Part shown: one piece after another, positions 1 to 64,000 of the stretch | Numbering within the stretch: the first letter of the stretch is position 1 | How the letters are laid out: each line of letters begins with the position of its first letter | IMG/VR virus record: IMGVR_UViG_3300028533_000484 | Span: 64,001 to 128,000 of that record | Strand: one strand, 5' to 3' | Source: a virus | Taxonomy: Duplodnaviria > Caudoviricetes | Length of the DNA: 64,000 nt | Program-made: the position numbers and the translations under genes | Notes under the pieces: generated by a model | What the model saw: only the letters and a program-made list of their open reading frames with translations | Told to the model about the DNA's origin: nothing | Database searches by the model: none

Positions 1-2
1 TT

Positions 3-239
3 AAGGTAACATTTGTAACAAGAGATTATGGTTCATATGCATATGAAGAAGAGAAGCATGAGTTTTGTTTTGACCTCGAAAAAGATGCTAAAGCTTTTTA
101 CGACGATCTTGAAAACTTCATAGAGGAAAGAACTGGAGGAGACTCTTATGTTGTTTCTAAATCTAAACCTGAAAAGTTGAACGATTTAGTTTTATATAGA
201 TACGATCCATATGCTAAAAAACTTTGTCGTATAGATTAA
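3..239 (+). CDS. hypothetical protein, 5'-truncated by window edge
   Basis: Open frame KVTFVTRDYGSYAYEEEKHEF...KKLCRID ending TAA at 237-239, followed by AGGAG RBS of next gene. Confidence 0.7.
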   Translation, partial: KVTFVTRDYGSYAYEEEKHEFCFDLEKDAKAFYDDLENFIEERTGGDSYVVSKSKPEKLNDLVLYRYDPYAKKLCRID

Positions 240-251
240 AAGGAGATTATA

Positions 252-470
252 ATGGCAAAATTTTATGACCAACAGGACGATAGACCTACTAAAATTGAAA
301 AATTATTGAGAGCTTATAAAGAAAATAAGCTTGATGACTTTGAAGCAAGAGACGCTTTTGAGACTCTTGTGGATGATGAAGTTGATTTTTGTGAAGATGC
401 CAAAAGCGAAATTGAAGACCTTAAAGGGAGATTAGAGCGTATTGCTAATATTGCGGATGGATATTATTAA
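252..470 (+). CDS. small acidic hypothetical protein
   Basis: ORF with AGGAG RBS at 241-245. Confidence 0.75.
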   Translation: MAKFYDQQDDRPTKIEKLLRAYKENKLDDFEARDAFETLVDDEVDFCEDAKSEIEDLKGRLERIANIADGYY

Positions 471-488
471 TGCAAGGAATGTTGAATC

Positions 489-761
489 ATGAGCAAAAAA
501 TCTAAAAAGAAACAAGGATCAAAATGGTATTTCGCATTAAGAGGATCTAGTACTATACAAAGTATATATGCTGAAACTATAGAAGAAGCTGCACAAGTAC
601 TGGACGAGAAATATGGGGAAGGTAAGTACACTCTAGGTCATCTGAATAAAGCTCTTTCCAAAGAACAAATAAAAAGAGATAATGAAATATCGGAAAAAGT
701 AGCACGAGATCTATTTGGCGAAACAGCTGGTAGAATTATGCATGATATAAACAATCTTTAG
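489..761 (+). CDS. hypothetical protein
   Basis: ORF in tightly packed + strand run. Confidence 0.7.
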   Translation: MSKKSKKKQGSKWYFALRGSSTIQSIYAETIEEAAQVLDEKYGEGKYTLGHLNKALSKEQIKRDNEISEKVARDLFGETAGRIMHDINNL

Positions 762-785
762 GAACACTTTACGGAGGTAAAAAAA

Positions 786-1235
786 GTGGACTTTGAACTT
801 TTTAAGAAAGAGATTGATAGAATTAAGCAAGCTAAGTTTGGTGCAGAAGAGAAAGAAAGAAGAGAGCGTGAGGAAAGGTATGAGCAAGCTATCAAAAGTT
901 TGTTGGAACTTTTAGAAAACCTTAAGCCAGCTATCGAGTATGTTACAAAAGAATTTAATCTATTCAACGATGTTAAAGAAATAGGATGTACCGTACCCTA
1001 TGCATACTCTGCAAGTATTCGATGGTCTGAAAACTTTGATAATGCAGTTTGCCTTTATACAGGTCACGGTACTACTCTTACGTTTACAGTAAATAGTCTT
1101 ATCAATAGAAAGACTAAAGTAGATAAGGATTCTTTACAATGGATTGAAGACGCTTTTTGTTCAAAGAACTCAGTATTTTTTGCAGAGAGTTTATTAAAAA
1201 AATTAGAGTCCAATACACTCTACGTTGGTCGATAG
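786..1235 (+). CDS. hypothetical protein
   Basis: GTG start after GGAGGT RBS. Confidence 0.75.
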   Translation: MDFELFKKEIDRIKQAKFGAEEKERREREERYEQAIKSLLELLENLKPAIEYVTKEFNLFNDVKEIGCTVPYAYSASIRWSENFDNAVCLYTGHGTTLTFTVNSLINRKTKVDKDSLQWIEDAFCSKNSVFFAESLLKKLESNTLYVGR

Positions 1236-1245
1236 GAGGTAATGT

Positions 1246-2013
1246 ATGTCGATATTGGAAATTCATGATAAACCTTTTAATTATTTATTGCAGGTTGAAA
1301 ACGAATATAACAAAGTTGTAAAAAGGTTTGACACCAAAAACAAAGACTACTTTGATGCTCTTCGAGAACTTCGAGACAACTACACTAAAGACTACGATGC
1401 AATAGATGCTAAAGCTAATCAGCTCATCTATGGAAATCCTGAAGGTAAGTTGGATCGTAAATATAGAGATAGATCTGATTTATATATTAAAGTTGTTAAA
1501 AGAAGCCAAAAGTACAAGAACTGGATAAACTTTTTTATAGCTATTGGGGCTGCAGCAGTATTTATTACATTGGTTCGAGCTATTGTTTGGCCTTTTAATT
1601 TTGGGTCACATTATATTGGTAAAGGTTTTGAAAACTTTCTTCATATAGTCACAATAACTGCGGCTTGGTCAGGCTTTCTTTTTAATTCTATAATCTTTTT
1701 CAAGTCTCTCAAATATTGGTCTACTCAACCACTTAATACTAGAGCAGAAAGAAAGTGGCTTAAAAAATATTTTCGCAATATTAAAGATATAACAATTGCA
1801 AAAAGTTATTTAGAAATTTTAATTCAAAGAGAAGAATCTATTGAAAAGTATATTAATCTAGGCGATACCTGTATAGAAGTCCTAGATGCTAAATCTGAAG
1901 TAATTTCTAAAATGAAAAGAGATGTTGAAAAGGTTGTAGATGATTTTATGCACAATGGGGAAGTTTGCACTGCACTAGATCGTGTTTTGGAAAGTTGGAA
2001 AATATATCAGTAG
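1246..2013 (+). CDS. hypothetical membrane protein (two hydrophobic segments)
   Basis: AGGAGGT RBS; segments FFIAIGAAAVFITLV and IVTITAAWSGFLFNSIIFF. Confidence 0.75.
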   Translation: MSILEIHDKPFNYLLQVENEYNKVVKRFDTKNKDYFDALRELRDNYTKDYDAIDAKANQLIYGNPEGKLDRKYRDRSDLYIKVVKRSQKYKNWINFFIAIGAAAVFITLVRAIVWPFNFGSHYIGKGFENFLHIVTITAAWSGFLFNSIIFFKSLKYWSTQPLNTRAERKWLKKYFRNIKDITIAKSYLEILIQREESIEKYINLGDTCIEVLDAKSEVISKMKRDVEKVVDDFMHNGEVCTALDRVLESWKIYQ

Positions 2014-2085
2014 AAGTTAAAACTTTTTAGAATGCTTTGCTATAGGAACACCTATACTGTTATATGTACAGTAGGAGTTACGAAT

Positions 2086-2364
2086 ATGATTAAGATTTTT
2101 AGAATTTTGGATTTGACTGTAAGTTTAGTTCTTGTAGCACTTGGTGTTGCAATTTTCTTTATTGCAAAGAATTGGTGGGCTGTAGCTCCTGTAGGTGTTG
2201 CCTACATTATTTGGGAAATCATTGTTTTTAAGACATACTATAAAGCAAGAAAAGTAAATAGAAAAACTTGGAATGCTGGTTACAATTGTGGTTATGAAAG
2301 TGCACTAGAAGATGACGAGGACGATGATTATAGTTTTTATGATAATGAAAGTGACCGTTTATAA
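2086..2364 (+). CDS. small membrane protein with acidic tail (start moved from 2032 to 2086)
   Basis: AGGAG RBS before ATG 2086; GAAT-N18-CTATACT promoter motif upstream. Confidence 0.7.
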   Translation: MIKIFRILDLTVSLVLVALGVAIFFIAKNWWAVAPVGVAYIIWEIIVFKTYYKARKVNRKTWNAGYNCGYESALEDDEDDDYSFYDNESDRL

Positions 2365-2378
2365 TCAGGAGGACAGCA

Positions 2379-2573
2379 ATGGATGAAATCATTAGAATTT
2401 TGATGCATCGTGACGGTATTGACAAAGTGGAAGCTAAAGATATGATTAAGAGCTTTTTTGATGATGCTGAAGATGCCATCAATTCCGGCGATTATGAAGC
2501 TATTGAAGATATCTTGATGGATGATCTTGGTCTCGAACCTGACTACATTCCACAGCTTTTAGGTCTATTCTAA
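2379..2573 (+). CDS. small acidic hypothetical protein
   Basis: AGGAGG RBS. Confidence 0.75.
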   Translation: MDEIIRILMHRDGIDKVEAKDMIKSFFDDAEDAINSGDYEAIEDILMDDLGLEPDYIPQLLGLF

Positions 2574-2600
2574 CTAATTGTTGTAGGAGCATATATAATT

Positions 2601-3158
2601 ATGAAGAATTTTAGAGAAGGTAGAGTCAATAGAGACCAGGTTTTTGATATGCGTAGTGCCCGGAGACATGTTGCAAAAATTGCTGAATCTGTTGGCCTTA
2701 GAGCAGAGTATCGTGAAGCAGATGCAGATTCGTTCACTGTTCTTTTTTACAGTGGAGACAGTCGTCTTTTAAGTTCTGTACCAGTAGCTAAGGTATACAA
2801 TGCAACTGTCACTTTCACTTTTAAGGATTCTGGATACACTATAGATGATGAGCATGCAGACTACGATAGATTCCAAGGTGACTTTTCAAAAGGTTGGACC
2901 GAATTTGATCAAGATGTAAAGGACCTTTTAACAGATATGATAAACAATTTTTCAAAAAAGGAAATGAAAGAATCTGTTATTCCTGCAGATCAGGAAGAAA
3001 TTCTAAGAAAAGTTATTGCAGAAGCGTATCCTGAATATGTCGGTATAATTGACGACTATCTTAAAAATGGACTTGAAGGTTGCGATGGTTGCTTTGACGA
3101 TGATAACGATCTAATCGATGATTTTATTGCATACGCAGAGTATATTTTAGGAAAATAA
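2601..3158 (+). CDS. hypothetical protein, probable late/head-associated
   Basis: ACTAAT motif plus AGGAG upstream; N-terminus MKNFRE. Confidence 0.7.
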   Translation: MKNFREGRVNRDQVFDMRSARRHVAKIAESVGLRAEYREADADSFTVLFYSGDSRLLSSVPVAKVYNATVTFTFKDSGYTIDDEHADYDRFQGDFSKGWTEFDQDVKDLLTDMINNFSKKEMKESVIPADQEEILRKVIAEAYPEYVGIIDDYLKNGLEGCDGCFDDDNDLIDDFIAYAEYILGK

Positions 3159-3171
3159 TTTTTCTGAAAAA

Positions 3172-3197
3172 AGCATCAATGTTGTTTCGTTGATGCT
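3172..3197. terminator. hairpin between convergent genes
   Basis: AGCATCAATG...CGTTGATGCT preceded by A-run. Confidence 0.55.
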
Positions 3198-3207
3198 ATT
3201 CCTATCT

Positions 3208-3849
3208 TTAAGTATTTTCTAGAATTCTATTCTTTGGCATTTTTCTACTTGCAATAATTCTTGCAGTTGGATAAATCTCGTCATAAAGGCTATCCTCGAA
3301 TTCTGGTTTATCTAAATCATAATCATTCAATAATGGAAAAGACTTAATCAATCTTCTAACATTGTCAGGTATATCATCTCTGTACTCGAGTAAATATGCA
3401 AAGTTGCGAGCAATTCTTTCTGCTTGACCAGGTTTAGGTCGATCTAAACTATTTACCAAGCAATCTGCAGCTTTCACTAAAAGTGCAGAAGGACTTAACT
3501 CCAAAAGCTCTCGATTTATATATTCCTCTTTTCCTAACCTATCCACTTCAGGTTGAAAGTTTGTTACTTCCTCTACAATTTGGGCAACTGTTGGTCCGTA
3601 AATAGCTTCTAACTCTTCTGCAGTTGTATCTGTATCTTCCAAAGTATCGTGTAAAAGAGCTGCTTCTATTTCTGTAGCTGTTCCACCATAGGCAGCAACA
3701 ACTTCAGCTACCATTTCAGGATGCACGAAATATGGCTGACCAGATCCTCTACGAACCATTCCAGTATCATCGTGTTTACGTTTAGCAAAACTATAAGCAT
3801 ATTGTAATTGTGGATTTTCAATCATAGGGTTTTCAACTAATCTTTGCAT
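3208..3849 (-). CDS. HD-domain (p)ppGpp hydrolase-like protein (SpoT hydrolase / Mesh1 / SAH family)
   Basis: AxxxH...RRGSGQPYFVHP...AALLHDTLEDT...VEEVT...VKAAD...N motifs. Confidence 0.85.
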   Translation of the reverse strand: MQRLVENPMIENPQLQYAYSFAKRKHDDTGMVRRGSGQPYFVHPEMVAEVVAAYGGTATEIEAALLHDTLEDTDTTAEELEAIYGPTVAQIVEEVTNFQPEVDRLGKEEYINRELLELSPSALLVKAADCLVNSLDRPKPGQAERIARNFAYLLEYRDDIPDNVRRLIKSFPLLNDYDLDKPEFEDSLYDEIYPTARIIASRKMPKNRILENT

Positions 3850-3880
3850 ATCAAATGTAATTAGTTATATACTAATATGT

Positions 3881-4441
3881 ATGAAAATATTTTACATAAG
3901 ACACGCTCCAACTATGGCCAATCTAAACGGTGACATAGTTGAAGATTACGATGGACAAAGCATAGTTTTCTTTGATAAAGATAAATGGTACGAAAAAGTG
4001 GGGTCAAATCTTCCGAAAGATTTTAAGTTATTTATTTCACCTGCAAAAAGATGTAAAGAAACAGCTAAAGTTTTGTTCCCAGATAAAGAGTATACAGTCG
4101 TACAAGATCTTGCAGAGTTTGACTTAAGTGAGCTTAATAAGTCAGGCCAAAAGTTTTGGGAGATAGATGAAGAGACATTTAACAAGTATGTTTTCTTACC
4201 AGAACGCAGCATTATCAATCGCTGGTTGATTGCTCTCGAAAGTATGAAAAGCAAGTGCGACAGTAGTGACGACACAATCGTTGTAATTGGCCACGGATTT
4301 TACGGAAGACTTGTAAATGAAATATACCAAAACAATGATGACTCTGTTTTTGATATTCTTAATTCAAAAACCTTTTCTTTTGGAAATCTTGATATGATGG
4401 AAATTGAAAAGAGCCGAGTTCAGAAAGTTTACAGGATGTAA
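3881..4441 (+). CDS. histidine phosphatase (phosphoglycerate mutase-like) family protein
   Basis: IRHAPT, SPAKRCKET, LAEF, IGHG motifs. Confidence 0.85.
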   Translation: MKIFYIRHAPTMANLNGDIVEDYDGQSIVFFDKDKWYEKVGSNLPKDFKLFISPAKRCKETAKVLFPDKEYTVVQDLAEFDLSELNKSGQKFWEIDEETFNKYVFLPERSIINRWLIALESMKSKCDSSDDTIVVIGHGFYGRLVNEIYQNNDDSVFDILNSKTFSFGNLDMMEIEKSRVQKVYRM

Positions 4442-4443
4442 TT

Positions 4444-4908
4444 ATGGAATTTTACATTACTTATTTTTATCACATTCGAAACCTTTCTACAGATACTCTT
4501 CCGATAAGTATCAATAGTGGTGAGCCAAGTTGGTACCACAACTTTCAATCCAGAGATACAATGTTTAAGGATAAAAGAGGAGTTTGGAATGGAGGATATA
4601 TCGATGAGATATCGTCATCCAATTTAGATAGTACTGATGCTCATGAAACTTGTACAGATTGTGGAAGAGTAAAACTTGTAGGTAAAGATTGTCCTTTTGC
4701 AAAAAATTATCGAGCAAAATTAGACAAATTAGACTTTAACAAAGTTTACAAAAAGTTACTCAAGGTAGCAGAACATTTCGATTGCAATAAAATCTGTTTT
4801 GTTGTATATGAAAAACCAGATGTTGTTTGCGGTGAAAGATGGGTAATGAAAGATTGGTTTGCAGATCATGGAATTCAAATAGAGGAATTTAATCCAAAGA
4901 AAAGCTGA
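4444..4908 (+). CDS. DUF488-like protein
   Basis: N-terminal YITYF, ISI, and C-terminal YEKP..C..R..(W)F pattern. Confidence 0.55.
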   Translation: MEFYITYFYHIRNLSTDTLPISINSGEPSWYHNFQSRDTMFKDKRGVWNGGYIDEISSSNLDSTDAHETCTDCGRVKLVGKDCPFAKNYRAKLDKLDFNKVYKKLLKVAEHFDCNKICFVVYEKPDVVCGERWVMKDWFADHGIQIEEFNPKKS

Positions 4909-4959
4909 ACGTAGATCTCCAAAAGCAACTATAATATTAATTATTAGGGGGCTACGGAT

Positions 4960-5091
4960 ATGAATGAATTCGAATTAATGCAAATCGATGAAGAGGTTGA
5001 AAATTTCTTTAATGGAAATCTTGAATATGAAGAACTTGGACCTTCTGCTCGTTCAAGAGTTGCTGAAATAATTCAAGAATTGAGTGATTAG
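4960..5091 (+). CDS. 43-aa acidic protein (not in ORF track)
   Basis: GAAC-N18-CTATAAT promoter, AGGGGG RBS; MNEFELMQIDEEVENFFNGNLEYEELGPSARSRVAEIIQELSD. Confidence 0.7.
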   Translation: MNEFELMQIDEEVENFFNGNLEYEELGPSARSRVAEIIQELSD

Positions 5092-5113
5092 AAGATGTTA
5101 AGAGAGTATAAAA

Positions 5114-5839
5114 ATGCAAATTGTTATTGATGAAAAGGATTTTACTAGAAACAAACCTTACAGAGTTGAAATTGAGTTTGATGATGAAAAAGTTGTAGAA
5201 ATTTTAAAGTGCGCTAGAATTACAGCAAAGGATGGAATCATAAACAATTCCGATGTTATTAGTTGGATTCCATCTGCTATAAAAGGTAGTATTTATCTCT
5301 GTTTCCCTGAAACAGATAAGTTTTACTACATTAGTCCAAAATGTTGGAAAATGGATATAATCTCAATATTAAATGATGACAAGCTTTCAAGTGAAATTAT
5401 TACTGAGATATGCTTTAGGACTGCAAAATGTTTGACAGTTTTACTTCAAGCTGATCTTAAAATGCATGAAGATCCTCCTTCGTTTGAAGAGTTCGTAAAA
5501 GACTTCTTTAAAAAGAATCCCGATACATTAATAACTGTTACAGAATTTTTAAGAAAACTTGTAGATTGTACAAACATTATAGCAGAAAATCTTTCAAAAG
5601 CAGCAAAAGCAGATTGGCATACATCTTCAGGACTTTATGTATCGAAGGAACCTGTGTTGATGAATAGAAGTGCCATCAATTACTTTGCAAATGCTTTGAA
5701 TGGAGATGTTTGCTGGGATATACCTTCAGGTAAAACATCTTGTACAGTAAATCATATAGAAGGTGGAATAATGGTACGTTCTGAATTCCTTGCAAAGGAA
5801 AATGGATTATATGAATTGGTAAACACTTGTACGAACTAA
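5114..5839 (+). CDS. hypothetical protein
   Basis: 241-aa ORF. Confidence 0.75.
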   Translation: MQIVIDEKDFTRNKPYRVEIEFDDEKVVEILKCARITAKDGIINNSDVISWIPSAIKGSIYLCFPETDKFYYISPKCWKMDIISILNDDKLSSEIITEICFRTAKCLTVLLQADLKMHEDPPSFEEFVKDFFKKNPDTLITVTEFLRKLVDCTNIIAENLSKAAKADWHTSSGLYVSKEPVLMNRSAINYFANALNGDVCWDIPSGKTSCTVNHIEGGIMVRSEFLAKENGLYELVNTCTN

Positions 5840-5871
5840 AAGGATTAATTTAAATTAAAGGAAAAAATAAT

Positions 5872-6723
5872 ATGTCGAAAGTTTTAGTAATTTCTGGTAC
5901 TCATGGAAATGAGACCAATGCTGTTCAGGATGTATACGACCTTGAATTAAGATATGAGGATCAAGACATTCGCGATGTTATATTTTATCAAGCTTGGAAT
6001 CTTACGGCTTTAGATGCAGGAACAAGAGAGTTTGTTAGTTACTCAAACGAACTTCCCGATGATCTGAATCGGGCTTTTCCAACAACACAAAATGTAGATA
6101 AGGAAGACTTGATATATGTTCTTAAAGGTATCATAGATAAGGTGGACATTATTATCGATGTTCACAATTCCGAACTCTTAAAAAATTGCGTTGTCATTAA
6201 TAACGATTCTAGAGCCCAAAATTATGTAAATTTCTGTAAAGAAAATGACATACCTTTTATTGTAATTGAATCAACTACGAACACAATTAAGAGATTTGCA
6301 CTTAACAACGATAAAATTGGTTTTACTGTTGAAATTGGAGATATGAATTTCTCTGATAGTACCGAAGGTGTTGACTTTTTAGATAAACTTATCAAAGCTT
6401 TGCGAGCAGCTGATTTAGAAACATTAAGACGCTCTGATCAGAATCCTCTTGATGCATCTCAAGTCGCAAAAACAATTTATGCACATTCTCGAGGTTTATT
6501 AAGAACTTTTAGGAACAATGAATACAGTAAAAAGCCAAAACGTTCAGAAGTTCTAAAACATTACTTAAAAGGTGAAAAAATCTTCATAATTGAAAATCCT
6601 ACAAAATCTACATGTCGTGGTGAAGAAATTGTTGCTCCTTGTGATGGTTATGTAATGGATATGGTTGACTCATACTGGGTTAATACTGGAGATGTTATTC
6701 TTAATTTCCAACCAGACTTATAA
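5872..6723 (+). CDS. succinylglutamate desuccinylase/aspartoacylase (M14 metallo-carboxypeptidase) family protein
   Basis: GTHGNE, DLNRAFP, IIDVH, TVEIG motifs. Confidence 0.85.
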   Translation: MSKVLVISGTHGNETNAVQDVYDLELRYEDQDIRDVIFYQAWNLTALDAGTREFVSYSNELPDDLNRAFPTTQNVDKEDLIYVLKGIIDKVDIIIDVHNSELLKNCVVINNDSRAQNYVNFCKENDIPFIVIESTTNTIKRFALNNDKIGFTVEIGDMNFSDSTEGVDFLDKLIKALRAADLETLRRSDQNPLDASQVAKTIYAHSRGLLRTFRNNEYSKKPKRSEVLKHYLKGEKIFIIENPTKSTCRGEEIVAPCDGYVMDMVDSYWVNTGDVILNFQPDL

Positions 6724-6735
6724 AGGAGATTTTAT

Positions 6736-6951
6736 ATGCAGTTTTTTATTTTAACTTCTATTACAGTACTTTTTGCCTTAATAGCAGCAGAATGCATCTT
6801 TGAAGCATTCTTTTATGGATATCATTGGCTTTCAAAAAAGTATCATCGTCAAATTGATGACAATTGTCTTTGTCGAAAATACCTTGGAAATATCCTAGGT
6901 GCTTGGTTTTTTATAACACTTGTAATCATTTCAATTGTAAAGATTTTTTAA
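6736..6951 (+). CDS. small membrane protein
   Basis: AGGAG RBS; two hydrophobic segments. Confidence 0.65.
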   Translation: MQFFILTSITVLFALIAAECIFEAFFYGYHWLSKKYHRQIDDNCLCRKYLGNILGAWFFITLVIISIVKIF

Positions 6952-6954
6952 AAA

Positions 6955-7545
6955 ATGAAACAGCTCTACATACGTAAAGGTAATTTAGAAGAAAATAGAA
7001 ACATTCTCATAATTGGGGAGGAAGCAGAGCTCGGTAGTAGAGATTCTGCTTATAAACCTAAAGGTACTTTGCATCAAAGAATGCCTAGAGATCCTTACAC
7101 TGGAGCTGAAAACCTTGCTTACATTCATGCTTGCAAAAACATTCTTTTGATCTCATCTCAATATAAAAACGATCATGCAGTACACGATTTTGTAAAACGT
7201 TTTTGTAAAGATCTAGTAGTTTGGGACGGTGAAAGTAATCAAGGTTTAACAAATTCAAGAGAAGCTTTCATCTGTAAAAGTAAAAATGTAGATAAGACTG
7301 TTAGAATCTTACGAAAAAGAATTCAAGCAGTTGTTAAACCAGAAAGCTTTAAACAGTTTTTACAGAAAATATACTACAGTCTTAAAGTAAAGAAAAAGAT
7401 AAAATCTAAACGAAAAGTACGTAACATAAAACTCTGGTTAGTGATAATTCTAATCACTGTTTTAAACTTTCATCCAGTCACAAAACCTTTTGTAAGAAAG
7501 GTAGAAACAATCATTTATAATACAATAGCAAAACTTTTTAATTAA
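6955..7545 (+). CDS. hypothetical protein, basic C-terminus with hydrophobic segment
   Basis: 196-aa ORF. Confidence 0.7.
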   Translation: MKQLYIRKGNLEENRNILIIGEEAELGSRDSAYKPKGTLHQRMPRDPYTGAENLAYIHACKNILLISSQYKNDHAVHDFVKRFCKDLVVWDGESNQGLTNSREAFICKSKNVDKTVRILRKRIQAVVKPESFKQFLQKIYYSLKVKKKIKSKRKVRNIKLWLVIILITVLNFHPVTKPFVRKVETIIYNTIAKLFN

Positions 7546-7613
7546 AAAGTCATTTTTTATCGAAACTCCTTAAAGGTGTCTACCTATAATATTGGTATAT
7601 ATAAGGAGATAAT

Positions 7614-9329
7614 ATGAAACTTAAGTCATTAAAATCTGTAGAATTAAAAGCTGTTGAAATTCCAAAACGAATTACTGTTCCGGATTTTGCAGATTCAAAT
7701 AAATTTTCAGACCGAGTATTCGGTGCTTTTTGTAGAATAAATCCAGATCTTCCTTGTATGCAGGATGAAACATTCCTTAAAAGAGTTTTTACAGTATTAA
7801 AAGCTGCTGGTGGAGATGATTATTTAGAAAAAGCTAAACAATGTAAACTCTCAGAACTTGTTAGTAAGGATCCTGAAATTAAGAAATGGCGTCAGTGGTA
7901 TGCAACCGAAAAGTTGCGATTAGCTGAATGGAGAAAAGCCAATAAAGAAGAAATTGCAAAACGTAAAGCAGAATTTAAAGATAAATACGGATATGCAATT
8001 GTAGATGGTGTAGAAGAACCACTACAAAGTTATGCAGTCGAGCCAGAAGGTTTCTTCTTCGGTCGAGGAGATTCACCAATCAGTGGTTACTGGAAATTCG
8101 AAAACACTGCAGCAGACCTTAGAATTAATTCAAATAGTAAAAATCTTCCAGTAGTCATCTATACAGGTGAAGATGAAGAAAAATTAATTACAGATAATTT
8201 CCCTTGGAAAGTAACTTGGGATCCAGATTCACATTTTGCTGCACAATATGATATTAAAATAGGTATTCCAAATTCTGATGGAACAATTAAAACAATTAAA
8301 GCCGAAAAGTATAAAATGATTCAATTCGGGGCTACATCTTCAGTGAAAAAGGAAGGTCAGTCGAAGAAGTATGCTGCAGCTTCTGAGCTTGGAAAATCTT
8401 ATGAAAAAATTATTGAAAATGTGAAAAAGGAATTTCAAAAAGCAAGAAGCAGTAACAAAATTGCAGATTTAAGTACAGCGATTGCAGTATTTATGCTTTT
8501 TGAAAAAGGTATTCGTATTGGATCTGCTAAACCAACTGTCAACGGTACAAAAGGTCTTCTTTCTCTAGAATGGGGAAAAGATGTTAAGAGAGATGGTAAT
8601 AAAATAAAATTTAATTTTTATGGAAAAGATTCTGTAAAAGATACAAGTTCGATCGAAACTGAATATGCTGATGTAATTGAAAAAGGTTGGAGTAAATATA
8701 CAAAACTTTTTACAGATAAAGCTTCTATTAAAGAGTATATTGGAAAACTTGCACCTTCTGTAAGCGATGTATTTTCACCTAAACTTTGTCGTACGGCAGT
8801 TGCTGCTTCAGTAATGTTAAAAGCTCTTGACGAAGTTGTTGATAAGTACAAACTTACAAAAGAATCGCCAGAAGCTCTTAAAAAACTTGCATTTGATGAA
8901 GCAAATATGGCTGTTGCAAGACGCTTAAATCATCAACGCGGTGTAAACAAAGTTGCAGAAGCAAAACGTAATGAAGCAAATAAACTTAAAGAAGAAGCAA
9001 TTAAAGCAAGAGTTATTAAAGTAAAAGAAATGAATGCAAAGAAACAGGAAAGAATTAAGGCTCTTAAAGCAGCTAAAAAAGATGGTTGGAAAGAAAAGGT
9101 TGCAAAAATTCAAGAACAAATGCTAAAAGCAGATGAAAGACTTGCACAAAGTAAACGTAATTTGAAGTTCAAAGAAGAAAACGGAAACATTACAGCTTCT
9201 ACTTCGAAGGCTGCTTATATTGATCCTTCGATTGTTGCAGATTTCTGTACAAGAGTAGATTTGAAGCTTGAAAAAGTTTATACAAAGAGCCAGATAGAAC
9301 AGTTCAGTCAGTTCTTTGGTGAAGATTAA
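7614..9329 (+). CDS. DNA topoisomerase IB, long eukaryote-like form
   Basis: Catalytic pentad in order: GIRIG (R), GKDS (K), KLCRT (R), NHQR (H), TSKAAYIDP (Y); EPEGFFFGRGDSP motif; Lys/Glu-rich linker before the Tyr. Confidence 0.9.
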   Translation: MKLKSLKSVELKAVEIPKRITVPDFADSNKFSDRVFGAFCRINPDLPCMQDETFLKRVFTVLKAAGGDDYLEKAKQCKLSELVSKDPEIKKWRQWYATEKLRLAEWRKANKEEIAKRKAEFKDKYGYAIVDGVEEPLQSYAVEPEGFFFGRGDSPISGYWKFENTAADLRINSNSKNLPVVIYTGEDEEKLITDNFPWKVTWDPDSHFAAQYDIKIGIPNSDGTIKTIKAEKYKMIQFGATSSVKKEGQSKKYAAASELGKSYEKIIENVKKEFQKARSSNKIADLSTAIAVFMLFEKGIRIGSAKPTVNGTKGLLSLEWGKDVKRDGNKIKFNFYGKDSVKDTSSIETEYADVIEKGWSKYTKLFTDKASIKEYIGKLAPSVSDVFSPKLCRTAVAASVMLKALDEVVDKYKLTKESPEALKKLAFDEANMAVARRLNHQRGVNKVAEAKRNEANKLKEEAIKARVIKVKEMNAKKQERIKALKAAKKDGWKEKVAKIQEQMLKADERLAQSKRNLKFKEENGNITASTSKAAYIDPSIVADFCTRVDLKLEKVYTKSQIEQFSQFFGED

Positions 9330-9371
9330 TTAGGAATCTAACAGTTCGTGTAAAAGCATTATCGTAGGAGG

Positions 9372-10658
9372 TTGAAAGATATGCGACAACGATTAATAAC
9401 ATTTAACAAATCTGAATTAGGAACATGGGATGAATTACTCAGTTGCAATTGGTTAGTAACTACAACTTCTGAAGGAGACGAACATTTACTGATAGGTGAT
9501 ATAGCTGTAACAGATGCTATAAAAGATATTCAATTTGAAGTTTCTTATCGAGATACACATCGTGAGCCCAAAGATCTTATTCTAGATATCCATCAAACAG
9601 ATACTATCGCAAATTGGAAAAAATTTGAAAAGCATTTTGAGAATTGTCTTAAAAAAGTTCTCAAAGCCTCTGATGCAGAGAACAAACTTTTTGCTTTAAA
9701 GTCCTTTTTATGGAATAAAATGGCTAATGAGCTAATTAAAACTATCAAAGCCGAAAAGGAACCTTCATTACCGACTTCAATGGTCTGGTATCACACATTT
9801 AAAGAACCTTTTACAACTTACGATGGTGTAGTTTGGGGAAATGTAGACCTTCTAGTTGATTTTTCAGAAAGCACGCTTACTAGTGCTGCAACAAGATGGT
9901 TTACAACTCGTACAAATTACGGCCAAGCTGATAAAGATGATCTTGGAAACTATCTATTATACTACATTTACGGTACCTTAACTTACAAATACTCTATTCC
10001 AACAAATCCAGATTTAATTAATTATAAAGTTGAAGAAATGAGCACAGGCAGCTTTTTAAGTGAACTTGAAAAACATTTTAGCATACCTTCTAGAACTGAA
10101 ATCAAAGCAAGTTTGAAAGCTTTTTTAATTGACAAGTTTTGGATTGCGGATTATAGATTACCTCCAACAGCAGCTAGGATTTTACAAGAGTTGGAAGCTA
10201 CAAAAAAGCAGAAGGAACAGATAGCAAATGAATTTGAAATGCTGTTTAAATTGAGTTCTTTTCCAATTGATAACTACGTTGAAGAGTCAAAGCTTCAAAC
10301 TGCATTAAATTCATTAAAAAGACAACTTCGTAATTTTAATGTGCGAACAATTACCGATTATTCATCTGTAGGCTTTTCTACAATTTATGAAGTTACTTGC
10401 GACTTTTTAGATTATCGTTTTACAATAACTCTTAATACGAAAAATAAATATGTCGTAGATTCTTTTGAAATTAAAGTTGAATCCGAAGGAAGAGTAATCT
10501 TCAATACTGTATTTACTTGCTGCGAAGGTAATGTTGGGGAGTTTGCAGTAATAATGTCTCAATACCTAGGAGATGTTTATTTGGCAAAAGCTTTTAAGAG
10601 ACACATCGAGTATAAAATCGAAAGAAGTACTGGATGCGAAATTACTTGGAGGTCTTAA
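9372..10658 (+). CDS. hypothetical protein
   Basis: 428-aa ORF, AGGAGG RBS (start may be ATG at 9381). Confidence 0.75.
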   Translation: MKDMRQRLITFNKSELGTWDELLSCNWLVTTTSEGDEHLLIGDIAVTDAIKDIQFEVSYRDTHREPKDLILDIHQTDTIANWKKFEKHFENCLKKVLKASDAENKLFALKSFLWNKMANELIKTIKAEKEPSLPTSMVWYHTFKEPFTTYDGVVWGNVDLLVDFSESTLTSAATRWFTTRTNYGQADKDDLGNYLLYYIYGTLTYKYSIPTNPDLINYKVEEMSTGSFLSELEKHFSIPSRTEIKASLKAFLIDKFWIADYRLPPTAARILQELEATKKQKEQIANEFEMLFKLSSFPIDNYVEESKLQTALNSLKRQLRNFNVRTITDYSSVGFSTIYEVTCDFLDYRFTITLNTKNKYVVDSFEIKVESEGRVIFNTVFTCCEGNVGEFAVIMSQYLGDVYLAKAFKRHIEYKIERSTGCEITWRS

Positions 10659-10795
10659 TTTATTATCATAACCAAACTTCGCTCGTTTACTTGTGCTGGA
10701 AAGTGGTAATTGTTACTAGTAATTACTGCCTTCGTTTTATGATTTAAAAAATAGGATTTCTGGAAATATTAAAATAGAAAGTACCTATATTATGT

Positions 10796-11374
10796 ATGAT
10801 GAAGGAACTTATGAACAGAAACGAAATGCGAGGAGAAGTAAATCGCTTGAATTATATATTGAACGAAAAGAAAAAATCCACAGATGAAACAAATTTTGTA
10901 AAAGATTTTCTAAAATTGGAGATAAAAATAAGAGGGGCATTGGCAAGCCTAAAAATCATTCCAAGAAATGAAGCAATCAACAAAGCTTTTAACACTGAAC
11001 ATAAGGTTTTAACAGAACAGTCTAGAGCAACTTGGGAAAATTATCTACAAAATATTCCTGCACATGAACATCAATTGCAAAAAATACGTACAGCTGAGGA
11101 TGATTTTGATGCAGATTACTTGCACAACAATCTAAACAAATTACTTACAAACGCTAGTGATATTAGGGAATTGTACGATGATACTATTAACTATGTAAAA
11201 AAGAAAGCTACAGAACCTGAGTTTAGCAATATTTACAATTTAACAAAGAATTTGGTAAATCATTTGCTAGCAACCGTAAAGGATATTGTTGAATTAGATG
11301 AAAGGTTTATGGAAACTATGAATAGAAACAATATTGACTATATGGAAAAATATAAATTGTACGATGTAGATTAA
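10796..11374 (+). CDS. hypothetical helical protein
   Basis: GAAA-N18-CTATATT promoter just upstream. Confidence 0.75.
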   Translation: MMKELMNRNEMRGEVNRLNYILNEKKKSTDETNFVKDFLKLEIKIRGALASLKIIPRNEAINKAFNTEHKVLTEQSRATWENYLQNIPAHEHQLQKIRTAEDDFDADYLHNNLNKLLTNASDIRELYDDTINYVKKKATEPEFSNIYNLTKNLVNHLLATVKDIVELDERFMETMNRNNIDYMEKYKLYDVD

Positions 11375-11401
11375 AGTATGTAAGAAAGGATAATTTCGTT
11401 T

Positions 11402-12070
11402 ATGATTAAATATGATGCCGGAATTTTTGAAGCAATTTTAAACTTGCTTGTATCTTTACAGGCATTTACAGCAGTTAAAATTGAAAAGACTTATCAGGAT
11501 GGAGAGCACGACTACTGGGACTACAAAATAGAAGCTACAAGTGTCGAAGACAACATTGTAGATTTTCCTGTTAGATTTTCAAATTCATCAAATCAAAAAG
11601 AGTACAGTATCTTTGAACTGGAAAGGATTTACAAAAAAGGTAGCCAAAACCCAGATATAGTTGATGCTGCTACAATAGTTTTAGCATCAAAGAGTTTTAA
11701 ATGGCTTCCGTACAAGGATATTGATGAGCAACGTATAAAAAATGCTTGTACAGTAGAAAATTCCTACAAAAACAATGCAATGTATAAAGCTTTTGTTGAT
11801 ATGTACTCTTACAATTATTCTACAGATGCTCTAAAAGTTATCTACGATCGTGCTGTTGAAGAGTATGAGAGTCACGATGCTTTTGAAGTAATCAATATCG
11901 GAATAGGTGATGTGGATGATGATTGGTACGATAACGAAGGTTTAAACTTTGTTTGGGGAATGCTTGTACTGATGTTTGGTGAATATGACTCTTCTCCAAG
12001 AACTGGTTGGTTAATTGTTAGTAAAGAATTGATTGACTTTTTGGAAACTATGCTTAAAGATTTAGATTAG
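11402..12070 (+). CDS. hypothetical protein
   Basis: 222-aa ORF with AAGGA RBS. Confidence 0.75.
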   Translation: MIKYDAGIFEAILNLLVSLQAFTAVKIEKTYQDGEHDYWDYKIEATSVEDNIVDFPVRFSNSSNQKEYSIFELERIYKKGSQNPDIVDAATIVLASKSFKWLPYKDIDEQRIKNACTVENSYKNNAMYKAFVDMYSYNYSTDALKVIYDRAVEEYESHDAFEVINIGIGDVDDDWYDNEGLNFVWGMLVLMFGEYDSSPRTGWLIVSKELIDFLETMLKDLD

Positions 12071-12084
12071 TTGTAGAAAAAATA

Positions 12085-12117
12085 CGATGCTCCAGATTTA
12101 AGAAGCATCGCTTTTTT
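12085..12117 (+). terminator. intrinsic terminator, probably bidirectional
   Basis: CGATGCT...AGCATCG followed by T-run, preceded by A-run, between convergent genes. Confidence 0.6.
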
Positions 12118-12125
12118 CTAAAGTG

Positions 12126-15100
12126 TTAATCCTCCGTAATATCGATTCCTTTAATACTTAGACCAGAATTCTTTTCAAGACCAATTCTTATGTAAATTGT
12201 TTTTACTGGAATTGGTTTTCTACCAAATGTAATTCTTCTTACAGATTCATCACTCTTTCCTGGATAGTTGCAAGCCTCAGCTTGTTGTATACTTGCTTCA
12301 AAGAATACTGGTACAGGAGCATTTCCATCTAAAAGAACTGTACTCGGTAACTCTGCAGAATTAACACAAACTTGCACCAAGACATCCTTTAATGTACCAT
12401 CTTGCATTTTAATCTCAGGCTTTCTATCAACCCAGTCCAAATATAAATTAAATCCACACAAATCATAAATTTTATCAAATTCGTACTTAAATGTTACAAA
12501 TCTGTAAGTGCCATTGTCGTAATCTAATCCTGACATATCTGCAGGTACAGAAATGTAGTTATCGAAAGTGTCAATCGTGTTTGTGTACTCGACCTCTTTT
12601 GGCCAACTGTAACCTTTTCCATCAAATACAATTTCAGGGAATCCGCAAACTCTGTTATACTTTTTAACTGTATAGTCAGCTCCGAATTGTGTATCTATAT
12701 TTGTACCCAATGTTGGAAATAAAACGTTTCCTGCACTTTCAACAATTGTTGGAAGATTTTCAGGTTTCATTAAAAGTAAATCTTTAAGTACCAATACATT
12801 TGTCCACAACGATTCGGTGCCAAAGTTCTGTGCAAATGCTTTAACTGTTAAAGTGTCTTTCATATAACCTACGTCAGGAAGATTTAATGTAAAGCTGACA
12901 GTCAAATCATAAGTTTCTTCAAAACTATCCGACAATGTAAAGTATTGAGAAGTTATTTCGATAGCTAATGGAATATCTCCGAATGCAGCTTGTAATTCAA
13001 CTTTAGCGTCAGGACTTATTGTACCATACTTTGTAAAATCTGTAATTACGAATGTTCCCGATACAGCTGTATTACCTGGAACAAAACCATAACCACCAGT
13101 TCTGTGCTCTGAGAGAAGTGTATTTAAGACTCTCAAGTTTACTGTTTCTCTATCACATTGATTAATGCTATGGTCTTTAAAATCGTAGAATTTTCTTTCT
13201 GAAATTATTGCTGATCCAGTTTCACCTTCAAGAGCTGATATAGGATCTGTAACAAAAGGAGACTTAACAAGCTCGTATTGTGTATACTTAATTTCATGAT
13301 CGATTTTGTAAGCACCTTCTCCTAAAACAATATAGCCAGTAACTTCAGCAGCATCCATTGCTGTTGGTGTTCTGAAGCCCATTCTATATTTTTCATAAGG
13401 ATCAAATCTTTCAACATTGCAACGATCTGTAATTTCAATACCTTTGTCCAGTACTCGAATGCTTGATGATTCACCACAATAGAATGTATGTTCAAGAGGT
13501 AAGTAGTCGTGCTTTCCTTGTTGTTTAAAGTAAACTTTACCGCCAATTGTTGCATCCCAAGCTAAAGATGGTTTCAGTTTTGTCAATTGATTCAACTGTA
13601 AACCGTTGCTTACTTCTAGATATTCTGTCTTTTTAGCTGTAGACTTCTCTTCATCTACGACTATTGAGATTTCTTGAATTGAAGCAGATCTATCTGGAGA
13701 GAGTTTAAACAACTCTTCATTGATTAATCTTACTGCTTCTGCTAAGGAAGCGTATGAAAGTCTCAATAGACCTGTACCACTATCAAGAATACTCCAAGCT
13801 GGATTTTCAGCACCTGTTTTTGTTGCAAGTCCTGGTAATCTACTGTAAACTGGGTCTTGATAAGCTCTATCTACTTTTTCCCATTTTATTTCTGATTCTA
13901 CAGAATATGTACTCCACTCTATATTTCCATCAGGTGTTTTATAACTCCAAATCTCATCCCATTTATCAAGTGGTTGTTCTCTAGAGCAAACTTCATCTTC
14001 ATACCAACCGCCAATCATTGTTGGTCTTAAAGCAAATTTTCCATCTATAGCATCGAAAGTTTCGTTTGACCAAGTTTTTGTAGCATCATCGGCAGCCTCA
14101 AGAATAAGTCTTCCAACTGTTCTTGTATTTCCGTTCTGATAATCTTCTTTTGTAAGGAATTGAGTTTCTAAATTAGAGTAGTCTGTATTATCTCCTCTAA
14201 CTGCTGTACCTAGAACATTGAATGTGCAATCACCAATTTTAATTTGTGTAATAGTTTTATATGCATCTATTTTTGGATTTACACTAGCATAAATACCTTC
14301 AATGTATTCTACTGGATAAGATTCTACAAAATGGAAGTCTCCTTCTGATTTATACAAATCAACTTTGTCAGCAAAGAACATTAAAGAGCTTAAATTATTA
14401 AACCTTTTCGTAACATCTGCATATTGTTGACAAGAAGACCAAACTGCTGTATGTGCTTTGTGCGAATGTCCAAATCTATCATCTGTACAGTCTATTTCAT
14501 TGTTTCCTGAAGAATACTGTAAAAGTGTATTTTTATCTTTACTAACAGCTTCACAGTTAAGTAATGCTCTAGCTTGTAAAGTTTCAGTTGTAAGCTCTTT
14601 CTTTTTACCAACACAAACAAACCAGTCACCAGCTGTATATACTTCACCATCGACAGCTGTTTGTGGATAACAAGGATCATCCTCTTTATGAGAAGCTTTA
14701 ACAATGAAGAACCAACCTCTCTGTAATTCTGAGTAAATTTCATCACTCATTGCAGAAAAATCTACATCTTCAAAAGTTGGATATCTTCCTTCATTATCCT
14801 CAAAAGACCATACACCAACGAGACTCAAACCACCATAAGCAACTGAATCTGGTAATTGTTCAATTCTAACTTTACCGTTTTTCAAGTCTGCTTTAGACCA
14901 ATATAAGTCAATCAAAGCTTCTTCTAAGTTTGTTGGTTTAGTTGTAGTTAATTTTGTATCTGCATGCTCATTGTAAATTGCTTCTAATTGAGTTTCATAA
15001 GCTTCTGGTCGAGTTAATGAAATTTCAGAGCTTGATAAGAATCTTGCTTGCAATTCACCATTGTCATTGATAAAAATTGTATGATATACAGTATCTAATT

Positions 15101-17138
15101 TTAGACTAATTTCATTAGTTTTTTCATCATATAAGAATGGCTCTGGTAATTTTGCATAAACTCTTTTTTCAAAACTTAGATAGAAAGGAATTGTTAATTC
15201 ATTAGGATAATTTCTTCTAGCAACTCTATCTGAGTATCGAACAACTTGAGAAGAATCTATTTTAATTTCCTCAGGAATGTACTCAACAAAATCGATGTTT
15301 GTCGTATTTACAATAGATTTTGCATCAGCTGTTTCGGCATCAAATGTTTCAATTCTACTTGAGTTAATGTAAAACAAACTGTCTGTATTTTTGAAAGTCT
15401 TTACATACGATCCGTACAACTCTACTTTTGTACCAGAACTTTGCAAAGTATCTATGATCGATGAATTAAAGAAACTAGCTTCACCTGTAACATTTGCTTT
15501 CTCAAGTCTTGAATCAAAAATCTGTGCTGTACCAGAAATGTTCAAAACGTGTAAGTTACAATCCTTAATTACAGCTGCATCTGTAATATTAATTGTAGTT
15601 GTTTCATCAAAATCACAATTCTTAAATATTGTTGTTTTGTTTACTTCAATTGTACAGTTCTTGAATGAGATGTTTTCAAAGAATGTTTTCTCATTTATAT
15701 TTAATGTAATACCTGAAAGAATAGTACTTTGCTTTGTTTCACCGGTGATTGTAAAAGCTTTTGTTAGCTCAATATTTTTTGAGTTTTTGTAAAGACCGTT
15801 CCTAATATAAAGGTGACTACCTTCTGAAGCATCAATTGCATCTTGTAAATAGAATCCTTCCTTGTTGTATACAATAAAATCTGCCGATCTGTTACTTACA
15901 GTTGTTTCATCTGCAGCAATAACAAAGTCTACGACTCTAGGACCATAATACTGAGGTGTAATGTGATCTGAATAAGAGTTTAGAGTCGATAGTTTTAAGT
16001 GCGGTGGAAATTTCATCAAGTCAATAAACACTGGCAACTTGATTGTAGCATTCAATGTGGCTCTTGGATAGAATAACTCATAATCCAATGTGTAATTATC
16101 TTTTACGAGTAAAACAGCTGTAATATTTTCTGAATCTGTTACTTTAATATGATATGTACCTGGTGCACCCTTTACAACAAAGAAACCATCGTCAGTATTT
16201 ATTTTTGAAATACTTTCCTTTTCTCCAGGTTCAATGGTAATTTGATGAATACCATTTGCAATACCTTCACTAACAAACTTAACTTCAAGATCTGCAGATT
16301 CACCAACTTTATGAGAAAGTAAACTTACAACTTGTGCATTGCTGTTGTCGTCATAACCTTTTACAGGATCATTTGTTGATGTATCTGTAATATTTGAAAG
16401 AATGTTGTATTGTAAACCAATACCTTGAGTTGTATCCGTACCATTGAATTTGTGCTTTGCAAAGAAACCATTTTCGATAGAGTCTAAAAAGTTAGCAGCA
16501 AGATCTGTAAAATCTTTTACAGGTTCTGAAGCATCAAATACGATATTTTCAATATCAAAAAGTGTAGCGTCTACATAATGTCTTTCACCAACAGGTCCAA
16601 CATATTGGTAAAAAGTTAATTTTGGAGGCTGATTTGCTGAAATACCCTCTGGTACTCCATTATTAAATGTCAATAAACTTGAGTTTGTATCAACTATCCA
16701 ATCGCAACTACCCCAAGCAATCTCTTCTCCATCTTGAGTTTTTAGAACAATGTTGTAAATTCCTGTATCACTGAAATCGTAAGGAATAATGTTTTTTATC
16801 TGATTTCCATCCTCATCTAGAATGGCAAATGCATGATTACAGTTAGAAGAAATCTTAGTAAGTAGTAAATTTGTATGCTTTTTAATTAAAGGTACTTTCT
16901 TGAAAGATGACTCTTGATACTCGATAAGATCGTTTGTTGCATCTAAAGATTTAACATCCTCAAAGAACATATCCTCTGCTTTTCTAGGTATTAAATTACC
17001 ATAAGTTAATACAGAGTTTGTAGAGATATTATCATAAGATCTATAAAGCTCTTCAAAAACTTCTCTCTCAGGATGAGTAGAACCCCAACCTTTAGATTTT
17101 TTCCATAATGAGTTGACTTTGTTTGTACTGGTTAACAT
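12126..17138 (-). CDS. large virion structural protein (tail fibre/baseplate-associated, beta-helix-like segment)
   Basis: 1670 aa; short I/V-x-N/D repeats mid-protein; GKVRIEQLP and AGDW...WEKVD motifs of fibre proteins; ACTAAT motif upstream. Confidence 0.6.
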   Translation of the reverse strand: MLTSTNKVNSLWKKSKGWGSTHPEREVFEELYRSYDNISTNSVLTYGNLIPRKAEDMFFEDVKSLDATNDLIEYQESSFKKVPLIKKHTNLLLTKISSNCNHAFAILDEDGNQIKNIIPYDFSDTGIYNIVLKTQDGEEIAWGSCDWIVDTNSSLLTFNNGVPEGISANQPPKLTFYQYVGPVGERHYVDATLFDIENIVFDASEPVKDFTDLAANFLDSIENGFFAKHKFNGTDTTQGIGLQYNILSNITDTSTNDPVKGYDDNSNAQVVSLLSHKVGESADLEVKFVSEGIANGIHQITIEPGEKESISKINTDDGFFVVKGAPGTYHIKVTDSENITAVLLVKDNYTLDYELFYPRATLNATIKLPVFIDLMKFPPHLKLSTLNSYSDHITPQYYGPRVVDFVIAADETTVSNRSADFIVYNKEGFYLQDAIDASEGSHLYIRNGLYKNSKNIELTKAFTITGETKQSTILSGITLNINEKTFFENISFKNCTIEVNKTTIFKNCDFDETTTINITDAAVIKDCNLHVLNISGTAQIFDSRLEKANVTGEASFFNSSIIDTLQSSGTKVELYGSYVKTFKNTDSLFYINSSRIETFDAETADAKSIVNTTNIDFVEYIPEEIKIDSSQVVRYSDRVARRNYPNELTIPFYLSFEKRVYAKLPEPFLYDEKTNEISLKLDTVYHTIFINDNGELQARFLSSSEISLTRPEAYETQLEAIYNEHADTKLTTTKPTNLEEALIDLYWSKADLKNGKVRIEQLPDSVAYGGLSLVGVWSFEDNEGRYPTFEDVDFSAMSDEIYSELQRGWFFIVKASHKEDDPCYPQTAVDGEVYTAGDWFVCVGKKKELTTETLQARALLNCEAVSKDKNTLLQYSSGNNEIDCTDDRFGHSHKAHTAVWSSCQQYADVTKRFNNLSSLMFFADKVDLYKSEGDFHFVESYPVEYIEGIYASVNPKIDAYKTITQIKIGDCTFNVLGTAVRGDNTDYSNLETQFLTKEDYQNGNTRTVGRLILEAADDATKTWSNETFDAIDGKFALRPTMIGGWYEDEVCSREQPLDKWDEIWSYKTPDGNIEWSTYSVESEIKWEKVDRAYQDPVYSRLPGLATKTGAENPAWSILDSGTGLLRLSYASLAEAVRLINEELFKLSPDRSASIQEISIVVDEEKSTAKKTEYLEVSNGLQLNQLTKLKPSLAWDATIGGKVYFKQQGKHDYLPLEHTFYCGESSSIRVLDKGIEITDRCNVERFDPYEKYRMGFRTPTAMDAAEVTGYIVLGEGAYKIDHEIKYTQYELVKSPFVTDPISALEGETGSAIISERKFYDFKDHSINQCDRETVNLRVLNTLLSEHRTGGYGFVPGNTAVSGTFVITDFTKYGTISPDAKVELQAAFGDIPLAIEITSQYFTLSDSFEETYDLTVSFTLNLPDVGYMKDTLTVKAFAQNFGTESLWTNVLVLKDLLLMKPENLPTIVESAGNVLFPTLGTNIDTQFGADYTVKKYNRVCGFPEIVFDGKGYSWPKEVEYTNTIDTFDNYISVPADMSGLDYDNGTYRFVTFKYEFDKIYDLCGFNLYLDWVDRKPEIKMQDGTLKDVLVQVCVNSAELPSTVLLDGNAPVPVFFEASIQQAEACNYPGKSDESVRRITFGRKPIPVKTIYIRIGLEKNSGLSIKGIDITED

Positions 17139-17168
17139 AACTAAAATTAGTTATGTAGACAAAAAAGA

Positions 17169-17190
17169 AGGCCTGGAATGTTCCAGGCCT
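17169..17190 (-). terminator. intrinsic terminator
   Basis: AGGCCTGGAA-TG-TTCCAGGCCT perfect inverted repeat with T-run on minus strand. Confidence 0.8.
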
Positions 17191-17199
17191 AATTAATTT

Positions 17200-17472
17200 T
17201 TAACCTTGTTCTATTGACAGGAATGCATCTCTAATTTTTTGACGTATCCTAATTAAACTTTCTTCGCTACGATATGTGCCACAATCGTGATTTGCCCAAG
17301 CTTCTAGATAGTCAATATAATTGAAAACTTCTTTTCCAATTTTTACTACTTTTTCGTTACCGCGAACATACCAAAATGGTTTACTACAAAAGTCAGGAGC
17401 TCTTGTTGGTAAACTATTCTGTATTAATGTTTCAGATTGTTCTGAATTTTTCGAATCAAATGGACTCAACAT
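17200..17472 (-). CDS. hypothetical protein
   Basis: Start overlaps chaperonin stop; GGAGG RBS. Confidence 0.65.
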   Translation of the reverse strand: MLSPFDSKNSEQSETLIQNSLPTRAPDFCSKPFWYVRGNEKVVKIGKEVFNYIDYLEAWANHDCGTYRSEESLIRIRQKIRDAFLSIEQG

Positions 17473-19115
17473 TACTTATAAGCCTCCACTACTTTTCTAT
17501 CATTCATATCGTAAGATACGTTGCAATTTGCATTTACGATAACACCATCTGAAACGATGAATGCTCCAATTTCAGAAGCTGAATACTGTAGCACAAAGAG
17601 CTCAATTGCTGCTGAGTCAATAACTTGTGCTTTCTTTAAATCTTCAATTTTTTCTGTTCTTACATTGTAACCTGTCCAGAAGTCTTTTTCATGCGCAATT
17701 TGCTGAACAATGTACTGATAATCATCTGGTTTAACAGAACCTACAAGTCTTTTAGCTAAAGATCTCATTGTTGAAAGAACAGCTTCATAACCTTTTCTAA
17801 TTGCTTCTGTTTCAAAGTTGTGTGGTTTCTCAGAAAGGTATTGAGCTGTCTTTAATAGTGCAGTACCTCCGCCAGGTAAAATACCATACTTAATTGCTCC
17901 AGCAACTGAGTTCTGCGCATCCAAAATTGCTGCACATTTTTCTTCTTTTTCTGTAGGAGTTAGAGCACCAACATAAATCGTAGCAATACCGCCGCTTAAT
18001 CTAGCTAGTCTCTCTTTTAGACCTTCCATTACAGAAATCTGAAGACCGTCATCTGTATCGATTGTTTTCTTAAGTTTTTCAATGTATAGAGCATATTCTT
18101 TTGCTTTATCTTCTTCAAGCTCATCTACTTGTACAATATTTGTTTCCTCTACTGATGAAACAATGTGTTTAGCAACACCAAGATCTGAAATATCTGGAAC
18201 AACATCTATTGCACTTTCAACAGAAGGTACAACCTTGGTACCTACAGTAATTGCTAAATCCATTAGTGCATCGTGAAGATCAACATGACTGAAAGATGTA
18301 CCAGGTGACATTAAAAGAAGAATTTTCTTTTTAGCTGCTTGTGAAAAGAGTTTTGGTTCGAAGTAAGGTGCAACAAGTACTAAAGTCTTACCTACAAGTT
18401 TTGCAGCTTCAACATATGCTTCAAGAGGTTCAAGATTATCAACACCGGTAGCTAGAACCATAATTGCTGGATTATCAACGACTGCAGTATCGTCAATAAC
18501 ATTTGTGATGAACAATGAACTAGGAATACCACCTGTCCATTTAATGCCGTTTGAAACTTCTACATAAGATTTACCACTACGACTCCAAGAGTCTGCTAGA
18601 ACAACTGAACCATTTTCTCCAATTGAATTATAAGCTTCAGCAATTAGATTTGAAAGCTCTTCATTTCCGTTTGTAGAAACATTTGCAACTGCTTTGTAAT
18701 CCACTGTTGTATCTACCATGCTCTTTAAGTATTCAACAGCATCTGCAGTCGCCATATTTAAACCTTTACGAACTTCTCCAGCATTAACACCTAGATTAAC
18801 GAGCTTTGTCAACTCTCTTAAAAGACTTGTTGCATAAATTGTTGTAGTTGTTGTACCATCGCCGGCCATTGCATCTACTTTGGCAATAATATCTTTTACA
18901 AGAAGTATTCCAGATTTTAAGAAAGGATCATCTGAGTCTACTTTGTTTGCAACTGTAGCTCCATCCTTTAAAATCAGTGGTCTTATTCCACCATCATAAA
19001 TAAGAACATTGTGTCCTGCAGGTCCAAGAGTGGATGAAACAATTTTTTCCAACATTTCAGCCCCTTCAACAATCTTGTTTCGTGCCTCAGGACCATAAAC
19101 TATATGTTTATTCAT
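17472..19115 (-). CDS. groEL: phage chaperonin, GroEL-like
   Basis: STLGPAG, KDGATVA, AGDGTTT, ERLARLSGG, PGGG motifs. Confidence 0.92.
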   Translation of the reverse strand: MNKHIVYGPEARNKIVEGAEMLEKIVSSTLGPAGHNVLIYDGGIRPLILKDGATVANKVDSDDPFLKSGILLVKDIIAKVDAMAGDGTTTTTIYATSLLRELTKLVNLGVNAGEVRKGLNMATADAVEYLKSMVDTTVDYKAVANVSTNGNEELSNLIAEAYNSIGENGSVVLADSWSRSGKSYVEVSNGIKWTGGIPSSLFITNVIDDTAVVDNPAIMVLATGVDNLEPLEAYVEAAKLVGKTLVLVAPYFEPKLFSQAAKKKILLLMSPGTSFSHVDLHDALMDLAITVGTKVVPSVESAIDVVPDISDLGVAKHIVSSVEETNIVQVDELEEDKAKEYALYIEKLKKTIDTDDGLQISVMEGLKERLARLSGGIATIYVGALTPTEKEEKCAAILDAQNSVAGAIKYGILPGGGTALLKTAQYLSEKPHNFETEAIRKGYEAVLSTMRSLAKRLVGSVKPDDYQYIVQQIAHEKDFWTGYNVRTEKIEDLKKAQVIDSAAIELFVLQYSASEIGAFIVSDGVIVNANCNVSYDMNDRKVVEAYK

Positions 19116-19447
19116 TCCTTAATCTCCTTTTTGTCTGTTATTTTCAATACTTTTTTCAATTCTTTAATTAAGAAGTTTTCTGGATTCTGTCTTATCTGAT
19201 AAATATCCTTCTTAAAATCTACATCAGGAATAAAATCGAAATCCATATCTTCATTAATTTTCACTTTTCCAAATACAGGAATATCAATATAAATATCCGA
19301 ACTTGAATTTTCATTATCTGCTTGACTATTGATTGCGGATATCAAAGATACTAGCTTCAATAGCGTAAAAGCTTTTTTCAAATCGTGTAAAGATATTCGT
19401 GTAAGGTCAGATACTTTACTTAATGTTTCTTTCACATACATCTCCAA
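19112..19447 (-). CDS. hypothetical protein
   Basis: Overlaps chaperonin start by 4 nt. Confidence 0.65.
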   Translation of the reverse strand: MEMYVKETLSKVSDLTRISLHDLKKAFTLLKLVSLISAINSQADNENSSSDIYIDIPVFGKVKINEDMDFDFIPDVDFKKDIYQIRQNPENFLIKELKKVLKITDKKEIKE

Positions 19448-19549
19448 TGTAGATAGGTTTAGACCTATCTTACAATCTTATAATATAGGTAAGCTTACAA
19501 CATTGAAGGATAAACTATACGAACTTAACAAAGCTAACTAATTTCTTGT

Positions 19550-21877
19550 ATGAAGCGTTTTGACCAACAGGGAATCCTAGAAAGACAAATTAATGTATTA
19601 AAATCCAAAAACAATTGGTCCAATTTACAAGCGGACGGTGCTACGTATCAACTGTTAGAAGCTTTCGTAGAGCCTATTGCGGAAGTAGCTAGATATGGTG
19701 AATATCTTTTACAAGAGTTAAAATGGGACACATCTAGAAACTTTAGCTCTACAAAACATATGGCCAGATTGGTTGGAAAGAAACTTGAAAGAAAGCATTC
19801 AGCAACAGGTTCTATTATTGTCAGTCATTCTGATGTAGATGGAATTGCTAGATATTCTTTTCTAGGTATTGACAATTTTAATATCGATTCGGAAAGTAAT
19901 TACGATAATTTAACACTAGATTCAGAGTTAACAGAAACTTGTTATACTCACTCTTTGGTGCCTTGGACAAGTACTAGTAGTTATGTAGTTAAAAAAGGCT
20001 CAACTTTTGTTACAAAAGATGGTAGAAACTTTATTTGTGCTGAAAGTAAAAGTATTCAACCTTGTACAGTTGACTGGGATACAGTTCGTAGCAGTGCTTC
20101 AAGTCTTTTAGCTTTTAAGGCTACTGATGGTTGGAACAATTACAAGTATCTTACTGTACCTGTTGTACAAGGTTTTCAGAAAAAAGTAAACTTAGGTATT
20201 TCAAATGGTAGAGCTAGTCAATCTTTTATTGTTGCTACATTGGATATTGAAGCTGCAGATAACTTGTATACAAAACAATTTTGTTATATTGAGGTAACGG
20301 ATGCAGCTGGTAAAACAGAAACCTGGACAGAGATTCAACACTTACAGTTAGCAACTGCTACAGATAAAGTGTTTGAAATAGACATTTTGGACGATTTATC
20401 TGGTACAGTTGTCAAATTTGGTGACTCTTGTAGCGGTGCTATTCCACCAGAGAATTCTAAAATTGTTTTCCATTATTTGGAAACATTAGGGGCAGAAGGT
20501 AATGTTACCGATTTGTATGCTTTCCAAAACGAGATTGATGGTGTTGAAATGCCAAAAGATAGCAACTACAGAAACTTGACAGTTGGTTGTCAAAACATGT
20601 GGCCAATTATTGGCGGTAAAGATCTCGAAACATTATCAGAATATAAAGCAAATGCAGAAATTGCCTATGCTAAGAATTATGAAATTCTTCATACATATCC
20701 AGAGTTAGAAGCAGCTATTAATAGTATTTCTCCAATTCCTTTGATTAAGGTAAAAACAAGTACATTCTACGAAACTGAAACAATTAATTCGACAAAAGTT
20801 GTTTTACCGAAAATTGGACTTACAGGTTTATCTACTGGTGTTAAGCCTTTAAACTCTACTGAAGCTCTTCTTTTTGAGAGTATTCTTAACTCTAAACTAA
20901 ACTCAAAAGTTTTGTCAAATAAGTTTATTCGTTACTTAGCACCAGCTATTATTGAAATAAACTCTTCAATTCAGATCGAGCCAAGTACATCAATTGCTTC
21001 TAAAGAGGAATTCAAGGAAGAAATTGAGACATACTTAAATACACACTACGGTAAAACAAATATTAATCCAATTGACTGCTATAAGCAAGCTGATTTGTTA
21101 AGAGGTGCCCTTACATGTTCAAGCAACATTGGGTCTATATTGTCCACAAGTATGCTTACAATTTCAACTTCAGATGTAGTTTACGGTATTTTCGGTAACT
21201 CAATGGAGAAGTACTTCTTATTTACATTCACATTTCCAACCTTATCTACAGATACTTCTAGTGTAGAAGGTTTCTGTGATAGATCTTTGGCAGATGGTAA
21301 CGAAACACCATATGTATTTAATATTAATATAAATGGTAATTCGCATACATACGTTGTTCGAGAAACAAAGTCAGAAGAATCTGAAAAACTTCTTTTTGAA
21401 CAGGATGATTATTTTTCAGACTTAAATGCAGTGTATCTTTACAAAAACCTGAATACAGAGAACTCTAGATATGTTTTGAAACACTTAAGATTACCAAAAT
21501 ATACATTCTCGAAAAAAGATTTACAGAGCTTCCAAAGTTTAGCTACAGATGTAAACGAACCTTTTGCAACAGCAGATGATTTCAAAGGTATCTATTTTTA
21601 TGTAAAAAGATCAAAAGATTCTCCTACATTCTATTTAGCATTAAGTGCCCAGGAAGTTGCAAAATGTTTAGGATTTAAGACAGAAGTATCCGACGATAAC
21701 ATTTCTAGTATTTACAACAACCTTTTAGGTTCTATAGATAATGATTCCACAAAAATCACTGTTGCATTTGAACCTGCGGATAAGACAGTTGCAGGACCTT
21801 GGAATACAGTAATCTATTACGATCACATCGATGTTGACATAGAGAATACACTTAATACCTCAATTGCAAGTTCTTAA
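19550..21877 (+). CDS. baseplate wedge protein (T4 gp6-like)
   Basis: VPVVQG, VKFGD..GAIP...YLETLGAEGN, GGKDLET motifs. Confidence 0.75.
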   Translation: MKRFDQQGILERQINVLKSKNNWSNLQADGATYQLLEAFVEPIAEVARYGEYLLQELKWDTSRNFSSTKHMARLVGKKLERKHSATGSIIVSHSDVDGIARYSFLGIDNFNIDSESNYDNLTLDSELTETCYTHSLVPWTSTSSYVVKKGSTFVTKDGRNFICAESKSIQPCTVDWDTVRSSASSLLAFKATDGWNNYKYLTVPVVQGFQKKVNLGISNGRASQSFIVATLDIEAADNLYTKQFCYIEVTDAAGKTETWTEIQHLQLATATDKVFEIDILDDLSGTVVKFGDSCSGAIPPENSKIVFHYLETLGAEGNVTDLYAFQNEIDGVEMPKDSNYRNLTVGCQNMWPIIGGKDLETLSEYKANAEIAYAKNYEILHTYPELEAAINSISPIPLIKVKTSTFYETETINSTKVVLPKIGLTGLSTGVKPLNSTEALLFESILNSKLNSKVLSNKFIRYLAPAIIEINSSIQIEPSTSIASKEEFKEEIETYLNTHYGKTNINPIDCYKQADLLRGALTCSSNIGSILSTSMLTISTSDVVYGIFGNSMEKYFLFTFTFPTLSTDTSSVEGFCDRSLADGNETPYVFNININGNSHTYVVRETKSEESEKLLFEQDDYFSDLNAVYLYKNLNTENSRYVLKHLRLPKYTFSKKDLQSFQSLATDVNEPFATADDFKGIYFYVKRSKDSPTFYLALSAQEVAKCLGFKTEVSDDNISSIYNNLLGSIDNDSTKITVAFEPADKTVAGPWNTVIYYDHIDVDIENTLNTSIASS

Positions 21878-21898
21878 TTGAAGCGATTGCACAAAAAG

Positions 21899-21929
21899 AA
21901 AGCTGTTGATTTTTTTTCAACAGCTTTTA
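21899..21929. terminator. bidirectional intrinsic terminator
   Basis: AAAAGCTGTTGA...TCAACAGCTTTT between convergent genes. Confidence 0.8.
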
Positions 21930-21949
21930 TTTTTTTACTTCGTTAAATC

Positions 21950-23998
21950 TTAACTTTGAATTCTTTTCTTTCCTTTCCTTTTAGGTCTATTACTTAAGAA
22001 TGTACCCATTTCCTCATTAAACTTGTCTGCATAGCCTGAACTAAAATGATTTACACTTCTTCTCATTTTTAAAGTACCAACAGCTTCTGTTAGATAATAT
22101 TTAAGATCTACTGAACGTTTTGCAACGTTATATCTTTCCTGAATCAGTGTTTTCTTTGCGCGTTTTACACTCTCTCCAAGCTCTTCTTCATCTTCTGTAT
22201 CTTCACTATCTATTGGTTCACCAAAGTCTGCATCAAGTTCCTCGTCAGAAGCTTTTGAAGTTGCTTCACCTTCTTCTTCTAATGTATGCTCGTAACTTTC
22301 TAAATCTGTAACTGAGAAATCTGCATACTTTGTTAATATATCCTTTTTAACAGTTTTTGGTAAAGCTTCTTTACCATCTAAACCGAGTAATAGTGCAACT
22401 GTATCCATAATAGTGTCTGCAAGCTCAAGTTTAGAGCTTGTATCTTCTGTAGCTACAGGATTAATTACATTCATTGAAAGTGTAAAAGCTGGTGTACTTA
22501 CACCTCTAATAGAATCGTGAAGCCTAATTGTATCTTCAATTTCAGCACTAATGATTCCTCTAACGTTTTCAATTAAAGTTCTAAAAGGTTTAAATAAAGT
22601 AGAAAGAGCTACACCAGACATTTGAAAACCTTCGGTAGTAGGATCGATATATGACATTGGAATACCGGTTGCTGTAGTTAATCTAGAGTTAAAGAACTTC
22701 ATTTTATCCGTAGCACCAGAATCGTTTGATCTATCAGCTTGTACTGTTTCTATTGAAACCAAATCATCGGATGTCCAAATATTTGTTGCTAAACTAGGAC
22801 CTTCAATACCAGCAGCTCCAGAAACCAATCCTACATTTTCATATCTTTCTTTTACTGTATTTACAATATCGAAAGCACGACCTACAGTAGCACCATTTGT
22901 TTTTACTTTGTAAAGATGCATTGGCATGCCTAAAAGCTTTTCAAGATCATCCAAACCCATAACTCTTTGTAACTGTTTATAAGCAGATAAACAAGCTATT
23001 AAAGGTGGTTGACCGTATGGCCAGAATTCTGAAACATTTGCATTAAATCTAAAATGTGAAACTTGCCAAGGAGCAACTAGCTGATCCCCATAAATTCTAT
23101 AACCTAGTAGATGTGGTGTGAAATATTCTACACTAGAAACCTCGGCAATGTTTTCGATGTAGTTCTTTAGTAATTCATCTCTAGATGTATATGTTACCTG
23201 TCTATTTCCAACATTAAAATCAAGATTATTTCTTCCAAAACCTCCATTAGTTGGTGTAGCTAAGTTAACTGTAAAACCTGTACTGCCGGACTTACCGTTT
23301 CCTGCTCGCATTTGTGTACAAAATTCAGCCACTTTGGAAGGTTTAAATTCTAATCTTTCTAGAATCTCATTTACACTAACATTGTTTAATCCAACAACAC
23401 CTGCAGATGTAACTTCTTTACCTAAGAATGCCTCGCCGTATAAAAAGAGATTCCAAGCAAGAGAGTAGATTCTAGATTGATCTAAATTCCAAACATCTTT
23501 GAGTAAGAAGTTTATCTCATCTTGCCAATTTTTATCTTCACTTATAACACTGAAAGCAGTATCTTCCGATAAAGATGCAACTTCAGAAGCAACAAGCGTA
23601 ACAGCCGATTTAACAATACCTTCATTGTCACACATATATGTAAAGGCATTTAATCTTTCTTGTCTTTCAGTGATGTTAGCGTAAGTGTTTTGAGTGTCCT
23701 CAACCCATTCATCAAACAAATCCTGAACTGTTGCAGATAGTTTATTGTTACTAATAAGTTTTCCAATTAAATCCAACTCTTCTTTTTCATTTTTGTTTAA
23801 AAGTTGATTTGATGTAGGTTTTTGAATGATTTTGTATGTTGAGTTTTTCCTGTTTTTTCTACTCTTATCTTCAGTGGATCTAACTACTGCAAAGCCAAAA
23901 CGAGCAGCCATTCTTTGAAAGAAGTTTGTTCTTGTAGCTGTTTTAATATCTTGGGCTTTTTCAGCGTTATTGTCCATATTATCTTTTAAGTCTGCCAT
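21950..23998 (-). CDS. portal protein (T4 gp20-like)
   Basis: LYGEAF, WQVSHFR, WPYGQP..AYKQL, GIPMSYI motifs; acidic C-terminal region. Confidence 0.75.
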   Translation of the reverse strand: MADLKDNMDNNAEKAQDIKTATRTNFFQRMAARFGFAVVRSTEDKSRKNRKNSTYKIIQKPTSNQLLNKNEKEELDLIGKLISNNKLSATVQDLFDEWVEDTQNTYANITERQERLNAFTYMCDNEGIVKSAVTLVASEVASLSEDTAFSVISEDKNWQDEINFLLKDVWNLDQSRIYSLAWNLFLYGEAFLGKEVTSAGVVGLNNVSVNEILERLEFKPSKVAEFCTQMRAGNGKSGSTGFTVNLATPTNGGFGRNNLDFNVGNRQVTYTSRDELLKNYIENIAEVSSVEYFTPHLLGYRIYGDQLVAPWQVSHFRFNANVSEFWPYGQPPLIACLSAYKQLQRVMGLDDLEKLLGMPMHLYKVKTNGATVGRAFDIVNTVKERYENVGLVSGAAGIEGPSLATNIWTSDDLVSIETVQADRSNDSGATDKMKFFNSRLTTATGIPMSYIDPTTEGFQMSGVALSTLFKPFRTLIENVRGIISAEIEDTIRLHDSIRGVSTPAFTLSMNVINPVATEDTSSKLELADTIMDTVALLLGLDGKEALPKTVKKDILTKYADFSVTDLESYEHTLEEEGEATSKASDEELDADFGEPIDSEDTEDEEELGESVKRAKKTLIQERYNVAKRSVDLKYYLTEAVGTLKMRRSVNHFSSGYADKFNEEMGTFLSNRPKRKGKKRIQS

Positions 23999-24010
23999 AC
24001 TTTAAGTTAG

Positions 24011-24244
24011 TTATTTACCTGTAAAATGCTTAGAATGCTTATCATTGATGCGATTACCTACAGTGTTATATAAAGCTTCATCCCCTAGAAATCGGGCTTC
24101 TTCACTTGTCATTACATCTGCAGTAATGTTGTCAGAACTTCTTTGCATTTCACTGTTACAGTTTTTGCACAGAACGGTTTTGGTTTGCACATTAGAAAAA
24201 TAACGTTTTCCTTCACATTTTGTGCAATGATAGATAATTAACAA
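24011..24244 (-). CDS. small zinc-ribbon protein
   Basis: YHCTKC...CKNC; AGGAGG RBS, TTG start. Confidence 0.7.
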   Translation of the reverse strand: MLIIYHCTKCEGKRYFSNVQTKTVLCKNCNSEMQRSSDNITADVMTSEEARFLGDEALYNTVGNRINDKHSKHFTGK

Positions 24245-24268
24245 TCTGTTGCCTCCTAGAAAATATCC

Positions 24269-26029
24269 TTAAACATTGAAGATCTCTTGCAATCTTTTAT
24301 ATACATCTCCTTTTACAGATTCTGACACTGAGTCCTTATCGGAATCTTCAGTATTGCTTTCTTCATCATCACTTTCTTCATCCGATTCTTCATCGTCGTT
24401 TTCTTCACCTGATTCTGTAGCTTCCTGATCTTCAGCATCTTTTTCTTTATCTGTTTTTTCAGCTTCTTGATCCTCAATATCTTTGTCATCTGGATCAACA
24501 GGATCGATACCAAAATCAAAATCAGTTAAAAGCTCTTTTAATGATTTTGCATCCTTACTTAAGTCTGTACCAGCCTCATTGATTAATAGTTCCATTTCGA
24601 TATCCGTATATGATGCACCTTTTTTATCCTTCTTTTTAGGATCAATATCTACTACTTTACCTACAGAAGCTGCAGATTTACCGCCTGCATACTGCATACC
24701 AGTAAACATGCTTGAGCTAACTTTGTTATCACCTTTTTCAGTAGACCTATTAAGAACACTACCTACAGCATTACCAACTGCTGTAAGTTTAGCTTTTTTT
24801 GCAGCACCATAAACTTTAGCAAGATTCCTTTGTAAAGTTGTTAAATCTTTTAAAGCTTTTGTATCCACGTTACCTTTAATTACATCGAAAACAGCTTCTT
24901 CCCAAGTCTTACCGAGATCTGTAAGAGCCTCAAAATCAGATCTTGAAAAGTAATTATGGTAAAGAGCTAAAAGATTTTTTACAGCAGTTTGATTTTTAAT
25001 AGTATCGTAATACTGCTCTACTCGAGGTTTAACGCTTTTATTTTTCCTATCCTTTGTAACCATCTTAATTTGATTAAGAATAATTTTTTCAATCTTTTTA
25101 GCATCTTCTAGAGTATTATCTTCAATAATATCTTTACCTAAATCGACCTCTTCTGCAGCCAAAATTTGTGGAAAGTTGTTGTCTTTGATACCTTGTTTAG
25201 CAGTGCTAGTCAAGTAGGCAACTTCAGCTAACTCAACAGAGTTAATTAACTTTGCAAAATCTGAATTACCACTAACAGCTACATATGCATACGTATCCCC
25301 ATATTTTTTCTTTATTTCTTCACTAAAAACTTTAATAGAAGCCCAAGCATAGCTTGGTTGTACTTGATTATCTATGTAAGGAATAGTTACAGCCACTTTC
25401 ATAGGTACTTTTTTACCGTTTTCATTTGACTGTTTGTATAGACCTCTAACATTTTCAATATTTTCTACAGCTTTTTGAAAAAGTTGAAAACCTTTAACAG
25501 AGACTGGACACGTTACACTAATAACAGCTAGATTTACCTTTGGTTTACTGTTACTTTCAGGTGCTTTTGTAGCTTGTTGAGCTTTTAAGTCTTCAGAATT
25601 CTGAGGAATCTCAGTATCAGATTCATATAAAATATATCCTGTAGTTTCCGCATAATCTTCGTTTAATCTTTTTCCAGCAAGATGCACTTCTTCTTTTTTC
25701 TGTTCTAAAGAAATCTTATCGGATTCACCATATGTATTTACTATCTTAAACTGCTGACAATCAGGTTTAACTTTTATCCAACCTTCATCTTGATTCAGTT
25801 CTAGAATTCTAAAGTCATCTTCATATTCATAAACATTTGTTGGAGTAAACATGTTCTGAATATCTTCAGAATCAATTCTGAATTTTTCAGGTACATACAA
25901 CGAGTTGAAGTGAAGCTTAAAAACTACATCTCCATTGTCGTCAAAATAATATGTAATCTTTGCAGGATCTTCTAAACAACATCTGTTTTGAACCTTTCTA
26001 ACAATTTTAACTAAGTCTTTCTTCTTCAT
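24269..26029 (-). CDS. hypothetical protein with acidic C-terminus, probable head-associated
   Basis: 586-aa ORF in portal operon. Confidence 0.7.
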   Translation of the reverse strand: MKKKDLVKIVRKVQNRCCLEDPAKITYYFDDNGDVVFKLHFNSLYVPEKFRIDSEDIQNMFTPTNVYEYEDDFRILELNQDEGWIKVKPDCQQFKIVNTYGESDKISLEQKKEEVHLAGKRLNEDYAETTGYILYESDTEIPQNSEDLKAQQATKAPESNSKPKVNLAVISVTCPVSVKGFQLFQKAVENIENVRGLYKQSNENGKKVPMKVAVTIPYIDNQVQPSYAWASIKVFSEEIKKKYGDTYAYVAVSGNSDFAKLINSVELAEVAYLTSTAKQGIKDNNFPQILAAEEVDLGKDIIEDNTLEDAKKIEKIILNQIKMVTKDRKNKSVKPRVEQYYDTIKNQTAVKNLLALYHNYFSRSDFEALTDLGKTWEEAVFDVIKGNVDTKALKDLTTLQRNLAKVYGAAKKAKLTAVGNAVGSVLNRSTEKGDNKVSSSMFTGMQYAGGKSAASVGKVVDIDPKKKDKKGASYTDIEMELLINEAGTDLSKDAKSLKELLTDFDFGIDPVDPDDKDIEDQEAEKTDKEKDAEDQEATESGEENDDEESDEESDDEESNTEDSDKDSVSESVKGDVYKRLQEIFNV

Positions 26030-26042
26030 ACAAATAAACCTA

Positions 26043-26411
26043 CTAATCTACAGGACTCTGTGCAGCCTCACCGAATAGATCGGATCTTTCTAAAGGAATT
26101 TGTGCTAAGGCATCGTCCATATTATAAGCTTCGTTTAATCTAGTCTGAGCTGGATGCGCAATTGCTGCAAACTCATTGTCAATATCCTCATCTAAGATAT
26201 CTATAATTGGTTTTTCTGAAGCTGCTTTTGTTGCTTCTTTTCCTGATCTAAGAGCTTGTAACTCTCTATACTGAGCAGTACGTACTTCATCTACAACTTC
26301 CTCTTCTGTAGGTACCAGTTTCATAAGATTTTTCAAAAAAGTCTTTACGGTTTGTTCAGCAACTTCTGCTGCAATTTCTACAGCTTCATCATATGTTATG
26401 TATTGTTCCAT
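26043..26411 (-). CDS. hypothetical protein
   Basis: GAGG RBS. Confidence 0.7.
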   Translation of the reverse strand: MEQYITYDEAVEIAAEVAEQTVKTFLKNLMKLVPTEEEVVDEVRTAQYRELQALRSGKEATKAASEKPIIDILDEDIDNEFAAIAHPAQTRLNEAYNMDDALAQIPLERSDLFGEAAQSPVD

Positions 26412-26443
26412 TTTTTTAACCTCTACTATCTACAGAATATAGT

Positions 26444-27448
26444 TTAGATTTTACTTACAAGTTCTTTAAGCTCTTCATCTGGATACTGTTGCAATACCCA
26501 CTTACCTATTCTTGAAGCTAAATCTTCCAAACCACCTGTTGTCTCGCTCTGAGTAACTAAGTGCTGTAAATCACTATTTTCATGATTTACATCCTCATTT
26601 TCGTTTTGATTGTTAATTAAAAGTTGTTCTGTAATCTCTGTGATTAATTCATCTCTCTTCTTTGTATCAATAGTACCAGGAGAGTTTTCTATAAAGTTGT
26701 TAACCCAATCCTTGATATGTCTATTCAAGTCTTTATTATTGAATGTATTAGGATATCTATCCTTTACACCTTTCAAAGCACTGTTTATAGCTGTACCGTT
26801 TCTGCAGGCAGAATATATAGCATCTACAATACGACTATGCAATCGAACAATTGGATTTTCATTAGTTTGTGCATCTAACATGTTGCTCACAACTTTTTTC
26901 TCTGGCTCAGTATTAATTTTATTTGCTACATTTGTAAAGTAATCCTCTACAGTCATATCCGAAGGAGATGAAAGTCCACTCATTCCTAGCAATGTTTCAT
27001 GAAAATGAAATGTGTCTTCTAGAAAGTTTACTGCAAGTTCATTAGCTTCGAAAGCAGAAGCTTTACCTCCAAATAAATGTTTGAAATACTGGAAGAAATC
27101 TTTATTTGAATTCTCTCTAATGTGACCAATAAGCTCTTGAATATATCTTTTACCTTTTTCAGGTGATTTTATCACATCGTCATTAGGAAAAAAAGTTTTC
27201 TCTAAACATTTAGAATAATAAAAAAGAAATGAGGCTTGTAGTTTAGGAATAAAATTAGGACACTCTAATTGTAATCTGTATCTAAGTTTTTTCCAATTCT
27301 CATCTTGCGAATCTAACATCTGTAAAAAGGAATATATAGAACTTGTTACTTCTTGTAATTCAGGAACTGTAGCTGCATTAACATTGTTAAGAGCTGCATG
27401 AAGTTTTCCCAAATCCTGAATATATGTAAAATTTAACCTACTGCTCAC
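26444..27448 (-). CDS. hypothetical protein
   Basis: 334-aa ORF, AGGAG RBS, GTG start. Confidence 0.75.
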   Translation of the reverse strand: MSSRLNFTYIQDLGKLHAALNNVNAATVPELQEVTSSIYSFLQMLDSQDENWKKLRYRLQLECPNFIPKLQASFLFYYSKCLEKTFFPNDDVIKSPEKGKRYIQELIGHIRENSNKDFFQYFKHLFGGKASAFEANELAVNFLEDTFHFHETLLGMSGLSSPSDMTVEDYFTNVANKINTEPEKKVVSNMLDAQTNENPIVRLHSRIVDAIYSACRNGTAINSALKGVKDRYPNTFNNKDLNRHIKDWVNNFIENSPGTIDTKKRDELITEITEQLLINNQNENEDVNHENSDLQHLVTQSETTGGLEDLASRIGKWVLQQYPDEELKELVSKI

Positions 27449-27451
27449 TTA

Positions 27452-27898
27452 TTACTCCTTTTCAGATTTTGTTGCAACCAATGCTTCTAGAGAAGCTGCT
27501 CTCAACTTTCCTAAAAAGTCTTTTAAGCACAATCCAACATCTGCAGGTGACTGAGCTTTTTTCATTCTTGAAAAGATTTCAGGTAAACCTTTTACTTCTA
27601 CGAAAGGATTGGCCTTACTTACAGTTTTAGATGTAGTTTTAGTTTCAGTAGATATCTCATCACTTTTTTCAACGGAATCGTCTTCAGTTGAATCTTCATC
27701 CTCAGCTACATCATCTTCTTCATCTACCTCTTCGTCAGATGCTTCAGTATCCTCTTCATCATCCTTTTCATCATCCGGTTCAGCACCAGCCTCTTTCAAA
27801 TTAAGATTATCTGAATCTTTATAATCATCAAGATTCAACATATAATCTTCTTTAAGATTTAAAAGATTTTTTATAGCAGTGTCTTTTGATTTTTTCAT
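27452..27898 (-). CDS. acidic hypothetical protein, scaffold/core-like
   Basis: D/E-rich with LKE motifs. Confidence 0.7.
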   Translation of the reverse strand: MKKSKDTAIKNLLNLKEDYMLNLDDYKDSDNLNLKEAGAEPDDEKDDEEDTEASDEEVDEEDDVAEDEDSTEDDSVEKSDEISTETKTTSKTVSKANPFVEVKGLPEIFSRMKKAQSPADVGLCLKDFLGKLRAASLEALVATKSEKE

Positions 27899-27917
27899 AT
27901 TGTTTTCCTCGCTTTAA

Positions 27918-28244
27918 TTAGTTTTTTGTTAAAAAAGTTTCAATTCTGCGGATTCTTTCAGACTGAGAACTTAAGTTTTTTTGAAATCTTTCTATAGATT
28001 CTCGAGTTAATTTCTTTGAAGTACGTTTCATGTTTTTCATTTCAAGAAGAGGATTTTTTACTTCATATTGATCTTCAACATCCTCATTTAATTTTTTCTG
28101 TCTTTTATTAAAATACTTGTTAAAATCTGCATCGAAGTTTTCTTGGAGATCTTGAAGCTCAAGCTCGTAATCTCTAGCTTGCATGTAATCAAAATCATCA
28201 AAATTAACAGTATCATTGTATGACATATCTAATAAATTATTCAT
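27918..28244 (-). CDS. hypothetical protein
   Basis: ACTAAA motif upstream; LNE/LLE motifs. Confidence 0.7.
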   Translation of the reverse strand: MNNLLDMSYNDTVNFDDFDYMQARDYELELQDLQENFDADFNKYFNKRQKKLNEDVEDQYEVKNPLLEMKNMKRTSKKLTRESIERFQKNLSSQSERIRRIETFLTKN

Positions 28245-28288
28245 ATATATATGATTTAGTTCTTACAAACAGAAAAAAGAACTTTTTT

Positions 28289-28317
28289 GAAATATTTATA
28301 TAGTTATAAACTATAAT
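28289..28317 (+). promoter_or_regulatory. GAAA-N18-CTATAAT promoter of the tRNA region
   Basis: Same motif and spacing as at least 10 other intergenic sites. Confidence 0.65.
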
Positions 28318-28357
28318 ATTACTGAAGCAAATATTAAATTAAAGTTTCTTTAACAAC

Positions 28358-28429
28358 GCATCTATAGCTTAATGGATAAAGCTTCTACCTCCTAAGTAGA
28401 GGATGCAGGTTCGATTCCTACTAGGTGCT
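28358..28429 (+). tRNA. tRNA-Arg(CCT)
   Basis: Cloverleaf; TCTAC-CTCCTAA-GTAGA. Confidence 0.9.
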
Positions 28430-28530
28430 AAAGGTTGGCAGTCAAACCTTTAAGACTCCATTTTTTCTTCTGGAAATATTTTGATTTATTTTCAGAAGAA
28501 AATTAAACTTATAACAAGTGAGGTACAGAA

Positions 28531-28692
28531 TTGGAAAGATTGGAAAGAATTGTAGATTGGCTTTTCGATACACATGATAAGGTTTTGTTTGTTGAAGATA
28601 TTAGTGGTTTTGGAGCTCTATTTCTTTTTGGAACTATGATTTTTGTTGCTGTGTTGTGTTGCAGCAAAAAGCTCAGAAGCAAGTTCTTTTAG
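28531..28692 (+). CDS. small membrane protein (53 aa, not in ORF track)
   Basis: GAGGT RBS, TTG start, hydrophobic segment. Confidence 0.5.
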   Translation: MERLERIVDWLFDTHDKVLFVEDISGFGALFLFGTMIFVAVLCCSKKLRSKFF

Positions 28693-28750
28693 GTGAATTT
28701 TTCAGATTGCACTAACTATATTACAAGCATAAATTGAAGGAGTAGATATC

Positions 28751-28861
28751 ATGACAAAGACATTTGTAACATCTAATAACATGACAAGTTCTTATCAATG
28801 CTGTGATACTATCCAATATTCATATTGTTCGTCAATCTATTTTAGAGGTGACAACAGTTGA
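28751..28861 (+). CDS. leader peptide 1 (36 aa) MTKTFVTSNNMTSSYQCCDTIQYSYCSSIYFRGDNS
   Basis: Promoter motif 28695-28722, GAAGGAG RBS, stop overlaps antiterminator arm. Confidence 0.75.
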   Translation: MTKTFVTSNNMTSSYQCCDTIQYSYCSSIYFRGDNS

Positions 28862-28923
28862 CCTTGTGCAAATAAAAAATGTTTGAAGAGTTGCACAGGG
28901 TTCCTAGAAATAGGAACTTTTTT
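28860..28923 (+). promoter_or_regulatory. attenuator 1: antiterminator (28860-28871/28891-28902) competing with terminator (28897-28923)
   Basis: GACCTTGTGCAA pairs TTGCACAGGGTT; AGGGTTCCTA-GAAA-TAGGAACTTT-TTT. Confidence 0.75.
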
Positions 28924-28940
28924 ATTCTTCAAACAAGTTT

Positions 28941-29021
28941 GGGTCAGTCGAGCAATTGGTTGCTCAGCGGACTGTAAATCCGTGGCCTATGGCATTGGGG
29001 GTTCGAATCCCTCCTGGCCCA
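28941..29021 (+). tRNA. tRNA-Tyr(GTA)
   Basis: Cloverleaf with variable arm; GCGGA-CTGTAAA-TCCGT. Confidence 0.92.
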
Positions 29022-29116
29022 ATATCACATTAAATCAACCAGTTTGTGAAAAGAGTTAATTTTTTTAACTATAATTAAATTATTAGCACTAATTAATTAA
29101 AGAAGGAGAAAAGATT

Positions 29117-29260
29117 ATGAAAAATTTTGTAACAAAACATTCGAACATAATTACAAAACAGATGTGTCAATCTGCTCTCCATACACTTTGCAATATTTTT
29201 GCTGACTCTGATTTTCAAACTAATGGGAAAGTGAAATGCGAAGGAGACTTCAAGTCTTGA
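29117..29260 (+). CDS. leader peptide 2 (47 aa) MKNFVTKHSNIITKQMCQSALHTLCNIFADSDFQTNGKVKCEGDFKS
   Basis: Promoter motif 29048-29075, GAAGGAG RBS, last codons and stop form antiterminator arm. Confidence 0.75.
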   Translation: MKNFVTKHSNIITKQMCQSALHTLCNIFADSDFQTNGKVKCEGDFKS

Positions 29261-29321
29261 GATAATTAATAATTTAGTTATTTACAAGGCTTGAATCGAA
29301 AAGGTTCAAGCCTTTTATTTT
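29249..29321 (+). promoter_or_regulatory. attenuator 2: antiterminator (29249-29295) competing with terminator (29286-29321)
   Basis: TTCAAGTCTTG pairs CAAGGCTTGAA; AAGGCTTGAATC-GAAAA-GGTTCAAGCCTT-TTATTTT. Confidence 0.8.
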
Positions 29322-29325
29322 GCTT

Positions 29326-29398
29326 AGGATGTTAGTACACCGGTTTAGTATTTTAGTCTGATAAACTAAAGAAAGAAGTTCAACTCTTCTACATCCTA
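29326..29398 (+). tRNA. tRNA-Ile(GAT)
   Basis: AGGATGT/ACATCCT acceptor; TTAGT-CTGATAA-ACTAA. Confidence 0.85.
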
Positions 29399-29402
29399 TA
29401 TA

Positions 29403-29629
29403 GTTAAACAAAAGCGTCGATTAAAACTGGTTCGAGTAATTGAGGTAACGTTCAGTAAATGAAAGAACAAAGATAATAACGGACTGAGGTAGAAACATTG
29501 TCAATCTTGGGTGTCCTGCCCGTCAGAAGAGTAATACTCTTCTTCAAGAATAAGGTGACGGATTGATGGTGTTGAAGGTTGGCTGGAGACGGCAGCGATA
29601 AATCCAGTTGAGTTTGACTTATTTTTAAC
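29403..29629 (+). ncRNA. candidate structured ncRNA (~225 nt)
   Basis: Ends pair (AACTGG/CCAGTT, GTTAAA/TTTAAC); inner CCGTCA/TGACGG and GAAGAG/CTCTTC. Confidence 0.45.
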
Positions 29630-29696
29630 ATTTTTTATGAAACAGCAATTAGCTTTTCAACTATAATATATATGTTAAAAATATTAAATTATTTAT

Positions 29697-29770
29697 AGTT
29701 CCATAGAACAACAGGTCCAGTTCACGGCCCTTTCAAGGCTGAGATCCGAGTTCAAGTCTCGGTGGAACTA
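29697..29770 (+). tRNA. tRNA-Glu(TTC)
   Basis: CGGCC-CTTTCAA-GGCTG; own promoter motif at 29639-29667. Confidence 0.9.
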
Positions 29771-29970
29771 AAGCTTATGTTCCTAACGGTTCGACTCCGT
29801 ATGAAAATCTTGAACTGTATAAGTGCGGTATAAGCCCGATGAGATGTCAAGATATAAACGGCATAGGAAAGGAAGCATCTGACTTAAGGTTTCAGGATAC
29901 AGTAGTAAACCTAGCGAAGTAGCGAAGGCCAAGTGAAAAGCGAACTCTTGCAAGAATCCCTTATAATGGG

Positions 29971-30051
29971 TGAAAGTTATAGTATAATGGAAATACAACA
30001 GCCGAGGTTATCTGGGCTGGAGATTGAAGGTTCGAGTCCTTCTGACTTTCA
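29971..30051 (+). ncRNA. tRNA-like RNA with aberrant anticodon arm
   Basis: Acceptor, D and T arms intact; CAGCC-GAGGTTATCTG-GGCTG (11-nt loop). Confidence 0.7.
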
Positions 30052-30056
30052 TATTT

Positions 30057-30130
30057 GCATCAGTAGCTCAGTTGGTTAGAGCGCCTGCCTTCCAAGCAGG
30101 ATGTCGAGGGTTCGAGCCCCTTCTGGTGCT
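30057..30130 (+). tRNA. tRNA-Gly(TCC)
   Basis: CCTGC-CTTCCAA-GCAGG. Confidence 0.95.
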
Positions 30131-30132
30131 CT

Positions 30133-30298
30133 AGGTGCAGCAATGCCGTGGATAGCACGTTACTAGGACTAATCTAATTGTACAAAGGAATTAGCCAGAG
30201 GATATGGTAACATACCTCGTTCTACGACTAGGTTGTTAAGGATGTTATACCTGACGTGAGACAGCCATAAAGGTTTCGTTTAGAAGATTGCTGCACCT
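30133..30298 (+). ncRNA. candidate structured ncRNA (166 nt)
   Basis: Perfect 12-bp closing stem AGGTGCAGCAAT/ATTGCTGCACCT with internal hairpins. Confidence 0.55.
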
Positions 30299-30373
30299 TT
30301 AAGCAGGTTGAAACGAATAGAAACTGAATCGAAAGATTCTAATGTAGGAGTAAGCACAAGAAGCTTATTGCAT

Positions 30374-30446
30374 GGGATATTGGTAAAATGGTGCATACGC
30401 CTGACTGTCACTCAGGAGAGCGCGAGTTCAATTCTCGCATATCCCG
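30374..30446 (+). tRNA. tRNA-Asp(GTC)
   Basis: CCTGA-CTGTCAC-TCAGG. Confidence 0.9.
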
Positions 30447-30455
30447 TTTTTTCTT

Positions 30456-30551
30456 GGACTGGTCGTATAGAGGTCAATTACAGGAGGAATGCGGTCCATT
30501 GGACCAAAGCCTCCTGCCATAGCTACGTAGGTTCGAATCCTACCCAGTCCG
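30456..30551 (+). ncRNA. tRNA-like RNA with hairpin inserted in the anticodon loop
   Basis: GGACTGG/CCAGTCC acceptor, perfect T arm; GGAGG-AATGC-GGTCC-ATT-GGACC-AAAG-CCTCC. Confidence 0.7.
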
Positions 30552-30560
30552 TAATGCATT

Positions 30561-30634
30561 GGAGTGTTAGCTCAGTTGGTAGTAGCAAGCGGCTGTTAAC
30601 CGCTAGGTCGCAGGTTCGAGTCCTGCACACTCCG
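30561..30634 (+). tRNA. tRNA-Asn(GTT)
   Basis: AGCGG-CTGTTAA-CCGCT. Confidence 0.95.
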
Positions 30635-30642
30635 AAAACCTT

Positions 30643-30710
30643 AACATCTTACCTTTATGGTCCTAGGGCTGTAATGTTAGGTGGGGACCACCGGAGATGT
30701 TCCTAACATT
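30643..30710 (+). ncRNA. compact pseudoknotted element
   Basis: AACATCTT/GAGATGTT, TGGTCCT/GGGACCA, loop AATGTTAGG pairs CCTAACATT. Confidence 0.55.
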
Positions 30711-30717
30711 GTTTTAT

Positions 30718-30790
30718 GCTACCTTAGCAAAATGGCTAATGCGCGTGATTTGTAATCTCGAGATTGTGGGTTCGAGTCCTACAGGTAGCT
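30718..30790 (+). tRNA. tRNA-Thr(TGT)
   Basis: CGTGA-TTTGTAA-TCTCG (one stem mismatch). Confidence 0.88.
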
Positions 30791-30792
30791 TT

Positions 30793-30865
30793 CGCGGATG
30801 GGTGAAACGGAATTCATGCCAGCCTCATAAGCTGAAGATAGCAGGTTCGACTCCTGTATCCGCAA
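30793..30865 (+). tRNA. tRNA-Met(CAT), initiator-like (C1:A72)
   Basis: CGCGGAT/ATCCGCA; CCAGC-CTCATAA-GCTGA. Confidence 0.85.
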
Positions 30866-30867
30866 TA

Positions 30868-30995
30868 AAAACATTTAGCGGTTTGTGAAAGTGGAAGGCA
30901 TTCCTTTGGACGACATGAAAGTCATAGCAAATCATAATCGAAACTGGTAAGCCTTAGCGCTGAGTACACTTACCGTTGAGTAGGCTAAATGTTTT
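30868..30995 (+). ncRNA. candidate structured ncRNA (128 nt)
   Basis: Perfect 12-bp closing stem AAAACATTTAGC/GCTAAATGTTTT; inner GGTAAG/CTTACC. Confidence 0.5.
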
Positions 30996-30999
30996 ACAT

Positions 31000-31071
31000 C
31001 GCCTGTTACCCAAGCAGTAAGGGAGCGGTCTGCAAAACCGTAATTCATAGGTGCAAATCCTATACAGGTGT
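31000..31071 (+). tRNA. tRNA-Cys(GCA)
   Basis: GCGGT-CTGCAAA-ACCGT, U73. Confidence 0.9.
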
Positions 31072-31075
31072 CTAA

Positions 31076-31231
31076 GGAATGGTAGCTTAGTCAAAAATAG
31101 TTTAGAAACTGCGCTGGCCGGTCGGCGGTTATAAATACTGAATTATTCAGTGTTAGGAAGCCTAAATGAAATATGCAGGAAAAGCGCTAACGAAACGTTA
31201 GAGAGTGTAAGTTCGAATCTTACCTATTCCT
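31076..31231 (+). ncRNA. tRNA-like RNA with ~90-nt D-loop insertion and collapsed anticodon loop
   Basis: GGAATGG/CTATTCC, GCTT/AAGC, CTAACG-AAA-CGTTAG, GTAAG-TTCGAAT-CTTAC. Confidence 0.65.
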
Positions 31232-31298
31232 TGAGGTAGATATAGGTGTTCGGTGCAAGTCCGGATTTAAGATAGTCAAGCCTTAAGCTACCATAAAA

Positions 31299-31505
31299 GT
31301 GGAGACTTCTGTGACTATACAGAAAACTATAGCAACATCTCAGCCAAGTGTTAATAATTGCTCTTTAGATAGTAAAATCGAAAGAGCTTATATGAAAGGC
31401 GCGCTTGCAATGTATGAGTTTTTGCAAGAAGAAAAATTAGTGCCTATTATAACAACTGGGTGTCAAGAAATGTTATGGAAAAAGTTTAAGGAAAAGAATA
31501 GCTAA
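31299..31505 (+). CDS. small hypothetical protein
   Basis: ORF between RNA genes; start uncertain. Confidence 0.5.
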   Translation: METSVTIQKTIATSQPSVNNCSLDSKIERAYMKGALAMYEFLQEEKLVPIITTGCQEMLWKKFKEKNS

Positions 31506-31566
31506 TTCGCATGCTTTCTTGATATATTGGATTACAGGTCTATGAAAATGACTTGTTTTTTTACAT

Positions 31567-31638
31567 TCCTCCATAGTGTAGTTGGTAGCACTTGAGAATT
31601 TGGGTCTCACAGGCTGGGTTCGAGTCCTAGCGGAGGAA
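31567..31638 (+). tRNA. tRNA-Gln(TTG)
   Basis: TGAGA-ATTTGGG-TCTCA. Confidence 0.88.
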
Positions 31639-31640
31639 AT

Positions 31641-31701
31641 AAAGCAAAGGTTGTTCCTATTAAAAGTTATTTTATTGGAAAAATTGTGTACAACCCGCTT
31701 T
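31641..31701 (+). repeat. GTTGTTCCTATT...TACAAC motif copy 1
   Basis: Conserved with 34987-35062 and 35394-35470. Confidence 0.7.
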
Positions 31702-31707
31702 AATTTT

Positions 31708-31780
31708 GGGCTGTTCGTATATCGGCTTATTACACGGGCTTTGCAAGCCTGATAGAGGGGTTCAACTCCCCTACGGTCCA
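31708..31780 (+). tRNA. tRNA-Ala(TGC)
   Basis: G3:U70 pair; CGGGC-TTTGCAA-GCCTG. Confidence 0.92.
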
Positions 31781-31810
31781 CTAAAAAAGTCTTCTGTTAG
31801 AAGATTTTAT

Positions 31811-31892
31811 GGGTTTGTGTTGGAATTGGTATACATCGGGGTCTTAGAAGCCTCGGCCGAAAGGATTGAGAGTTCGAGTCTCTCCAAGCCCA
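31811..31892 (+). tRNA. tRNA-Leu(TAG)
   Basis: GGGGT-CTTAGAA-GCCTC, variable arm. Confidence 0.9.
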
Positions 31893-31896
31893 TCAT

Positions 31897-31968
31897 CCAA
31901 ACTTGGTGTCAGCGGTAGCACAGCGGACTGAAGATCCGTTAGCTGGGGTTCAAATCCCTGAGTTTGGA
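31897..31968 (+). tRNA. tRNA-Phe(GAA)
   Basis: GCGGA-CTGAAGA-TCCGT. Confidence 0.85.
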
Positions 31969-31975
31969 CTAATAT

Positions 31976-32048
31976 GTTGAAGAAGTTCATACGGTTGAAC
32001 GCTGCCCTCATAAGGCAGATGTAGTAGGTCCGAATCCTGCCTTCAGCA
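31976..32048 (+). tRNA. tRNA-Met(CAT), elongator (or Ile2 if lysidine-modified)
   Basis: CTGCC-CTCATAA-GGCAG. Confidence 0.85.
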
Positions 32049-32050
32049 AT

Positions 32051-32123
32051 GTACCCATAGTGTTAGTGGTTAGCACGGAAGATTGTGGATCTTCAAGGTC
32101 GGGTTCAAATCCCGATGGGCACC
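32051..32123 (+). tRNA. tRNA-His(GTG)
   Basis: GAAGA-TTGTGGA-TCTTC, C73. Confidence 0.9.
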
Positions 32124-32130
32124 TTTATTT

Positions 32131-32166
32131 GGAAAGTTGGCACAGCGGCGACTGCAACGGTCTTGA
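32131..32166 (+). pseudogene. 5' half of a tRNA-Ser(TGA), truncated just after the anticodon
   Basis: GGAAAGT-TG-GCAC-AGCGGCGAC-TGC-A-ACGGT-CT-TGA then unrelated T-rich sequence. Confidence 0.75.
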
Positions 32167-32187
32167 TTCTTTTTTACCAATTAATGT

Positions 32188-32928
32188 ATGGGAAGAATTA
32201 AAGATACAGAAAAGATTTTACAAAATGCTAAAGAAGGTAATTGTATTTTCTGCAGCAAAGTTTGCAAAAATCAAAATAGCTTTAGGCAGCATCAAGTACG
32301 TTGTAAGTACAATCCAAATAGAAGAGCTATATGGTTGCACAACGATGTTTGGAGAGCTTCTGTTAAGAATAGAAAAGTAGCTGTACAGGTAAAAGATCAG
32401 TTTATTTGTAAATTTTGTAAAAAATGTTGGCTTACTACTGTAAGCGGTTATAAAAATCATGAACTGCATTGCAGAGAGAATCCTTGCAGAAAAGCAGGAT
32501 CCTTTACAGGCAGAACTGTTTCGGAAGAAACTAAAAAGAAAATCTCTGCGACAGGTAAGAGTCGAAAATCCTTAGGAGGATATCGATTTGGAAGTGGTAG
32601 AGGTAAAAAAGGAACATATAAGGGTTATTATTGTGATTCATCTTGGGAACTCGCTTATGTGATTTTCAATCTTGAACATAATATAAAGTTTGAAAGAAAC
32701 GAAGAACTTTTTCCTTATGAGTTTAATGATGAACAGCATAAATATAAGCCTGATTTTATTGAAGGCGACATTTATGTTGAAGTAAAAGGGTATTATACTG
32801 AACAAGTCAATGCAAAGACAAAAGCCTTTCCTTATAAACTTAAGTTCCTTGATAAAGAGACAATTAAGCCGTATATTGACTATGTTGTATCAAAATATGG
32901 TCAAGATTATATACGACTTTATGAATAA
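32188..32928 (+). CDS. free-standing homing-type endonuclease (two Cys/His fingers, NUMOD3-like motif, PD-(D/E)XK domain)
   Basis: CIFC..HQVRC, CKFC..HELHC, VSEETKKKIS, DSSWE...YKPDF...YVEVKG. Confidence 0.8.
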   Translation: MGRIKDTEKILQNAKEGNCIFCSKVCKNQNSFRQHQVRCKYNPNRRAIWLHNDVWRASVKNRKVAVQVKDQFICKFCKKCWLTTVSGYKNHELHCRENPCRKAGSFTGRTVSEETKKKISATGKSRKSLGGYRFGSGRGKKGTYKGYYCDSSWELAYVIFNLEHNIKFERNEELFPYEFNDEQHKYKPDFIEGDIYVEVKGYYTEQVNAKTKAFPYKLKFLDKETIKPYIDYVVSKYGQDYIRLYE

Positions 32929-33019
32929 GGAAGTGTTGAGCAGTTGGTAGCTCTCCTGACTTGAAATCAGGCGATTGCCTTGGAAAGGCGTCATGCAGGT
33001 TCGAATCCTGTCGCTTCCG
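32929..33019 (+). tRNA. tRNA-Ser(TGA)
   Basis: CCTGA-CTTGAAA-TCAGG, long variable arm, G73. Confidence 0.92.
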
Positions 33020-33053
33020 TAAATCTTTGTTGTAATTAAATATAAAGATTTTA

Positions 33054-33240
33054 ATAGAACTTGCAACACTTAGAGGCATTAAAGTTTTGAACTCGTCACT
33101 CAAGACTGCTGCTCAAAGAGATGATGAAGCTCGTGTCCCACGGCAAGTCTATAATGGTGATTCACAGTAGCCACTCAACTTCATCAGAGAAAAGAATCCC
33201 GCCGAGTAGGACGTTCGATACAGATTCTGAGTACTGTGAA
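33054..33240 (+). ncRNA. two adjacent stem-closed candidate ncRNA domains
   Basis: ATAGAACTTGC/GCAAGTCTAT and TTCACAGTA/TACTGTGAA. Confidence 0.4.
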
Positions 33241-33244
33241 ACAA

Positions 33245-33317
33245 TGGACTCGTGCTCGATGGTTTTGAGCAACGGTCTTATAAGCCGTCACACAGAGTTC
33301 AATTCTCTGGGGTCCTA
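33245..33317 (+). tRNA. tRNA-Ile(TAT)
   Basis: ACGGT-CTTATAA-GCCGT; U1:U72 mismatch. Confidence 0.8.
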
Positions 33318-33429
33318 AAAAACGAGTTAAGGAATATAATATGAAGAAGAAACAGAGGCCTTAACTTTCTGTTCAAGTCCATTGGAATAGAAAGTGGCCA
33401 GATTAAATGGAAACACAATTTATTTTAAT

Positions 33430-33506
33430 GGACCGTTAGCTCAGTCTGGGTTAAGAGCAATGCCCTTTTAAGGCGTGGGTCGTGAGTTCGAATCTCACAC
33501 GGTTCA
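33430..33506 (+). tRNA. tRNA-Lys(TTT) copy 1
   Basis: ATGCC-CTTTTAA-GGCGT. Confidence 0.93.
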
Positions 33507-33511
33507 ACCTT

Positions 33512-33586
33512 CTACCCGTGACGCAGTCTGGTTAGCGTACAAAACTTTTAATTTTGGGGTCGTGAGTTCGAATCTCACCGGGTAGA
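33512..33586 (+). tRNA. tRNA-Lys(TTT) copy 2
   Basis: CAAAA-CTTTTAA-TTTTG. Confidence 0.9.
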
Positions 33587-33590
33587 CTAC

Positions 33591-33662
33591 CCGCTTATAA
33601 CTCAACGGTAGAGTGGCGAACTCTTAATTCGCAGGTTCTCAGTTCAAATCTGAGTAGGCGGA
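33591..33662 (+). tRNA. tRNA-Lys(CTT)
   Basis: GCGAA-CTCTTAA-TTCGC. Confidence 0.93.
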
Positions 33663-33676
33663 CTTTTATAAAAAAT

Positions 33677-33749
33677 ATGAGTATGGTATAATGGATAGTG
33701 CCTTTGGCTACGAACCAAATGAATGGGAGTTCGATTCTCTCTACTCACA
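33677..33749 (+). tRNA. tRNA-Arg(ACG)
   Basis: TTTGG-CTACGAA-CCAAA. Confidence 0.85.
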
Positions 33750-33755
33750 CAATTT

Positions 33756-33827
33756 CGTTCTCTAACTCAATGGTGGAGTGCCGCTTTTACACAGCGGAGG
33801 TTGTAGGTTCAAGTCCTACGGGAACGA
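33756..33827 (+). tRNA. tRNA-Val(TAC)
   Basis: CCGCT-TTTACAC-AGCGG. Confidence 0.92.
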
Positions 33828-33834
33828 CTTTAGG

Positions 33835-34239
33835 TGTCAAAGTAACTTAAAAGGGTTTGACAAAATCGATACGACCAGAGCACTGCTGCAGCGTCCCTCC
33901 TGGTTTTGTGTAGGCCTAAAACTATATTTTTGATATAAAGGTGTGCTCTGACCTAGCTTAGATTAGGTGTGAAGGGATAATCTAGCGACAACAAAATGTT
34001 GTAAGAACTAAAGAGAATTTATGCAGTAGTTACTAAAAGTATGACGGTTAAGTGGATGTTCCGCTTCCGTAGAACTGCCAAGGCACGAATCTACAACTCA
34101 AGTAGTTGTATTTATCAGTAAAGGTGATTAAAAGAAAAGCATAATTTTAATCTGATTTTAATATCAAACCAAGACCTTGCAGGCGGGTGTGTGCATTACG
34201 AGCACCCTAAGCGGCTTCACCGCATCGGGCATTTTTTTT
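33835..34239 (+). ncRNA. ORF-free structured region, one or more candidate ncRNAs
   Basis: TGTCAAA/TTTGACA, CAGAGCAC/GTGCTCTG, TACAACT/AGTTGTA, GGGTG/CACCC hairpins, ends in T-run. Confidence 0.4.
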
Positions 34240-34429
34240 GAAAACTATAATGAAATAAAAACCTGTAAGGTAATAGATGTGACAGTCTAGGAAGTAATCA
34301 GGTGTTTTCTAGCTTTCGTAAACTAGATATTGGAGTGCTACGTAAGTTATAGATATGAATTTATGTATGTGGAAGCTTCCTAAATTCTTTATTTATAACA
34401 TGCCAAGAAGTCGAAACAGTAGCAATTTT

Positions 34430-34503
34430 GGTCTATTGGAGAAGTTGGAGTACTCGCCTGACTGTCACTCAGGAAATCACAGGTTCAAGTCCCGTATAGA
34501 CCG
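34430..34503 (+). tRNA. tRNA-Asp(GTC) copy 2
   Basis: CCTGA-CTGTCAC-TCAGG. Confidence 0.9.
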
Positions 34504-34531
34504 TAATCAAAAGCTTGTACGAGGTATAAAA

Positions 34532-34699
34532 ATGAAAGTTTTGAAAAAAATATTTCTTTTCATTAAAAAAGCTTTTTTAATTTTAACCGAAGAAAACCCA
34601 AAAGACAAGAATTGTTTAAATTGTGGTTGGAGAAATTCTAAAGATAGATATGCTTGCAAATTGTGTAGTCCAACAGATTTATCTGAATGGATTCCGTAA
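34532..34699 (+). CDS. 55-aa Cys-containing protein (start moved from 34355)
   Basis: GAGGT RBS before ATG 34532; CLNC...CKLC; the longer frame overlaps tRNA-Asp. Confidence 0.6.
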   Translation: MKVLKKIFLFIKKAFLILTEENPKDKNCLNCGWRNSKDRYACKLCSPTDLSEWIP

Positions 34700-34731
34700 G
34701 CGAAAACTATATTAATACCAATAATATAAAT

Positions 34732-34804
34732 GACTGTGTAGCTCAACTGGATGAGCACAAACCTTCTAAGTTTGCGGATGCAGGTTCGAATCCTGTCACA
34801 GTTA
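34732..34804 (+). tRNA. tRNA-Arg(TCT)
   Basis: CAAAC-CTTCTAA-GTTTG. Confidence 0.92.
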
Positions 34805-34806
34805 AA

Positions 34807-34980
34807 TAAAGAATGTATACCTCTATTGCTACGAGTCTATGGAATTCCTCGTTGAAATAAAAAGGTAGTACTTGGGGGAACATTGAGAGTTCGATGATGG
34901 TATAATTCTCTCTGAACTGATGAGGAAGGATTCAGTTGAGTTGACTAGCAGATAGCAATCTAGTCTCAATTCCTTTTACA
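34807..34980 (+). ncRNA. duplicated ~175-nt structured RNA, copy A
   Basis: Near-identical to 35939-36111, with a compensatory change. Confidence 0.65.
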
Positions 34981-34986
34981 AGAGTG

Positions 34987-35062
34987 AAGTGCATAGGTTG
35001 TTCCTATTTAAAAGCTACTTAGGGCTCGTAAGGGCTCTGCCATTTTTATACAACTCGCACTT
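34987..35062 (+). repeat. GTTGTTCCTATT...TACAAC motif copy 2
   Basis: Closed by AAGTGC/GCACTT. Confidence 0.7.
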
Positions 35063-35072
35063 TTTATTTTAC

Positions 35073-35143
35073 TCCTCCGTAGTGTAATGGTAGCACGCGA
35101 GATTCTGGTTCTTAAAGTGAGGGTTCGAATCCTTCCGGAGGAA
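35073..35143 (+). tRNA. tRNA-Gln(CTG)
   Basis: GAGA-TTCTGGT-TCTT; TCCTCCG/CGGAGGA. Confidence 0.9.
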
Positions 35144-35276
35144 AGCACATTTGCAGAGGCCTACTAGCAAAATTGAGGAACGGCAATTCCAATAGATTAG
35201 CGAAAAATGGTTGTAGGGACAAGCTCATACCGTTGCCGCGAATGAGTGAGAGTGAGTTCAACTCCCGCTAGGTGCT
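35144..35276 (+). ncRNA. candidate RNA ending in a T-arm/acceptor-like module
   Basis: AGCAC/GTGCT ends, GTTCAACTC T-loop, CGGCAA/TTGCCG potential pseudoknot. Confidence 0.4.
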
Positions 35277-35286
35277 CTTTTTATAT

Positions 35287-35367
35287 CGGTCTGTGGTGTA
35301 ATTGGCAGCCACGCATGACTTAGGATCATGTGTCTTTGACGTGAGAGTTCGAGTCTCTCCAGGCCGA
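35287..35367 (+). tRNA. tRNA-Leu(TAG) copy 2
   Basis: CATGA-CTTAGGA-TCATG, variable arm. Confidence 0.9.
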
Positions 35368-35376
35368 CTACTTAAA

Positions 35377-35495
35377 ACATTGAAAAAGATCTAGCATAAG
35401 TTGTTCCTATTTTATGAGTGAACTGGATCTTCACGGCTACCACCGTGAATGTATAGAGTATACAACTCGCAGCCTTTTGTACCTTTTTCAATGTT
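35377..35495 (+). repeat. GTTGTTCCTATT...TACAAC motif copy 3 inside a 13-bp outer stem
   Basis: AACATTGAAAAAG/CTTTTTCAATGTT. Confidence 0.7.
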
Positions 35496-35583
35496 AAAAG
35501 GCGACTAATTGATGTGGTTTAAAAACCTATTTAGGTGGTCTTAATGAAGCTTAAGTGTACTCCAGCCTTTATAAAATCTGTTG

Positions 35584-35856
35584 CAAGAAAACCTATTGAT
35601 CTTTAGTCAATAGGATGAATTGCAACTCTATATTTAAAGATGATTGAAATCCAAGTTAGACACAGGGATCGATAAATTCGGTGCAAATCATAAAACTTAG
35701 CTAGACATAGCTCTAGCATAGTACCCAGGGGACCTGGGGAAATTATAAATGCCTGTGGAGAACCACGAAGTTCTATGAAGCAGGAAATTTCCGTAGCATC
35801 GCTGAAAACAGTGTAAATACGGAAGCTGATGGATCTTCAGTCCATCGGTGGTTCAC
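35584..35856 (+). mobile_element. non-autonomous IS200/IS605-family remnant (both end hairpins plus omegaRNA-like segment, no transposase/TnpB ORF)
   Basis: Left CCTATTGA-TCTTTAG-TCAATAGG; right CTGATGGA-TCTTCAG-TCCATCGG...GTTCAC; GCCTGTGGAG...TGAAGCAGGAA. Confidence 0.7.
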
Positions 35857-35938
35857 CTTTAACAAAATGGCCAGGGAGCCCTAACGGATGCTGGGCGGCT
35901 TAATGATGTTACTGAATGGTGGTAACCCATTTTGTTTA

Positions 35939-36111
35939 TAAAGAATGTATACCTCTATTGCTACGAGTCTATGGAATTCCTCGTTGAAATAAAAAAGCAA
36001 TACTTGGGGGAGCGTTGTGAGTTCGATGAAGGTTAACTCTCTCTGAACCGATGAAGGAAGGATTCGGGAGATTTGACTAGCAGATAGCAATCTAGTCTTA
36101 ATTCCTTTACA
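35939..36111 (+). ncRNA. duplicated ~175-nt structured RNA, copy B
   Basis: See copy A. Confidence 0.65.
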
Positions 36112-36145
36112 TGAACAGTATAAGTTCTAAAAACCGTTGGATAGT

Positions 36146-36397
36146 TTAGGTAGCGTGAGTACCTAAGAGTACTTGGGGAAAAGAAGTATGAGCTCAAGGA
36201 TTGGCTGGTATGAAAAATTACCGAGACATCAGATAACTATGGAGCTTGCAGGCCATAGTTACCATAAAGGCCAAAATAAAGGTTATCCTGTGATGAATAG
36301 GAGTAGAAAGTTTTACCAAATGCAAGCTTGTTGAATTGACAACCAATAGACTTATCTTGACTGAAGCATAGCTTGAAAAAGTTGACTTTGGATAAGT
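36146..36397 (+). ncRNA. candidate multi-hairpin ncRNA with pseudoknot
   Basis: TTAGGTA/TACCTAA, TAACTATGG/CCATAGTTA with loop AGCTTGCA pairing TGCAAGCT, ACTTATC/GATAAGT. Confidence 0.5.
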
Positions 36398-36492
36398 ACA
36401 AGAAAAACTTCGGAATTTTTTTTGTGGAGGAAAAAAAATTATCCTCCCAGAGCTATTCTAACCTTAAATAGCTCTCGTCTTTTATCATTTGA

Positions 36493-36531
36493 CCCTCTAT
36501 AACGAGTAATGTCGGTAGAGGGTATTTTTTT
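36493..36531 (+). terminator. terminator closing the RNA island
   Basis: ACCCTCTAT...GTAGAGGGT followed by ATTTTTTT. Confidence 0.7.
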
Positions 36532-36589
36532 GGAAAAAGTACCACTTGAAAAACTCTACTATATTGAACTTTGTTAAGGAGATTAGTAA

Positions 36590-36883
36590 ATGTTTAATTT
36601 ATTATTAACTGCAGCAGTATCTACTTTCCTAGCTGTAGGATTAGTAGATGTGATCAAAGTGTTTCTTCCAGAAACTACAAAAGCACAAGTAAAAGCAATT
36701 GTAGCAATTCTTGTAGAATTAGCAATCTCAATCTTTACCGGATTGATAGGTGGTTTGACAGTTGTTCAATTAATTTTTGTAGTAATTGCAACTGTTGCGG
36801 CTTCGCAGATTTTCTACAACGATATTCTTAAATTGTTTACAAGTTTGATCTCATTCATCAAATCGAAAATTTCTAAAAAATAG
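36590..36883 (+). CDS. holin-like membrane protein
   Basis: Three hydrophobic helices, basic C-terminus, AGGAG RBS. Confidence 0.55.
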   Translation: MFNLLLTAAVSTFLAVGLVDVIKVFLPETTKAQVKAIVAILVELAISIFTGLIGGLTVVQLIFVVIATVAASQIFYNDILKLFTSLISFIKSKISKK

Positions 36884-36988
36884 GGATTGAAAGCTTTAAA
36901 GGTACCTATTAGGTACCTTTTTCTATGTGCGGAAACACTTCAAAAGAAAAAGATATATTCAAAAAGTTTTCCTTACTATAATACTGTT

Positions 36989-37537
36989 ATGTTTTTTAAG
37001 AAGAAAAAGAAAATTGAAACAAGATCCTTTTTAAAGGATTTAGAAAAGAAGTTGACAGAGATGCTGCATTGTACCGGTTGTGTACCATATTTTATGGAAA
37101 CTGGAGGTACAGCCAGAAAAAGCATTTTTAAGTTTGAAGTCGATGAATATCTAATAGAGTTGGAAGGACAGCAATCTAGTCTTTTCTCTGAAGGTTACTT
37201 TAGCTTAGGTGTTTGGTTTTCGAATGGAGAACGCTACTCTATTAGAACTCATAGTTTAAGTAAAGATCATTGTAGTACTGTTTTCTGGGGTTGGGATGAA
37301 AAAGGTATAGCTCGCTTTAGAGAGACAGATATTTCCGGATGCGAGCTATATGAAGATTCTGCTAAAGCAGCTGCTGAAAATGTTATTAAGTCTCATATGA
37401 ACGATATGATAACAGCTGTTGAAGATGTCATCAAAAATTACAAAGAGTATCAATCTAATAAAGAAGCTACGTTTAAGAAACAATTAAATACTATTGGCAT
37501 CGACTGTGAAGCACTGGTTGAGGAGGAAGAAGATTGA
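36989..37537 (+). CDS. hypothetical protein (start moved from 36887; probably leaderless)
   Basis: CTATAAT 6 nt before ATG 36989. Confidence 0.65.
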   Translation: MFFKKKKKIETRSFLKDLEKKLTEMLHCTGCVPYFMETGGTARKSIFKFEVDEYLIELEGQQSSLFSEGYFSLGVWFSNGERYSIRTHSLSKDHCSTVFWGWDEKGIARFRETDISGCELYEDSAKAAAENVIKSHMNDMITAVEDVIKNYKEYQSNKEATFKKQLNTIGIDCEALVEEEED

Positions 37538-38106
37538 AGACTTTGATTTGTGGACCAATGTATTCTGGAAAATCGACAGCTCTTTTTCAAAGGTTAGAAA
37601 GATGTTTATTTGCCAAAAAGAAAGTATTGTTGATAAGACCTAAAAAGGATGATAGAGGTTACTTTACTCATTCAGGAGGAGTTGACCTTAAAAAGCTTGA
37701 GGAGAATTTTAAAGAGCTCTTTTACATAGAAGAAGTAGAAGATATCAAAACAGGTTTTCTAAATTGGATTCTACATGAAAAGTTTGAAGCAGTTTTTGTA
37801 GATGAATATTTTATGATTCCAGATTCACATAGGCTTTGTTATCAAAATGAATACGATGTTTATTTTGGAGGACTTCTTGCAACTTCTGAATGTGAACTGT
37901 TCGCAGAAACTATTAAAATCCTTCCTTACTGTGATAAAATCAAAAAATTAAATGCTGTATGTATGTATTGTGGTTCTGAATTAGGTTCTTATTCTTTTGC
38001 TGATTTTGAAAAGACTACTGAAGTAGTTGTAGGAGATACAAAGTATCGATGTTTGTGTCAAAAGTGTTATGAAAAAGCTTTAAAAAGTAGATCAACTAAA
38101 CAATAA
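37534..38106 (+). CDS. tdk: thymidine kinase (TK1-like)
   Basis: GPMYSGKST, VDE, CMYC...CQKC. Confidence 0.88.
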   Translation: MKTLICGPMYSGKSTALFQRLERCLFAKKKVLLIRPKKDDRGYFTHSGGVDLKKLEENFKELFYIEEVEDIKTGFLNWILHEKFEAVFVDEYFMIPDSHRLCYQNEYDVYFGGLLATSECELFAETIKILPYCDKIKKLNAVCMYCGSELGSYSFADFEKTTEVVVGDTKYRCLCQKCYEKALKSRSTKQ

Positions 38107-38125
38107 TCTGTAATTGTTAAAAATA

Positions 38126-38153
38126 AAAAAAGGGACTTTAAAGTCCCTTTTTT
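38126..38153. terminator. bidirectional terminator
   Basis: AAAAAAGGGACTTTAAAGTCCCTTTTTT palindrome. Confidence 0.8.
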
Positions 38154-38158
38154 AATCC

Positions 38159-38923
38159 TTATTTTGAAAAACGTCTTCTAAAGTATCTCAAAATGATTTT
38201 TTCTTGATTAGTTCGAAGCCAGGCTATCAACTCTTCTGGTCTTTGGAAAGTGTTTGGCGCTTCTAAGACAATATAATCCGATATGCAGTATTGTTTACCA
38301 CTTAAAGGACTTTCTCCTCTTACTTTGTAAACATAAACATCTGTGATTCTTCCATCTACTTCATAAGCGTATGAAGGAATCTTATGTGCTTTGTTATAAG
38401 GAACTAAAGTCTTTTTAACTTTCTCTACAAAGAGAGGCTCACCAAGAACTCTCTTACGAAGTCTTGAGAATGGGTCAGGATCCTCTACAACATAGTGAAC
38501 ATTAACTCTTAACTTAGGATGCTCTTTATTATATTTAGCATCTCTGTTATTAACATAGTTATCCCATATAGTTGATATAGTTCTTTTTCTCCAAGATCCT
38601 AATAAAGAAACTGGGGGTATGCCAAACAAGACTTTATCAAAGTCTTTGCGGATTGAAGATAAGTCTTCTCTCCAATAAGCACCGCCATCAGATGACCAAC
38701 ACCATTTGTCTGCAAATTGTAAAGATCTATCAACTTTGTTCATTACAATTTTTTCACAAGGCTCTTCATAAGGAAAATCCTCTAAATCTGTACCAAGTTT
38801 TTCCTGAGCTTTTAATAAAGCTCTAACTTTAGCTCTTTCTTCTCTGTGGTACAAAGTTCTGTCTTTCTTATCAGTACCGCTGCAATAAGCGTATGCACCA
38901 ACTTTTCTGTAACTTCTACTCAT
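38159..38923 (-). CDS. basic hypothetical protein (MSRSYRK N-terminus)
   Basis: 254-aa ORF; AGGAG RBS lies inside a hairpin. Confidence 0.75.
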   Translation of the reverse strand: MSRSYRKVGAYAYCSGTDKKDRTLYHREERAKVRALLKAQEKLGTDLEDFPYEEPCEKIVMNKVDRSLQFADKWCWSSDGGAYWREDLSSIRKDFDKVLFGIPPVSLLGSWRKRTISTIWDNYVNNRDAKYNKEHPKLRVNVHYVVEDPDPFSRLRKRVLGEPLFVEKVKKTLVPYNKAHKIPSYAYEVDGRITDVYVYKVRGESPLSGKQYCISDYIVLEAPNTFQRPEELIAWLRTNQEKIILRYFRRRFSK

Positions 38924-38981
38924 TCGTTTCTCCTAAGTTTTTAATAAACTTAGAAAACTGCAAACTTCATCTCAAGCCCTC

Positions 38982-39119
38982 CTACAAGAACGAAAACAAA
39001 AACGATATAGCAGCAAAAGCAATTGTAATAAAAGCTACTGCTGTTGTAGTCTTTGCTATATAGTAGCGAAGATTAATTAACTTCATCTCCTCTTCAAACT
39101 GCTTCTTTAAATCATCCAT
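38982..39119 (-). CDS. 45-aa membrane protein (not in ORF track)
   Basis: MDDLKKQFEEEMKL...AVAFITIAFAAISFLFSFL. Confidence 0.5.
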   Translation of the reverse strand: MDDLKKQFEEEMKLINLRYYIAKTTTAVAFITIAFAAISFLFSFL

Positions 39120-39157
39120 TTTACTCAATTTATGCCAACTCCCTTATCTATAGTTAG

Positions 39158-39604
39158 TCATTTATTAGCAAATGAAATTACAAAAGTTCCTTTTCTATCC
39201 TCAAAGCCTAGTTTCTTATAGAATCCTATAGACTTTTCAACTGGCGATAAAGCTAAATACTTTTTATTAGAGACTGCTTCTCGCATAAATAAGTTTAAAG
39301 CAGCTTCTCCAAAACCAAGACCTTTCAAATGTTTTCCAACTTCAAAAGAATCTAACCAAACAGACTTCGTTTCAACTGTATCACCTATTTGGGTAAACTT
39401 ATTAGCCGAATACGCTAACAGTGCAACAGTTGTTTCTTCTTCTCTAAACTTACGAACAACTGCACACCAATTAACTTTTTTCTGATGCAGCTGTAACAGT
39501 CTTGATCTTGTAAAATCAAATGTTTTCTGAAGATCGTTTCTCAAAAAGAAATCCAAAAATTCAGAATAATCTCTAAAGTTGATTAAACTAAGGTCACCTT
39601 TCAT
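39158..39604 (-). CDS. GNAT-family acetyltransferase
   Basis: FEV...KGLGFG...IGFYKKLGF. Confidence 0.8.
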   Translation of the reverse strand: MKGDLSLINFRDYSEFLDFFLRNDLQKTFDFTRSRLLQLHQKKVNWCAVVRKFREEETTVALLAYSANKFTQIGDTVETKSVWLDSFEVGKHLKGLGFGEAALNLFMREAVSNKKYLALSPVEKSIGFYKKLGFEDRKGTFVISFANK

Positions 39605-39956
39605 CTCTCAACTCCTTTACTGTAGAATGTATCAACTCACTATAAGCAATCTCGGGTTCAGGATTCTTTGAAGAATATACTTTCAAAACTTCTCTATCCG
39701 GTAACAGATTATCCGGTACAGATACTAAATTATATGCTGCCAATGCTTCATCAGAAACAACGGCCTTTAATTTATCAAAAGTTGTTTGATTCATAACATA
39801 TTTAATATTGTATTCAGATTCATCAAGCTTGTTAAGCCAAGTGATTACAGGTAACTCTGGAAACAGTTTTTTAAGCCTTCGATTGAGTCTAATTTCCCGA
39901 ATTTTCTGAATTTTATCTTTTATCTTTTTAAATATCTTTATCACTTTGATCCTCAA
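39594..39956 (-). CDS. hypothetical protein
   Basis: ORF in minus-strand run. Confidence 0.6.
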   Translation of the reverse strand: MRIKVIKIFKKIKDKIQKIREIRLNRRLKKLFPELPVITWLNKLDESEYNIKYVMNQTTFDKLKAVVSDEALAAYNLVSVPDNLLPDREVLKVYSSKNPEPEIAYSELIHSTVKELRDER

Positions 39957-40077
39957 CCTTTTTCCTGTTTTGTAAAAGTTTTATAATCTCAACTTTCTGC
40001 TTCAAAATTTTTATTTGAACAGGAAACGAACATCATTAAAATCGTTAATATAAAAACAATCTTTTTCATTGCTATCC

Positions 40078-40350
40078 TCACTCAATCTTGTCTATACCTG
40101 GGATAGAAAATATATCATCACTTTCAACTGCATAACTAACGCTATCAGGATATCTGCAATTGGGATATCTATAAATTGAAAAATCCATTTTCCAACCAAA
40201 CTTTGCTTTCATGAACTCGTAAGCAGCTTTTAACTCTCGAGCCTCTTCAAGATTATCAAGCATGCCACCTAAACGAGACTCTTTGTATGCTTCATCAAAA
40301 TTCGAAATGTCAAAACCAAACATAACTTTGAAAGCTTCATTAAAATCCAT
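40078..40350 (-). CDS. hypothetical protein
   Basis: AGGAGG RBS. Confidence 0.7.
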   Translation of the reverse strand: MDFNEAFKVMFGFDISNFDEAYKESRLGGMLDNLEEARELKAAYEFMKAKFGWKMDFSIYRYPNCRYPDSVSYAVESDDIFSIPGIDKIE

Positions 40351-40386
40351 AACTATCCTCCTATGCTAACATCCTAAGTATAGTTT

Positions 40387-40578
40387 TTAAATTCCATAAT
40401 AAATAAAATCTTCATCTATATAACCTTTCACAACCGGGTTAACACTTTCAAATCTAGAACTATTAAGTGCTGTTTTTCTAGCCTTCATTGCTTCTTCAAG
40501 AGACTCGTAACATGTTGATTGTTCAACTTCACCATTAATCAATTTTTGTAGAAAGAAATATACTTCCTTCATGAGCAT
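40387..40578 (-). CDS. hypothetical protein
   Basis: AGGAG RBS. Confidence 0.6.
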   Translation of the reverse strand: MLMKEVYFFLQKLINGEVEQSTCYESLEEAMKARKTALNSSRFESVNPVVKGYIDEDFIYYGI

Positions 40579-40954
40579 CTCCTTTCATGTATGTTTTTAC
40601 AATAATCGTACTGTCGTTCTGATCATATTCTCTCAAAACTTCATACCCTCTTGAATCTTTGCAATGAGTTAATCTACTATTTACATCGTACTCTTTCCAA
40701 AAGTTATATCCTTTTGAATCCTTATGATGAATTAATCTATCTTTCGAGTCATACTCTTTCCAAAACTCATAGCCATTTGAGTCCTTGTGGTGAACCATAT
40801 TACCTCTTTCGTCATATTCATACCACCACTCATCTCCACTAGAATTTTTGTAGTGTAGTAATCTATTGTTAGAGTCATACCAATATTCAAATCCGCTTGA
40901 ATCTCTACGGTAAACTAAATTACTATTCTCATCATATTTTTTAATTTCTTCCAT
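40535..40954 (-). CDS. YD-like tandem repeat protein
   Basis: ~22-aa repeats EYDxxGxxxHxKDSxGYEFW. Confidence 0.75.
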   Translation of the reverse strand: MEEIKKYDENSNLVYRRDSSGFEYWYDSNNRLLHYKNSSGDEWWYEYDERGNMVHHKDSNGYEFWKEYDSKDRLIHHKDSKGYNFWKEYDVNSRLTHCKDSRGYEVLREYDQNDSTIIVKTYMKGDAHEGSIFLSTKID

Positions 40955-40955
40955 G

Positions 40956-41429
40956 TTAGTACCACTCCTCGTTTCCGTTTGAATCTTTATAATGTACTAC
41001 TTTACCTTCGGAATCATAATCTTGCCACAACTCGTACTTATCCGAGTTTCTATAATGAATTTCATTTCCATTTTCATCATACTCTCTCCAAGATTCAAAA
41101 CCTTTGGCATCTTTGAAGTAAATTTCATTACCCTGTTCATCATATTCTCGCCAACAACTACATCCATCTGAATCTTTGTAATAAATTTCGTTGTGTTTTA
41201 AATCAAAGTATCTCCAAATCTCAAAACCATCTGGATTTCTGTAATGCATGCAACTAATACAGTTACTGTTAGGATAGTATTCTCTCCAAATTTCAAGTCC
41301 GTTGGAATTCTTGAAATAAATTTCTCTACTATTTGCATCATATTCATACCAATACTCCCAGCCCTCTGAATCTTTATAGTAAGTTAAATTACCAAGTTTA
41401 TCGTACTTATCATAGTTGTCCATACACAC
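40956..41429 (-). CDS. YD-like tandem repeat protein
   Basis: ~22-aa repeats EYDxNGNEIYFKxSxGxExWR. Confidence 0.75.
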   Translation of the reverse strand: MCMDNYDKYDKLGNLTYYKDSEGWEYWYEYDANSREIYFKNSNGLEIWREYYPNSNCISCMHYRNPDGFEIWRYFDLKHNEIYYKDSDGCSCWREYDEQGNEIYFKDAKGFESWREYDENGNEIHYRNSDKYELWQDYDSEGKVVHYKDSNGNEEWY

Positions 41430-41611
41430 ATCTCAGTTAAATTATAGCTAAAGGATTAATGCTTAAAATATCCTTTTATCAAACTTCTTCTTCATCTAAG
41501 CGCTTATTAACATTTTTAAATATTTCTTCATATAGCTTATAGACTTCTCCAGCACCGAAAAACACTATGAAGAATGGTGCTGTTATCAACAATAAAATAA
41601 TCAAACACACA

Positions 41612-41995
41612 TTAGCTAGCATCCTCATCGTCGACCTCCTGATTAGCTGCATCTTTTAAAGCCTGAAGATTCTTAATACGGTCTGCAGTGCTTGCAATTT
41701 TAGTATCGACTGATGCTGATAAAGTCTCTAAAACTCCGCAAGGCGAACCATCAATAAAAGTGTATTCATTTAAAAGATCTTGCATTGTAAAATTTGCTCT
41801 AGGTAAAAGTACTATATTTTCTCCATAACCTATTATCATTTCTCTAATACCAGAATCTTTATTTATAACCCAAATTGATGGCATCTCTATTGAAAGATTA
41901 AAATCATACTCTTCGTAAAATCTGCGAGCTTTTCTCCATATTCTTCTAAAATGTTTGATAAATTCGTTACAATTTTTAAAAGGTCTGTATTCCAT
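41612..41995 (-). CDS. hypothetical protein (YRPF N-terminus)
   Basis: GAGGT RBS. Confidence 0.7.
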   Translation of the reverse strand: MEYRPFKNCNEFIKHFRRIWRKARRFYEEYDFNLSIEMPSIWVINKDSGIREMIIGYGENIVLLPRANFTMQDLLNEYTFIDGSPCGVLETLSASVDTKIASTADRIKNLQALKDAANQEVDDEDAS

Positions 41996-42005
41996 CTATG
42001 CACCT

Positions 42006-42293
42006 CTAAATAAATTCTGTAGGATTCTCAAGCAATTCTTTTATAGTTTGCCAATCAATATATTCTACGTTTTCCTTCTGGGCATAGTTCCAAATGTTTG
42101 AAATAGATGTTTCCCAATCTTCTATTTTAGAAAGCTCAGGATCATTAGCAACTTTAAAATAGATATCATCAAAAGTATATAAGATTGTATCTTGTTCAGA
42201 TTCAACTTGTTCTGCGTCTTTGCAATTTGGTGTTAGTCCAAAAGCAAAACCTGTAATTAATGTGATTAAGATTGCTGTTATAAGCTTTTTCAT
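42006..42293 (-). CDS. hypothetical exported protein
   Basis: Signal-peptide-like MKKLITAILITLITGFAFG; AGGAG RBS. Confidence 0.7.
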   Translation of the reverse strand: MKKLITAILITLITGFAFGLTPNCKDAEQVESEQDTILYTFDDIYFKVANDPELSKIEDWETSISNIWNYAQKENVEYIDWQTIKELLENPTEFI

Positions 42294-42427
42294 TTTTGTT
42301 TTCTCCTTTTCTAGAAAACGTCCTTGTTATAAATTTTTCAATTCCTATTATCCAATAATATAGGTGTAAACTAGACTCTATATTCTAAAAAAGTCATACT
42401 AATTTTAATTATTAGGAGACCTAAAGA

Positions 42428-43657
42428 ATGAGAATGAAACTAAGAGAAGGAGAATTATCAATATCTAAAGCTCGCCAGATGACAGCACAAAACGGTTTTG
42501 CATTTGAAGCAAATTCTCCAGCTGAATTGAAACAATGTCTTGAGTTAATGAAAAGACAATTACGGGATATGGAAACTCACAGAGAGCAATATGAAGTAGC
42601 ATTAAGAGATGGTTTCGTTATTGCTGGCTTTGGTGGCAACTTACAAGGTATCGATGTACCAGAAACATTAATGACTGGAAAAGTACCTGCAAATATGACT
42701 CCCGAACAAGCATTTGATGAAGTTATAGATTTCATGAGAAAAACTATAAAAGAAGCTTCAAAAGCTTTGTTAAACAATCCTACTAAATCAGCATCAACAT
42801 TACCAAAAAGACCAACAAGGTATCTTGAAACAAAAAAGAAGTACGGTACAGTAAAAGAGCTTTTCGAAACAGAAACAGGTATTGAACTTTATCCAAAAGA
42901 TGGAACCTTAAAAGCAACAGCTATTACAGATAAGGTTGTATCAAACAAAACAAAAAACAAATTAAGTGATTTGAAAACAGTAACATCTACAGAGAACTTA
43001 AAACCTGTTCAGTTGAAGCAAACAAAACAAGTTGTAAAGGCTTTAAAAGCAAAAGGAAAATTAACAGATATCTCGAAAGATTATGATATTGAGCCTCGAC
43101 CAGATATTCAGTTTAAAGCTGATGGTAGTGCTTTAATTACACCTGACAATGGTAAAGCATCATTCATTATAACTGATAGCGAACTTGAAAAGTTTCAAGA
43201 ATCAGAAGCATTTGTAGATCCAACAACAGCAAAAATTCTTCGAAAAGCTATTCGTATGACAAAAGGTAGATCTTCAGGAGAATTGTCAATTGGTGACGAG
43301 TTGCAAATAACTTTAAGTCGACTTAGAGCTAGTGCAGTCGATCCTATAGAGGATTCTACTTACGAAAACTTGTGCTTGAATTTAGAACCTAGTGAAGTTG
43401 AAGCACTTGCTAGATCTGTAGATCCAAAAGGTGTTCAAGAACTTGTTGCTGAAATTTCAGGACCAGAGCAAAAGTTTGAAACATTCCTTATTAACATTGG
43501 ATGTACTTTCTCGAAAAGCGATAGAGGTTATGTTATTCAATCTAACGATATTGAAAGTGCTTGGGATCAGGTAAATACATATATTATGAAAAACGACCTT
43601 TATATGGATACTTGTGAGTACGAACCTGTTGAAGGTAGATTCTTTGTAATAGTTTAG
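42428..43657 (+). CDS. hypothetical late protein
   Basis: ACTAAT plus AGGAG upstream; MRMKLRE start. Confidence 0.75.
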   Translation: MRMKLREGELSISKARQMTAQNGFAFEANSPAELKQCLELMKRQLRDMETHREQYEVALRDGFVIAGFGGNLQGIDVPETLMTGKVPANMTPEQAFDEVIDFMRKTIKEASKALLNNPTKSASTLPKRPTRYLETKKKYGTVKELFETETGIELYPKDGTLKATAITDKVVSNKTKNKLSDLKTVTSTENLKPVQLKQTKQVVKALKAKGKLTDISKDYDIEPRPDIQFKADGSALITPDNGKASFIITDSELEKFQESEAFVDPTTAKILRKAIRMTKGRSSGELSIGDELQITLSRLRASAVDPIEDSTYENLCLNLEPSEVEALARSVDPKGVQELVAEISGPEQKFETFLINIGCTFSKSDRGYVIQSNDIESAWDQVNTYIMKNDLYMDTCEYEPVEGRFFVIV

Positions 43658-43668
43658 GAGATTATAGA

Positions 43669-44016
43669 ATGAAAAATACATATTGGGAAGAAGAATTAGA
43701 CGATTACATCAAAAAGAATCTAACTGTAGAAGAAGCAGTAAGTCTATCAACTTTAGATTATAAGCTCCACGAAGAAGATTATCTTAGCTTTCTTGACGAT
43801 GTTCACAATGTTCTAAAAATGACTTGTGACAATGTAACAAGTGTTGCATATTTTGAAGATACAGAAGCTTTAGAAATGATTAGTAAACTTTCTGGACTTT
43901 ATTTCGACGGTGCAACTATTTACAGACTAAAAGATGGTTCGACAAAAGTTCTTGGTTGGAAGTGCGGAGAAGCTGGTAAAGATATTTCTGATTATCTTTT
44001 AAGTTATTATATATAG
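43669..44016 (+). CDS. hypothetical protein
   Basis: AGGAG RBS. Confidence 0.7.
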   Translation: MKNTYWEEELDDYIKKNLTVEEAVSLSTLDYKLHEEDYLSFLDDVHNVLKMTCDNVTSVAYFEDTEALEMISKLSGLYFDGATIYRLKDGSTKVLGWKCGEAGKDISDYLLSYYI

Positions 44017-44025
44017 GTAAGTTAA

Positions 44026-46176
44026 ATGAGTAATTCCAATAAGATCTTAAATCAATTTACAACTCTTTATCACGGTTCTAAAAACGGTGAATTGAGAAAG
44101 GATGAAAAACACAAATACAACTGTTTATATGTAACTCCTATTTTTGCGTATGCAGCAATGTACAGTACAGATTCTAATTCTACACATGGTTGCGTTTTCG
44201 AAATGACACCAATCAGACCGTTAAATATATTTGATGCTAACGATGAAAATGCGCTAGAGCAGTTGAAAGCAAAAGTGATAGAATTAAATCCAGGAAATAC
44301 TTTAGTAAACCAGATTAAATGGAACGATCTAAAAACAAAAGACTGGTCTACTGTTTGCTTTAGAAGAGATAAAATAAGAGACGATTTACTTCTTAAAGCT
44401 GTAAAAACTCTAGGTTACGACGGTTACGTAAATATAGAATGGGATGAAGGTTGTGCTGAGAGCTACGCTGAAGGACTTGGAGGTTGTATAGAAGTTGTAA
44501 ACTCAATATCTATTGGAATTTTCGATGAAAATTTACTAGAAGTTGTTGATGAGAAATATTTCGACGACTATTCAGATGATGAGCTATTTAACAAATGTCA
44601 TCAAGCAGATGAGGATTTATTTATAAAATTCTTACAAGATGAAGGTCTTGGCGACTTCTATTATGATGACGAAGCTTCAGCTAAAGATTGGGCAGCAGAT
44701 AATTTACCGTTCTTAGATGCAGATGAAGTAAATAATCTGTTTGATACATATGCAAACTGTTATGATGATGAAGCTAGGGATTTCGATGAATCATCTAAAA
44801 AGAAAAATCTAACTAGTGTTTTAGGAACAATCAATGAAAAAAAATTAACTGAAAAGTACATCATTTCGACTATAGATGATGAAACAGGTAAAAGAATGTA
44901 CTGGAACAATGGTGATGGAGTTTGGTATTATGGACAGTCTCAAGGCACAACTTATGAAAATTATGACGAAGCTAGTTTGAATGTACCAGAAGCAGATTTA
45001 AATCTTCCATCAGATTCTATATATCCTGTAGAAGTATTGGAGAGCTCTAAAAGATGGAGCAAAATGAAAGAAAGCAGAGTTGCAAATGCTAATGAAGATA
45101 TTTTGAAATTGATGGATTATTTCATTAGTGATTTGCAAGATAGAGGTTATAGAAAAATAACACCTGTAAGAGGTTCTGGAAAAGTTGCAGGTCCAAAAAC
45201 ATTCTTTGTAGTAGATAGTACCGACACAGTTAAGAGAATTGAAGTTAGTGTTGATGGACAATATGAAGATGATATTATTGCAATGTTTGATAGATATTCC
45301 GGAGGCGTTGTAGGTTCTTCTATATATCAGTTATGTACTGCAGATCCAAATAGTGCAGACCCTTCAAATCCTGAATTGATTTGGTGGGCTGGAAAAACTA
45401 AAGAAGATTTTATAAACGATCTTGCGGATATGTGGAAAGTTGTAAAGTCACAATCCCCACGAATGCAAGAATCAAAAAAGATAAAAGAAAGAGTTTTAGA
45501 CTTTGATACTTATGACAAGTATTACGATGAGGGAGCAGAAGCTTACTTTGAAGGAAAGTCCTTGAGTGAAGTTCCAATTACTGGAAATGCTTGGTTTAGA
45601 GAAGCTTGGGAAGAAGGTTGGAAAAACGCAAAAGCTTATGATGAAGAAGATGCAAGAAGACTAGAAGCTGAGTATGAAGATGAATTAGAACAGGAAGAAG
45701 CTTGTAGAGAAGGTTTGATAGAATCTGAAAATTCAAAACTTAAAAAACTCAATTATATTGAACCTAATAATCCTCAAGCATTAGCTGATTTTATACAGGC
45801 TTGTACTAAGGATGGAGTAACAAATATTCAAACAAGGGTTATGGACGACAGTTATATAATGGTTTTGGGAGAAGAACCTTTGAAGGAATCTAGAAGACGT
45901 TTCCACGTATATGATAGAGAGATTAGCAGTCAAATGGATTCTATTTTAGGTAGTAAAGGTATAATCATAAAGCCACAAACTACAGGTCAAGGTTTTGCAC
46001 TTTACTCTATTAAGAAGCCAAACTTACAAGTAGGTGAGCTAATGTTTACTCCTGCAGCGTACTATTTAGCTGGACCTCGCGAGAACATTTATTGGGAAGG
46101 ATCAACATTAGAAGAGTTCGAAACAGATGTAGAAGATATGGCTTATGCTGTAAGAGAGATAGTTGATTCTTTATAG
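44026..46176 (+). CDS. multidomain protein with N-terminal ADP-ribosyltransferase-like fold
   Basis: LYHGS...LYVT...AAMY...LGYDG; domains separated by KES/LES/QES motifs. Confidence 0.55.
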   Translation: MSNSNKILNQFTTLYHGSKNGELRKDEKHKYNCLYVTPIFAYAAMYSTDSNSTHGCVFEMTPIRPLNIFDANDENALEQLKAKVIELNPGNTLVNQIKWNDLKTKDWSTVCFRRDKIRDDLLLKAVKTLGYDGYVNIEWDEGCAESYAEGLGGCIEVVNSISIGIFDENLLEVVDEKYFDDYSDDELFNKCHQADEDLFIKFLQDEGLGDFYYDDEASAKDWAADNLPFLDADEVNNLFDTYANCYDDEARDFDESSKKKNLTSVLGTINEKKLTEKYIISTIDDETGKRMYWNNGDGVWYYGQSQGTTYENYDEASLNVPEADLNLPSDSIYPVEVLESSKRWSKMKESRVANANEDILKLMDYFISDLQDRGYRKITPVRGSGKVAGPKTFFVVDSTDTVKRIEVSVDGQYEDDIIAMFDRYSGGVVGSSIYQLCTADPNSADPSNPELIWWAGKTKEDFINDLADMWKVVKSQSPRMQESKKIKERVLDFDTYDKYYDEGAEAYFEGKSLSEVPITGNAWFREAWEEGWKNAKAYDEEDARRLEAEYEDELEQEEACREGLIESENSKLKKLNYIEPNNPQALADFIQACTKDGVTNIQTRVMDDSYIMVLGEEPLKESRRRFHVYDREISSQMDSILGSKGIIIKPQTTGQGFALYSIKKPNLQVGELMFTPAAYYLAGPRENIYWEGSTLEEFETDVEDMAYAVREIVDSL

Positions 46177-46183
46177 GTTATAT

Positions 46184-46852
46184 TTAGAGGTTCAAGTTAT
46201 CTAGAACCTCTGATATGTCCTCGTAAGATTCATTTAATACACTTTCATAAATGTCGTATGTATCGTTTTTTAATTTGTAATACTTATCTTTTTGAATGCT
46301 GAAGGCCAATTCTTTAGATTGGTCTACAGTACTACATTCATATACAGTGGTTTTAAATCCTGGAAAAATATCTTTATCTTCATAAATCCTATCAATTCTA
46401 AACTTTCCAAAAGTAATAACTTCTTCTTGGTATCTAAATCTTTCCAAGTCAACTTCGTGTTCATTGCTATGAATTATTAGTTTGCTATTATAGTCTACAG
46501 GAAGACCTTTTACATTCTTTAAAACAATGATAGTGTCTATATCCGCATCGCTGGAACAATCCTGCATAAATTTTGTTATAAGCTCTTCATCAGGTTTTTT
46601 AGAAGTTGTAGAAGTCAATTGCTTAAAAGTTATAATATCTCCTACATCTTTATCGAATATGTAACTATCTTTTCCTTTTCTGTGAGAGACTTCCCAATCA
46701 TCTTCGCTTGCCAACATTCTGTACAAAGCAGGATATGTTTTGCCTGAAATAATTTTTTTATAAAAAGCAGAAGATGCATATTTATTTACATCTCTATATT
46801 GTCCTCTCACAAAACAATTTAAGTTATCGTTATAGTTGTGAAATCTCTTCAT
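46184..46852 (-). CDS. ADP-ribosyltransferase (R-S-E clade)-like protein
   Basis: LYR, TSTTS, YQEEV motifs in canonical order. Confidence 0.65.
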   Translation of the reverse strand: MKRFHNYNDNLNCFVRGQYRDVNKYASSAFYKKIISGKTYPALYRMLASEDDWEVSHRKGKDSYIFDKDVGDIITFKQLTSTTSKKPDEELITKFMQDCSSDADIDTIIVLKNVKGLPVDYNSKLIIHSNEHEVDLERFRYQEEVITFGKFRIDRIYEDKDIFPGFKTTVYECSTVDQSKELAFSIQKDKYYKLKNDTYDIYESVLNESYEDISEVLDNLNL

Positions 46853-46899
46853 AATCTATTTAGTAAAGGTACCATACTAACTAATAGCGAGGAAGAAAA

Positions 46900-48231
46900 A
46901 TGAAACTGTATAGAGGTATAGTAAAAGGTAGACAAAGACAGTTAAAGACACAAGGTACAGGAATGTGGTTTACCTCATCTTTAAAAGTTGCTAAAACATA
47001 TTCTGATACAATTGAAACTTGGGAATTAGATGAAGATTTAGATTTGGAAGGTATTCAAATCGATTGCCAACAGCGAAGTTGGAATGAAGTAAATACAGAT
47101 GCATATGCTCGTAAGTACAAAGATTACGATGTTATTATTTTCAAAGATATTGTAGATGTAGGACCTTTAGTACTAAACTATGCTAAAATTGATGATAGAC
47201 CTGTAAAAGAGAACTTCAAAGATTTCACTGCAGATACAGTTGTTGTAAACAATCTTGATTGTATAAAAAAGGTTCAAAAAGAAATACTAAAAGAGTTTGA
47301 TGGTGACTGGATGGATGATGGTGCAAAACTTAATGCCGTCAAAGTAGAAGATCTTATAGAGGATAAATATTTAGATAAGGCCTTAGAGTACTATGAATTA
47401 TTTGAGGAGCTTACTTTAAGAGGTGACTATAAAAAAGCAGAAGATAGATCCGAAGAGGATATTGAAAAGGATCAAAAAGCCACTGAATTACTCAAAAAAT
47501 TACAAACAAATACAGATCCTGCTCTAGCTTATGGATTCATGCTTTATGACGAATCATCCATTGCAAAAGCTTATTGGAAAAAGAGAGTAGGAGATAGAAA
47601 AGATCCTCATACAAAACAACCTTGGACTAGACCAGAAAAACAGGCAGATTGGCTTTACGAAGTTTATTTGGTTTTGACAGACCAGAATCCTAAATACAAA
47701 GATCATTTGTACTATTACAAGTTTACAGATGCTACAGGTAAATTCAACATAATGAATAATTTCAAAATGCATTGGAATATGTACATGCTTCCTGAATTGG
47801 CTAGATCTATTTTCAAAAGAAATGTCAAAGATTTTAAATCCTTAAGCGATTCTAAAAACGATTTTGAAATAGCTGCTGATTACTCAGTTGAGGATGTAGA
47901 CAACTTTTTACTTGTAGAAGATTTTATAAAATACTTTGCTAAGAAAGGGCCTGTAAAAGCAAATTCTGGAAGCTCTTTACAAGGTTTAACTTGGAAGAAG
48001 GTATTAGAGGAACTTATAAAAAATAAAGATGAAAGTGCTGTAAAACTCTCAAAAGCTCTTAATATTTCTTCTCCAGCCATGCTTCCCAAATTAAAAGATG
48101 AACTTAAAAAAGATCTGAAAAAGTTTGATATAGATCAAGATAGTTTTGCAAAGTACATATCAAAATATGATAGCATTGCTTTAGATATTCTAAATGGAAA
48201 AGATGTAACATTCTCCGATATTGAAGGTTGA
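46900..48231 (+). CDS. protein with N-terminal ART-like domain
   Basis: LYRG...GMWFTS...AKTY...YDVII. Confidence 0.55.
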   Translation: MKLYRGIVKGRQRQLKTQGTGMWFTSSLKVAKTYSDTIETWELDEDLDLEGIQIDCQQRSWNEVNTDAYARKYKDYDVIIFKDIVDVGPLVLNYAKIDDRPVKENFKDFTADTVVVNNLDCIKKVQKEILKEFDGDWMDDGAKLNAVKVEDLIEDKYLDKALEYYELFEELTLRGDYKKAEDRSEEDIEKDQKATELLKKLQTNTDPALAYGFMLYDESSIAKAYWKKRVGDRKDPHTKQPWTRPEKQADWLYEVYLVLTDQNPKYKDHLYYYKFTDATGKFNIMNNFKMHWNMYMLPELARSIFKRNVKDFKSLSDSKNDFEIAADYSVEDVDNFLLVEDFIKYFAKKGPVKANSGSSLQGLTWKKVLEELIKNKDESAVKLSKALNISSPAMLPKLKDELKKDLKKFDIDQDSFAKYISKYDSIALDILNGKDVTFSDIEG

Positions 48232-48274
48232 AAAGTGCTAATTGATTGATCGAACAATTATAGGAATTTAATTA

Positions 48275-48790
48275 ATGAGAATTGACAAACTTGATGAAGA
48301 AAAGTTGAATGAGTTTCGTGATTTTTGCAGATATGGCTATTGTCTTGAAGAAGAAACTGCCAAAGAGTATTTAAATTTTTTGGTAAACGGAATTAAAAGC
48401 ATAACAGATAAGTATAAAACTATTTCAGCAGACACTGCTCATAAAATTAACAATAAAAGATTTAGAAATGAGAGAACTAGGGATGACAGAATTGATAATG
48501 ATTATTTTGAATCTTTTTCTGGCAAAGAAGGAACTTTGAGCGAATTCGAAACAGAGTTTGAATATATGTTCAACCAGTTGAAGATAGAAAAAGATGATAA
48601 AGGTAAAAGAAAAATACCTCAAGAATGGATTACCTGGATTCAATCGACTTTTAATGATTACGTTTGCAGATTTGACAAAAGAGATCCATCTATAAAAGCA
48701 GATTTTGCAGATGAAGTAAACTGGAAAGATAAAGGAAGATTTACCGGATCTCATCTACCTTCATCTGCAAAAAAATTAATCGTTACCTAA
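48275..48790 (+). CDS. module gene A, copy 1 (DFCxYGYCLEEETA family)
   Basis: Paralog of 51426 and 61375. Confidence 0.85.
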   Translation: MRIDKLDEEKLNEFRDFCRYGYCLEEETAKEYLNFLVNGIKSITDKYKTISADTAHKINNKRFRNERTRDDRIDNDYFESFSGKEGTLSEFETEFEYMFNQLKIEKDDKGKRKIPQEWITWIQSTFNDYVCRFDKRDPSIKADFADEVNWKDKGRFTGSHLPSSAKKLIVT

Positions 48791-49273
48791 AAGGTCATCT
48801 ACTGTAGTAGTAGTGTTATATTTTAATAAGGTTTTTAACATTTTTCTAACGTATTCGATTTTTTCTTTATCTGCATCGTTTTCTTTTTCTAGCCAAAGAA
48901 CTTGGTTTGCAAAAGAATAAGTTTCTTTCGTATACTTCGGAGCAAGGTCTGTAAAATCAGCAGGAATTTCAATTGCTTCTTTTGAAACAAAATGGTCGAG
49001 ACTGCCAAAAATCAAAACATAGTTGTTGTGGGTAATTACCTTCAGTTCATCATTCAGTAGTTTTGCTGTTATAAAATCTTCTAGTTTTCCTGTGCTACCA
49101 TCAACATCAAATTCTGCAACAGAGATTTCTTTGTTTTTGATTTTATCAAAAACTTCTGAAACTTTGAATTCACCTTTAAATATATCAAATTCAGTGTCAT
49201 TTCTTTGAAGTTTAAAAGCTTTTCCCAAAACATCTACTGAATATTTTTTATCTAGCCCTTTGAGATCAATCAT
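48776..49273 (-). CDS. module gene B, copy 1 (YNTTT..DL family)
   Basis: Paralog of 51920 and 61883; GGAGG RBS. Confidence 0.85.
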   Translation of the reverse strand: MIDLKGLDKKYSVDVLGKAFKLQRNDTEFDIFKGEFKVSEVFDKIKNKEISVAEFDVDGSTGKLEDFITAKLLNDELKVITHNNYVLIFGSLDHFVSKEAIEIPADFTDLAPKYTKETYSFANQVLWLEKENDADKEKIEYVRKMLKTLLKYNTTTTVDDLLGND

Positions 49274-49384
49274 TCTTGTACCTCCTTACCTATAATAATA
49301 TAGGTACTTTTCAGCAAAATGTTTCAAAATCTCAAAAAAGTGTTTACGGAAGAGGTTTCCAAAACATTTTAACTAATTTTTAAT

Positions 49385-50404
49385 ATGAAAAAACTTAGCA
49401 AAGTTGCCGCAGAGCTTTTAGCTACATATGTAAACCTTATCGATTCAGAGTTTAACGCACATATCTGCGAAAACGGAGAATTTGACAACGAGAGCGTTCA
49501 ATTTTCAGATAGTTATAGAGTTTTCTACGACGGAAAGGACAACAACACAGATAATTACATTACAGTATATTCGTTTAACTCTGAGAAAAAGAGCAGTTGT
49601 GTACTTCTAAACTTTTCTCACGAAGAAACTGAAGGTATTCAAGAGCTTTTAGAATTTGCTTTCAATCAATGTGAATTTGCAGAAAAGTCTAACGAAACAA
49701 TCTGGAGCAATACCGAAACAAACTGGATAGTTGATTTAGATGTAATTATTGAACTTATTGAAGATTTTAAAAATCCTTATGGAATAAATAATCCTGATCT
49801 AGGTGTAAAAGCAGAATATGAAAAGAATAGAGCTTCAAGAAGTTATCCTTTAGATGAGTCCTACTCTACAGACTTAACTGATTTAGAACAAATACAAGAT
49901 GATTGGCTTTACGTTTTAGAAAAAGTTGAGGACTTTGACCCTTTTATCATAATTGCTTTAAAGTCAATTCCTATACATTATGTTGAAGATTTAAGATCTG
50001 ACAACGGTCTTGAAAGAGTAGCTGAGTTTGTTGTTGAATATGGTTTAGAATACAGTCTAAATGTCGGAGGAGTTTATTTTGAACTAAAACGAGAAGTGGC
50101 TATAGGTGCTTTACTTCACGAAATAGCTCATGCTATTTTAGCTTTCAGATATTTGCTTACAGGTAATACTTCCGCTTACAACTTATATGCAAGGACTAAC
50201 GGTGGTCATACAGAAGACTGGTGGAAAATAGCTACAGAGTTAACAAAATATTTTAATGAAAAAATTGAAATTGTAGAAACATTAGATTTAAGAGATGCAA
50301 GTATCTACGAGTATCCAATACAGTATGAAAACTACAATGACGATGCTGTTTGGAGTGAAGAGTATTCCGAACCTGAAGAGATGGATTCAAACTTTAGCTT
50401 TTAG
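49385..50404 (+). CDS. zincin-like (SprT-type) metallopeptidase domain protein
   Basis: LLHEIAH...GHTEDW. Confidence 0.65.
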   Translation: MKKLSKVAAELLATYVNLIDSEFNAHICENGEFDNESVQFSDSYRVFYDGKDNNTDNYITVYSFNSEKKSSCVLLNFSHEETEGIQELLEFAFNQCEFAEKSNETIWSNTETNWIVDLDVIIELIEDFKNPYGINNPDLGVKAEYEKNRASRSYPLDESYSTDLTDLEQIQDDWLYVLEKVEDFDPFIIIALKSIPIHYVEDLRSDNGLERVAEFVVEYGLEYSLNVGGVYFELKREVAIGALLHEIAHAILAFRYLLTGNTSAYNLYARTNGGHTEDWWKIATELTKYFNEKIEIVETLDLRDASIYEYPIQYENYNDDAVWSEEYSEPEEMDSNFSF

Positions 50405-50415
50405 GGAGGATGTAA

Positions 50416-51414
50416 ATGAGAAAATTAAAAGAAGAAGTTTATATAGCAACACCAGAAGCTCCTATAAAATTGTGGATAGTAAATGAAGATGATCCAGACA
50501 TGTCTTGTGGATATATTGAGTCAACCTGTAAATCAGACACGATGCTTTTGCAAACATTTATCCAAAAAGCTGGATACAAAGTAGTTTCTTCAAAGCCAAA
50601 AAATTGTGTTTATGCAAGAGGTATTCCTTTAAGAGTATTTTTAGGTAAAAAAACATATGCAGAGTTTTCAACAGATAAATATAATGAGGCTATTTTAGAG
50701 ACTTTTAAACAAGTTGCAAAGTCTCTTAAGATTGAATTAAAGCAAACTAAACAGCGTGGATTAGCTGTGCAAGAGTGTAAAGGTGAATTCTCGGATACAG
50801 ATTATTGGAAAGAGCATAAAAATAAAACTTTTAAGTTTAAGCAAGGATTAAAAGAAGCAAAAGGAAATAAAAACGACGATAATTTTTCTCATGCTGAACA
50901 TTTAGATTTTGAAACAGTAAAAAGTATGTTTAAACATCCTAAAAAGTTAGCAAAGTATATGTTTGAACATCCTGGGCTTTTAGATGTTGTTCAATCAAAA
51001 GCTTTTAATTACGCAGATGAAATTGGTCAACAACAAGGTTTTGAAGCCTACTATCCTCTCTGGTTGAAGATTACTCAAACAGGTTTTGATACCATTTTTA
51101 ATCTAACAACTTTGGAAGATCCTAATGAAGAAATAGACCTTTATAGAGGAATAGTTCTGTTTGAAGTAGAGCCTAATTTAGAAGAACCTGGTATCTGCTG
51201 GAGTTATGAAGAAGAAGGTGCCTCAGATTGGGTAAACGAGCTTTGTATAGAAGATGATCCGAACGAGGCTCCTTGTATTTTGGTCGGTAAAACTAAAATT
51301 GAAAATGTCGATTGGATTATAACATTTCTACTACTGTGTGCTAGTCCTGAAGAAAAAGAAATTCGAATTTGGGATGATTCTAAAGTGGAAATAACAGATT
51401 GGTATGTAGAATAG
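50416..51414 (+). CDS. protein with C-terminal ART-like domain
   Basis: LYRG...GICWS...EEKEI; MRKLKE start. Confidence 0.55.
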   Translation: MRKLKEEVYIATPEAPIKLWIVNEDDPDMSCGYIESTCKSDTMLLQTFIQKAGYKVVSSKPKNCVYARGIPLRVFLGKKTYAEFSTDKYNEAILETFKQVAKSLKIELKQTKQRGLAVQECKGEFSDTDYWKEHKNKTFKFKQGLKEAKGNKNDDNFSHAEHLDFETVKSMFKHPKKLAKYMFEHPGLLDVVQSKAFNYADEIGQQQGFEAYYPLWLKITQTGFDTIFNLTTLEDPNEEIDLYRGIVLFEVEPNLEEPGICWSYEEEGASDWVNELCIEDDPNEAPCILVGKTKIENVDWIITFLLLCASPEEKEIRIWDDSKVEITDWYVE

Positions 51415-51425
51415 AGGTTGAAAAA

Positions 51426-51923
51426 ATGAGGCTTAGAGAAGATATTTTAAACGAGTTTTATGATTTTTGCAAATATGGATATTGTCTGGAAGAGGAAACT
51501 GCAAAAGATTATTTGAAATTTCTAATTGATGCTTTGTGTCTTATTAGGGATAGTTATGGAGACAAAGCTGTCGAAAGTACCGAAAATCGTTCTAAAGTGA
51601 ATGTTATCAGGTTTCAAAAAGAGCAAAAAGATTTAAAAGGAGATGCAAATGTAGACTACTTTGAAGGAAAAACTTTAGCAGATTTTGAGAAAGATTTTGA
51701 GAGGATGCTTAATCAATTAAAGACTCAACATACTTTAGATGGTAAAAGAAAGATTTCTACCAAATGGATTGAATGGATACAGGATACATACAACAACTAC
51801 GTTGCAAGATTTGAAAAAAGATCTCCTGAGATATCTACAGATTTTCGAAACCAGGTAAGTTGGAAAAATAAAAAAGAAACTTCCAATACAGGTAAATATT
51901 TACCGTCTACAGCTAAAAACTAA
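51426..51923 (+). CDS. module gene A, copy 2 (start moved from 51399)
   Basis: GAGG RBS before ATG 51426. Confidence 0.85.
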   Translation: MRLREDILNEFYDFCKYGYCLEEETAKDYLKFLIDALCLIRDSYGDKAVESTENRSKVNVIRFQKEQKDLKGDANVDYFEGKTLADFEKDFERMLNQLKTQHTLDGKRKISTKWIEWIQDTYNNYVARFEKRSPEISTDFRNQVSWKNKKETSNTGKYLPSTAKN

Positions 51924-52414
51924 TCTCCTAGAAGATCTTCTATGCGAGTAGTTGTATTATACATAAGCATATTTTTTAAGTCTTTTCTCATACTTAAAAC
52001 AAATTCTTTTTCTTCTGGATCTTCTGATTCTGGTAATAGCCAAAAAACCCTGTTTATGCTTTCTACATGAGCATCAACGGAATCGTTTGCTTTTGTAAAA
52101 TCTTCAGGAACTACAATTGGTTGTTTTGTAATAAGATTTTCCAGATGAGTAAACATTAATGTATATGTACTACTGCCAATAATCTTAGCTTCTTTGTTTA
52201 ACTGTCTAATGTAAACGTAATCCTGAAGCGTAGCAAAAGATGGATCGATGCTAAAAGCTTTTACGACTTTTCTGCTTTTTACAAGTTCAAAAGCTTCTGA
52301 AACCTTTAATTCATCTGAAAATGTTATCAAAGAGTCTGTTCTGTGCAAGTAACAGAAAAGACCTGACTTCACATCCACTGTATATAACTTGTCCAATTTC
52401 TCGAAATCAAGCAT
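51920..52414 (-). CDS. module gene B, copy 2
   Basis: AGGAGG RBS; paralogy. Confidence 0.85.
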   Translation of the reverse strand: MLDFEKLDKLYTVDVKSGLFCYLHRTDSLITFSDELKVSEAFELVKSRKVVKAFSIDPSFATLQDYVYIRQLNKEAKIIGSSTYTLMFTHLENLITKQPIVVPEDFTKANDSVDAHVESINRVFWLLPESEDPEEKEFVLSMRKDLKNMLMYNTTTRIEDLLGD

Positions 52415-52497
52415 TCTTGTACCTCCTGAACACTAATAATATAGTTTTTTCCAGAATGCATCCTTCAAGAAGTTTTCACGAATTTCGAGGAAATCTA

Positions 52498-54396
52498 TTA
52501 CGTGATATTGATATGGAATTCTCTTCCTCTTAAAAAGTTTTTCCTTTCATCTGTATCAAAACCAAACCAATTTTGAATTGACTTTTTATAATTTTTATCA
52601 GCATCGTAAGGCATTAGAAGTTTCTCCATTCCACCTTCTTTATCTAAAACTTGATTAAGTCTAACCTTAGTCCAAGAACCTAAACCTTTTAAGTAAAAAT
52701 AATCTAAATTCTTTTTCATATCTTTTTTGTCTGGAAAGTTAAAATAGTACTCTTCTACTTTTTCTCCTTTAAGACCAATTAATAATGGAGTATTTAATCT
52801 ACAGACTCTTCCGTTTTCAATCATTTTTGGAGCAAGTTTTGCAAACATTGTAAGTACCAAACCTGCAATTGCTGTACCATCGGGGTCCGCGTCGGATAAA
52901 ACAACAACATAGTCGTAAGTCATATCTTCTGTTTTACCATATAGATCTAAGCCTAGAATATTTACAAGCTCTTTGATTTCTTGGTTTTCCATAAAACCTT
53001 TTACTTTACCTTTTCTTACAGGACCTACATCTTGAATGTTCATCGGTTTACCTTGCAACATGTAGTACCCAATTCCTTTACGACCTAGAATAGGACTAAT
53101 ACCAGAGAAAGCAGATCTACCTTCAGTAATCATTAGATACTTTTGACCTGATTTTGCTACAGGTGCAAAATATTTCTCACTTACGACTTCTTTCTTTACT
53201 TTGTTGAGAGCATCTGTTGCTTTACGAGCTGCCAATTCCTCTTTTAATTTAAAAAGCTCTGTAATATTTTCAATAATCGGTTTTGTACGAAGAATTTTAT
53301 CTGTAAAAGTATCCAGATCAACATTATTTGCTCTTAAGAATTCTGTAATTTCTCCTTGAGAATTTGTAATTTTTTCTTTTGTCTGGGAATTAAATTTACA
53401 GTTTGTAAAATCTTTCAGAAAAACAACTATACCAATACGATTGCGAATGTCTGCAGGTTTGATTGCTTTGTATTTTTTAGATACTTTCTCACGAATATCA
53501 TTTATAACTTTTGCTGAGATGTAATCAACATGTGTACCACCTTCGCGAAGTGAAATACCGTTTACATAACTCAGTACATAGGGTTCATCACTAGGATATA
53601 CACAAATATAGCAATTAGGCTCGTTGAGTACTACGGCTGGTTGAGGAAACATTGAAGCAAGATCTTTTGCTTTTACTCCGACCTTTTCTCCATTAAAAGT
53701 AATTGTACATTTAGGAAAGAACCAGGAAAGGAATTTCAAACGAGTCTTAATAAGAGATATAATGTTTTCATCAAACTCTTTTACACCAAATCTAGCAAAA
53801 TCTGGAGTAAATGTTATTGTTGTTCCTTTTTTTGGTGATGCAGTTAAAAGTTTAAAGTCCATTTTAGATCTATTATCTTCGCAATTGATCTTCATCTTTG
53901 CATTACCATCGCAAGTAATACATTCAAACTTTTTAGAGAAAATGTTCGCGCCCTTACATCCGATACCGTTGGTCCCGATAGTCTTTCTGTTTGCATCATC
54001 TTCAAAGTTGGAACCTGACATTGGTCTACAGACAGCATCTACACACATCCAGTTTCCTTCATCATCTTGAACAACTGGAATACCTCGACCATTGTCTTCG
54101 CAAGAAAATGTATCTTTTGTAATAGTAACTTTAATTTTATTTGAAAAAGCCCAATCTGTTTTTACACCTTCGTCAATTGAGTTGTCGACAACCTCGTTAC
54201 AGATTTTCAATAAACCTTCTGTAAAGTTAACTTCTTTGTAAGAGATCTGTCCATCTTCCTCTAAGATCCAAGAGTTAATATTAGCAGGAGAAACTCCACC
54301 TATGTACATTGAAGGCCGTCTAAGTACATGTTCAATAGTAGATAAATGTTTAATTATTTGATTGCTTTCTAATTTTTTTGTTTTATTATCTTTCAT
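52498..54396 (-). CDS. type IIA DNA topoisomerase ATPase/TOPRIM subunit (T4 gp39+60-like)
   Basis: RRPSMYIG, EVVDNSIDE, DNGRGIP, GTNGIG, TEGRSA, DADPDG, YLKGLGS. Confidence 0.95.
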   Translation of the reverse strand: MKDNKTKKLESNQIIKHLSTIEHVLRRPSMYIGGVSPANINSWILEEDGQISYKEVNFTEGLLKICNEVVDNSIDEGVKTDWAFSNKIKVTITKDTFSCEDNGRGIPVVQDDEGNWMCVDAVCRPMSGSNFEDDANRKTIGTNGIGCKGANIFSKKFECITCDGNAKMKINCEDNRSKMDFKLLTASPKKGTTITFTPDFARFGVKEFDENIISLIKTRLKFLSWFFPKCTITFNGEKVGVKAKDLASMFPQPAVVLNEPNCYICVYPSDEPYVLSYVNGISLREGGTHVDYISAKVINDIREKVSKKYKAIKPADIRNRIGIVVFLKDFTNCKFNSQTKEKITNSQGEITEFLRANNVDLDTFTDKILRTKPIIENITELFKLKEELAARKATDALNKVKKEVVSEKYFAPVAKSGQKYLMITEGRSAFSGISPILGRKGIGYYMLQGKPMNIQDVGPVRKGKVKGFMENQEIKELVNILGLDLYGKTEDMTYDYVVVLSDADPDGTAIAGLVLTMFAKLAPKMIENGRVCRLNTPLLIGLKGEKVEEYYFNFPDKKDMKKNLDYFYLKGLGSWTKVRLNQVLDKEGGMEKLLMPYDADKNYKKSIQNWFGFDTDERKNFLRGREFHINIT

Positions 54397-54447
54397 AGTT
54401 TTATTATTATAGTTCCTTTTGATTCTTTCTCTTCTCTAATTGAAAGG

Positions 54448-54476
54448 AAAAGGTGCTCATTTCAGAGCACCTTTTT
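54448..54476 (-). terminator. intrinsic terminator
   Basis: AAAAGGTGCTC...GAGCACCTTTT. Confidence 0.75.
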
Positions 54477-54497
54477 ACTTTTTAGAATTTTATCGAC

Positions 54498-55271
54498 TTA
54501 ATCCCGGTCGTAACTCTCGTCGTCATCCCAGTCATCATCCTCGTAATAGTACCTAACACTGTCGAGATATCTTTTTACATCTTTTCCGAAGTATATTCCA
54601 AATAGACCTTTACCATCTTCGGTATAGTCAGCTTGAGTAGAAATAAAATACTCGTTCTTGGAAATTTCAAGAATTGTAGGACTACCATAAGGACCGTCAT
54701 TTTCAAACGATGCTAAACAAGTGTAACCTTCGCTTTCAACGTTTTCAGGCATGACTCCAAAAATGTCTTCTGATGGTTCTTCGTTGAGAATTGCAGCATG
54801 TGCATCCCAGTCAGAATTACCTCTTTCAGCAATAGCAATATAAAGATATTTACCAGCATATTTAGACTCTGCAGGAAGTTTAACAAAAGCATATTCATCT
54901 TCAGACTGAAGTTCATCCATTAGATCAACAAAATGTTCTGTCGGATTTTCAGATTCAGAAATCCTCTTTGCAGATGTCTTTGTAGAGCATCTTAAAACTC
55001 CAAGTCCCAAACCTTTTAAGTATACATTGTACATTCTCTGAAAATTTGCTTCAAAGTTTGGATTTGAGGAAATATCTGCAATTAATTTGTCTGTATACTC
55101 AGTTGCTTCTGTATTTAATCCAGCAGTTTCACAAGCCATAAGAGTATCGATCAAATCAGCGTTTGTCTTACAAGCATTTAACATATCTATATGTGCAACT
55201 AAAGCTTTCTCCAATGTACCGTTCCATTTAGAAATATCTCTACCTGTACCAGTAGTTTTAAATTTTGACAT
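54498..55271 (-). CDS. hypothetical late protein between the two topoisomerase II genes
   Basis: ACTAAA plus AGGAG upstream, own terminator. Confidence 0.75.
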   Translation of the reverse strand: MSKFKTTGTGRDISKWNGTLEKALVAHIDMLNACKTNADLIDTLMACETAGLNTEATEYTDKLIADISSNPNFEANFQRMYNVYLKGLGLGVLRCSTKTSAKRISESENPTEHFVDLMDELQSEDEYAFVKLPAESKYAGKYLYIAIAERGNSDWDAHAAILNEEPSEDIFGVMPENVESEGYTCLASFENDGPYGSPTILEISKNEYFISTQADYTEDGKGLFGIYFGKDVKRYLDSVRYYYEDDDWDDDESYDRD

Positions 55272-55328
55272 GGTTTTAATCTCCTATATTGTAATATTTA
55301 GTTGTTTTTTATTCGAGCTACCGATAAG

Positions 55329-56696
55329 TTAAAGATCCGTAGATTTTTTTGCAACAGTTTTTATAAAGCCTTCTTTTTTAAGTTCTGTTTCAAGTTCGTT
55401 CAAGTCTTTTGTCCAAGCACTTTCTGGAGTTTCCTGTTCCATTGCTTCACGTTCTTTTGTCTTGTCTTTCCACTTCTTTTCAATTTCTTTTGCTTTATCT
55501 ATTGTAATGGAATATAAAGGCATCGAAAGAAGTTTATCTACAATTGTGTAACCTTTTTGTTTAAGATCTGCTTCTGCAACTGCTTTTTTCTTATCTTTTA
55601 AAACTATTGTACCTTTAATAACTTCCTGAATAAATCTGTAGACTTCGTTTAATTCACTCTCTTCTTTTTTCAATCTTGCAATTTCAGATTTAATACGTAA
55701 CTTAAGATATTTAATCTTAATTTTGTAGTAATCATTAAAGACGGATCTTACTTCGTTATATTCACGAACTGTATTATTTTCATCCATACAAGTTACAGTT
55801 TCTGTCATTCTTTGAATCAAGCCAAGATCTTTCCAGATTTGATCTTCTGATTTTACCAATTCTGTATCCGAAAGCCAAATTTCGAATTTAAAAACATCAT
55901 CTTCACTAAAATCGTTGAATTTTAGTACAAGGCCATCCTCTTTAAGACTGCGAAGCTTTTTCAAATAGCCACTTAAATCCCAAGTTATTGGAAGTTCGTC
56001 AATATAAAGTTTCTTACCTTCAAGTCTAGCAATACCCTTAACAATCCAAGAGCCATCAACATTGTCAATTGTGCCTTTAAAACCTTCCCAATGTGGTTTT
56101 AGCCAATCGGATTTAATGTTCTTTCCTGCAATTGCTGCTCTTGTAAGCTTGAAAATATTTTCAAGAGAGCGAGGATAAATATCTGAAGAAAATCCTACAC
56201 CAATTCCTTCTGTACCATTGAGTAATATTAATGGTAAAGTCGGTACATAAAACATTGGTTCAATTTGCTTACCTTCGAACTCTTGATAAATAAGATTTGG
56301 ATCATCTTCTTTTCTAAAAAGTAAATTAAAATAATCTGCCGGTCTTGCAAAAATATAACGAGGTGCAGAAGCTGTTGGTGAGAACCTAGTACCAAAAGAT
56401 CCAACTCCTTCTAAAGGTGGTAAATTGTTTGCACCACAATATTTTGCAGACATTGTTACAATTGTACTTTGAGCACCAGATTCACCATGTAAGTATTCTG
56501 CTTCATCTACAAGTTTGGAACTGTAAGCTGTAACTTTAATTGGGTTTTTAATTCCACATTTTTTCGTAGTATAGACTACCTTTCTTGCAGTCATCTTCAA
56601 CCCGTCAATGTAAGATGCTGTTGCTCTATACAAAATGTATAGAGCAGCGTCATTGTACTGTGTATTTAAAAATTCTGTAATATCCATCTTTTTCAA
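55329..56696 (-). CDS. type IIA DNA topoisomerase breakage-reunion subunit (T4 gp52-like)
   Basis: IDGLK..RK, YLHGE, GSFGTR, SAPRY, LLNGTEGIGVGF. Confidence 0.95.
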   Translation of the reverse strand: MKKMDITEFLNTQYNDAALYILYRATASYIDGLKMTARKVVYTTKKCGIKNPIKVTAYSSKLVDEAEYLHGESGAQSTIVTMSAKYCGANNLPPLEGVGSFGTRFSPTASAPRYIFARPADYFNLLFRKEDDPNLIYQEFEGKQIEPMFYVPTLPLILLNGTEGIGVGFSSDIYPRSLENIFKLTRAAIAGKNIKSDWLKPHWEGFKGTIDNVDGSWIVKGIARLEGKKLYIDELPITWDLSGYLKKLRSLKEDGLVLKFNDFSEDDVFKFEIWLSDTELVKSEDQIWKDLGLIQRMTETVTCMDENNTVREYNEVRSVFNDYYKIKIKYLKLRIKSEIARLKKEESELNEVYRFIQEVIKGTIVLKDKKKAVAEADLKQKGYTIVDKLLSMPLYSITIDKAKEIEKKWKDKTKEREAMEQETPESAWTKDLNELETELKKEGFIKTVAKKSTDL

Positions 56697-56860
56697 CCTT
56701 TAGAAGAATTATAGTTAAATAGCCAAAGCAATAAGCACAAAAGCTGCAAAACCAAACAAAAATAAAAGAAGTTCAGAGCTTAAGTCCTTAATAGTTTTAA
56801 ATATCTTTTTCCATGCTTTCATTTAAGTCCTCCACACTGTTGAAATCGAACGAAGATTGT

Positions 56861-57820
56861 TTAAGATTTTCTATTTAACGAAAACTTTTTTGTTGCTTTC
56901 GATTTGCTTGCAAAGTTGATGTCTAAATCGACTCTAAACTTGTTTATATCTATATCTGAATCTCGAGGAAGCATACTTTCGATTACTCTAAGATTTGCAT
57001 CTGTTAGATCTAACAATTTTTCATAGGATCTACAAGTGTTGGAAAGTTTTAATAGTTCAGTAAGTCTTTGAAATTTTCCAGAACCTCTGAAGAATTCAAT
57101 TTTAGCTTCAGATAAAGTCAATTCACCTTCACCAATATCTTTAAGAATTTCCATCATTACATCGCTAGCAGTCCTAATAACCTTGGTGCTAGGATCTTTG
57201 AACGAGCCTACAATGTTATCTGAAACATCTCCATAAAGAGCTTTCCAAAGAGTTACAGATGCAATGTTTGGTTTAAATCCATGTTTCTTTTCAAAATCTG
57301 TTGCTGTGTAAATGCTTTCTTGTTTTAAAGTAAAACCTTTAGTAAGCATTTCGACTCTTCCTGCCTCGAGATACCTTGACCAGTCTTCATCAGATGACAA
57401 TAATAAACATTTTCCAGTTTCTGTAAGTTTTTCTACAAAATCATCGGCTTCAAACTGTACATCGTGATAAACAGAAATTCTAGGTCTTTTTGTAACAATA
57501 AATTCTGAATAAAGTTTTTCAAGAGTATCTAATCTCAATTGAGCTGTAGGACTATTTTTATCTCTTACAGTTTTATAACCTTCTTTAATTTTAAGTCTTG
57601 CACTCATCTGTCCATTTGATAACATTGGATCAAACAATAAACAGACTTCACCAAGAGTTTGATCTTGAAGTTTGTCCAATACAGATTTGTAGTGATTGAA
57701 AACTGTATTATTTTTACTCAACTGATTTACGGTTTCCTGAGTAAGATCCTTCAGATAAAGACTAGCTACTCTATAGAATATGTTACTTACATCTACAATT
57801 ATTTTGTCATATATTAGCAT
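56861..57820 (-). CDS. 5'-3' exonuclease / T4 RNase H-like flap nuclease
   Basis: IVDVSN, GYK..R, FEADD, SSDEDW, GDVSDNI. Confidence 0.85.
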   Translation of the reverse strand: MLIYDKIIVDVSNIFYRVASLYLKDLTQETVNQLSKNNTVFNHYKSVLDKLQDQTLGEVCLLFDPMLSNGQMSARLKIKEGYKTVRDKNSPTAQLRLDTLEKLYSEFIVTKRPRISVYHDVQFEADDFVEKLTETGKCLLLSSDEDWSRYLEAGRVEMLTKGFTLKQESIYTATDFEKKHGFKPNIASVTLWKALYGDVSDNIVGSFKDPSTKVIRTASDVMMEILKDIGEGELTLSEAKIEFFRGSGKFQRLTELLKLSNTCRSYEKLLDLTDANLRVIESMLPRDSDIDINKFRVDLDINFASKSKATKKFSLNRKS

Positions 57821-57880
57821 TAAGAATCCTCCAATTTAGAGATGAAAAAAAGCATCTCTAAATTGAAATTAGTTCCAAGT

Positions 57881-58549
57881 CTAGAGATCTGTGTTGTTGA
57901 TATCTTTAGCATAATCAGCAACTAGGTTAACTGCACTATCGATAAATTCATTGTAAGTTAAAATATCCTGAACTGTGTCGTCGATATCTTTTCCACTAAT
58001 ACCACGTTTGTAGATGTTAGCAACTTTCATATAACCAGTTTTAGGTGCAAAATTAAGCTCTTCAGCCTTAGCTGAATGTTCTTCTTTGATTTCTTCGTTA
58101 TAAGATTCGATTGTAGCTTTAAAGGCTTTTACAGCTTTTAATTCTTCCTCAATATCGCACATATTCGTATCAAAATGTGTGAATTTATCAGAATCGATTT
58201 GAATATTGATACCAATGCTTTCAAGAGCTTCAAGGTAATCTCCAAGAATTTCTTCTGTTCGGTTAAATGCCTCTGTAGCTCTAATCAAAGTAACAAGTTT
58301 GATAAAGGCTGCTGAAATAATATCTTTATGTTTTTCTTCAGGATTCAATTCTAATGGATTTCCTGAAATCCAGGCTTTACCTTTACTAGCATAAGCTTTT
58401 GCTAAAGTGCTCCAATCGTTTTTATTACCTGAAGTTTCTGTAAGTACTCTTTTATTTACTTCTGCAAGAGCTTTTCCAGCTACTTTCCTTTCTTTAAAAA
58501 TTTTAAGCGTTTCGTTAAGAAGCTCTTTTGCATCTTTTACATCTTCCAT
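57881..58549 (-). CDS. putative dsDNA-binding protein (T4 DsbA/GapR-like)
   Basis: Helical IESYNEEIKE...AEELNF...KVANIYK pattern; adjacent to RNase H gene as in T4. Confidence 0.45.
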   Translation of the reverse strand: MEDVKDAKELLNETLKIFKERKVAGKALAEVNKRVLTETSGNKNDWSTLAKAYASKGKAWISGNPLELNPEEKHKDIISAAFIKLVTLIRATEAFNRTEEILGDYLEALESIGINIQIDSDKFTHFDTNMCDIEEELKAVKAFKATIESYNEEIKEEHSAKAEELNFAPKTGYMKVANIYKRGISGKDIDDTVQDILTYNEFIDSAVNLVADYAKDINNTDL

Positions 58550-58559
58550 GATCTACTCC

Positions 58560-59126
58560 TTATTTATTTTCTCCGTTGAGAGTACCTTTACCTTGATACT
58601 GACCATCGTATGCTTCAGCTTCTTCTTTGGTTTCAAATACAACCATTTGACCGACTCTAGCACCAAAATAGATTTTCATTTTGTGATTGACTGTAAGAAA
58701 TGTTCCCATTTCATCTGTGTAAAAACCTGGATCCCAAATTGGTGAGTTGATTTCATTTCCACAACGTCTTACAGAACTTCTATGAACAATTTTACCTACA
58801 GTTTTTGTATCGAATTTGCAACCTTCTGCAAACCCAATCTCATATTGACCTGGTTCCAAAATCCAACAGTCACCTTCATTATCAGTTGTCAATCTTACAT
58901 CTTCAGTTGCTGGTAATTTTGTTTTCTTTGTTTTTCCTGTTTCATCATCCTTTTGATAATCCGCATAAACAGTACCGAAAGTTTCGGATTTAATTTTTGA
59001 ACAAGATACCATGTGCAAATCAATACCTGCTTGAGCTGGCTCAAGATCTGATATTTTGTACTTTTCTTTTGCTCCATCTGAGAGATATATGATACCTCTA
59101 TCAATAATTTGTTTAGCTGTTAACAT
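58560..59126 (-). CDS. dcd: dCTP deaminase / trimeric dUTPase family
   Basis: PAQAGIDL, RSS.RRCG, WDPGF, RVGQ, YDGQYQ. Confidence 0.8.
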   Translation of the reverse strand: MLTAKQIIDRGIIYLSDGAKEKYKISDLEPAQAGIDLHMVSCSKIKSETFGTVYADYQKDDETGKTKKTKLPATEDVRLTTDNEGDCWILEPGQYEIGFAEGCKFDTKTVGKIVHRSSVRRCGNEINSPIWDPGFYTDEMGTFLTVNHKMKIYFGARVGQMVVFETKEEAEAYDGQYQGKGTLNGENK

Positions 59127-59736
59127 TATATACTCCTTTTTTGTATATTATAGGTTTTTTTGTTAATTCCATATAACAATCGTGACACAAGCATTTGTAG
59201 TTCTGACCTGTATCTATTCGTTTGTTCATTTTCCAAGTTCCAATATATGCATAATAATTTGCTGAATTGCCACATTCCATACAAATTGCATTTTCTTTTT
59301 CAATTTTATCCATAAAAGGAATTATTTCTCGAGCAGCATTGAGTACAACTGCATCTGCTCCTGAAATTAATCCTGAAAAGATTAAAGGAATATCCTTCAA
59401 TGGAGAATTGTGATAGTCGTAGAAGAACTGTCTCTTAAAGTCCAACATGTGATATTCATCAATAAAAATAGCTTCAATTTTGGCTTTCATAAGAGTCTTA
59501 CCTGTAAGCTTGATTATATCGTCCACATGTTCAATTTTAAAGTAATGTACATACTCAGTAATTTTTAATTCTTCAAGTCTCTGAGCAATGTAGTTTCCAT
59601 GACTTCCACCTCTCGTATCGCAAGCAGGTTCTAACAAAACGACATGTCTTTTAGCTATTACATATTTTTCTAATTCGATTACAAAACGTCTTGTTTTACC
59701 TGAAAACATTGGACCTGTAAAAAGTTTTGTTTGCAT
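59113..59736 (-). CDS. tdk: thymidine kinase-like, second paralog
   Basis: GPMFSGKT, IDE, CMEC...CHDC. Confidence 0.82.
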   Translation of the reverse strand: MQTKLFTGPMFSGKTRRFVIELEKYVIAKRHVVLLEPACDTRGGSHGNYIAQRLEELKITEYVHYFKIEHVDDIIKLTGKTLMKAKIEAIFIDEYHMLDFKRQFFYDYHNSPLKDIPLIFSGLISGADAVVLNAAREIIPFMDKIEKENAICMECGNSANYYAYIGTWKMNKRIDTGQNYKCLCHDCYMELTKKPIIYKKGVYNVNS

Positions 59737-59739
59737 TAT

Positions 59740-60813
59740 CTATACCTCCTTCTTTTCATCTGAATCATATCTATAATCCCAAGAATCACCGACATCATTC
59801 CTGCTTTCGCCAATTTTTGTTACATTTGATAAACTTTGATAAAATTTGTTTGCTTTTTCATTAATCTTATAACAATTGAAATAGAATGGGTTTGACAACT
59901 GTTCTAAAAGTCTTTTAGCAACACCTTGACAACGATGTTCAGAATCTACAATAAGATTTGTCATTAGATACTTGTCATCTTTATATCTACATTCAACCAT
60001 ACCTACCATTTTACTATCTACAAAAGCCATTGTTACGTTTCCATCTTCTATAGAACTTGGCATATATTCTGTAGGAAATGGAATTTCTGAAGAACTATAA
60101 GTGTTCATAAAGTTGATAATATTCTCAATATCATTTGCATTACTTCTTCTGAACTGTAACTTTAACTCTCCATAGTAAATTCTAAAACTTGGGTAAGCTT
60201 CTTTGTAAGCTAGAAGATTTTTATCTCCTCCACATTCACCCCAATTTGCAAATTTAGCACCAACATTTTTAAAGTATTCTAAGAATTTTACTGTAGCTAC
60301 ATTTGCTATGTGAGTATAATCTGTTTTTGTACTAGCTGTCGTACAGCCATAAGCCCACTCATCTTTAGCTACATACATTTGATAAGAAAGCAATTTACCT
60401 TCTTGATTAAAGAGACCTAGAACTCCACCTTTGTTAAGTAATTTTTCAAAAGCTACATCTAGACAATGTTTATATCTAGAACTATGCTCTTTGTAGTGGT
60501 TTGGATTCAATTCATCAGCTACAAGCTTGTTTGTATTCCACTCGTTGTATAGATTGTATACCTTATCTATATCTTCCTCTGTTTCGATTTCTTTTACAAA
60601 AAGCTTATTTTCTTCTGCGTATTCGAGATATTGTCTAACACGCTTTTTAAACTTTTTACCATTATCGTAACAATTTTTATCGAAAACCTTTTCCAAGTCG
60701 TAACAAACATCAAAAGTTCTTCTACCTTTTTCAAGATCTGGATTTTCAGAAAGTCCATAAGCTAGTTGTACATCTCGTACATTTGGAAAAGCGTATTGTT
60801 GAATATTAGTCAT
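59740..60813 (-). CDS. two-domain GNAT-fold protein (DUF2156/MprF-C-like plus acetyltransferase)
   Basis: GKKFKKR..., ANWGECGG..NL..YK...P; C-terminal V..EHRCQGVAK...N..A..FY. Confidence 0.6.
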   Translation of the reverse strand: MTNIQQYAFPNVRDVQLAYGLSENPDLEKGRRTFDVCYDLEKVFDKNCYDNGKKFKKRVRQYLEYAEENKLFVKEIETEEDIDKVYNLYNEWNTNKLVADELNPNHYKEHSSRYKHCLDVAFEKLLNKGGVLGLFNQEGKLLSYQMYVAKDEWAYGCTTASTKTDYTHIANVATVKFLEYFKNVGAKFANWGECGGDKNLLAYKEAYPSFRIYYGELKLQFRRSNANDIENIINFMNTYSSSEIPFPTEYMPSSIEDGNVTMAFVDSKMVGMVECRYKDDKYLMTNLIVDSEHRCQGVAKRLLEQLSNPFYFNCYKINEKANKFYQSLSNVTKIGESRNDVGDSWDYRYDSDEKKEV

Positions 60814-61327
60814 CTATATCCTCAATTTTAATTTGTTCAGGTTTATTTGTAAAATGATCAAACATATCATATCGATAGTACTTTTCTGCAAAAGTATTGA
60901 ACTTATCGTAAATCTTATCCATATTTTCCATATAAGCCTCATCTCTACTTTTAGCCAGACTGTTAAAGTGTAACATGTACTTTCCTTTATTTTTTGGTAA
61001 ACAGATAATCGCTTTATCTACAGTATTAAAAAGTTTTTCAGCAAGTTCATCTGAAATGTGAGCTTTATCCGGCTCATAAACTTCTGTATAGATAATGTTT
61101 GAAACCCAAGCTCTATCAATTACAACATCGTAATTAAGACTTCGCCAATAGTTTAAGTCTTTTAGAAGTCTTTCATAACCTTCATCTACAGTTACATTCT
61201 TATCCTGACTTGTATTTGTACAATGAATAAACATGCAAGATCTTTTTGCTTCCATAGATGCATTTACAAGATTTCTTGCAATTGTTGTTTTTCCTGTTCC
61301 ATCAGGTCCTTCTAACAAATAAATCAA
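60806..61327 (-). CDS. nucleotide monophosphate kinase (thymidylate kinase-like)
   Basis: EGPDGTGKTT, IDRAWVS..IY. Confidence 0.8.
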   Translation of the reverse strand: MIYLLEGPDGTGKTTIARNLVNASMEAKRSCMFIHCTNTSQDKNVTVDEGYERLLKDLNYWRSLNYDVVIDRAWVSNIIYTEVYEPDKAHISDELAEKLFNTVDKAIICLPKNKGKYMLHFNSLAKSRDEAYMENMDKIYDKFNTFAEKYYRYDMFDHFTNKPEQIKIEDIDD

Positions 61328-61374
61328 TTTACACCTCTTAATTAAAAAACTAATTAAATTATAGAAACAAAATT

Positions 61375-61893
61375 ATGAAAGTTGCAGAATTGGAAAAGAA
61401 AAAATATAAAAGACTTTTGGAAGAATTAAGAGATTTTTGCAAATATGGATATTGTCTGGAAGAGGAAACTGCCAGAACCTATATGTTGTTTTTAGTGGAT
61501 GCCTTGGTAAAAATAGAAAAATCTAGAGGTAAAAAAGCAGCTGCTAATGTAGAAAATCATTTTAAAGTAAATAACAATAGATTTGCAGGTGAAAGAGACA
61601 GATTAGAAAACAGAGCAGAAGATGATTACTTTGAAGGTAAATCCTTAGGGGAATTTGAAAAAGAATTTGAGAAGATATTTAATCAACTTAAAATTCAGCA
61701 TACTTTGGATGGTAAAAGGAAAATCTCTACAGAATGGATATGTTGGATACAGGATACCTTTAATAATTATGTTGCCAGGTTTGAAAAAAGAAATCCTAAA
61801 ACGAATACGGATTTCAGAAATCAAGTAGGATGGAAGGATAAGAAACAAACTTCTAATTCTGGAAAGTATTTACCTTCTGAGGTTAGGAAATAA
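61375..61893 (+). CDS. module gene A, copy 3
   Basis: ACTAAT upstream; paralogy. Confidence 0.85.
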   Translation: MKVAELEKKKYKRLLEELRDFCKYGYCLEEETARTYMLFLVDALVKIEKSRGKKAAANVENHFKVNNNRFAGERDRLENRAEDDYFEGKSLGEFEKEFEKIFNQLKIQHTLDGKRKISTEWICWIQDTFNNYVARFEKRNPKTNTDFRNQVGWKDKKQTSNSGKYLPSEVRK

Positions 61894-62377
61894 GATCCTC
61901 CACCTTTGTTGTGGTATTGTATTTAAGCATATCTCTTAGACGTTTGCGCATACTTTCAACAAATCTTTTTTCCTTTGGGTCGTCAGATTCCGGTGCAAGC
62001 CAGAAAACTCTATTTATACTTTCAACAGTGGAATCTACATATTCAGGATCTACTTTTGTAAAATCTTCAGGAATGATAATTGGCTGTTTTGTAATCAGAT
62101 TTTCCAAATGAGTAAACATCATCACAAATGTATCACCACCAACAATTTTAGCTTCCTCATTTAACTGTCTAATATAAACGTAATCCTGGAGGTTGGAAAA
62201 GGAAGAACTTATAGAGAAGGCCTTTACAATTTTTCTATTTTTTACAAGTTCAAAGGCCTCAGAAACTTTCAATTCATCACTAAAGTTCACCAAGGAATCT
62301 TTTCTGTGTAAATAGCAAAAAAGACCTGACTCTACATCCACTGTGTAAAGATCATCCAATTCCTTAAAATTAATCAT
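61883..62377 (-). CDS. module gene B, copy 3
   Basis: AGGAGG RBS; GAAA-N18-CTATAAT upstream. Confidence 0.85.
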   Translation of the reverse strand: MINFKELDDLYTVDVESGLFCYLHRKDSLVNFSDELKVSEAFELVKNRKIVKAFSISSSFSNLQDYVYIRQLNEEAKIVGGDTFVMMFTHLENLITKQPIIIPEDFTKVDPEYVDSTVESINRVFWLAPESDDPKEKRFVESMRKRLRDMLKYNTTTKVEDLIS

Positions 62378-62479
62378 ACATTGGCCTCCTTAAAGTAATT
62401 ACTCTTTCAACTACAATAATATTATAGGTTTACGATCTGAAATGTTTTCAAAAACTTTCTACAAGAAACTAAATAGTAT

Positions 62480-62737
62480 GTGCCTATAGAAAGATTACAA
62501 GACTCGCTAAAAGTTAAAAGTTTTAGATATGGAAATATCTACTTTTCAGACCTGTTTAATTCAATGTTTCTTGTTAGCATTGAAATTCCAAATTCAACTG
62601 ATGACTTATCAAGGTCGTTCTTTTATTCTGACACTTCTAAAAAATCCCAAAGAGCAGCAGCAAGATATTTTTATAATAAAGCTAAAGATTTTTTGGCTAA
62701 AGGAGATTATGATTCTCTAGAGGAGTTACTATCGTGA
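62480..62737 (+). CDS. hypothetical protein
   Basis: ACTAAATA just upstream. Confidence 0.5.
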   Translation: MPIERLQDSLKVKSFRYGNIYFSDLFNSMFLVSIEIPNSTDDLSRSFFYSDTSKKSQRAAARYFYNKAKDFLAKGDYDSLEELLS

Positions 62738-62780
62738 TTTCCTCTTAAGTAAATATTTTTAATAAAAAAGGAGAATGCTA

Positions 62781-64000
62781 ATGCAAGTAAGTTTTACATC
62801 TTGGCAAGGTAAAGGAAATGTTACTGGTTCCAAACATGCAATTTCTGTTGGAAATCGTTATATTTTTCTTGATTATGGAATTTGGCAAGGTAATCAGGAT
62901 TTAGAGCTTAAAAACGAGCACTATAAAAGTCCTGTAAATCCTAATCAAATTGATGCTGTCTTACTTTCTCATGCACATGCCGATCACTGTGCTTTGTTAC
63001 CTCTCTTAATACAAGATGGTTACAAAGGAAGTATTTATTGCACATCTGCAACTAGGGACTTAGCTTCAGTTGTGCTTATGGATTCTGCAAAAGTCAGTAA
63101 CTTGTATACAGAACAAGATGTAATAGCTACTTTAGACCATTTCAGGTCTCACGCTTACGAAAAGTGTAAACATGTCAACGACTATTTCAATTATACTGCT
63201 TATAATGCTGGACATATTTTAGGTTCTTCCATGATGGACTTAGAAGTAAAAGCAAAACAATCCTTTTTAGAAAAACTTTTTAGAAAACAACAAAAGCATC
63301 TACACATTCTATTCACAGGTGACCTTGGAAGAAAAAACAATCCTATTGTAAATCCTCCTGCTCAGGATTTTCCAGCACCAGACTACATTTTCATGGAAGC
63401 AACTTATGGAAATAGGTTACACGATGATCTTGAATGTTCGCTAGAAGATTTAGCTGAAATTATAAACGAGACTGTAAATAAAGAAGGAAAAGTAATTATT
63501 CCAACCTTTGCAGTAGAGAGGGCTCAGGAACTGATTTATTACTTAAAAGTTCTAATGCAAAAGAATAAAATTCCAAAAGTGCCTGTTTATGTAGACTCTC
63601 CAATGGCTACGACTGCTACAGGTGTATTCCAGATTCATCCAGAATGTTTTAATCACACAATTAAGGATAGATTCATTTCTCAAAATAAAAATCCATTCTC
63701 GGTAAGTTCTTTGCATATTGTAAAAGATAATCAAGAATCTATAAAATTGGCAAAAAGTAAAAAACCTTGTATTGTAATTGCAGCAAATGGTATGTGTACA
63801 GCTGGTAGAGTTCTTAACCATTTATTCTATGGAATTGAAAACTATAACAATACAATTCTTTTAGTAGGTTATGCTTCTGAAGGAACATTAGCTAGAGAGT
63901 TGATGGATGGAGCTGAGTACATTAACTTAAATACAAAAGAGCTTTTTGTTAAAGCAAATGTAGCAACTATAGGGGCCTTTTCAGCACATGCGGATTACAA
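62781..64000 (+). CDS. metallo-beta-lactamase/beta-CASP ribonuclease, 3'-truncated by window edge (absent from ORF track)
   Basis: AGGAG RBS; VTGS, LDYG, SHAHADH, AGHILGS, FTGDLG, EATYG, FAVERAQE, FSAHAD. Confidence 0.9.
   Translation, partial: MQVSFTSWQGKGNVTGSKHAISVGNRYIFLDYGIWQGNQDLELKNEHYKSPVNPNQIDAVLLSHAHADHCALLPLLIQDGYKGSIYCTSATRDLASVVLMDSAKVSNLYTEQDVIATLDHFRSHAYEKCKHVNDYFNYTAYNAGHILGSSMMDLEVKAKQSFLEKLFRKQQKHLHILFTGDLGRKNNPIVNPPAQDFPAPDYIFMEATYGNRLHDDLECSLEDLAEIINETVNKEGKVIIPTFAVERAQELIYYLKVLMQKNKIPKVPVYVDSPMATTATGVFQIHPECFNHTIKDRFISQNKNPFSVSSLHIVKDNQESIKLAKSKKPCIVIAANGMCTAGRVLNHLFYGIENYNNTILLVGYASEGTLARELMDGAEYINLNTKELFVKANVATIGAFSAHADY

What the first reader, a model, noticed from the sequence alone, without database searches (positions are those of the whole stretch)
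7614..9329. Long eukaryote/thaumarchaeal-type topoisomerase IB in a bacteriophage
Seen: 571 aa with the R-K-R-H-Y pentad, the YGY..VDG...EPEGFFFGRG cap motif, NHQR and a ~90-aa charged linker before TSKAAYIDP. Established: bacterial and poxviral Topo IB are short and lack this cap motif and linker, while eukaryotic Top1 has EPPGLFRGRG, NHQR and TSKLNYLDP. The genome also encodes a type IIA enzyme. Relevant to Topo IB origins.
Basis: partly seen in the sequence, partly recalled or inferred. Interest (0 to 1): 0.7.

Follow-up and report, generated by a model that had tools for sequence, protein, structure and literature searches.

The report
Human-type topoisomerase IB in giant phage
A roughly 400-kb gut bacteriophage encodes a complete, apparently active copy of the long DNA-untwisting enzyme topoisomerase IB, described so far from eukaryotes, their giant viruses and some archaea; it belongs to a large phage-borne branch that bears on where the eukaryotic enzyme came from.

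Summary
ORF 7614..9329 (+) encodes a 571-aa protein with all three eukaryotic Top1 Pfam domains and an invariant R301-K338-R393-H440-Y535 pentad. It has an 87-residue charged coiled-coil linker. A confident AlphaFold model superposes end to end on human Topo70-DNA complexes (TM 0.76-0.77).

The carrier is a tailed phage of a bacterium. It is a 140-kb fragment of a roughly 400-kb genome with a baseplate gene, a T4-type split topo II, GroEL, 27 tRNAs and Shine-Dalgarno sites.

The enzyme is not a recent capture. About 55 close clusters and at least 50 clusters at 50% identity form a phage-type radiation outside a strongly supported Archaea+Eukarya+giant-virus clade (100/99). They are also distinct from the Motura/phiRSL1-type TopIB already known in jumbo phages. 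Three distantly related phage genomes carry it with core-gene-like divergence.

The root is unresolved. AU tests do not reject phage monophyly, so no claim of a phage origin for the cellular enzyme is made.

I found no paper describing long TopIB in phages and no copy in 50,697 deposited phage genomes. This scan has already noted the same thing in at least 21 other genomes.

Verdict: a real new member of a known family, of moderately high interest. Activity is untested.

The parts
7603..7608 (+). Shine-Dalgarno site AAGGAG, 5-nt spacer to the ATG
   Evidence: Sequence read. 54% of the contig's ORFs have an SD-like 4-mer upstream, against a 12% background.
7614..9329 (+). Long-form topoisomerase IB gene (571 aa plus stop)
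7614..8333 (+). N-terminal and cap region (residues 1-240). PF02919 matches residues 87-202. Holds the EPEGFFFGRG motif (143-152) with invariant R151.
   Evidence: PF02919 50.8 bits; invariant G150 R151; whole-chain superposition on human Topo70.
8337..9029 (+). Catalytic core (PF01028, residues 242-472) with R301 (8514-8516), K338 (8625-8627), R393 (8790-8792) and H440 (8931-8933)
8949..9182 (+). Linker: two long antiparallel helices, residues 446-487 and 492-523, lysine-rich
   Evidence: AlphaFold2 secondary structure, pLDDT mostly 85-93; composition; His-to-Tyr spacing 95.
9132..9305 (+). C-terminal domain (PF14370, residues 507-564) with the active-site Tyr535 (9216-9218) in the motif TSKAAYIDP
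52498..54396 (-). Context: T4-type topoisomerase II large subunit (GHKL ATPase + GyrB + Toprim)
55329..56696 (-). Context: T4 gp52-type topoisomerase II subunit (GyrA/ParC fold)
   Evidence: PF00521, E 9e-67; best hits are topo II of large Vibrio and Aeromonas myoviruses, 31-38% identity.
19550..21877 (+). Context: baseplate wedge-like protein (hallmark of a contractile-tailed phage)
   Evidence: phrog_219, E 2e-12. Its G001 homologue passes the Pfam Baseplate_J cut-off.

Best explanation
The gene encodes an active long-form type IB topoisomerase of a huge tailed bacteriophage. Inferred mechanism, by homology with human TOP1: the cap lobe (residues ~1-240) and the catalytic lobe (242-442 plus the C-terminal domain) close as a clamp around duplex DNA. 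Tyr535 attacks one strand and forms a 3'-phosphotyrosyl intermediate, with R301, K338, R393 and H440 stabilising the transition state. The downstream duplex swivels, braked by the lysine-rich coiled-coil linker (446-523), and the nick is resealed. This needs no ATP or Mg2+ and relaxes both positive and negative supercoils. In the phage it would act as the replication and transcription swivel for a roughly 400-kb genome, alongside the ATP-dependent T4-type topo II, which decatenates. That would make the phage independent of host gyrase and topo IV for removing positive supercoils. Shown here: sequence, domains, catalytic residues, predicted fold, phage context, family distribution and tree position. 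Inferred: catalysis, substrate range and role in infection. The gene is an old, mostly vertically inherited component of a lineage of huge phages, not a recent capture from a eukaryote or archaeon.
For: Architecture and fold: three Pfam domains over their cut-offs. Human Top1 is the best PDB sequence hit. AF2 model pLDDT 89.4, pTM 0.79. Foldseek TM 0.76-0.77 over about 600 columns to 1RRJ, 1K4T and 1A36.
Active site: the pentad is invariant in the family and in all 97 long forms compared.
Selection: about 55 clusters at 43-100% identity are all full length.
Phage identity: IMG/VR virus record, 35% complete; 27 tRNAs; baseplate wedge; T4-type split topo II nearest to large myoviruses; homing endonuclease and transposase; group I GroEL; SD sites; a core protein that the ESM Atlas places in Uroviricota clusters.
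Lineage: G000, G001 (240 kb) and G002 (133 kb) share 15-34 proteins at 24-42% identity. Their TopIBs differ by a similar amount (27-28%). G001 has Baseplate_J, DnaB, SbcC and NrdD.
Tree: window clade 100/100; Archaea+Eukarya+GVMAG clade 100/99 with no phage sequence in it; long forms versus the Motura type 100/99.
Synteny with the giant-protein gene is kept in L087. The gene is present in RNA-library assemblies of animal gut samples.
Against: No biochemical data exist. Evidence for transcription is weak: Logan contigs from RNA libraries may contain carried-over DNA. No terminase, capsid, portal or sheath gene was recognised on this 35% fragment. PF02919 matches only the distal half of its profile, so the first ~86 residues are divergent. 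The residue before the catalytic Tyr is Ala or Ser, not the Asn seen in eukaryotes. The host is not identified; the only lead is a related contig binned into a Treponema MAG.
Confidence: 0.8

Rival explanations
1. The contig is not a bacteriophage but a giant virus of eukaryotes or a large archaeal virus. In that case a long TopIB would be unremarkable, because giant-virus MAGs commonly carry one and tailed archaeal viruses can take their host's.
For: Long TopIB is common in GVMAG contigs. One 121-kb tailed virus (L027/G004, Terminase_6N) carries a TopIB nested in the Bathyarchaeia clade. No capsid or terminase was recognised on G000.
Against: Baseplate wedge protein. Split T4-type topo II nearest to myoviruses of Vibrio and Aeromonas. 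Bacterial group I GroEL. Strong SD usage. The TopIB lies outside both the GVMAG and the archaeal clades. Flanks of related loci share genes with the phage genomes and none, beyond TopIB, with giant-virus or archaeal flanks, whereas true giant-virus loci share 13-14. A related contig was binned with a Treponema MAG.
Confidence: 0.07
2. The gene is a recent horizontal acquisition from a eukaryote, archaeon or giant virus living in the same gut, an accessory gene without deep history in phages.
For: Identity to cellular forms is low but uniform (23-28%). Gut samples contain protists and archaea.
Against: The window clade plus its sisters form deep, well-supported phage-side groups (100/100). All sampled archaeal, eukaryotic and GVMAG sequences lie on the other side of a 100/99 branch. 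Three distantly related phage genomes carry it, with divergence equal to that of their shared core genes. At least 50 clusters at 50% identity lie in neither the archaeal nor the eukaryote/giant-virus clade.
Confidence: 0.04
3. The protein has the TopIB fold but serves another DNA-breaking and rejoining role, for example site-specific cleavage or processing of genome ends, or a virion-packaged factor for early transcription as in poxviruses, rather than general supercoil relaxation.
For: TopIBs, tyrosine recombinases and telomere resolvases share their chemistry. The gene lies within 3-10 kb of virion genes in G000, L087 and G002. The phage already has a type II enzyme. Poxvirus TopIB is sequence-specific and packaged in the virion (established knowledge).
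Against: The whole-chain match is to the DNA-encircling clamp of TOP1, including cap and linker. Recombinases score only E 0.07-0.1. No inverted repeats or end sequences are linked to the gene. Packaging or site-specificity would add to relaxation rather than replace it.
Confidence: 0.08
4. Assembly or binning artefact: a eukaryotic or archaeal gene was wrongly joined into a phage contig.
For: The record is a metagenome assembly.
Against: GC is uniform (31-34%) across the region. There is a phage-style SD. The same gene order is found in an independent assembly (L087). Contigs from four other runs bridge the gene and its neighbours. The identical protein occurs on a second contig of 180 kb.
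Confidence: 0.01

Closest known systems
Human/eukaryotic nuclear topoisomerase I (TOP1, Topo70 form; PDB 1A36, 1K4T, 1RRJ)
   Same: Same domain order (cap, core, coiled-coil linker, C-terminal Tyr domain). Same catalytic pentad. Near-identical His-to-Tyr spacing (95 vs 91). Whole-chain fold match, TM 0.76-0.77.
   Different: Only about 22% identity. It lacks the long, variable N-terminal extension of eukaryotes (about 142 vs a median of about 400 residues before the EPxG motif). It has Ala/Ser instead of Asn before the catalytic Tyr, a position where a human substitution is tied to camptothecin resistance (title of 1RRJ). It is encoded by a bacteriophage and lies in a separate clade.
Archaeal TOP1 of Nitrososphaeria/Bathyarchaeia/Aigarchaeota (CsTOP1, PDB 6Z01; Brochier-Armanet 2008 PMC2621148; Takahashi 2022 PMC8748870)
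   Same: Same size class (about 540-600 aa), same Pfam domains, no eukaryotic N-terminal tail.
   Different: 25-28% identity. [quoted passage not shown] Most archaeal enzymes are reported to have shortened linker helices (PMC8748870), while the phage linker is full length.
Long TopIB of giant-virus MAGs (GVMAG contigs in IMG/VR)
   Same: Viral, long-form, same domains.
   Different: The GVMAG enzymes group with eukaryotes (99/94) and have a shorter median His-to-Tyr spacing (69). The carriers are giant viruses of eukaryotes, not tailed phages.
'Phage-specific' topoisomerase I of Motura, phiRSL1, Lu11, PaBG and Rhizobium jumbo phages (Iyer et al. 2021, PMC7824862)
   Same: Encoded by jumbo phages; shares the PF01028 catalytic core.
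   Different: The Motura enzyme (541 aa) has only PF01028 at residues 290-500. It has no PF02919 or PF14370, an unrelated N-terminal 290 residues, and about 40 residues after the catalytic His, so no linker. It is separated from all long forms at 100/99.
Short bacterial and poxviral TopIB (Deinococcus 2F4Q/3M4A; variola 2H7F)
   Same: Same chemistry and catalytic-domain fold.
   Different: About 310 aa, with no cap domain of the TOP1 type and no linker. Foldseek aligns only about 240 columns, at E about 5e-5 to 1e-4.

Membership tests
Long-form topoisomerase IB (TOP1 of eukaryotes and archaea) | N-terminal DNA-binding (cap) domain, Pfam PF02919 | tested here: met
   50.8 bits against a cut-off of 25, residues 87-202, but only profile positions 84-200 of 213. 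The rest of the cap is supported by the whole-chain fold match.
Long-form topoisomerase IB (TOP1 of eukaryotes and archaea) | Catalytic core PF01028 with the Arg-Lys-Arg-His tetrad | tested here: met
   77.1 bits against 23.7. R301, K338, R393 and H440 are invariant and align with the human catalytic residues.
Long-form topoisomerase IB (TOP1 of eukaryotes and archaea) | C-terminal domain (PF14370) carrying the nucleophilic Tyr in an SKxxY(I/L)DP motif | tested here: met
   48 bits against 25.1. TSKAAYIDP, with Y535 invariant.
Long-form topoisomerase IB (TOP1 of eukaryotes and archaea) | Antiparallel coiled-coil linker between the core and the C-terminal domain | tested here: met
   AF2 helices 446-487 and 492-523. 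His-to-Tyr spacing 92-95 in the clade, against 91 in human. 44% charged residues.
Long-form topoisomerase IB (TOP1 of eukaryotes and archaea) | Bilobed clamp fold that encircles duplex DNA | tested here: met
   Foldseek TM 0.76-0.77, E about 1e-24, about 600 columns to human Topo70-DNA complexes. This is a predicted model, not a solved structure.
Long-form topoisomerase IB (TOP1 of eukaryotes and archaea) | ATP- and Mg-independent relaxation of positive and negative supercoils through a 3'-phosphotyrosyl intermediate | not testable with these tools
   Needs purified protein.
Long-form topoisomerase IB (TOP1 of eukaryotes and archaea) | Groups with long forms rather than short-linker forms in a phylogeny | tested here: met
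   Long forms versus the Motura-type outgroup at 100/99.
Eukaryotic nuclear TOP1 in the strict sense | Long, variable N-terminal extension; membership of the eukaryotic clade; Asn before the catalytic Tyr | tested here: not met
   No extension. Outside the Eukarya+GVMAG clade. Ala at that position.
Short bacterial/poxviral TopIB | About 310-340 aa, small N-terminal domain, no linker | tested here: not met
   571 aa. Only about 240 columns align to variola and Deinococcus structures.
Motura/phiRSL1-type phage-specific TopIB | PF01028 core only, unrelated N-terminal region, Tyr about 25-30 residues after the catalytic His | tested here: not met
   tblastn of the window protein finds none of these phages.
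Tyrosine recombinase / telomere resolvase | Recombinase-type N-terminal domains and best fold match to integrases or resolvases | tested here: not met
   Integrase and XerH matches only at E 0.07-0.1 and TM below 0.2.

The most novel reading that the evidence does not exclude
Long-form topoisomerase IB first diversified in huge tailed phages, and the enzyme of archaea, eukaryotes and giant viruses descends from one phage lineage. On this reading the root of the long-form tree lies inside the phage radiation, as in the outgroup-rooted trees, where phage branches such as L195 and P0074/L193/L194 sit next to the cellular clade. This would parallel the proposed viral origin of eukaryotic Topo IIA (PMC9752973). 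It would also undercut the inference that TopIB was present in the common ancestor of Archaea and Eukarya (PMC2621148).
Probability: 0.2. Interest if true: 0.85.

Novelty: new member of a known kind. Interest (0 to 1): 0.62.

Why it matters
Long TopIB has been treated as a signature of eukaryotes and of Bathy-, Aig- and Thaumarchaeota, and has been used to argue about the archaeal root and the DNA genome of the archaeal-eukaryal ancestor (PMC2621148, PMC12395588). A large, deeply diverged, phage-borne branch of the same architecture adds a third major group to that tree. It is either the sister of all cellular and giant-virus enzymes or the stock from which they arose, so any rooting or origin argument now has to include it. 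It also shows that bacteria-infecting viruses can carry a swivelase type that bacteria themselves lack in this form. That raises a testable question about how roughly 400-kb phage genomes handle positive supercoils. Finally, it offers compact, naturally N-terminally truncated TOP1 homologues for structural work, drug-sensitivity studies and single-molecule experiments.

Tried and rejected
The contexts of the 425-kb and 429-kb contigs that carry P0020 and P0256 could therefore not be read.
- A single-protein scan of viral contigs found nothing. The alignment scan found only distant relatives.
- PHROGs has no family for the protein, and most large ORFs of the contig have no PHROG or Pfam hit.
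- Pfam Terminase_6N, Phage_sheath_1 and Capsid_NCLDV were not found in G000, G001 or G002. This is uninformative: the genomes are fragments, and the NCLDV capsid search rang in no control.
- A profile of the lineage's most conserved core protein found nothing in the PDB.
- Promoter-like and terminator-like sites around the gene do not exceed shuffled expectation.
- The AU test under the mixture model stalled on one CPU, and a 75-row mixture tree was killed. LG+G4 was used instead.
- A first count by MRCA on a FastTree tree failed because the rough tree does not unite archaea with eukaryotes. The count was redone per clade.
- The genome search could not reach the metagenome records of L193, L195 and L213.
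- No supplementary files were held for the Jug-phage paper.
- True bacterial and poxviral short TopIB sequences could not be obtained for the tree, and plasmids gave no hit.
- I considered and rejected an alternative genetic code: ORF lengths do not improve when TAG or TGA is read as sense.
Full report
**1. The observation**

The window holds an ATG-initiated ORF at 7614..9329 (+) of 571 aa. A canonical Shine-Dalgarno AAGGAG sits at 7603-7608. The stretch between NHQR (439-442) and TSKAAYIDP (530-538) is 87 residues and 44% charged. Three Pfam families pass their curated cut-offs: PF02919 (cap, partial), PF01028 (core) and PF14370 (C-terminal domain). PHROGs has no family for the protein.

**2. 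What the protein is**

phmmer against PDB sequences puts human Top1 first (E 3e-22, residues 102-565). Next come Caldiarchaeum CsTOP1 (6Z01, E 8e-16) and Leishmania Top1.

An alignment of 16 family members has R301, K338, R393, H440 and Y535 invariant. By the alignment and the established numbering of human TOP1, these are R488, K532, R590, H632 and Y723. The same five positions are conserved in all 97 long-form sequences I compared.

An AlphaFold2 model built on that alignment is confident (pLDDT 89.4, pTM 0.79). It shows two long helices, 446-487 and 492-523, which is the form of the TOP1 coiled-coil linker. Foldseek aligns about 600 columns to the closed human Topo70-DNA complexes at TM 0.76-0.77 (E about 1e-24). 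Variola and Deinococcus short enzymes cover only about 240 columns (E about 5e-5 to 1e-4), and recombinases are marginal.

The His-to-Tyr spacing is 92-95 in the window's clade, against 91 in human. The residue before the catalytic Tyr is Ala or Ser in the clade but Asn in eukaryotes and giant viruses. A human substitution at that position underlies camptothecin resistance (entry title of 1RRJ). I therefore infer low camptothecin sensitivity.

**3. What carries it**

The window is bases 64001-128000 of a 140,446-bp IMG/VR virus record that CheckV rates 35% complete, implying a genome of roughly 400 kb. The evidence that it is a tailed phage of a bacterium is as follows:

- It has 27 tRNA genes in the window and about 81% coding density from ORFs of 100 aa or more under the standard code.
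- It has a baseplate wedge-like protein.
- It has a split T4-type topoisomerase II whose gp52-like subunit is nearest to large Vibrio and Aeromonas myoviruses.
- It has an HNH homing endonuclease and an IS-type transposase, a ClpP-like protease and a group I (bacterial-type) GroEL.
- SD-like motifs precede 54% of ORFs, against a 12% background.
- No terminase, capsid, portal or sheath was recognised on this fragment.

Two other IMG/VR records that carry distant TopIBs are G001 (240 kb, locus L064) and G002 (133 kb, locus L008). They share 19 and 15 proteins with this contig at 24-42% identity, including the 1,670-aa giant protein, the baseplate protein and GroEL. G001 has Baseplate_J over the Pfam cut-off, plus DnaB, SbcC and an anaerobic ribonucleotide reductase. 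The lineage's most conserved core protein falls in ESM-Atlas clusters that are about 96% viral, mostly Uroviricota.

A 65-kb contig binned into a Treponema MAG (L087) has the same GC content (0.328). It carries a 52%-identical TopIB followed by the giant-protein homologue at 51% identity, in the same order as here. It is a fragment of a related phage and the only host lead.

The DNA occurs in animal gut and faecal metagenomes of several studies. It also occurs in assemblies of metatranscriptomic libraries, where one 9.4-kb contig spans the gene at about 96% identity. This is a weak hint of expression, because DNA carry-over cannot be excluded.

**4. Distribution and phylogeny**

The word-indexed search found about 55 clusters (90% identity level) at 43-100% identity. 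All are about 546-585 aa except one truncated form, and some lie on contigs of 180-425 kb. The exhaustive search found 742 representatives with E up to 1e-3. None of the close ones carries a name.

Collection scans gave three results:

- Long TopIBs at 23-28% identity are common in giant-virus MAGs.
- They are also common in Nitrososphaeria and Bathyarchaeia, with a few in other archaea and in two bacterial MAGs.
- Hundreds more lie in metagenomes.

A 97-sequence tree and a careful 63-sequence tree rooted on Motura-type enzymes (IQ-TREE, LG+C20 PMSF, ultrafast bootstrap / SH-aLRT) agree on the following:

| Split | Support |
|---|---|
| Long forms vs Motura type | 100/99 |
| Archaea + Eukarya + GVMAG as one clade, with no phage sequence inside | 100/99 |
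| Archaea | 100/100 |
| Eukarya + GVMAG | 99/94 |
| Window clade | 100/100 |
| Window clade inside a 13-sequence group | 100/100 |

All the unnamed proteins of about 490-590 aa lie outside the cellular/giant-virus clade.

Eight sequences have a genomic context I could verify as phage-like: G000, L087, G001, G002, L193, L194, L195 and L198. They fall on several separate deep branches of that radiation. As a control, giant-virus-like loci share 13-14 flank genes with GVMAG flanks and only TopIB with the phage genomes. The phage-context loci show the reverse pattern.

On a rough FastTree of 313 sequences, the 141 full-length representatives divide as 13 with archaea, 78 with eukaryotes and giant viruses, and 50 in neither clade.

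The TopIB divergence among G000, G001 and G002 (27-28%) matches that of their shared core genes. This fits long vertical inheritance.

**5. What the trees do not show**

With the Motura-type outgroup, the root falls inside the phage radiation and the cellular clade appears nested. However, the outgroup fills under half of the columns and the program warns that long branches meet. AU tests under LG+G4 do not reject phage monophyly: p = 0.35 with 63 rows and p = 0.53 with 75 rows. In the 75-row test the constrained tree was marginally better.

The robust statement is that the phage enzymes form one or more deep groups outside every sampled archaeal, eukaryotic and giant-virus group. Whether they are sister to the cellular enzyme or ancestral to it is open.

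**6. Comparison with what is known**

The literature I could search defines the long form by PF02919 plus PF01028. It places the long form in eukaryotes and in Bathy-, Aig- and Thaumarchaeota, with a few Asgard archaea (PMC2621148, PMC8748870, PMC12395588).

Jumbo phages are known to carry a 'phage-specific' topoisomerase I (PMC7824862). I found it in 21 deposited genomes. In Motura it is a PF01028-only protein with no cap, no linker and no PF14370.

Searches of 50,697 deposited phage genomes found no long form. I used the window protein and two distant phage-type representatives. 72,556 plasmids gave nothing. Seven full-text searches found no paper reporting a long TopIB in a phage. The Jug-phage paper on 360-402-kb T4-like gut phages lists topoisomerase IV, but no TopIB, among the core genes in its main text.

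There are caveats. The tools may withhold records near the window's genome, subscription journals are not searched, and one family member is in NCBI as a contig of a bacterial MAG.

**7. Earlier notes of this scan**

The same kind of finding has been noted before in at least 21 other genomes, with the same reading. Some notes report TopIB genes split by homing-endonuclease cassettes. I saw 281-282-aa members beside 547-aa members in the P0058 cluster, which fits those notes. In this window the gene is intact. Unlike some of those phages, this one also has a type II topoisomerase. These notes were leads only. Everything scored here rests on my own calls.

**8. Verdict**

This is a real, intact long-form TopIB that is very probably active, encoded by a huge tailed phage of an animal-gut bacterium. 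It is a member of a large phage-type branch of the TOP1 family that I could not find described. It is a new member of a known kind. Interest is moderately high because it adds a major, unexpected group to a tree used in arguments about the origin of eukaryotic and archaeal DNA topology enzymes. Enzymatic activity, the host and the root remain to be shown.

Noticed in passing
Outside the window: L004:9450-13788 (genome G000:C1:49450-53788): A gene that is one 756-aa ORF in G001 (L170:3327-5594, -) appears in G000 as two ORFs (493 aa and 369 aa, 42% identity each). They flank a 567-aa HNH homing-endonuclease ORF on the opposite strand. It is the most conserved large core protein of the lineage. 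It has no Pfam, PHROG or PDB match, and the ESM Atlas places it in Uroviricota clusters carrying PF27249.
   Followed up: partly
L027 / G004 (IMG/VR record of 121,517 bp, 92% complete): A tailed virus (Terminase_6N hit) whose long TopIB sits inside the Bathyarchaeia clade. It is probably an archaeal tailed virus carrying a host-type TopIB, acquired independently of the phage radiation described here.
   Followed up: partly
L138 (Chloroflexota MAG), L139 (Acidobacteriota MAG): Two bacterial MAGs hold archaeal-clade long TopIBs. L138 groups next to a Thorarchaeota sequence and L139 inside Bathyarchaeia. This is either horizontal transfer or mis-binning.
   Followed up: no
window 37534-38106 (+); L203, L205, L210, L224, L238: This ORF is a thymidine kinase (PF00265, E 6e-28). 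In several very low-GC, giant-virus-like metagenome loci, a thymidine kinase homologue lies directly upstream of the TopIB gene.
   Followed up: partly
P0229, P0236-P0238 (cluster of P0058); P0063-P0071, P0087: Half-length (281-282 aa) and shorter TopIB products occur beside full-length ones in sister clusters. This fits earlier notes of this scan about TopIB genes split by endonuclease cassettes.
   Followed up: no
window 6955-7545 (+): The 196-aa ORF directly upstream of TopIB is the best-conserved protein between G000 and G001 (61% identity over 174 aa) and has no Pfam family. In G001 it is not next to TopIB.
   Followed up: no
window 5872-6723 (+), 3208-3849 (-), 3881-4441 (+): The neighbours upstream are an AstE/AspA-type (succinylglutamate desuccinylase/aspartoacylase) catalytic domain protein, an HD-domain protein and a weak histidine-phosphatase match.
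   Followed up: no
L003:10028-11431 (G000:C1:30028-31431) and L198:1409-2818: An IS-type transposase (phrog_506) of G000 is 85% identical to an ORF next to the TopIB of the otherwise distant phage locus L198. This suggests a mobile element moving among these phages.
   Followed up: no
L195 (388,268-bp metagenome contig): Its TopIB is nearer to archaeal sequences (38.6% to L088) than to G001's (32%), and it is sister to the whole cellular/giant-virus clade in the LG+G4 tree. Its flanks, however, share three genes with G001/G002 and none with archaeal or giant-virus flanks.
   Followed up: partly
window 28358-35368: An array of 27 tRNA genes, with raised GC (0.38-0.43) against the 0.32-0.34 background.
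   Followed up: no

What the first reader, a model, noticed from the sequence alone, without database searches (positions are those of the whole stretch)
28695..29021. Leader-peptide attenuator controlling a phage tRNA-Tyr gene
Seen: promoter motif, then GAAGGAG RBS, then a 36-codon ORF with four TAT (Tyr) codons in its distal part ending TGA at 28861. GACCTTGTGCAA (28860-28871, overlapping the stop) can pair with TTGCACAGGGTT (28891-28902), which overlaps the 5' arm of an intrinsic terminator AGGGTTCCTA-GAAA-TAGGAACTTTTTT. tRNA-Tyr(GTA) starts 18 nt later. Established: this is the geometry of ribosome-mediated attenuation. Inference: a ribosome reaching the stop blocks the antiterminator and transcription ends, while stalling (e.g. 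host tRNA-Tyr cleaved by an anticodon nuclease) permits read-through. The phage would then make the tRNA on demand. I know of no description of attenuation controlling phage tRNA genes.
Basis: partly seen in the sequence, partly recalled or inferred. Interest (0 to 1): 0.92.

Follow-up and report, generated by a model that had tools for sequence, protein, structure and literature searches.

The report
Leader-ORF terminator switch before phage tRNA-Tyr
A giant gut phage places a promoter, a short translatable mini-gene and a transcription stop signal directly in front of its tRNA-Tyr gene. The layout resembles a bacterial attenuator, but the switch here is weak and its link to tyrosine codons is not shown; the neighbouring unit before tRNA-Ile is the clearer case.

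Summary
The window is part of a 140-kb jumbo-phage record (33.5% GC, 27 tRNA genes).

What I confirmed for this unit:
- A promoter of a motif family that recurs in this genome.
- An SD and a 36-codon ORF with four TAT codons.
- A hairpin plus U-run terminator.
- tRNA-Tyr follows 14-18 nt later, with no room for a promoter of its own.
- The 12-bp alternative helix over the stop codon is real (z -3.4).

What weakens the reading:
- The helix competes only for the bottom 1-4 pairs of the terminator.
- In the commoner strain variant the helix and a 9-bp terminator coexist.
- Tyr enrichment is weak (p 0.10; 0.03 in relatives).
- Two of the five Tyr positions vary among near-identical strains.
- No diverged relatives exist, so covariation cannot be tested.

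The best support comes from the adjacent unit before tRNA-Ile. It has the same geometry with a fully exclusive 21-bp antiterminator, but no Ile enrichment.

My best reading is a translation-sensing attenuator that is not shown to be Tyr-specific (about 0.45). A leaky terminator or processing hairpin is nearly as likely (0.35). Unchecked notes from this scan report similar units in other phages. I found no publication describing this.

The parts
28694..28722 (+). Promoter-like element P1: TGAAT (-35-like), then AACTATATT (extended -10; TATATT at 28717-22). The predicted start of transcription is about 28729.
   Evidence: The composite motif TGAAD-N13-17-AACTATAWT occurs 8 times in the 140-kb record. 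Five are in the tRNA array, directly upstream of tRNAs or of the two leader ORFs, and three are upstream of SD-led protein genes. It is conserved in L008 and L009. In L002 the -10 reads TATATC and the spacer is 1 nt longer.
28736..28742 (+). Shine-Dalgarno sequence GAAGGAG, 8 nt before the ATG (AAAGGAG in the relatives).
28751..28861 (+). 36-codon leader ORF. TAT codons are at 28793-95, 28817-19, 28823-25 and 28838-40. Codon 18 (28802-04) is TGT here and TAT in every relative. The stop is TGA at 28859-61.
   Evidence: The ORF is open in all 4 strain variants. Against L002 there are 1 synonymous and 4 non-synonymous changes. The peptide is an orphan: only its own cluster among 1.84 billion representatives.
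28845..28865 (+). Small hairpin that can take up the 5' part of helix strand A. It is a weak analogue of the 1:2 pairing of classical attenuators.
   Evidence: Its loop-closing pair is broken in L002 (G28857A), so it is not firmly conserved.
28860..28871 (+). Strand A, the 5' strand of the alternative (antiterminator-like) helix. It overlaps the stop codon.
   Evidence: It is invariant in the relatives.
28880..28891 (+). Strand B, the 5' strand of the outer helix that encloses the terminator.
   Evidence: lowest-energy fold. In L002 the first pair is lost and the rest are kept.
28891..28902 (+). Strand A', the 3' strand of the alternative helix. It shares 28897-28902 with the 5' arm of the terminator.
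28897..28926 (+). Intrinsic terminator: a 10-bp stem (the bottom three pairs are A-U, G.U, G.U), a GAAA loop, then TTTTTTATT. Relatives carry an extra C after 28916, which gives an 8-bp perfect core.
   Evidence: -10.6 kcal/mol; -13.9 in relatives; C insertion in all other strains.
28924..28935 (+). Strand B', the 3' strand of the outer helix. It is transcribed after the U-run and ends 5 nt before the tRNA.
28941..29021 (+). tRNA-Tyr (anticodon GTA). No CCA is encoded.
   Evidence: About 2 differences from L002.
29047..29399 (+). Sister unit. It has promoter P2 (TGAAA 29047-51, AACTATAAT 29067-75), an SD at 29102-08 and a 47-codon ORF at 29117-29260 (stop TGA). A 21-bp antiterminator hairpin at 29249-29295 takes up the whole 5' arm of a 12-bp terminator at 29286-29314, which is followed by TTATTTTG. 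tRNA-Ile(GAT) starts at 29325.
   Evidence: (antiterminator -21.4, terminator -17.4 kcal/mol, mutually exclusive).

Best explanation
The stretch is a self-contained transcription unit: promoter P1, a short translated leader ORF, a conditional intrinsic terminator, and tRNA-Tyr. It most likely works as a ribosome-occupancy (translation-sensing) attenuator.

Proposed mechanism:
- A ribosome that keeps up with RNA polymerase and sits on the last codons or the TGA stop covers strand A (28860-71). The full 10-bp terminator then forms and transcription ends before the tRNA.
- If the ribosome lags or stalls anywhere in the leader, A pairs with A' and takes the bottom pairs of the terminator stem. Termination weakens and polymerase runs into tRNA-Tyr.
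- In read-through RNA the outer helix B:B' plus the hairpin then forms a long stem just 5' of the tRNA. This is possibly a processing or stability element.

Shown: the parts, their order, the alternative pairings and their energies, their conservation in close strains, and the replicate design next door.

Inferred: that the leader is translated, that the hairpin terminates, and that ribosome position sets read-through. Tyr codons may add to the stalling, but Tyr-specific sensing is not shown.
For: 1. tRNA-Tyr can only be transcribed through the hairpin and U-run. About 14 nt separate the U-run from the tRNA, and P1 belongs to a recurring promoter motif family that elsewhere in the array sits directly before tRNAs.
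2. There is a strong SD at good spacing, and the ORF is open in all strains.
3. Helix A:A' is 12 bp and -15.4 kcal/mol with z -3.4. It is the lowest-energy fold at the moment A' has been transcribed.
4. Of 23 terminator-like hairpins in the record, this one and the next have the largest competitor stabilisation: -10.1 and -12.1 kcal/mol, against 0 to -6.4 for the others.
5. The stop codon lies inside or at the edge of the competitor's 5' strand in both units. Both use TGA, the rarest stop in this genome (9 of 99 long ORFs).
6. The sister unit has a fully exclusive antiterminator. Its 5' strand is a near copy of the terminator's 3' arm. The three strain differences in it fall in the loop or keep the pair: G.U to A-U, and A-U to G.U.
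7. Amino-acid changes in both leaders look neutral: 1 synonymous to 4 non-synonymous, and 2 to 7. That suits leader peptides better than functional proteins.
8. Intrinsic terminators sit at gene ends across this genome, so its transcription appears to respond to them.
Against: 1. In this unit the overlap of antiterminator and terminator is only the bottom 1-4 pairs. The core hairpin pair has P = 0.99 whether or not A is free. In the commoner variant (extra C) the lowest-energy fold with A free is a 7-bp helix beside a 9-bp terminator with a U6 run. The bottom G-C pair then has P = 0.65, against 0.22 in the window's variant.
2. There is no covariation. All relatives are at least 91% identical and the region is nearly invariant.
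3. The leader peptide has no homologues beyond its own cluster. Retention of the ORF over so few substitutions carries no statistical weight.
4. The host is unknown. Strong SD use and low GC hint at Firmicutes, where from my own knowledge transcription-translation coupling can be loose.
5. There is no transcript evidence. The RNA-library runs are held only as contigs and may contain DNA.
Confidence: 0.45

Rival explanations
1. Constitutive, leaky terminator or processing and stability hairpin. On this reading the 36-codon ORF is an ordinary orphan mini-gene, or the body of a roughly 200-nt small RNA made from P1. The hairpin and U-run simply end or stabilise that RNA, and a fixed fraction of polymerases read through to give tRNA-Tyr. 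RNase P cleavage at the tRNA 5' end would leave the long B:B'-plus-hairpin stem as a protective 3' end. A:A' would be incidental or structural, not a ribosome-controlled switch.
For:
- A:A' and a 7-9-bp terminator coexist in the model.
- Tyr enrichment is not significant. Ser (7 of 36) and Cys (3 of 36) are more enriched than Tyr (for the sequence, for background frequencies).
- Small SD-led ORFs are scattered through the array without switches, for example 31311-31505 and 34532-34699.
Against: - The same promoter / short ORF / stop-overlapping competitor / terminator / tRNA design occurs twice in tandem with unrelated stem sequences.
- These two have the two strongest competitor pairings of 23 terminators.
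- In the sister unit the competitor fully excludes the terminator. That is hard to explain for a plain terminator.
- The amino-acid substitution pattern does not look like a protein under selection.
Confidence: 0.35
2. One reading: a Tyr-codon-specific feedback attenuator. Ribosomes stall at the TAT codons when charged tRNA-Tyr is scarce, for example after cleavage of host tRNA-Tyr by a defence nuclease. Only then is phage tRNA-Tyr made. This is a special case of the best explanation.
For: - There are 4 TAT codons in 36 here, and 5 in 36 in L008 and L009 (p = 0.03). In those two, five Tyr fall within 16 residues (p = 0.0008 for that window, chosen after seeing the data).
- One strain lost Tyr23, yet every relative has Tyr18, so the count stays at 4-5.
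- In all relatives a convergent LRR gene follows tRNA-Tyr, so the unit controls this single tRNA.
- Depletion of tRNA-Tyr by the retron-Eco7 effector PtuAB, and rescue by phage T5 tRNA-Tyr, are documented (PMC11555353).
Against: - p = 0.10 for the window's own peptide.
- The Tyr codons are scattered, not a run.
- Two of five Tyr positions vary among strains that are at least 91% identical.
- The sister leader before tRNA-Ile(GAT) has 3 Ile in 47 residues, 6.4% against a background of 6.7%.
- In a design where stalling anywhere frees strand A, no particular codon is needed.
Confidence: 0.15
3. Factor-dependent or timed antitermination that does not depend on leader translation. A phage or host protein, or a modified polymerase, reads through both terminators at a set stage of infection. 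The alternative helices would be binding or processing sites, for example for RNase III on the long stems.
For: Two terminators in tandem at the head of a same-strand tRNA array resemble gated operons. The long, nearly perfect stems (21 bp in the sister unit, roughly 22 bp of B:B' plus hairpin here) are the size of RNase III substrates (the enzyme preference is from my own knowledge).
Against: - No recognisable antiterminator protein site or Rfam family matched.
- This reading does not explain why the stop codons of SD-led ORFs sit in the competitor strands in both units.
Confidence: 0.05

Closest known systems
Leader-peptide (ribosome-mediated) transcription attenuators of amino-acid operons (trpL, pheL, hisL, thrL, ilv leaders of enterobacteria; textbook knowledge; pheL reviewed in PMC3082878)
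   Same: A promoter-proximal short ORF with an SD. An intrinsic terminator before the regulated gene. An alternative helix whose 5' strand lies under a ribosome stopped at the leader's stop codon. About 65 nt from the stop codon to the end of the U-run. A TGA stop.
   Different: The regulated gene is a tRNA, not a biosynthetic operon. There is no run of regulatory codons. The helix competes for only the bottom 1-4 pairs of the terminator. The 1:2-type protector hairpin is weak and not conserved. An additional outer helix encloses the terminator. The host is probably not a proteobacterium. There is no sequence or Rfam relationship.
uORF-dependent attenuators that respond to general ribosome stalling (antibiotic-responsive leaders found by Term-seq in Firmicutes, and erm/cat-type leaders; from my own knowledge, not checked here)
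   Same: Sensing of ribosome progress in general rather than of one amino acid. This is the behaviour suggested by the sister unit, which has no cognate-codon enrichment. The setting is a low-GC, SD-rich genome.
   Different: Those leaders control resistance genes or ABC-F genes and often rely on specific arrest peptides. No arrest motif is evident here.
Dedicated strong promoter for tRNA-Tyr in phage T5 (Azam et al. 2024, PMC11555353)
   Same: A phage tRNA-Tyr gene with its own expression control, inside a tRNA-rich region. The biological context is supply of tRNA-Tyr.
   Different: T5 is described as over-expressing tRNA-Tyr from a strong promoter. No leader ORF or terminator switch is described there.
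The sister unit before tRNA-Ile in the same window (29047-29399), and unchecked scan notes of leader attenuators before tRNA genes in other phages
   Same: The same parts in the same order. The two leader peptides are weakly similar at the N-terminus (MTKTFVT against MKNFVT; pairwise E = 0.003).
   Different: The sister unit's antiterminator fully excludes its terminator. This unit's does not. The stem sequences are unrelated.

Membership tests
Leader-peptide (ribosome-mediated) transcription attenuator | A short ORF with a working ribosome-binding site, close to the promoter | tested here: met
   GAAGGAG lies 8 nt before the ATG, and the 36-codon ORF is open in all strains. The promoter motif ends 28 nt before the ATG. 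Translation itself is not shown.
Leader-peptide (ribosome-mediated) transcription attenuator | An intrinsic terminator between the leader ORF and the regulated gene, with no promoter in between | tested here: met
   A 10-bp hairpin (-10.6 kcal/mol; -13.9 in relatives) plus a U6 run ends about 14 nt before the tRNA. Its termination activity was not measured.
Leader-peptide (ribosome-mediated) transcription attenuator | An antiterminator structure that is mutually exclusive with the terminator | tested here: inconclusive
   The 12-bp helix A:A' exists (z -3.4) and gives the second-strongest competitor stabilisation of 23 terminators. It shares only the bottom 4-6 nt. The core terminator pair keeps P = 0.99. 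In the commoner variant a 9-bp terminator coexists with a 7-bp helix.
Leader-peptide (ribosome-mediated) transcription attenuator | The antiterminator's 5' strand lies within the footprint of a ribosome at the end of the leader | tested here: met
   The stop is at 28859-61 and strand A at 28860-71. The footprint size is textbook knowledge.
Leader-peptide (ribosome-mediated) transcription attenuator | Regulatory codons for the cognate amino acid or tRNA are enriched in the leader | tested here: inconclusive
   4 of 36 Tyr gives p = 0.10, and 5 of 36 in L008 and L009 gives p = 0.03. The codons are scattered, and 2 of 5 positions vary among close strains. The sister leader has 3 of 47 Ile, which is no enrichment.
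Leader-peptide (ribosome-mediated) transcription attenuator | Alternative pairings kept in evolution (covariation) | not testable with these tools
   Only 4 distinct strain variants at 91% identity or more were found. The leader, the 53-aa neighbour and the 47-aa sister peptide have no other homologues. More distant relatives (50-58% amino-acid identity) have no tRNA array at this site.
Leader-peptide (ribosome-mediated) transcription attenuator | Read-through depends on translation of the leader | not testable with these tools
   This needs a reporter, Term-seq or a coupled in vitro assay. The public RNA-library runs are held only as contigs.
T-box riboswitch (tRNA-sensing antitermination) | Stem I with a specifier loop, a conserved T-box sequence and an antiterminator bulge | tested here: not met
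   No Rfam match other than tRNAs in 28200-36000 at E up to 1.

The most novel reading that the evidence does not exclude
The unit, with its sister before tRNA-Ile, is a feedback homeostat for phage tRNA supply. The phage tests decoding speed on a throw-away mini-gene and transcribes tRNA-Tyr only when ribosomes lag. In the strict version they lag at TAT codons, because a defence nuclease such as PtuAB has destroyed the host's tRNA-Tyr. This would extend classical leader-peptide attenuation to tRNA genes and to phage counter-defence.
Probability: 0.15. Interest if true: 0.85.

Novelty: new variant of a known kind. Interest (0 to 1): 0.58.

Why it matters
Phage tRNA genes are usually treated as constitutive supplements for codon usage, or as spare parts against tRNA-cutting defences. 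If a phage gates single tRNA genes with a translated leader and a conditional terminator, it would be measuring the host's decoding capacity and answering with tRNA synthesis. That control logic is so far known only for amino-acid and resistance genes. It would also give a small, portable sensor of translation speed. For this unit the case is only moderate. The adjacent tRNA-Ile unit is the better object for a first experiment.

Tried and rejected
- **Close and distant relatives.** Scans of IMG/VR with the neighbouring 334-aa and 586-aa proteins and with the tRNA-Tyr 5' half found nothing. The 36-aa peptide was too short for the search for related loci and the search for homologous proteins.
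- **INPHARED phages.** The only matches were tRNA-Tyr genes of Mycobacterium phages at 78% identity, which is not informative.
- **Homologue searches.** Searches with the 53-aa, 47-aa and 36-aa products returned only their own close clusters. The other hits to the 36-aa peptide are repetitive proteins of 274-977 aa matching in several short stretches, which I did not treat as relatives.
- **Distant relatives L005-L007.** They carry flagellin-like genes where the array sits here and have no tRNAs within 10 kb. Their whole records could not be searched.
- **RNA evidence.** Three metatranscriptome-labelled runs hold the stretch only as contigs at depths like DNA. One 299-nt contig in X2 spans 28729-29024, which is the predicted start of transcription to the tRNA 3' end and so bridges the terminator. 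It has depth 4, comes from one study and may be DNA. In X5 a 1.5-kb contig runs on into the neighbouring insertion. I draw no conclusion on transcript ends or read-through.
- **Other switches in the array.** A search for further ORF/switch/tRNA units (31260-31580, 34800-35300) found none.
- **Paralogy of the two leader peptides.** Pairwise E = 0.003 over 25 residues. This is suggestive only.
- **T-box or other known RNA family.** No match.
- **Recoded stop.** TGA is used as a stop by 9 of 99 long ORFs, and reading through it would run across the tRNA. Rejected.

Full report
**Setting.** The window is bases 64001-128000 of a 140,446-base IMG/VR virus record that CheckV rates about 35% complete. 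That makes it a jumbo phage. It has 33.5% GC, a GroEL-like chaperonin, topoisomerase II subunits and a baseplate wedge protein. Twenty-seven tRNA genes lie on the + strand between 28358 and 35368. The runs that hold near-identical sequence are mostly animal gut and faeces metagenomes.

**Observation.**
- GAAGGAG lies at 28736-42, 8 nt before the ATG.
- The ORF is 36 codons, 28751-28861, with TAT at codons 15, 23, 25 and 30. The stop is TGA at 28859-61.
- The hairpin AGGGTTCCTA-GAAA-TAGGAACTTT lies at 28897-28920 and is followed by T6ATT.
- tRNA-Tyr(GTA) lies at 28941-29021 (Rfam 54 bits). ARAGORN adds one base at each end.
- The proposed alternative helix, 28860-71 with 28891-902, is 12 bp and -15.4 kcal/mol. 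Only 2 of 200 shuffles fold as well (z -3.4).

- *A third helix.* Bases 28880-91 pair with 28924-35 and enclose the terminator. With it, the lowest-energy fold of 28845-28940 is -30.7 kcal/mol (z -4.4), and that fold is not the antiterminator conformer. Because its 3' strand lies after the U-run, this helix cannot influence the termination decision. It would form in read-through RNA, 5 nt before the tRNA.
The unit does, however, carry TGAAT (28694-98) ... AACTATATT (28714-22). The composite motif TGAAD-N13-17-AACTATAWT occurs eight times in the record. Five are in the tRNA array: directly before tRNA-Arg(CCT), this leader, the next leader, tRNA-Glu and tRNA-Arg(TCT). Three are before SD-led protein genes. 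The stretch is therefore very probably a transcription unit of its own, starting near 28729.

**How good is the switch?** Snapshots that mimic transcription show three states.
- When A' has just been made and A is free, the 12-bp helix is the lowest-energy fold.
- When A is masked, as under a ribosome on the stop codon, the full 10-bp terminator forms (-10.8 kcal/mol).
- When A is free and the 3' arm is present, the model puts a 9-11-bp helix beside a residual 5-7-bp hairpin.

The competition therefore concerns only the bottom of the terminator stem. In the ensemble the core C-G pair of the terminator has P = 0.99 in every variant. The bottom G-C pair has P = 0.22 in the window's variant. It has P = 0.65 in the variant carried by all other strains (L002/L003, L008, L009 and runs X1, X2, X5), which have an extra C after 28916 and hence a stronger stem. 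From general knowledge of intrinsic termination, the pairs at the base of the stem next to the U-run matter a great deal, so a modulating effect is plausible. As a two-state switch, though, this unit is marginal.

**Is it more than chance?** I listed 23 terminator-like hairpins in the whole record. For each I computed how much the 70 nt upstream stabilise a fold that uses the terminator's 5' arm. This unit scores -10.1 kcal/mol and the next one -12.1. The other 21 range from 0 to -6.4. The two outliers are adjacent, and both are preceded by the promoter motif and a strong SD. In both, the stop codon of the short ORF lies in the competitor's 5' strand. Both stops are TGA, the rarest stop in this genome (9 of 99 long ORFs).

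**The sister unit (29047-29399).**
- It has promoter motif P2, GAAGGAG at 29102-08 and a 47-codon ORF at 29117-29260.
- The last three codons and the stop open a 21-bp hairpin at 29249-29295 (-21.4 kcal/mol).
- The outer 11 pairs of that hairpin (TTCAAGTCTTG with CAAGGCTTGAA) take up the entire 5' arm of a 12-bp terminator at 29286-29314 (-17.4 kcal/mol, followed by TTATTTTG).
- tRNA-Ile(GAT) starts 10 nt after the U-run.
- The 5' strand of the hairpin is a near copy of the terminator's 3' arm, which is the classic attenuator design.
- Strain differences in this hairpin fall in the loop (29270) or keep the pair: 29277 G.U to A-U, and 29253 A-U to G.U.
- The two leader peptides are weakly alike at the N-terminus (E = 0.003), while their stems are unrelated.

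This neighbour was flagged by an earlier first-stage note, and I verified it here. It is the main reason I rate the attenuator reading as high as I do.

**Tyr specificity.**
- Tyr is 4.9% of residues in long ORFs. Four in 36 gives p = 0.10, and five in 36 (L008, L009) gives p = 0.03.
- Ser (7) and Cys (3) are more enriched in the peptide than Tyr.
- Among strains at least 91% identical, codon 18 is Cys here and Tyr elsewhere. Codon 23 is His in L002 and TAC in L008.
- The sister leader has 3 Ile in 47 residues, against a background of 6.7%.
- No other small ORF in the array shows cognate enrichment.
- In a design where any delay of the ribosome frees strand A, specific codons are not required.

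I therefore favour general sensing of translation speed. I give the strictly Tyr-specific version about 0.15.

**Evolution.**
- The only relatives that carry the unit are close. L002/L003 are about 91% identical in DNA overall. L008 and L009 are closer still.
- From the SD to the tRNA end I count about 11 differences from L002 in the alignment, roughly 96% identity, so the unit is moderately better kept than average.
- The ORF has 1 synonymous and 4 non-synonymous changes against L002. The sister ORF has 2 and 7. This looks neutral at the protein level, which fits leader peptides or non-coding RNA.
- No change disrupts A:A', the terminator or B:B' beyond one terminal pair, but no pair covaries either.
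- The leader peptide, the sister peptide and the upstream 53-aa membrane protein have no homologues outside this clade.
- Relatives at 50-58% protein identity have flagellin-like genes at this position and no tRNAs nearby.
- In all close relatives a 2.7-kb insertion follows tRNA-Tyr at 29039/29043. It holds a convergent LRR-repeat gene and a 207-212-aa gene. There the unit controls tRNA-Tyr alone.

**Known systems and novelty.** The mechanism class, leader-peptide attenuation, is textbook. Full-text searches found no description of it in front of phage tRNA genes. [quoted passage not shown] Unchecked notes of this scan report similar leader/terminator units before tRNA genes in several unrelated phages. 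I did not test them and do not count them as evidence. They do show that the scan has met this idea before on other DNA.

**Verdict.**
- Ribosome-occupancy-sensing attenuator of tRNA-Tyr: about 0.45, of which the Tyr-specific version is about 0.15.
- Leaky terminator or processing hairpin without ribosome control: about 0.35.
- Factor-dependent read-through: about 0.05.
- The remainder is unassigned.

This is a new variant of a known kind. Interest is moderate to high, and the sister unit is the stronger experimental entry point.

Noticed in passing
window 29047-29399: A second promoter / 47-codon ORF / switch / tRNA-Ile unit. A 21-bp antiterminator (29249-29295) fully excludes a 12-bp terminator (29286-29314). 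It is a much cleaner attenuator candidate than the unit under review, and it has no Ile-codon enrichment.
   Followed up: yes
window 28288, 28694, 29047, 29638, 34684 (+ strand); 52467, 65272 (- strand); also G000:C1:55159: A recurring composite promoter-like motif, TGAAD-N13-17-AACTATAWT, sits directly upstream of tRNAs and of SD-led genes. It is probably a promoter class of this phage, with a sigma-A-like -35/-10 and an AAC extension.
   Followed up: partly
window 29039-29043; L002 4214-6937; L008 647-3331: All close relatives carry a roughly 2.7-kb insertion between tRNA-Tyr and the second unit. It holds a 650-aa LRR_5 repeat protein on the opposite strand and a 207-212-aa gene. The window's genome lacks it.
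   Followed up: partly
window 33341-33364: A seven-codon mini-ORF (M-K-K-K-Q-R-P; codons AAG AAG AAA) lies behind an AAGGAA SD, about 65 nt before three consecutive tRNA-Lys genes. There is no U-run terminator. An earlier scan note also flagged it.
   Followed up: partly
window 32617-32925: The 805-nt spacer before tRNA-Ser matches a 604-aa DUF7487 protein of a distant relative (L007 142-1956; 29% identity, E = 2e-8). This is probably a remnant or a small version of a mobile nuclease gene inside the tRNA array.
   Followed up: no
L005 5517-7668; L006 5526-7635; L007 5494-7629: More distant relatives of this jumbo phage (50-58% protein identity) encode flagellin-like proteins (Flagellin_N/C, and FlaA in L006 and L007) exactly where this phage has its tRNA array. 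Synteny breaks at window 28244.
   Followed up: partly
window 28462-28505: An inverted repeat (TTTTCTTCTGGAAA ... TTTTCAGAAGAAAA) lies after tRNA-Arg(CCT). It is absent from L002/L003, where about 40 nt are deleted. The 53-aa membrane-protein ORF that follows starts with TTG here and with ATG in all relatives.
   Followed up: no
window 28859-61 and 29258-60: Both leader ORFs end in TGA, which ends only 9 of 99 long ORFs in this record.
   Followed up: partly

What the first reader, a model, noticed from the sequence alone, without database searches (positions are those of the whole stretch)
29048..29398. Second tandem attenuator upstream of tRNA-Ile and the rest of the array
Seen: the same architecture with different sequence. 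Promoter, GAAGGAG RBS, and a 47-codon leader starting MKNFVT (cf. MTKTFVT) and ending TGA. The last codons and stop begin a ~21-bp hairpin (29249-29295) whose 3' strand CAAGGCTTGAA sequesters most of the 5' arm of a 12-bp terminator (29286-29314 plus TTATTTT). tRNA-Ile(GAT) follows 5 nt later. The leader has ATA-ATT and ATT codons but is otherwise codon-diverse. Two dissimilar sequences with identical logic argue for selection rather than chance.
Basis: partly seen in the sequence, partly recalled or inferred. Interest (0 to 1): 0.9.

Follow-up and report, generated by a model that had tools for sequence, protein, structure and literature searches.

The report
Leader-ORF attenuator before phage tRNA-Ile
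A huge uncultured gut phage places a small translated "test" gene and a switchable transcription stop signal directly in front of its tRNA-Ile gene, and the same design recurs before three other tRNA genes in this phage and its relatives. The phage therefore probably ties tRNA production to how well ribosomes are translating, but this has not been shown experimentally.

Summary
The window carries, in order:
- a promoter-like motif at 29046-29075;
- the ribosome-binding site GAAGGAG;
- a 47-codon ORF (29117-29260) ending in TGA;
- a 21-bp hairpin (29249-29295, -21 kcal/mol) that contains the stop codon and sequesters the whole 5' arm of a strong intrinsic terminator (29286-29314 plus T-tract);
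- tRNA-Ile, starting 4 nt after the T-tract.

The antiterminated and terminated folds have nearly equal energy. This competition is not chance: no more than 2 of 1000 shuffles match it, and it ranks first of 38 terminators in the genome.

I found the same cassette four times: before tRNA-Tyr and tRNA-Ile here, before tRNA-Leu(TAG) in a close relative, and at the head of a 22-24-tRNA array in a distant phage. The helix sequences differ but the geometry is the same, and all four ORFs stop at TGA.

Between relatives the switch segments diverge 2.4%, against about 25% at neighbouring synonymous sites. The leader ORFs show pN/pS near 1 and no indels. This suggests the act of translation matters, not the peptide sequence.

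The best reading is a ribosome-dependent attenuator in which a ribosome at the stop codon masks the antiterminator. It has no cognate-codon bias and no 1:2 hairpin. Function is untested, and it probably gates tRNA-Ile rather than the whole array. The scan has noted similar cassettes in other phages (unchecked AI notes). I found no paper describing this.

The parts
29046..29075 (+). Promoter-like site of unit 2: GTGAAA, 18 nt, TATAAT. The -10 lies within the 9-mer AACTATAAT (29067-75).
   Evidence: Consensus scan, 10 of 12 matches. AACTATAWT recurs 15-45 nt upstream of many genes and tRNAs in this genome and in the distant lineage. The block is conserved in relatives from about 29043 onward, even where 2.7 kb is inserted just upstream.
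29102..29108 (+). Shine-Dalgarno sequence GAAGGAG, 8 nt before the ATG.
   Evidence: Sequence. Only 0.9% of ATGs in the genome have AAGGAG at this spacing.
29117..29260 (+). Leader ORF of 47 codons with a TGA stop.
   Evidence: The ORF is intact in all relatives. pN/pS is 0.97 and pS is 0.07, against pS of about 0.25 in neighbouring genes. It has no indels. No Pfam family matches.
29249..29295 (+). Antiterminator hairpin: 21 bp with one bulge. Its 5' arm contains the last three codons and the TGA.
   Evidence: -21.2 kcal/mol. It forms as soon as 29290-29296 is transcribed. Shuffle p is at most 0.002. The only changes in relatives are a loop base, one G-U to A-U, and one A-U to G-U.
29286..29321 (+). 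Intrinsic terminator: 12-bp stem with 5 G-C pairs, a 5-nt loop and a T-tract (TTTTATTTT).
   Evidence: The stem is invariant in relatives.
29325..29399 (+). tRNA-Ile(GAT), the gene gated by the terminator.
   Evidence: ARAGORN and Rfam, 58 bits. It is 100% identical in relatives. There is no room for a promoter between the terminator and the tRNA.
28693..28722 (+). Promoter-like site of sister unit 1: GTGAAT, then AACTATATT.
   Evidence: The promoter and ribosome-binding-site region is recognisably homologous to that of the L014 cassette.
28751..28861 (+). Sister leader ORF of 36 codons with a TGA stop. It is a weak paralogue of the 47-codon leader.
   Evidence: BLASTP E=0.003. pN/pS is 0.94.
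28860..28902 (+). Antiterminator of unit 1: a 12-bp helix starting at the second base of the TGA. It overlaps 6 nt of the terminator's 5' arm.
   Evidence: About -15 kcal/mol. Shuffle p is 0.005-0.05.
28897..28928 (+). Terminator of unit 1: 10-bp stem plus T-tract, 19 nt before tRNA-Tyr (28940-29022).
   Evidence: Relatives carry one extra C that strengthens the stem.
29659..29667 (+). Next promoter-like AACTATAAT motif, 29 nt before tRNA-Glu. It is the probable downstream limit of what unit 2 controls.

Best explanation
Unit 2 is a ribosome-dependent transcription attenuator in front of tRNA-Ile.

Proposed mechanism:
1. Transcription starts about 7 nt after the -10 element, and a ribosome loads at the strong Shine-Dalgarno site and translates the 47-codon leader.
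2. As RNA polymerase transcribes 29285-29295, this segment pairs with 29249-29259. That forms a 21-bp antiterminator, which keeps the terminator's 5' arm occupied, so polymerase reads through into tRNA-Ile.
3. If instead the leading ribosome has already reached the UGA stop, which lies inside the antiterminator's 5' arm, its footprint covers that arm. The terminator then folds, and transcription ends in the T-tract 4 nt before the tRNA.

The result is that fast, complete leader translation gives termination, while slow, stalled or absent translation gives tRNA synthesis. This would be a feedback of translation capacity on phage tRNA supply.

Shown here: the parts, their energetics, their non-random occurrence, and their conservation and recurrence.
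Inferred: that the ORF is translated, that the terminator works in the host, and that ribosome position sets the outcome.
For: 1. The two folds are mutually exclusive and nearly equal in energy: -56.5 for the antiterminated fold and -56.3 kcal/mol for the terminated fold. The antiterminator is the minimum-energy fold of every transcript ending between 29290 and 29308.
2. Shuffles give p<=0.002, and the element ranks 1 of 38 terminators in the genome.
3. Four cassettes with unrelated helix sequences share the same layout:
   - the ORF is 36-47 codons behind AAGGA(G);
   - the antiterminator's 5' arm starts -9 to +1 nt from the stop;
   - the distance from stop to terminator is 25-35 nt;
   - the distance from terminator to tRNA is 10-19 nt;
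   - the shuffle p-values are 0.05, <0.001, 0.004 and 0.023.
4. One of the four heads a 22-24-tRNA array in a distant phage.
5. All four stops are TGA, which makes up 15% of stops in this genome (P about 5e-4).
6. Masking a ribosome footprint at the stop leaves only the terminator able to fold, in all four cassettes.
7. Divergence from the 85% relative:
   - switch segments, 2.4-2.5%;
   - tRNAs, 0-1.2%;
   - other spacers in the array, 7-19%;
   - synonymous sites of neighbouring genes, about 25%.
8. The leader ORFs have pN/pS of 0.94-0.97, against 0.08-0.36 in neighbouring genes. They have no indels, although 6 indels lie in the flanking non-ORF parts of the units.
9. The antiterminator and terminator stems are invariant in 9 variants of the distant lineage, while the DNA just downstream differs.
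10. The few changes in the helices keep pairing.
11. There is no room for a promoter between terminator and tRNA, yet the tRNA is perfectly conserved, so read-through must occur.
12. Weak hint only: contigs from metatranscriptome libraries bridge both terminators into the tRNAs, and one starts at the predicted transcription start, 28729.
Against: - There is no functional or read-level RNA evidence. The contigs from RNA libraries may derive from DNA.
- Ile is not enriched in the leader (p=0.6), and Tyr is only weakly enriched in the sister leader (p=0.09). Amino-acid diversity is ordinary.
- There is no anti-antiterminator, only a -3.7 kcal/mol hairpin.
- The terminated state is 3-5 kcal/mol more stable locally, and the direct refolding barrier is only 4.5-7.5 kcal/mol. 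The antiterminator may therefore only partly block termination.
- A pN/pS near 1 together with a low pS would also fit an untranslated structured RNA.
- In the 85% relative a 6-nt insertion moves the Shine-Dalgarno site to 14 nt from the ATG.
- The host is unknown, so it is also unknown whether its transcription and translation are coupled.
- Homologous tRNA-Tyr genes in other distant relatives have no cassette, and a relative whose neighbouring 334-aa protein is 47% identical has no array at this site.
Confidence: 0.55

Rival explanations
1. The unit is a self-contained small gene or dual-function small RNA. It has its own promoter and a leaky terminator. The tRNA is made by constitutive read-through, and the upstream hairpin only stabilises or shapes the 3' end.
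For: - The unit has a complete promoter, ribosome-binding site, ORF and terminator.
- The leader RNA is unusually structured: z=-5.1 for unit 2 and -3.7 for unit 1.
- Constraint acts at the nucleotide level throughout the ORF.
- The four leaders share a weak N-terminal likeness.
Against: - A pN/pS near 1 argues against a functional peptide, and the one Cys that aligns between the paralogues is lost in relatives.
- A stabilising hairpin has no reason to pair with exactly the terminator's 5' arm in four unrelated sequences, or to keep the stop codon in its 5' arm.
- The terminator sits 10-19 nt before a tRNA with no intervening promoter, so the tRNA depends on it.
Confidence: 0.15
2. The switch is a factor-dependent antiterminator, riboswitch-like or protein-dependent. 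It would bind, for example, a tRNA, a phage protein or a metabolite. The ORF would be incidental.
For: - The terminator and antiterminator alternative is real.
- The leader is highly structured and conserved at the RNA level.
- No cognate-codon signal was found.
Against: - No Rfam family matches at E<=1, T-box included.
- The antiterminators have no T-box-like bulge.
- This reading does not explain four ORFs of 36-47 codons behind strong Shine-Dalgarno sites, each ending with TGA within 9 nt of the antiterminator's 5' arm, and each free of indels.
Confidence: 0.1
3. The hairpins are RNA-processing or insulation signals. A 21-bp stem could serve as an RNase III site, or the structures could define the 5' flank of the tRNA precursor. 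They would separate the small mRNA from the tRNA rather than decide whether transcription terminates.
For: - A hairpin of about 21 bp is long enough for RNase III (established knowledge).
- The elements sit directly 5' of tRNAs that must be processed.
- In unit 1 an outer helix pairs the T-tract with upstream sequence.
Against: - The other three cassettes have 9-14-bp antiterminator helices with large loops or bulges, which are poor RNase III substrates.
- The feature they share is competition with a canonical terminator plus T-tract.
Confidence: 0.08
4. The alternative pairing arose by chance next to an ordinary terminator.
For: The genome is AT-rich and low in complexity. Unit 1 alone is only marginal (p=0.05).
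Against: - Unit 2 gives p<=0.002.
- Combining the four cassettes gives p of roughly 1e-5 (my Fisher combination of the values).
- The switch is conserved at close to tRNA level.
Confidence: 0.02

Closest known systems
Leader-peptide transcription attenuators of enterobacterial amino-acid operons (trpL, pheL, hisL, leuL, thrL, ilv leaders). The pheL model is as described in PMC3082878.
   Same: - A short ORF with a ribosome-binding site.
- An antiterminator (2:3) that competes with an intrinsic terminator (3:4) plus U-tract.
- A ribosome that reaches the stop codon favours the terminator.
- Similar distances from stop codon to terminator.
- A UGA stop is frequent in pheL (PMC3082878).
   Different: - There is no run of regulatory codons for one amino acid.
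- There is no 1:2 anti-antiterminator or pause hairpin, so an untranslated leader should read through.
- The gene controlled is a tRNA gene of a phage, not a biosynthetic operon.
- No Rfam leader family matches.
Ribosome-stalling attenuators of antibiotic-resistance genes in Firmicutes, such as B. subtilis vmlR (PMC9226507).
   Same: A generic slowdown of a ribosome on a small upstream ORF lets an antiterminator form and prevents intrinsic termination. The antiterminator forms first because it is transcribed first.
   Different: - vmlR uses a 3-codon uORF inside an anti-antiterminator hairpin, together with NusG-dependent pausing.
- Here the ORF is 36-47 codons, the stop codon itself lies in the antiterminator arm, and the target is a tRNA.
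T-box riboswitches.
   Same: A terminator/antiterminator leader that ties expression to tRNA status.
   Different: - There is no specifier loop, no T-box motif and no Rfam match.
- The leader carries a translatable ORF.
Leader-ORF cassettes before tRNA operons noted earlier in this scan in other phages, including a giant Caulobacter phage and lake phages (AI notes e1-4038560, e1-3450869, e1-5402593, e1-3258325).
   Same: A small ORF, an antiterminator and a terminator directly upstream of phage tRNA genes.
   Different: - Those notes report leaders written in the codons read by the downstream tRNAs. This one shows no such bias.
- I found no sequence relationship to them, and I did not check them.
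Attenuator-like leaders reported in the 1980s upstream of the E. coli tRNA-Phe genes pheU and pheV (recalled from memory; I could not retrieve the papers).
   Same: If my recollection is right, they are a leader with attenuator features in front of a tRNA gene.
   Different: The recollection is unverified. As recalled, those leaders would be Phe-codon specific and chromosomal, not part of a phage tRNA array.

Membership tests
Ribosome-mediated (leader-peptide) transcription attenuator | A short ORF with a credible translation start lies upstream of the regulated gene. | tested here: met
   GAAGGAG lies 8 nt before the ATG. The ORF is 47 codons in 33% GC DNA. Only 0.9% of ATGs have this Shine-Dalgarno spacing. 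The ORF is intact and free of indels in relatives.
Ribosome-mediated (leader-peptide) transcription attenuator | An intrinsic terminator lies between the leader ORF and the regulated gene. | tested here: met
   A 12-bp stem (-17.1 kcal/mol) plus TTTTATTTT ends 4 nt before tRNA-Ile. This is established by sequence only.
Ribosome-mediated (leader-peptide) transcription attenuator | A mutually exclusive antiterminator overlaps the terminator's 5' arm. | tested here: met
   The 21-bp hairpin pairs with 12 of 12 arm bases. The two folds have nearly equal energy. Shuffle p<=0.002, and the element ranks 1 of 38.
Ribosome-mediated (leader-peptide) transcription attenuator | Ribosome position can decide which fold forms, because the stop or control codons are placed against the antiterminator. 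| tested here: met
   The stop codon lies inside or within 1 nt of the antiterminator's 5' arm in 4 of 4 cassettes. Masking a ribosome footprint at the stop leaves only the terminator. This is shown by geometry only.
Ribosome-mediated (leader-peptide) transcription attenuator | The leader is enriched in codons of the sensed amino acid. | tested here: not met
   Ile is 3 of 46 residues, p=0.60. The sister leader has Tyr at 4 of 35, p=0.09. Amino-acid diversity is ordinary.
Ribosome-mediated (leader-peptide) transcription attenuator | An anti-antiterminator or pause hairpin (1:2) is present. | tested here: not met
   Only a 6-bp hairpin of -3.7 kcal/mol overlaps the antiterminator's 5' arm. No such hairpin is seen in the other cassettes.
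Ribosome-mediated (leader-peptide) transcription attenuator | Termination frequency responds to translation of the leader. | not testable with these tools
   Only assembled contigs of RNA libraries were available.
Rfam leader families and T-box (RF00513 and relatives, RF00230) | A match to the covariance model. | tested here: not met
   Apart from the tRNAs, 28250-36500 gave only sub-threshold hits that overlap tRNA genes (Plastid-ycf2, YrlA), and none lies in the leader units.

The most novel reading that the evidence does not exclude
The cassette is a general sensor of translation capacity, not a sensor of one amino acid. The signal would be simply whether a pioneer ribosome reaches, and dwells on, a UGA stop codon embedded in the antiterminator before RNA polymerase reaches the T-tract. 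Huge phages would use such modular cassettes, placed before single tRNA genes or before whole arrays, to raise their own tRNA output when decoding in the infected cell slows. Slowing could come, for example, from host tRNA depletion or cleavage.
Probability: 0.4. Interest if true: 0.85.

Novelty: new variant of a known kind. Interest (0 to 1): 0.7.

Why it matters
Phage tRNA genes are usually treated as constitutive helpers for codon usage or as replacements for depleted host tRNAs. How their expression is controlled is essentially unknown.

A leader-ORF attenuator in front of tRNA genes would mean a virus measures translation performance and adjusts its tRNA supply accordingly. That would extend a textbook bacterial mechanism to a new class of target, in a form with no codon run, no 1:2 hairpin, and a stop codon inside the antiterminator.

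The cassette is about 280 nt and self-contained, so it can be tested directly in reporters and in vitro. It could also serve as a compact translation-responsive part.

Tried and rejected
- **Known phages.** No similarity outside the tRNAs, and several large proteins gave no tblastn match.
- **IMG/VR scans.** Searches for the terminator, the tRNA-Ile anticodon arm and a neighbouring protein found nothing beyond the window's own record.
- **Chance hits.** The JGI metagenome hit L008 is a 22-nt chance match. The pattern hits L022 and L023 lie inside protein genes.
- **L006.** This relative, whose neighbouring 334-aa protein is 47% identical, has no tRNA array at the syntenic site, and its record could not be searched further.
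- **Cognate-codon sensing.** Rejected for unit 2 and weak for unit 1. An 'all amino acids' leader was also rejected.
- **SD-sequestering helix.** A conserved helix hiding the Shine-Dalgarno site looked attractive in the minimum-energy folds. It is no better than shuffled ORF bodies.
- **Other ORFs.** The 47-aa ORF in the distant lineage (L025:1961-2104) is an unrelated acidic peptide that abuts tRNA-Gly and has no terminator. The terminator before tRNA-Cys in L016 has only a 32-codon ORF without a Shine-Dalgarno site, so I did not count it.
- **RNA-library runs.** These were available only as contigs, so they give no 3' ends, strand or expression levels.
- **Literature.** Searches found no description of attenuators before phage tRNA genes. 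The recalled pheU and pheV papers could not be retrieved.

Full report
**Context.** The window is bases 64001-128000 of a 140-kb IMG/VR virus record estimated to be 35% complete. It has 33% GC and encodes a chaperonin, a eukaryotic-type topoisomerase IB and type II topoisomerase subunits. No similarity to any deposited phage was found. Near-identical DNA occurs in animal gut and faecal runs. A 27-tRNA array spans 28358-35368, and a second array of 8 tRNAs lies outside the window.

**The observation.**
- GTGAAA-18-TATAAT at 29046-29075;
- GAAGGAG at 29102-29108;
- ATG at 29117, followed by a 47-codon ORF with TGA at 29258-60;
- a hairpin at 29249-29295, with 21 pairs and one bulged A, at -21.2 kcal/mol;
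- a terminator stem at 29286-29314, with 12 bp, at -17.1 kcal/mol, followed by a T-tract;
- tRNA-Ile(GAT) from 29325/6.

**Energetics.** Full-length folds with the antiterminator (-56.5 kcal/mol) and with the terminator (-56.3 kcal/mol) are nearly equal in energy. For transcripts ending anywhere from 29290 to 29308 the antiterminator is the minimum-energy fold.

**Chance.**
- Shuffling the 60 nt upstream of the terminator's 5' arm matched the observed sequestration in 0 of 1000 trials by folding and 2 of 1000 by duplex energy.
- Among 38 terminator-like hairpins in the whole genome, this one ranks first for energy gained by pairing its 5' arm upstream. The sister element before tRNA-Tyr ranks fourth.

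**Promoter.**
- The -10 element is part of a 9-mer, AACTATAWT. This 9-mer recurs 15-45 nt upstream of many start codons and several tRNAs: at 28309, 28714, 29067, 29659 and 34705. It also occurs in a distant lineage.
- In relatives that carry a 2.7-kb insertion after tRNA-Tyr, homology resumes at about 29043, just before the -35-like hexamer. Unit 2 is therefore a self-contained module.
- The copy at 29659 precedes tRNA-Glu by 29 nt. The attenuator therefore most likely gates tRNA-Ile and the 260-nt segment after it, not the rest of the array.

**Close relatives.**
- The 47-aa product exists in two other clusters in public assemblies, at 98% and 85% identity. Their contigs were fetched.
- Compared with the 85% relative, the leader ORFs have pN/pS of 0.97 and 0.94, with pS of 0.07 and 0.05. 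Six neighbouring genes, including the 53-aa ORF just upstream, have pN/pS of 0.08-0.36, and five of them have pS near 0.25 (one has 0.11).
- Divergence by segment is 2.4-2.5% in the switch segments, 0-1.2% in the tRNAs, 4.6-8.1% in the ORF bodies and 6-19% in the other non-coding parts of the array.
- The only changes within 29240-29324 are one loop base and one G-U to A-U. A further strain variant, 29253 A>G, turns an A-U into a G-U.
- Six indels lie in the non-ORF parts of the two units and none lies in the ORFs.
- Taken together, constraint acts on the RNA, most strongly on the switch. The reading frame is kept, but the peptide sequence is not.

**Recurrence.** I scanned every fetched locus for a terminator within 45 nt upstream of a tRNA, preceded by an ORF with a Shine-Dalgarno site. 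This recovered the two units here and two more:
- L002:13534-13718, before tRNA-Leu(TAG);
- L014:563-730, in a distant IMG/VR phage, before tRNA-Leu(CAA). That tRNA is the first of 22-24 tRNAs in the array.

L014 shares little with this genome other than tRNAs and a few weak protein matches. Its promoter and ribosome-binding-site region (AAGGAGTAGAT) is nevertheless homologous to unit 1.

All four cassettes have:
- ORFs of 36-47 codons;
- an antiterminator whose 5' arm starts between -9 and +1 nt of the stop codon;
- 25-35 nt from stop to terminator;
- 10-19 nt from terminator to tRNA.

The helix sequences are unrelated. The shuffle p-values are 0.05, <0.001, 0.004 and 0.023. All four stops are TGA, which is used at 15% of long ORFs in this genome.

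In nine variants of the L014 lineage the antiterminator and terminator stems are invariant, while the DNA immediately downstream differs: alternative tRNA versions in some, and an endonuclease insertion in one.

**Mechanism.**
- Masking a ribosome footprint centred on the stop codon leaves only the terminator able to fold, in all four cassettes. A ribosome held several codons upstream, or no ribosome at all, leaves the antiterminator free to form first.
- This is the 2:3 against 3:4 logic of classical attenuators (PMC3082878). It also follows the rule that the antiterminator forms first because it is transcribed first (PMC9226507).
- It differs in two tested respects. There is no enrichment of cognate codons: Ile p=0.6, Tyr p=0.09, and ordinary amino-acid diversity. 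There is also no anti-antiterminator; the only candidate is a -3.7 kcal/mol hairpin.
- The inferred behaviour is that efficient leader translation ends transcription before the tRNA, and slow or absent translation lets the tRNA be made.

**Cautions.**
- Once the 3' arm exists, the terminated state is 3-5 kcal/mol more stable locally.
- The direct refolding barrier is only 4.5-7.5 kcal/mol, so the antiterminator may only reduce termination.
- The host, and whether it couples transcription with translation, is unknown.

**RNA evidence.** This is weak. Contigs from three metatranscriptome libraries of one study bridge both terminators into the tRNAs. One contig spans 28729-29024, from the predicted start of unit 1 to the 3' end of tRNA-Tyr. 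A DNA-run contig continues across those points. Contigs cannot show ends or expression levels, and DNA carry-over cannot be excluded.

**Comparison with known systems.**
- No Rfam family, T-box included, matches the leaders at E<=1, and no Pfam family matches the peptides.
- Full-text searches found no paper on attenuators before phage tRNA genes.
- I recall 1980s reports of attenuator-like leaders before the E. coli pheU and pheV genes, but I could not retrieve them.
- This scan has earlier, unchecked AI notes of similar cassettes in unrelated phages. Those notes describe leaders that mirror the downstream tRNAs' codons, which this one does not.

**Verdict.** The element is a real, conserved, modular alternative between terminator and antiterminator, tied to a small ORF in front of tRNA genes. 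It is most likely a ribosome-dependent attenuator (confidence about 0.55). Function, and the direction of control, remain to be shown.

Noticed in passing
L002:13534-13738 and L014:563-747: Two further cassettes of leader ORF, antiterminator and terminator. One lies before tRNA-Leu(TAG) in the 85% relative. The other lies before tRNA-Leu(CAA) at the head of a 22-24-tRNA array in a distant phage (IMGVR_UViG_3300021254_000376).
   Followed up: yes
window 28531-28692: A 53-aa ORF with a hydrophobic segment lies between tRNA-Arg(CCT) and unit 1. It is under purifying selection (pN/pS 0.26, pS 0.27), so it is probably a real small membrane protein inside the tRNA array.
   Followed up: partly
window 33341-33364: A 7-codon mini-ORF, MKKKQRP, with AAGGA 7 nt upstream lies 65 nt before three tRNA-Lys genes. 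No terminator follows it. Lys is 9.5% of this proteome, so this may be chance.
   Followed up: partly
window 30269-30367 (also 31200-31294): A non-tRNA segment between tRNA-Gly and tRNA-Asp is 94% identical to L014:955-1053 in the distant phage, which is as conserved as the tRNAs. It is probably an undescribed structured RNA in the array. No Rfam match was found.
   Followed up: no
window 29039-29043: In the L002 lineage and in several sequencing runs, about 2.7 kb is inserted exactly between tRNA-Tyr and the promoter of unit 2. The insert carries a 650-aa LRR protein on the minus strand and a 212-aa ORF on the plus strand.
   Followed up: partly
window 28309, 28714, 29067, 29659, 33920, 34243, 34705 and elsewhere: The 9-mer AACTATAWT recurs upstream of genes and tRNAs with no clear -35 element. 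It is a candidate phage promoter motif and is also present in the distant lineage (L025 about 1935).
   Followed up: partly
window 29400-29658: A 260-nt segment after tRNA-Ile is conserved (6.7% divergence) and relatively GC-rich. It has much higher contig depth than its surroundings in one RNA library (136-150 against 22). Its function is unknown.
   Followed up: no
L025:1961-2104 (= L014 about 1980-2123): A 47-aa, very acidic ORF with its own AACTATATT motif and GGAG site ends 1 nt before tRNA-Gly(CCC). It has no terminator and is unrelated to the leaders.
   Followed up: partly
L016, reverse strand, about 9740-9920: After a sigma-factor-like gene, a strong terminator sits 21 nt before tRNA-Cys, the first tRNA of a cluster. 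Upstream lies a 32-codon ORF without a Shine-Dalgarno site and a weak 6-bp alternative pairing. This may be a degenerate or different version of the cassette.
   Followed up: partly
genome 41194-43484 (outside the window): A second array of 8 tRNAs, including one that ARAGORN reports with an abnormal anticodon loop (tRNA-???). My scan found no leader cassette there.
   Followed up: partly
window 7614-9329; 17472-19115: The phage encodes a eukaryotic-type topoisomerase IB (three Pfam domains) and a Cpn60/GroEL-family chaperonin.
   Followed up: no
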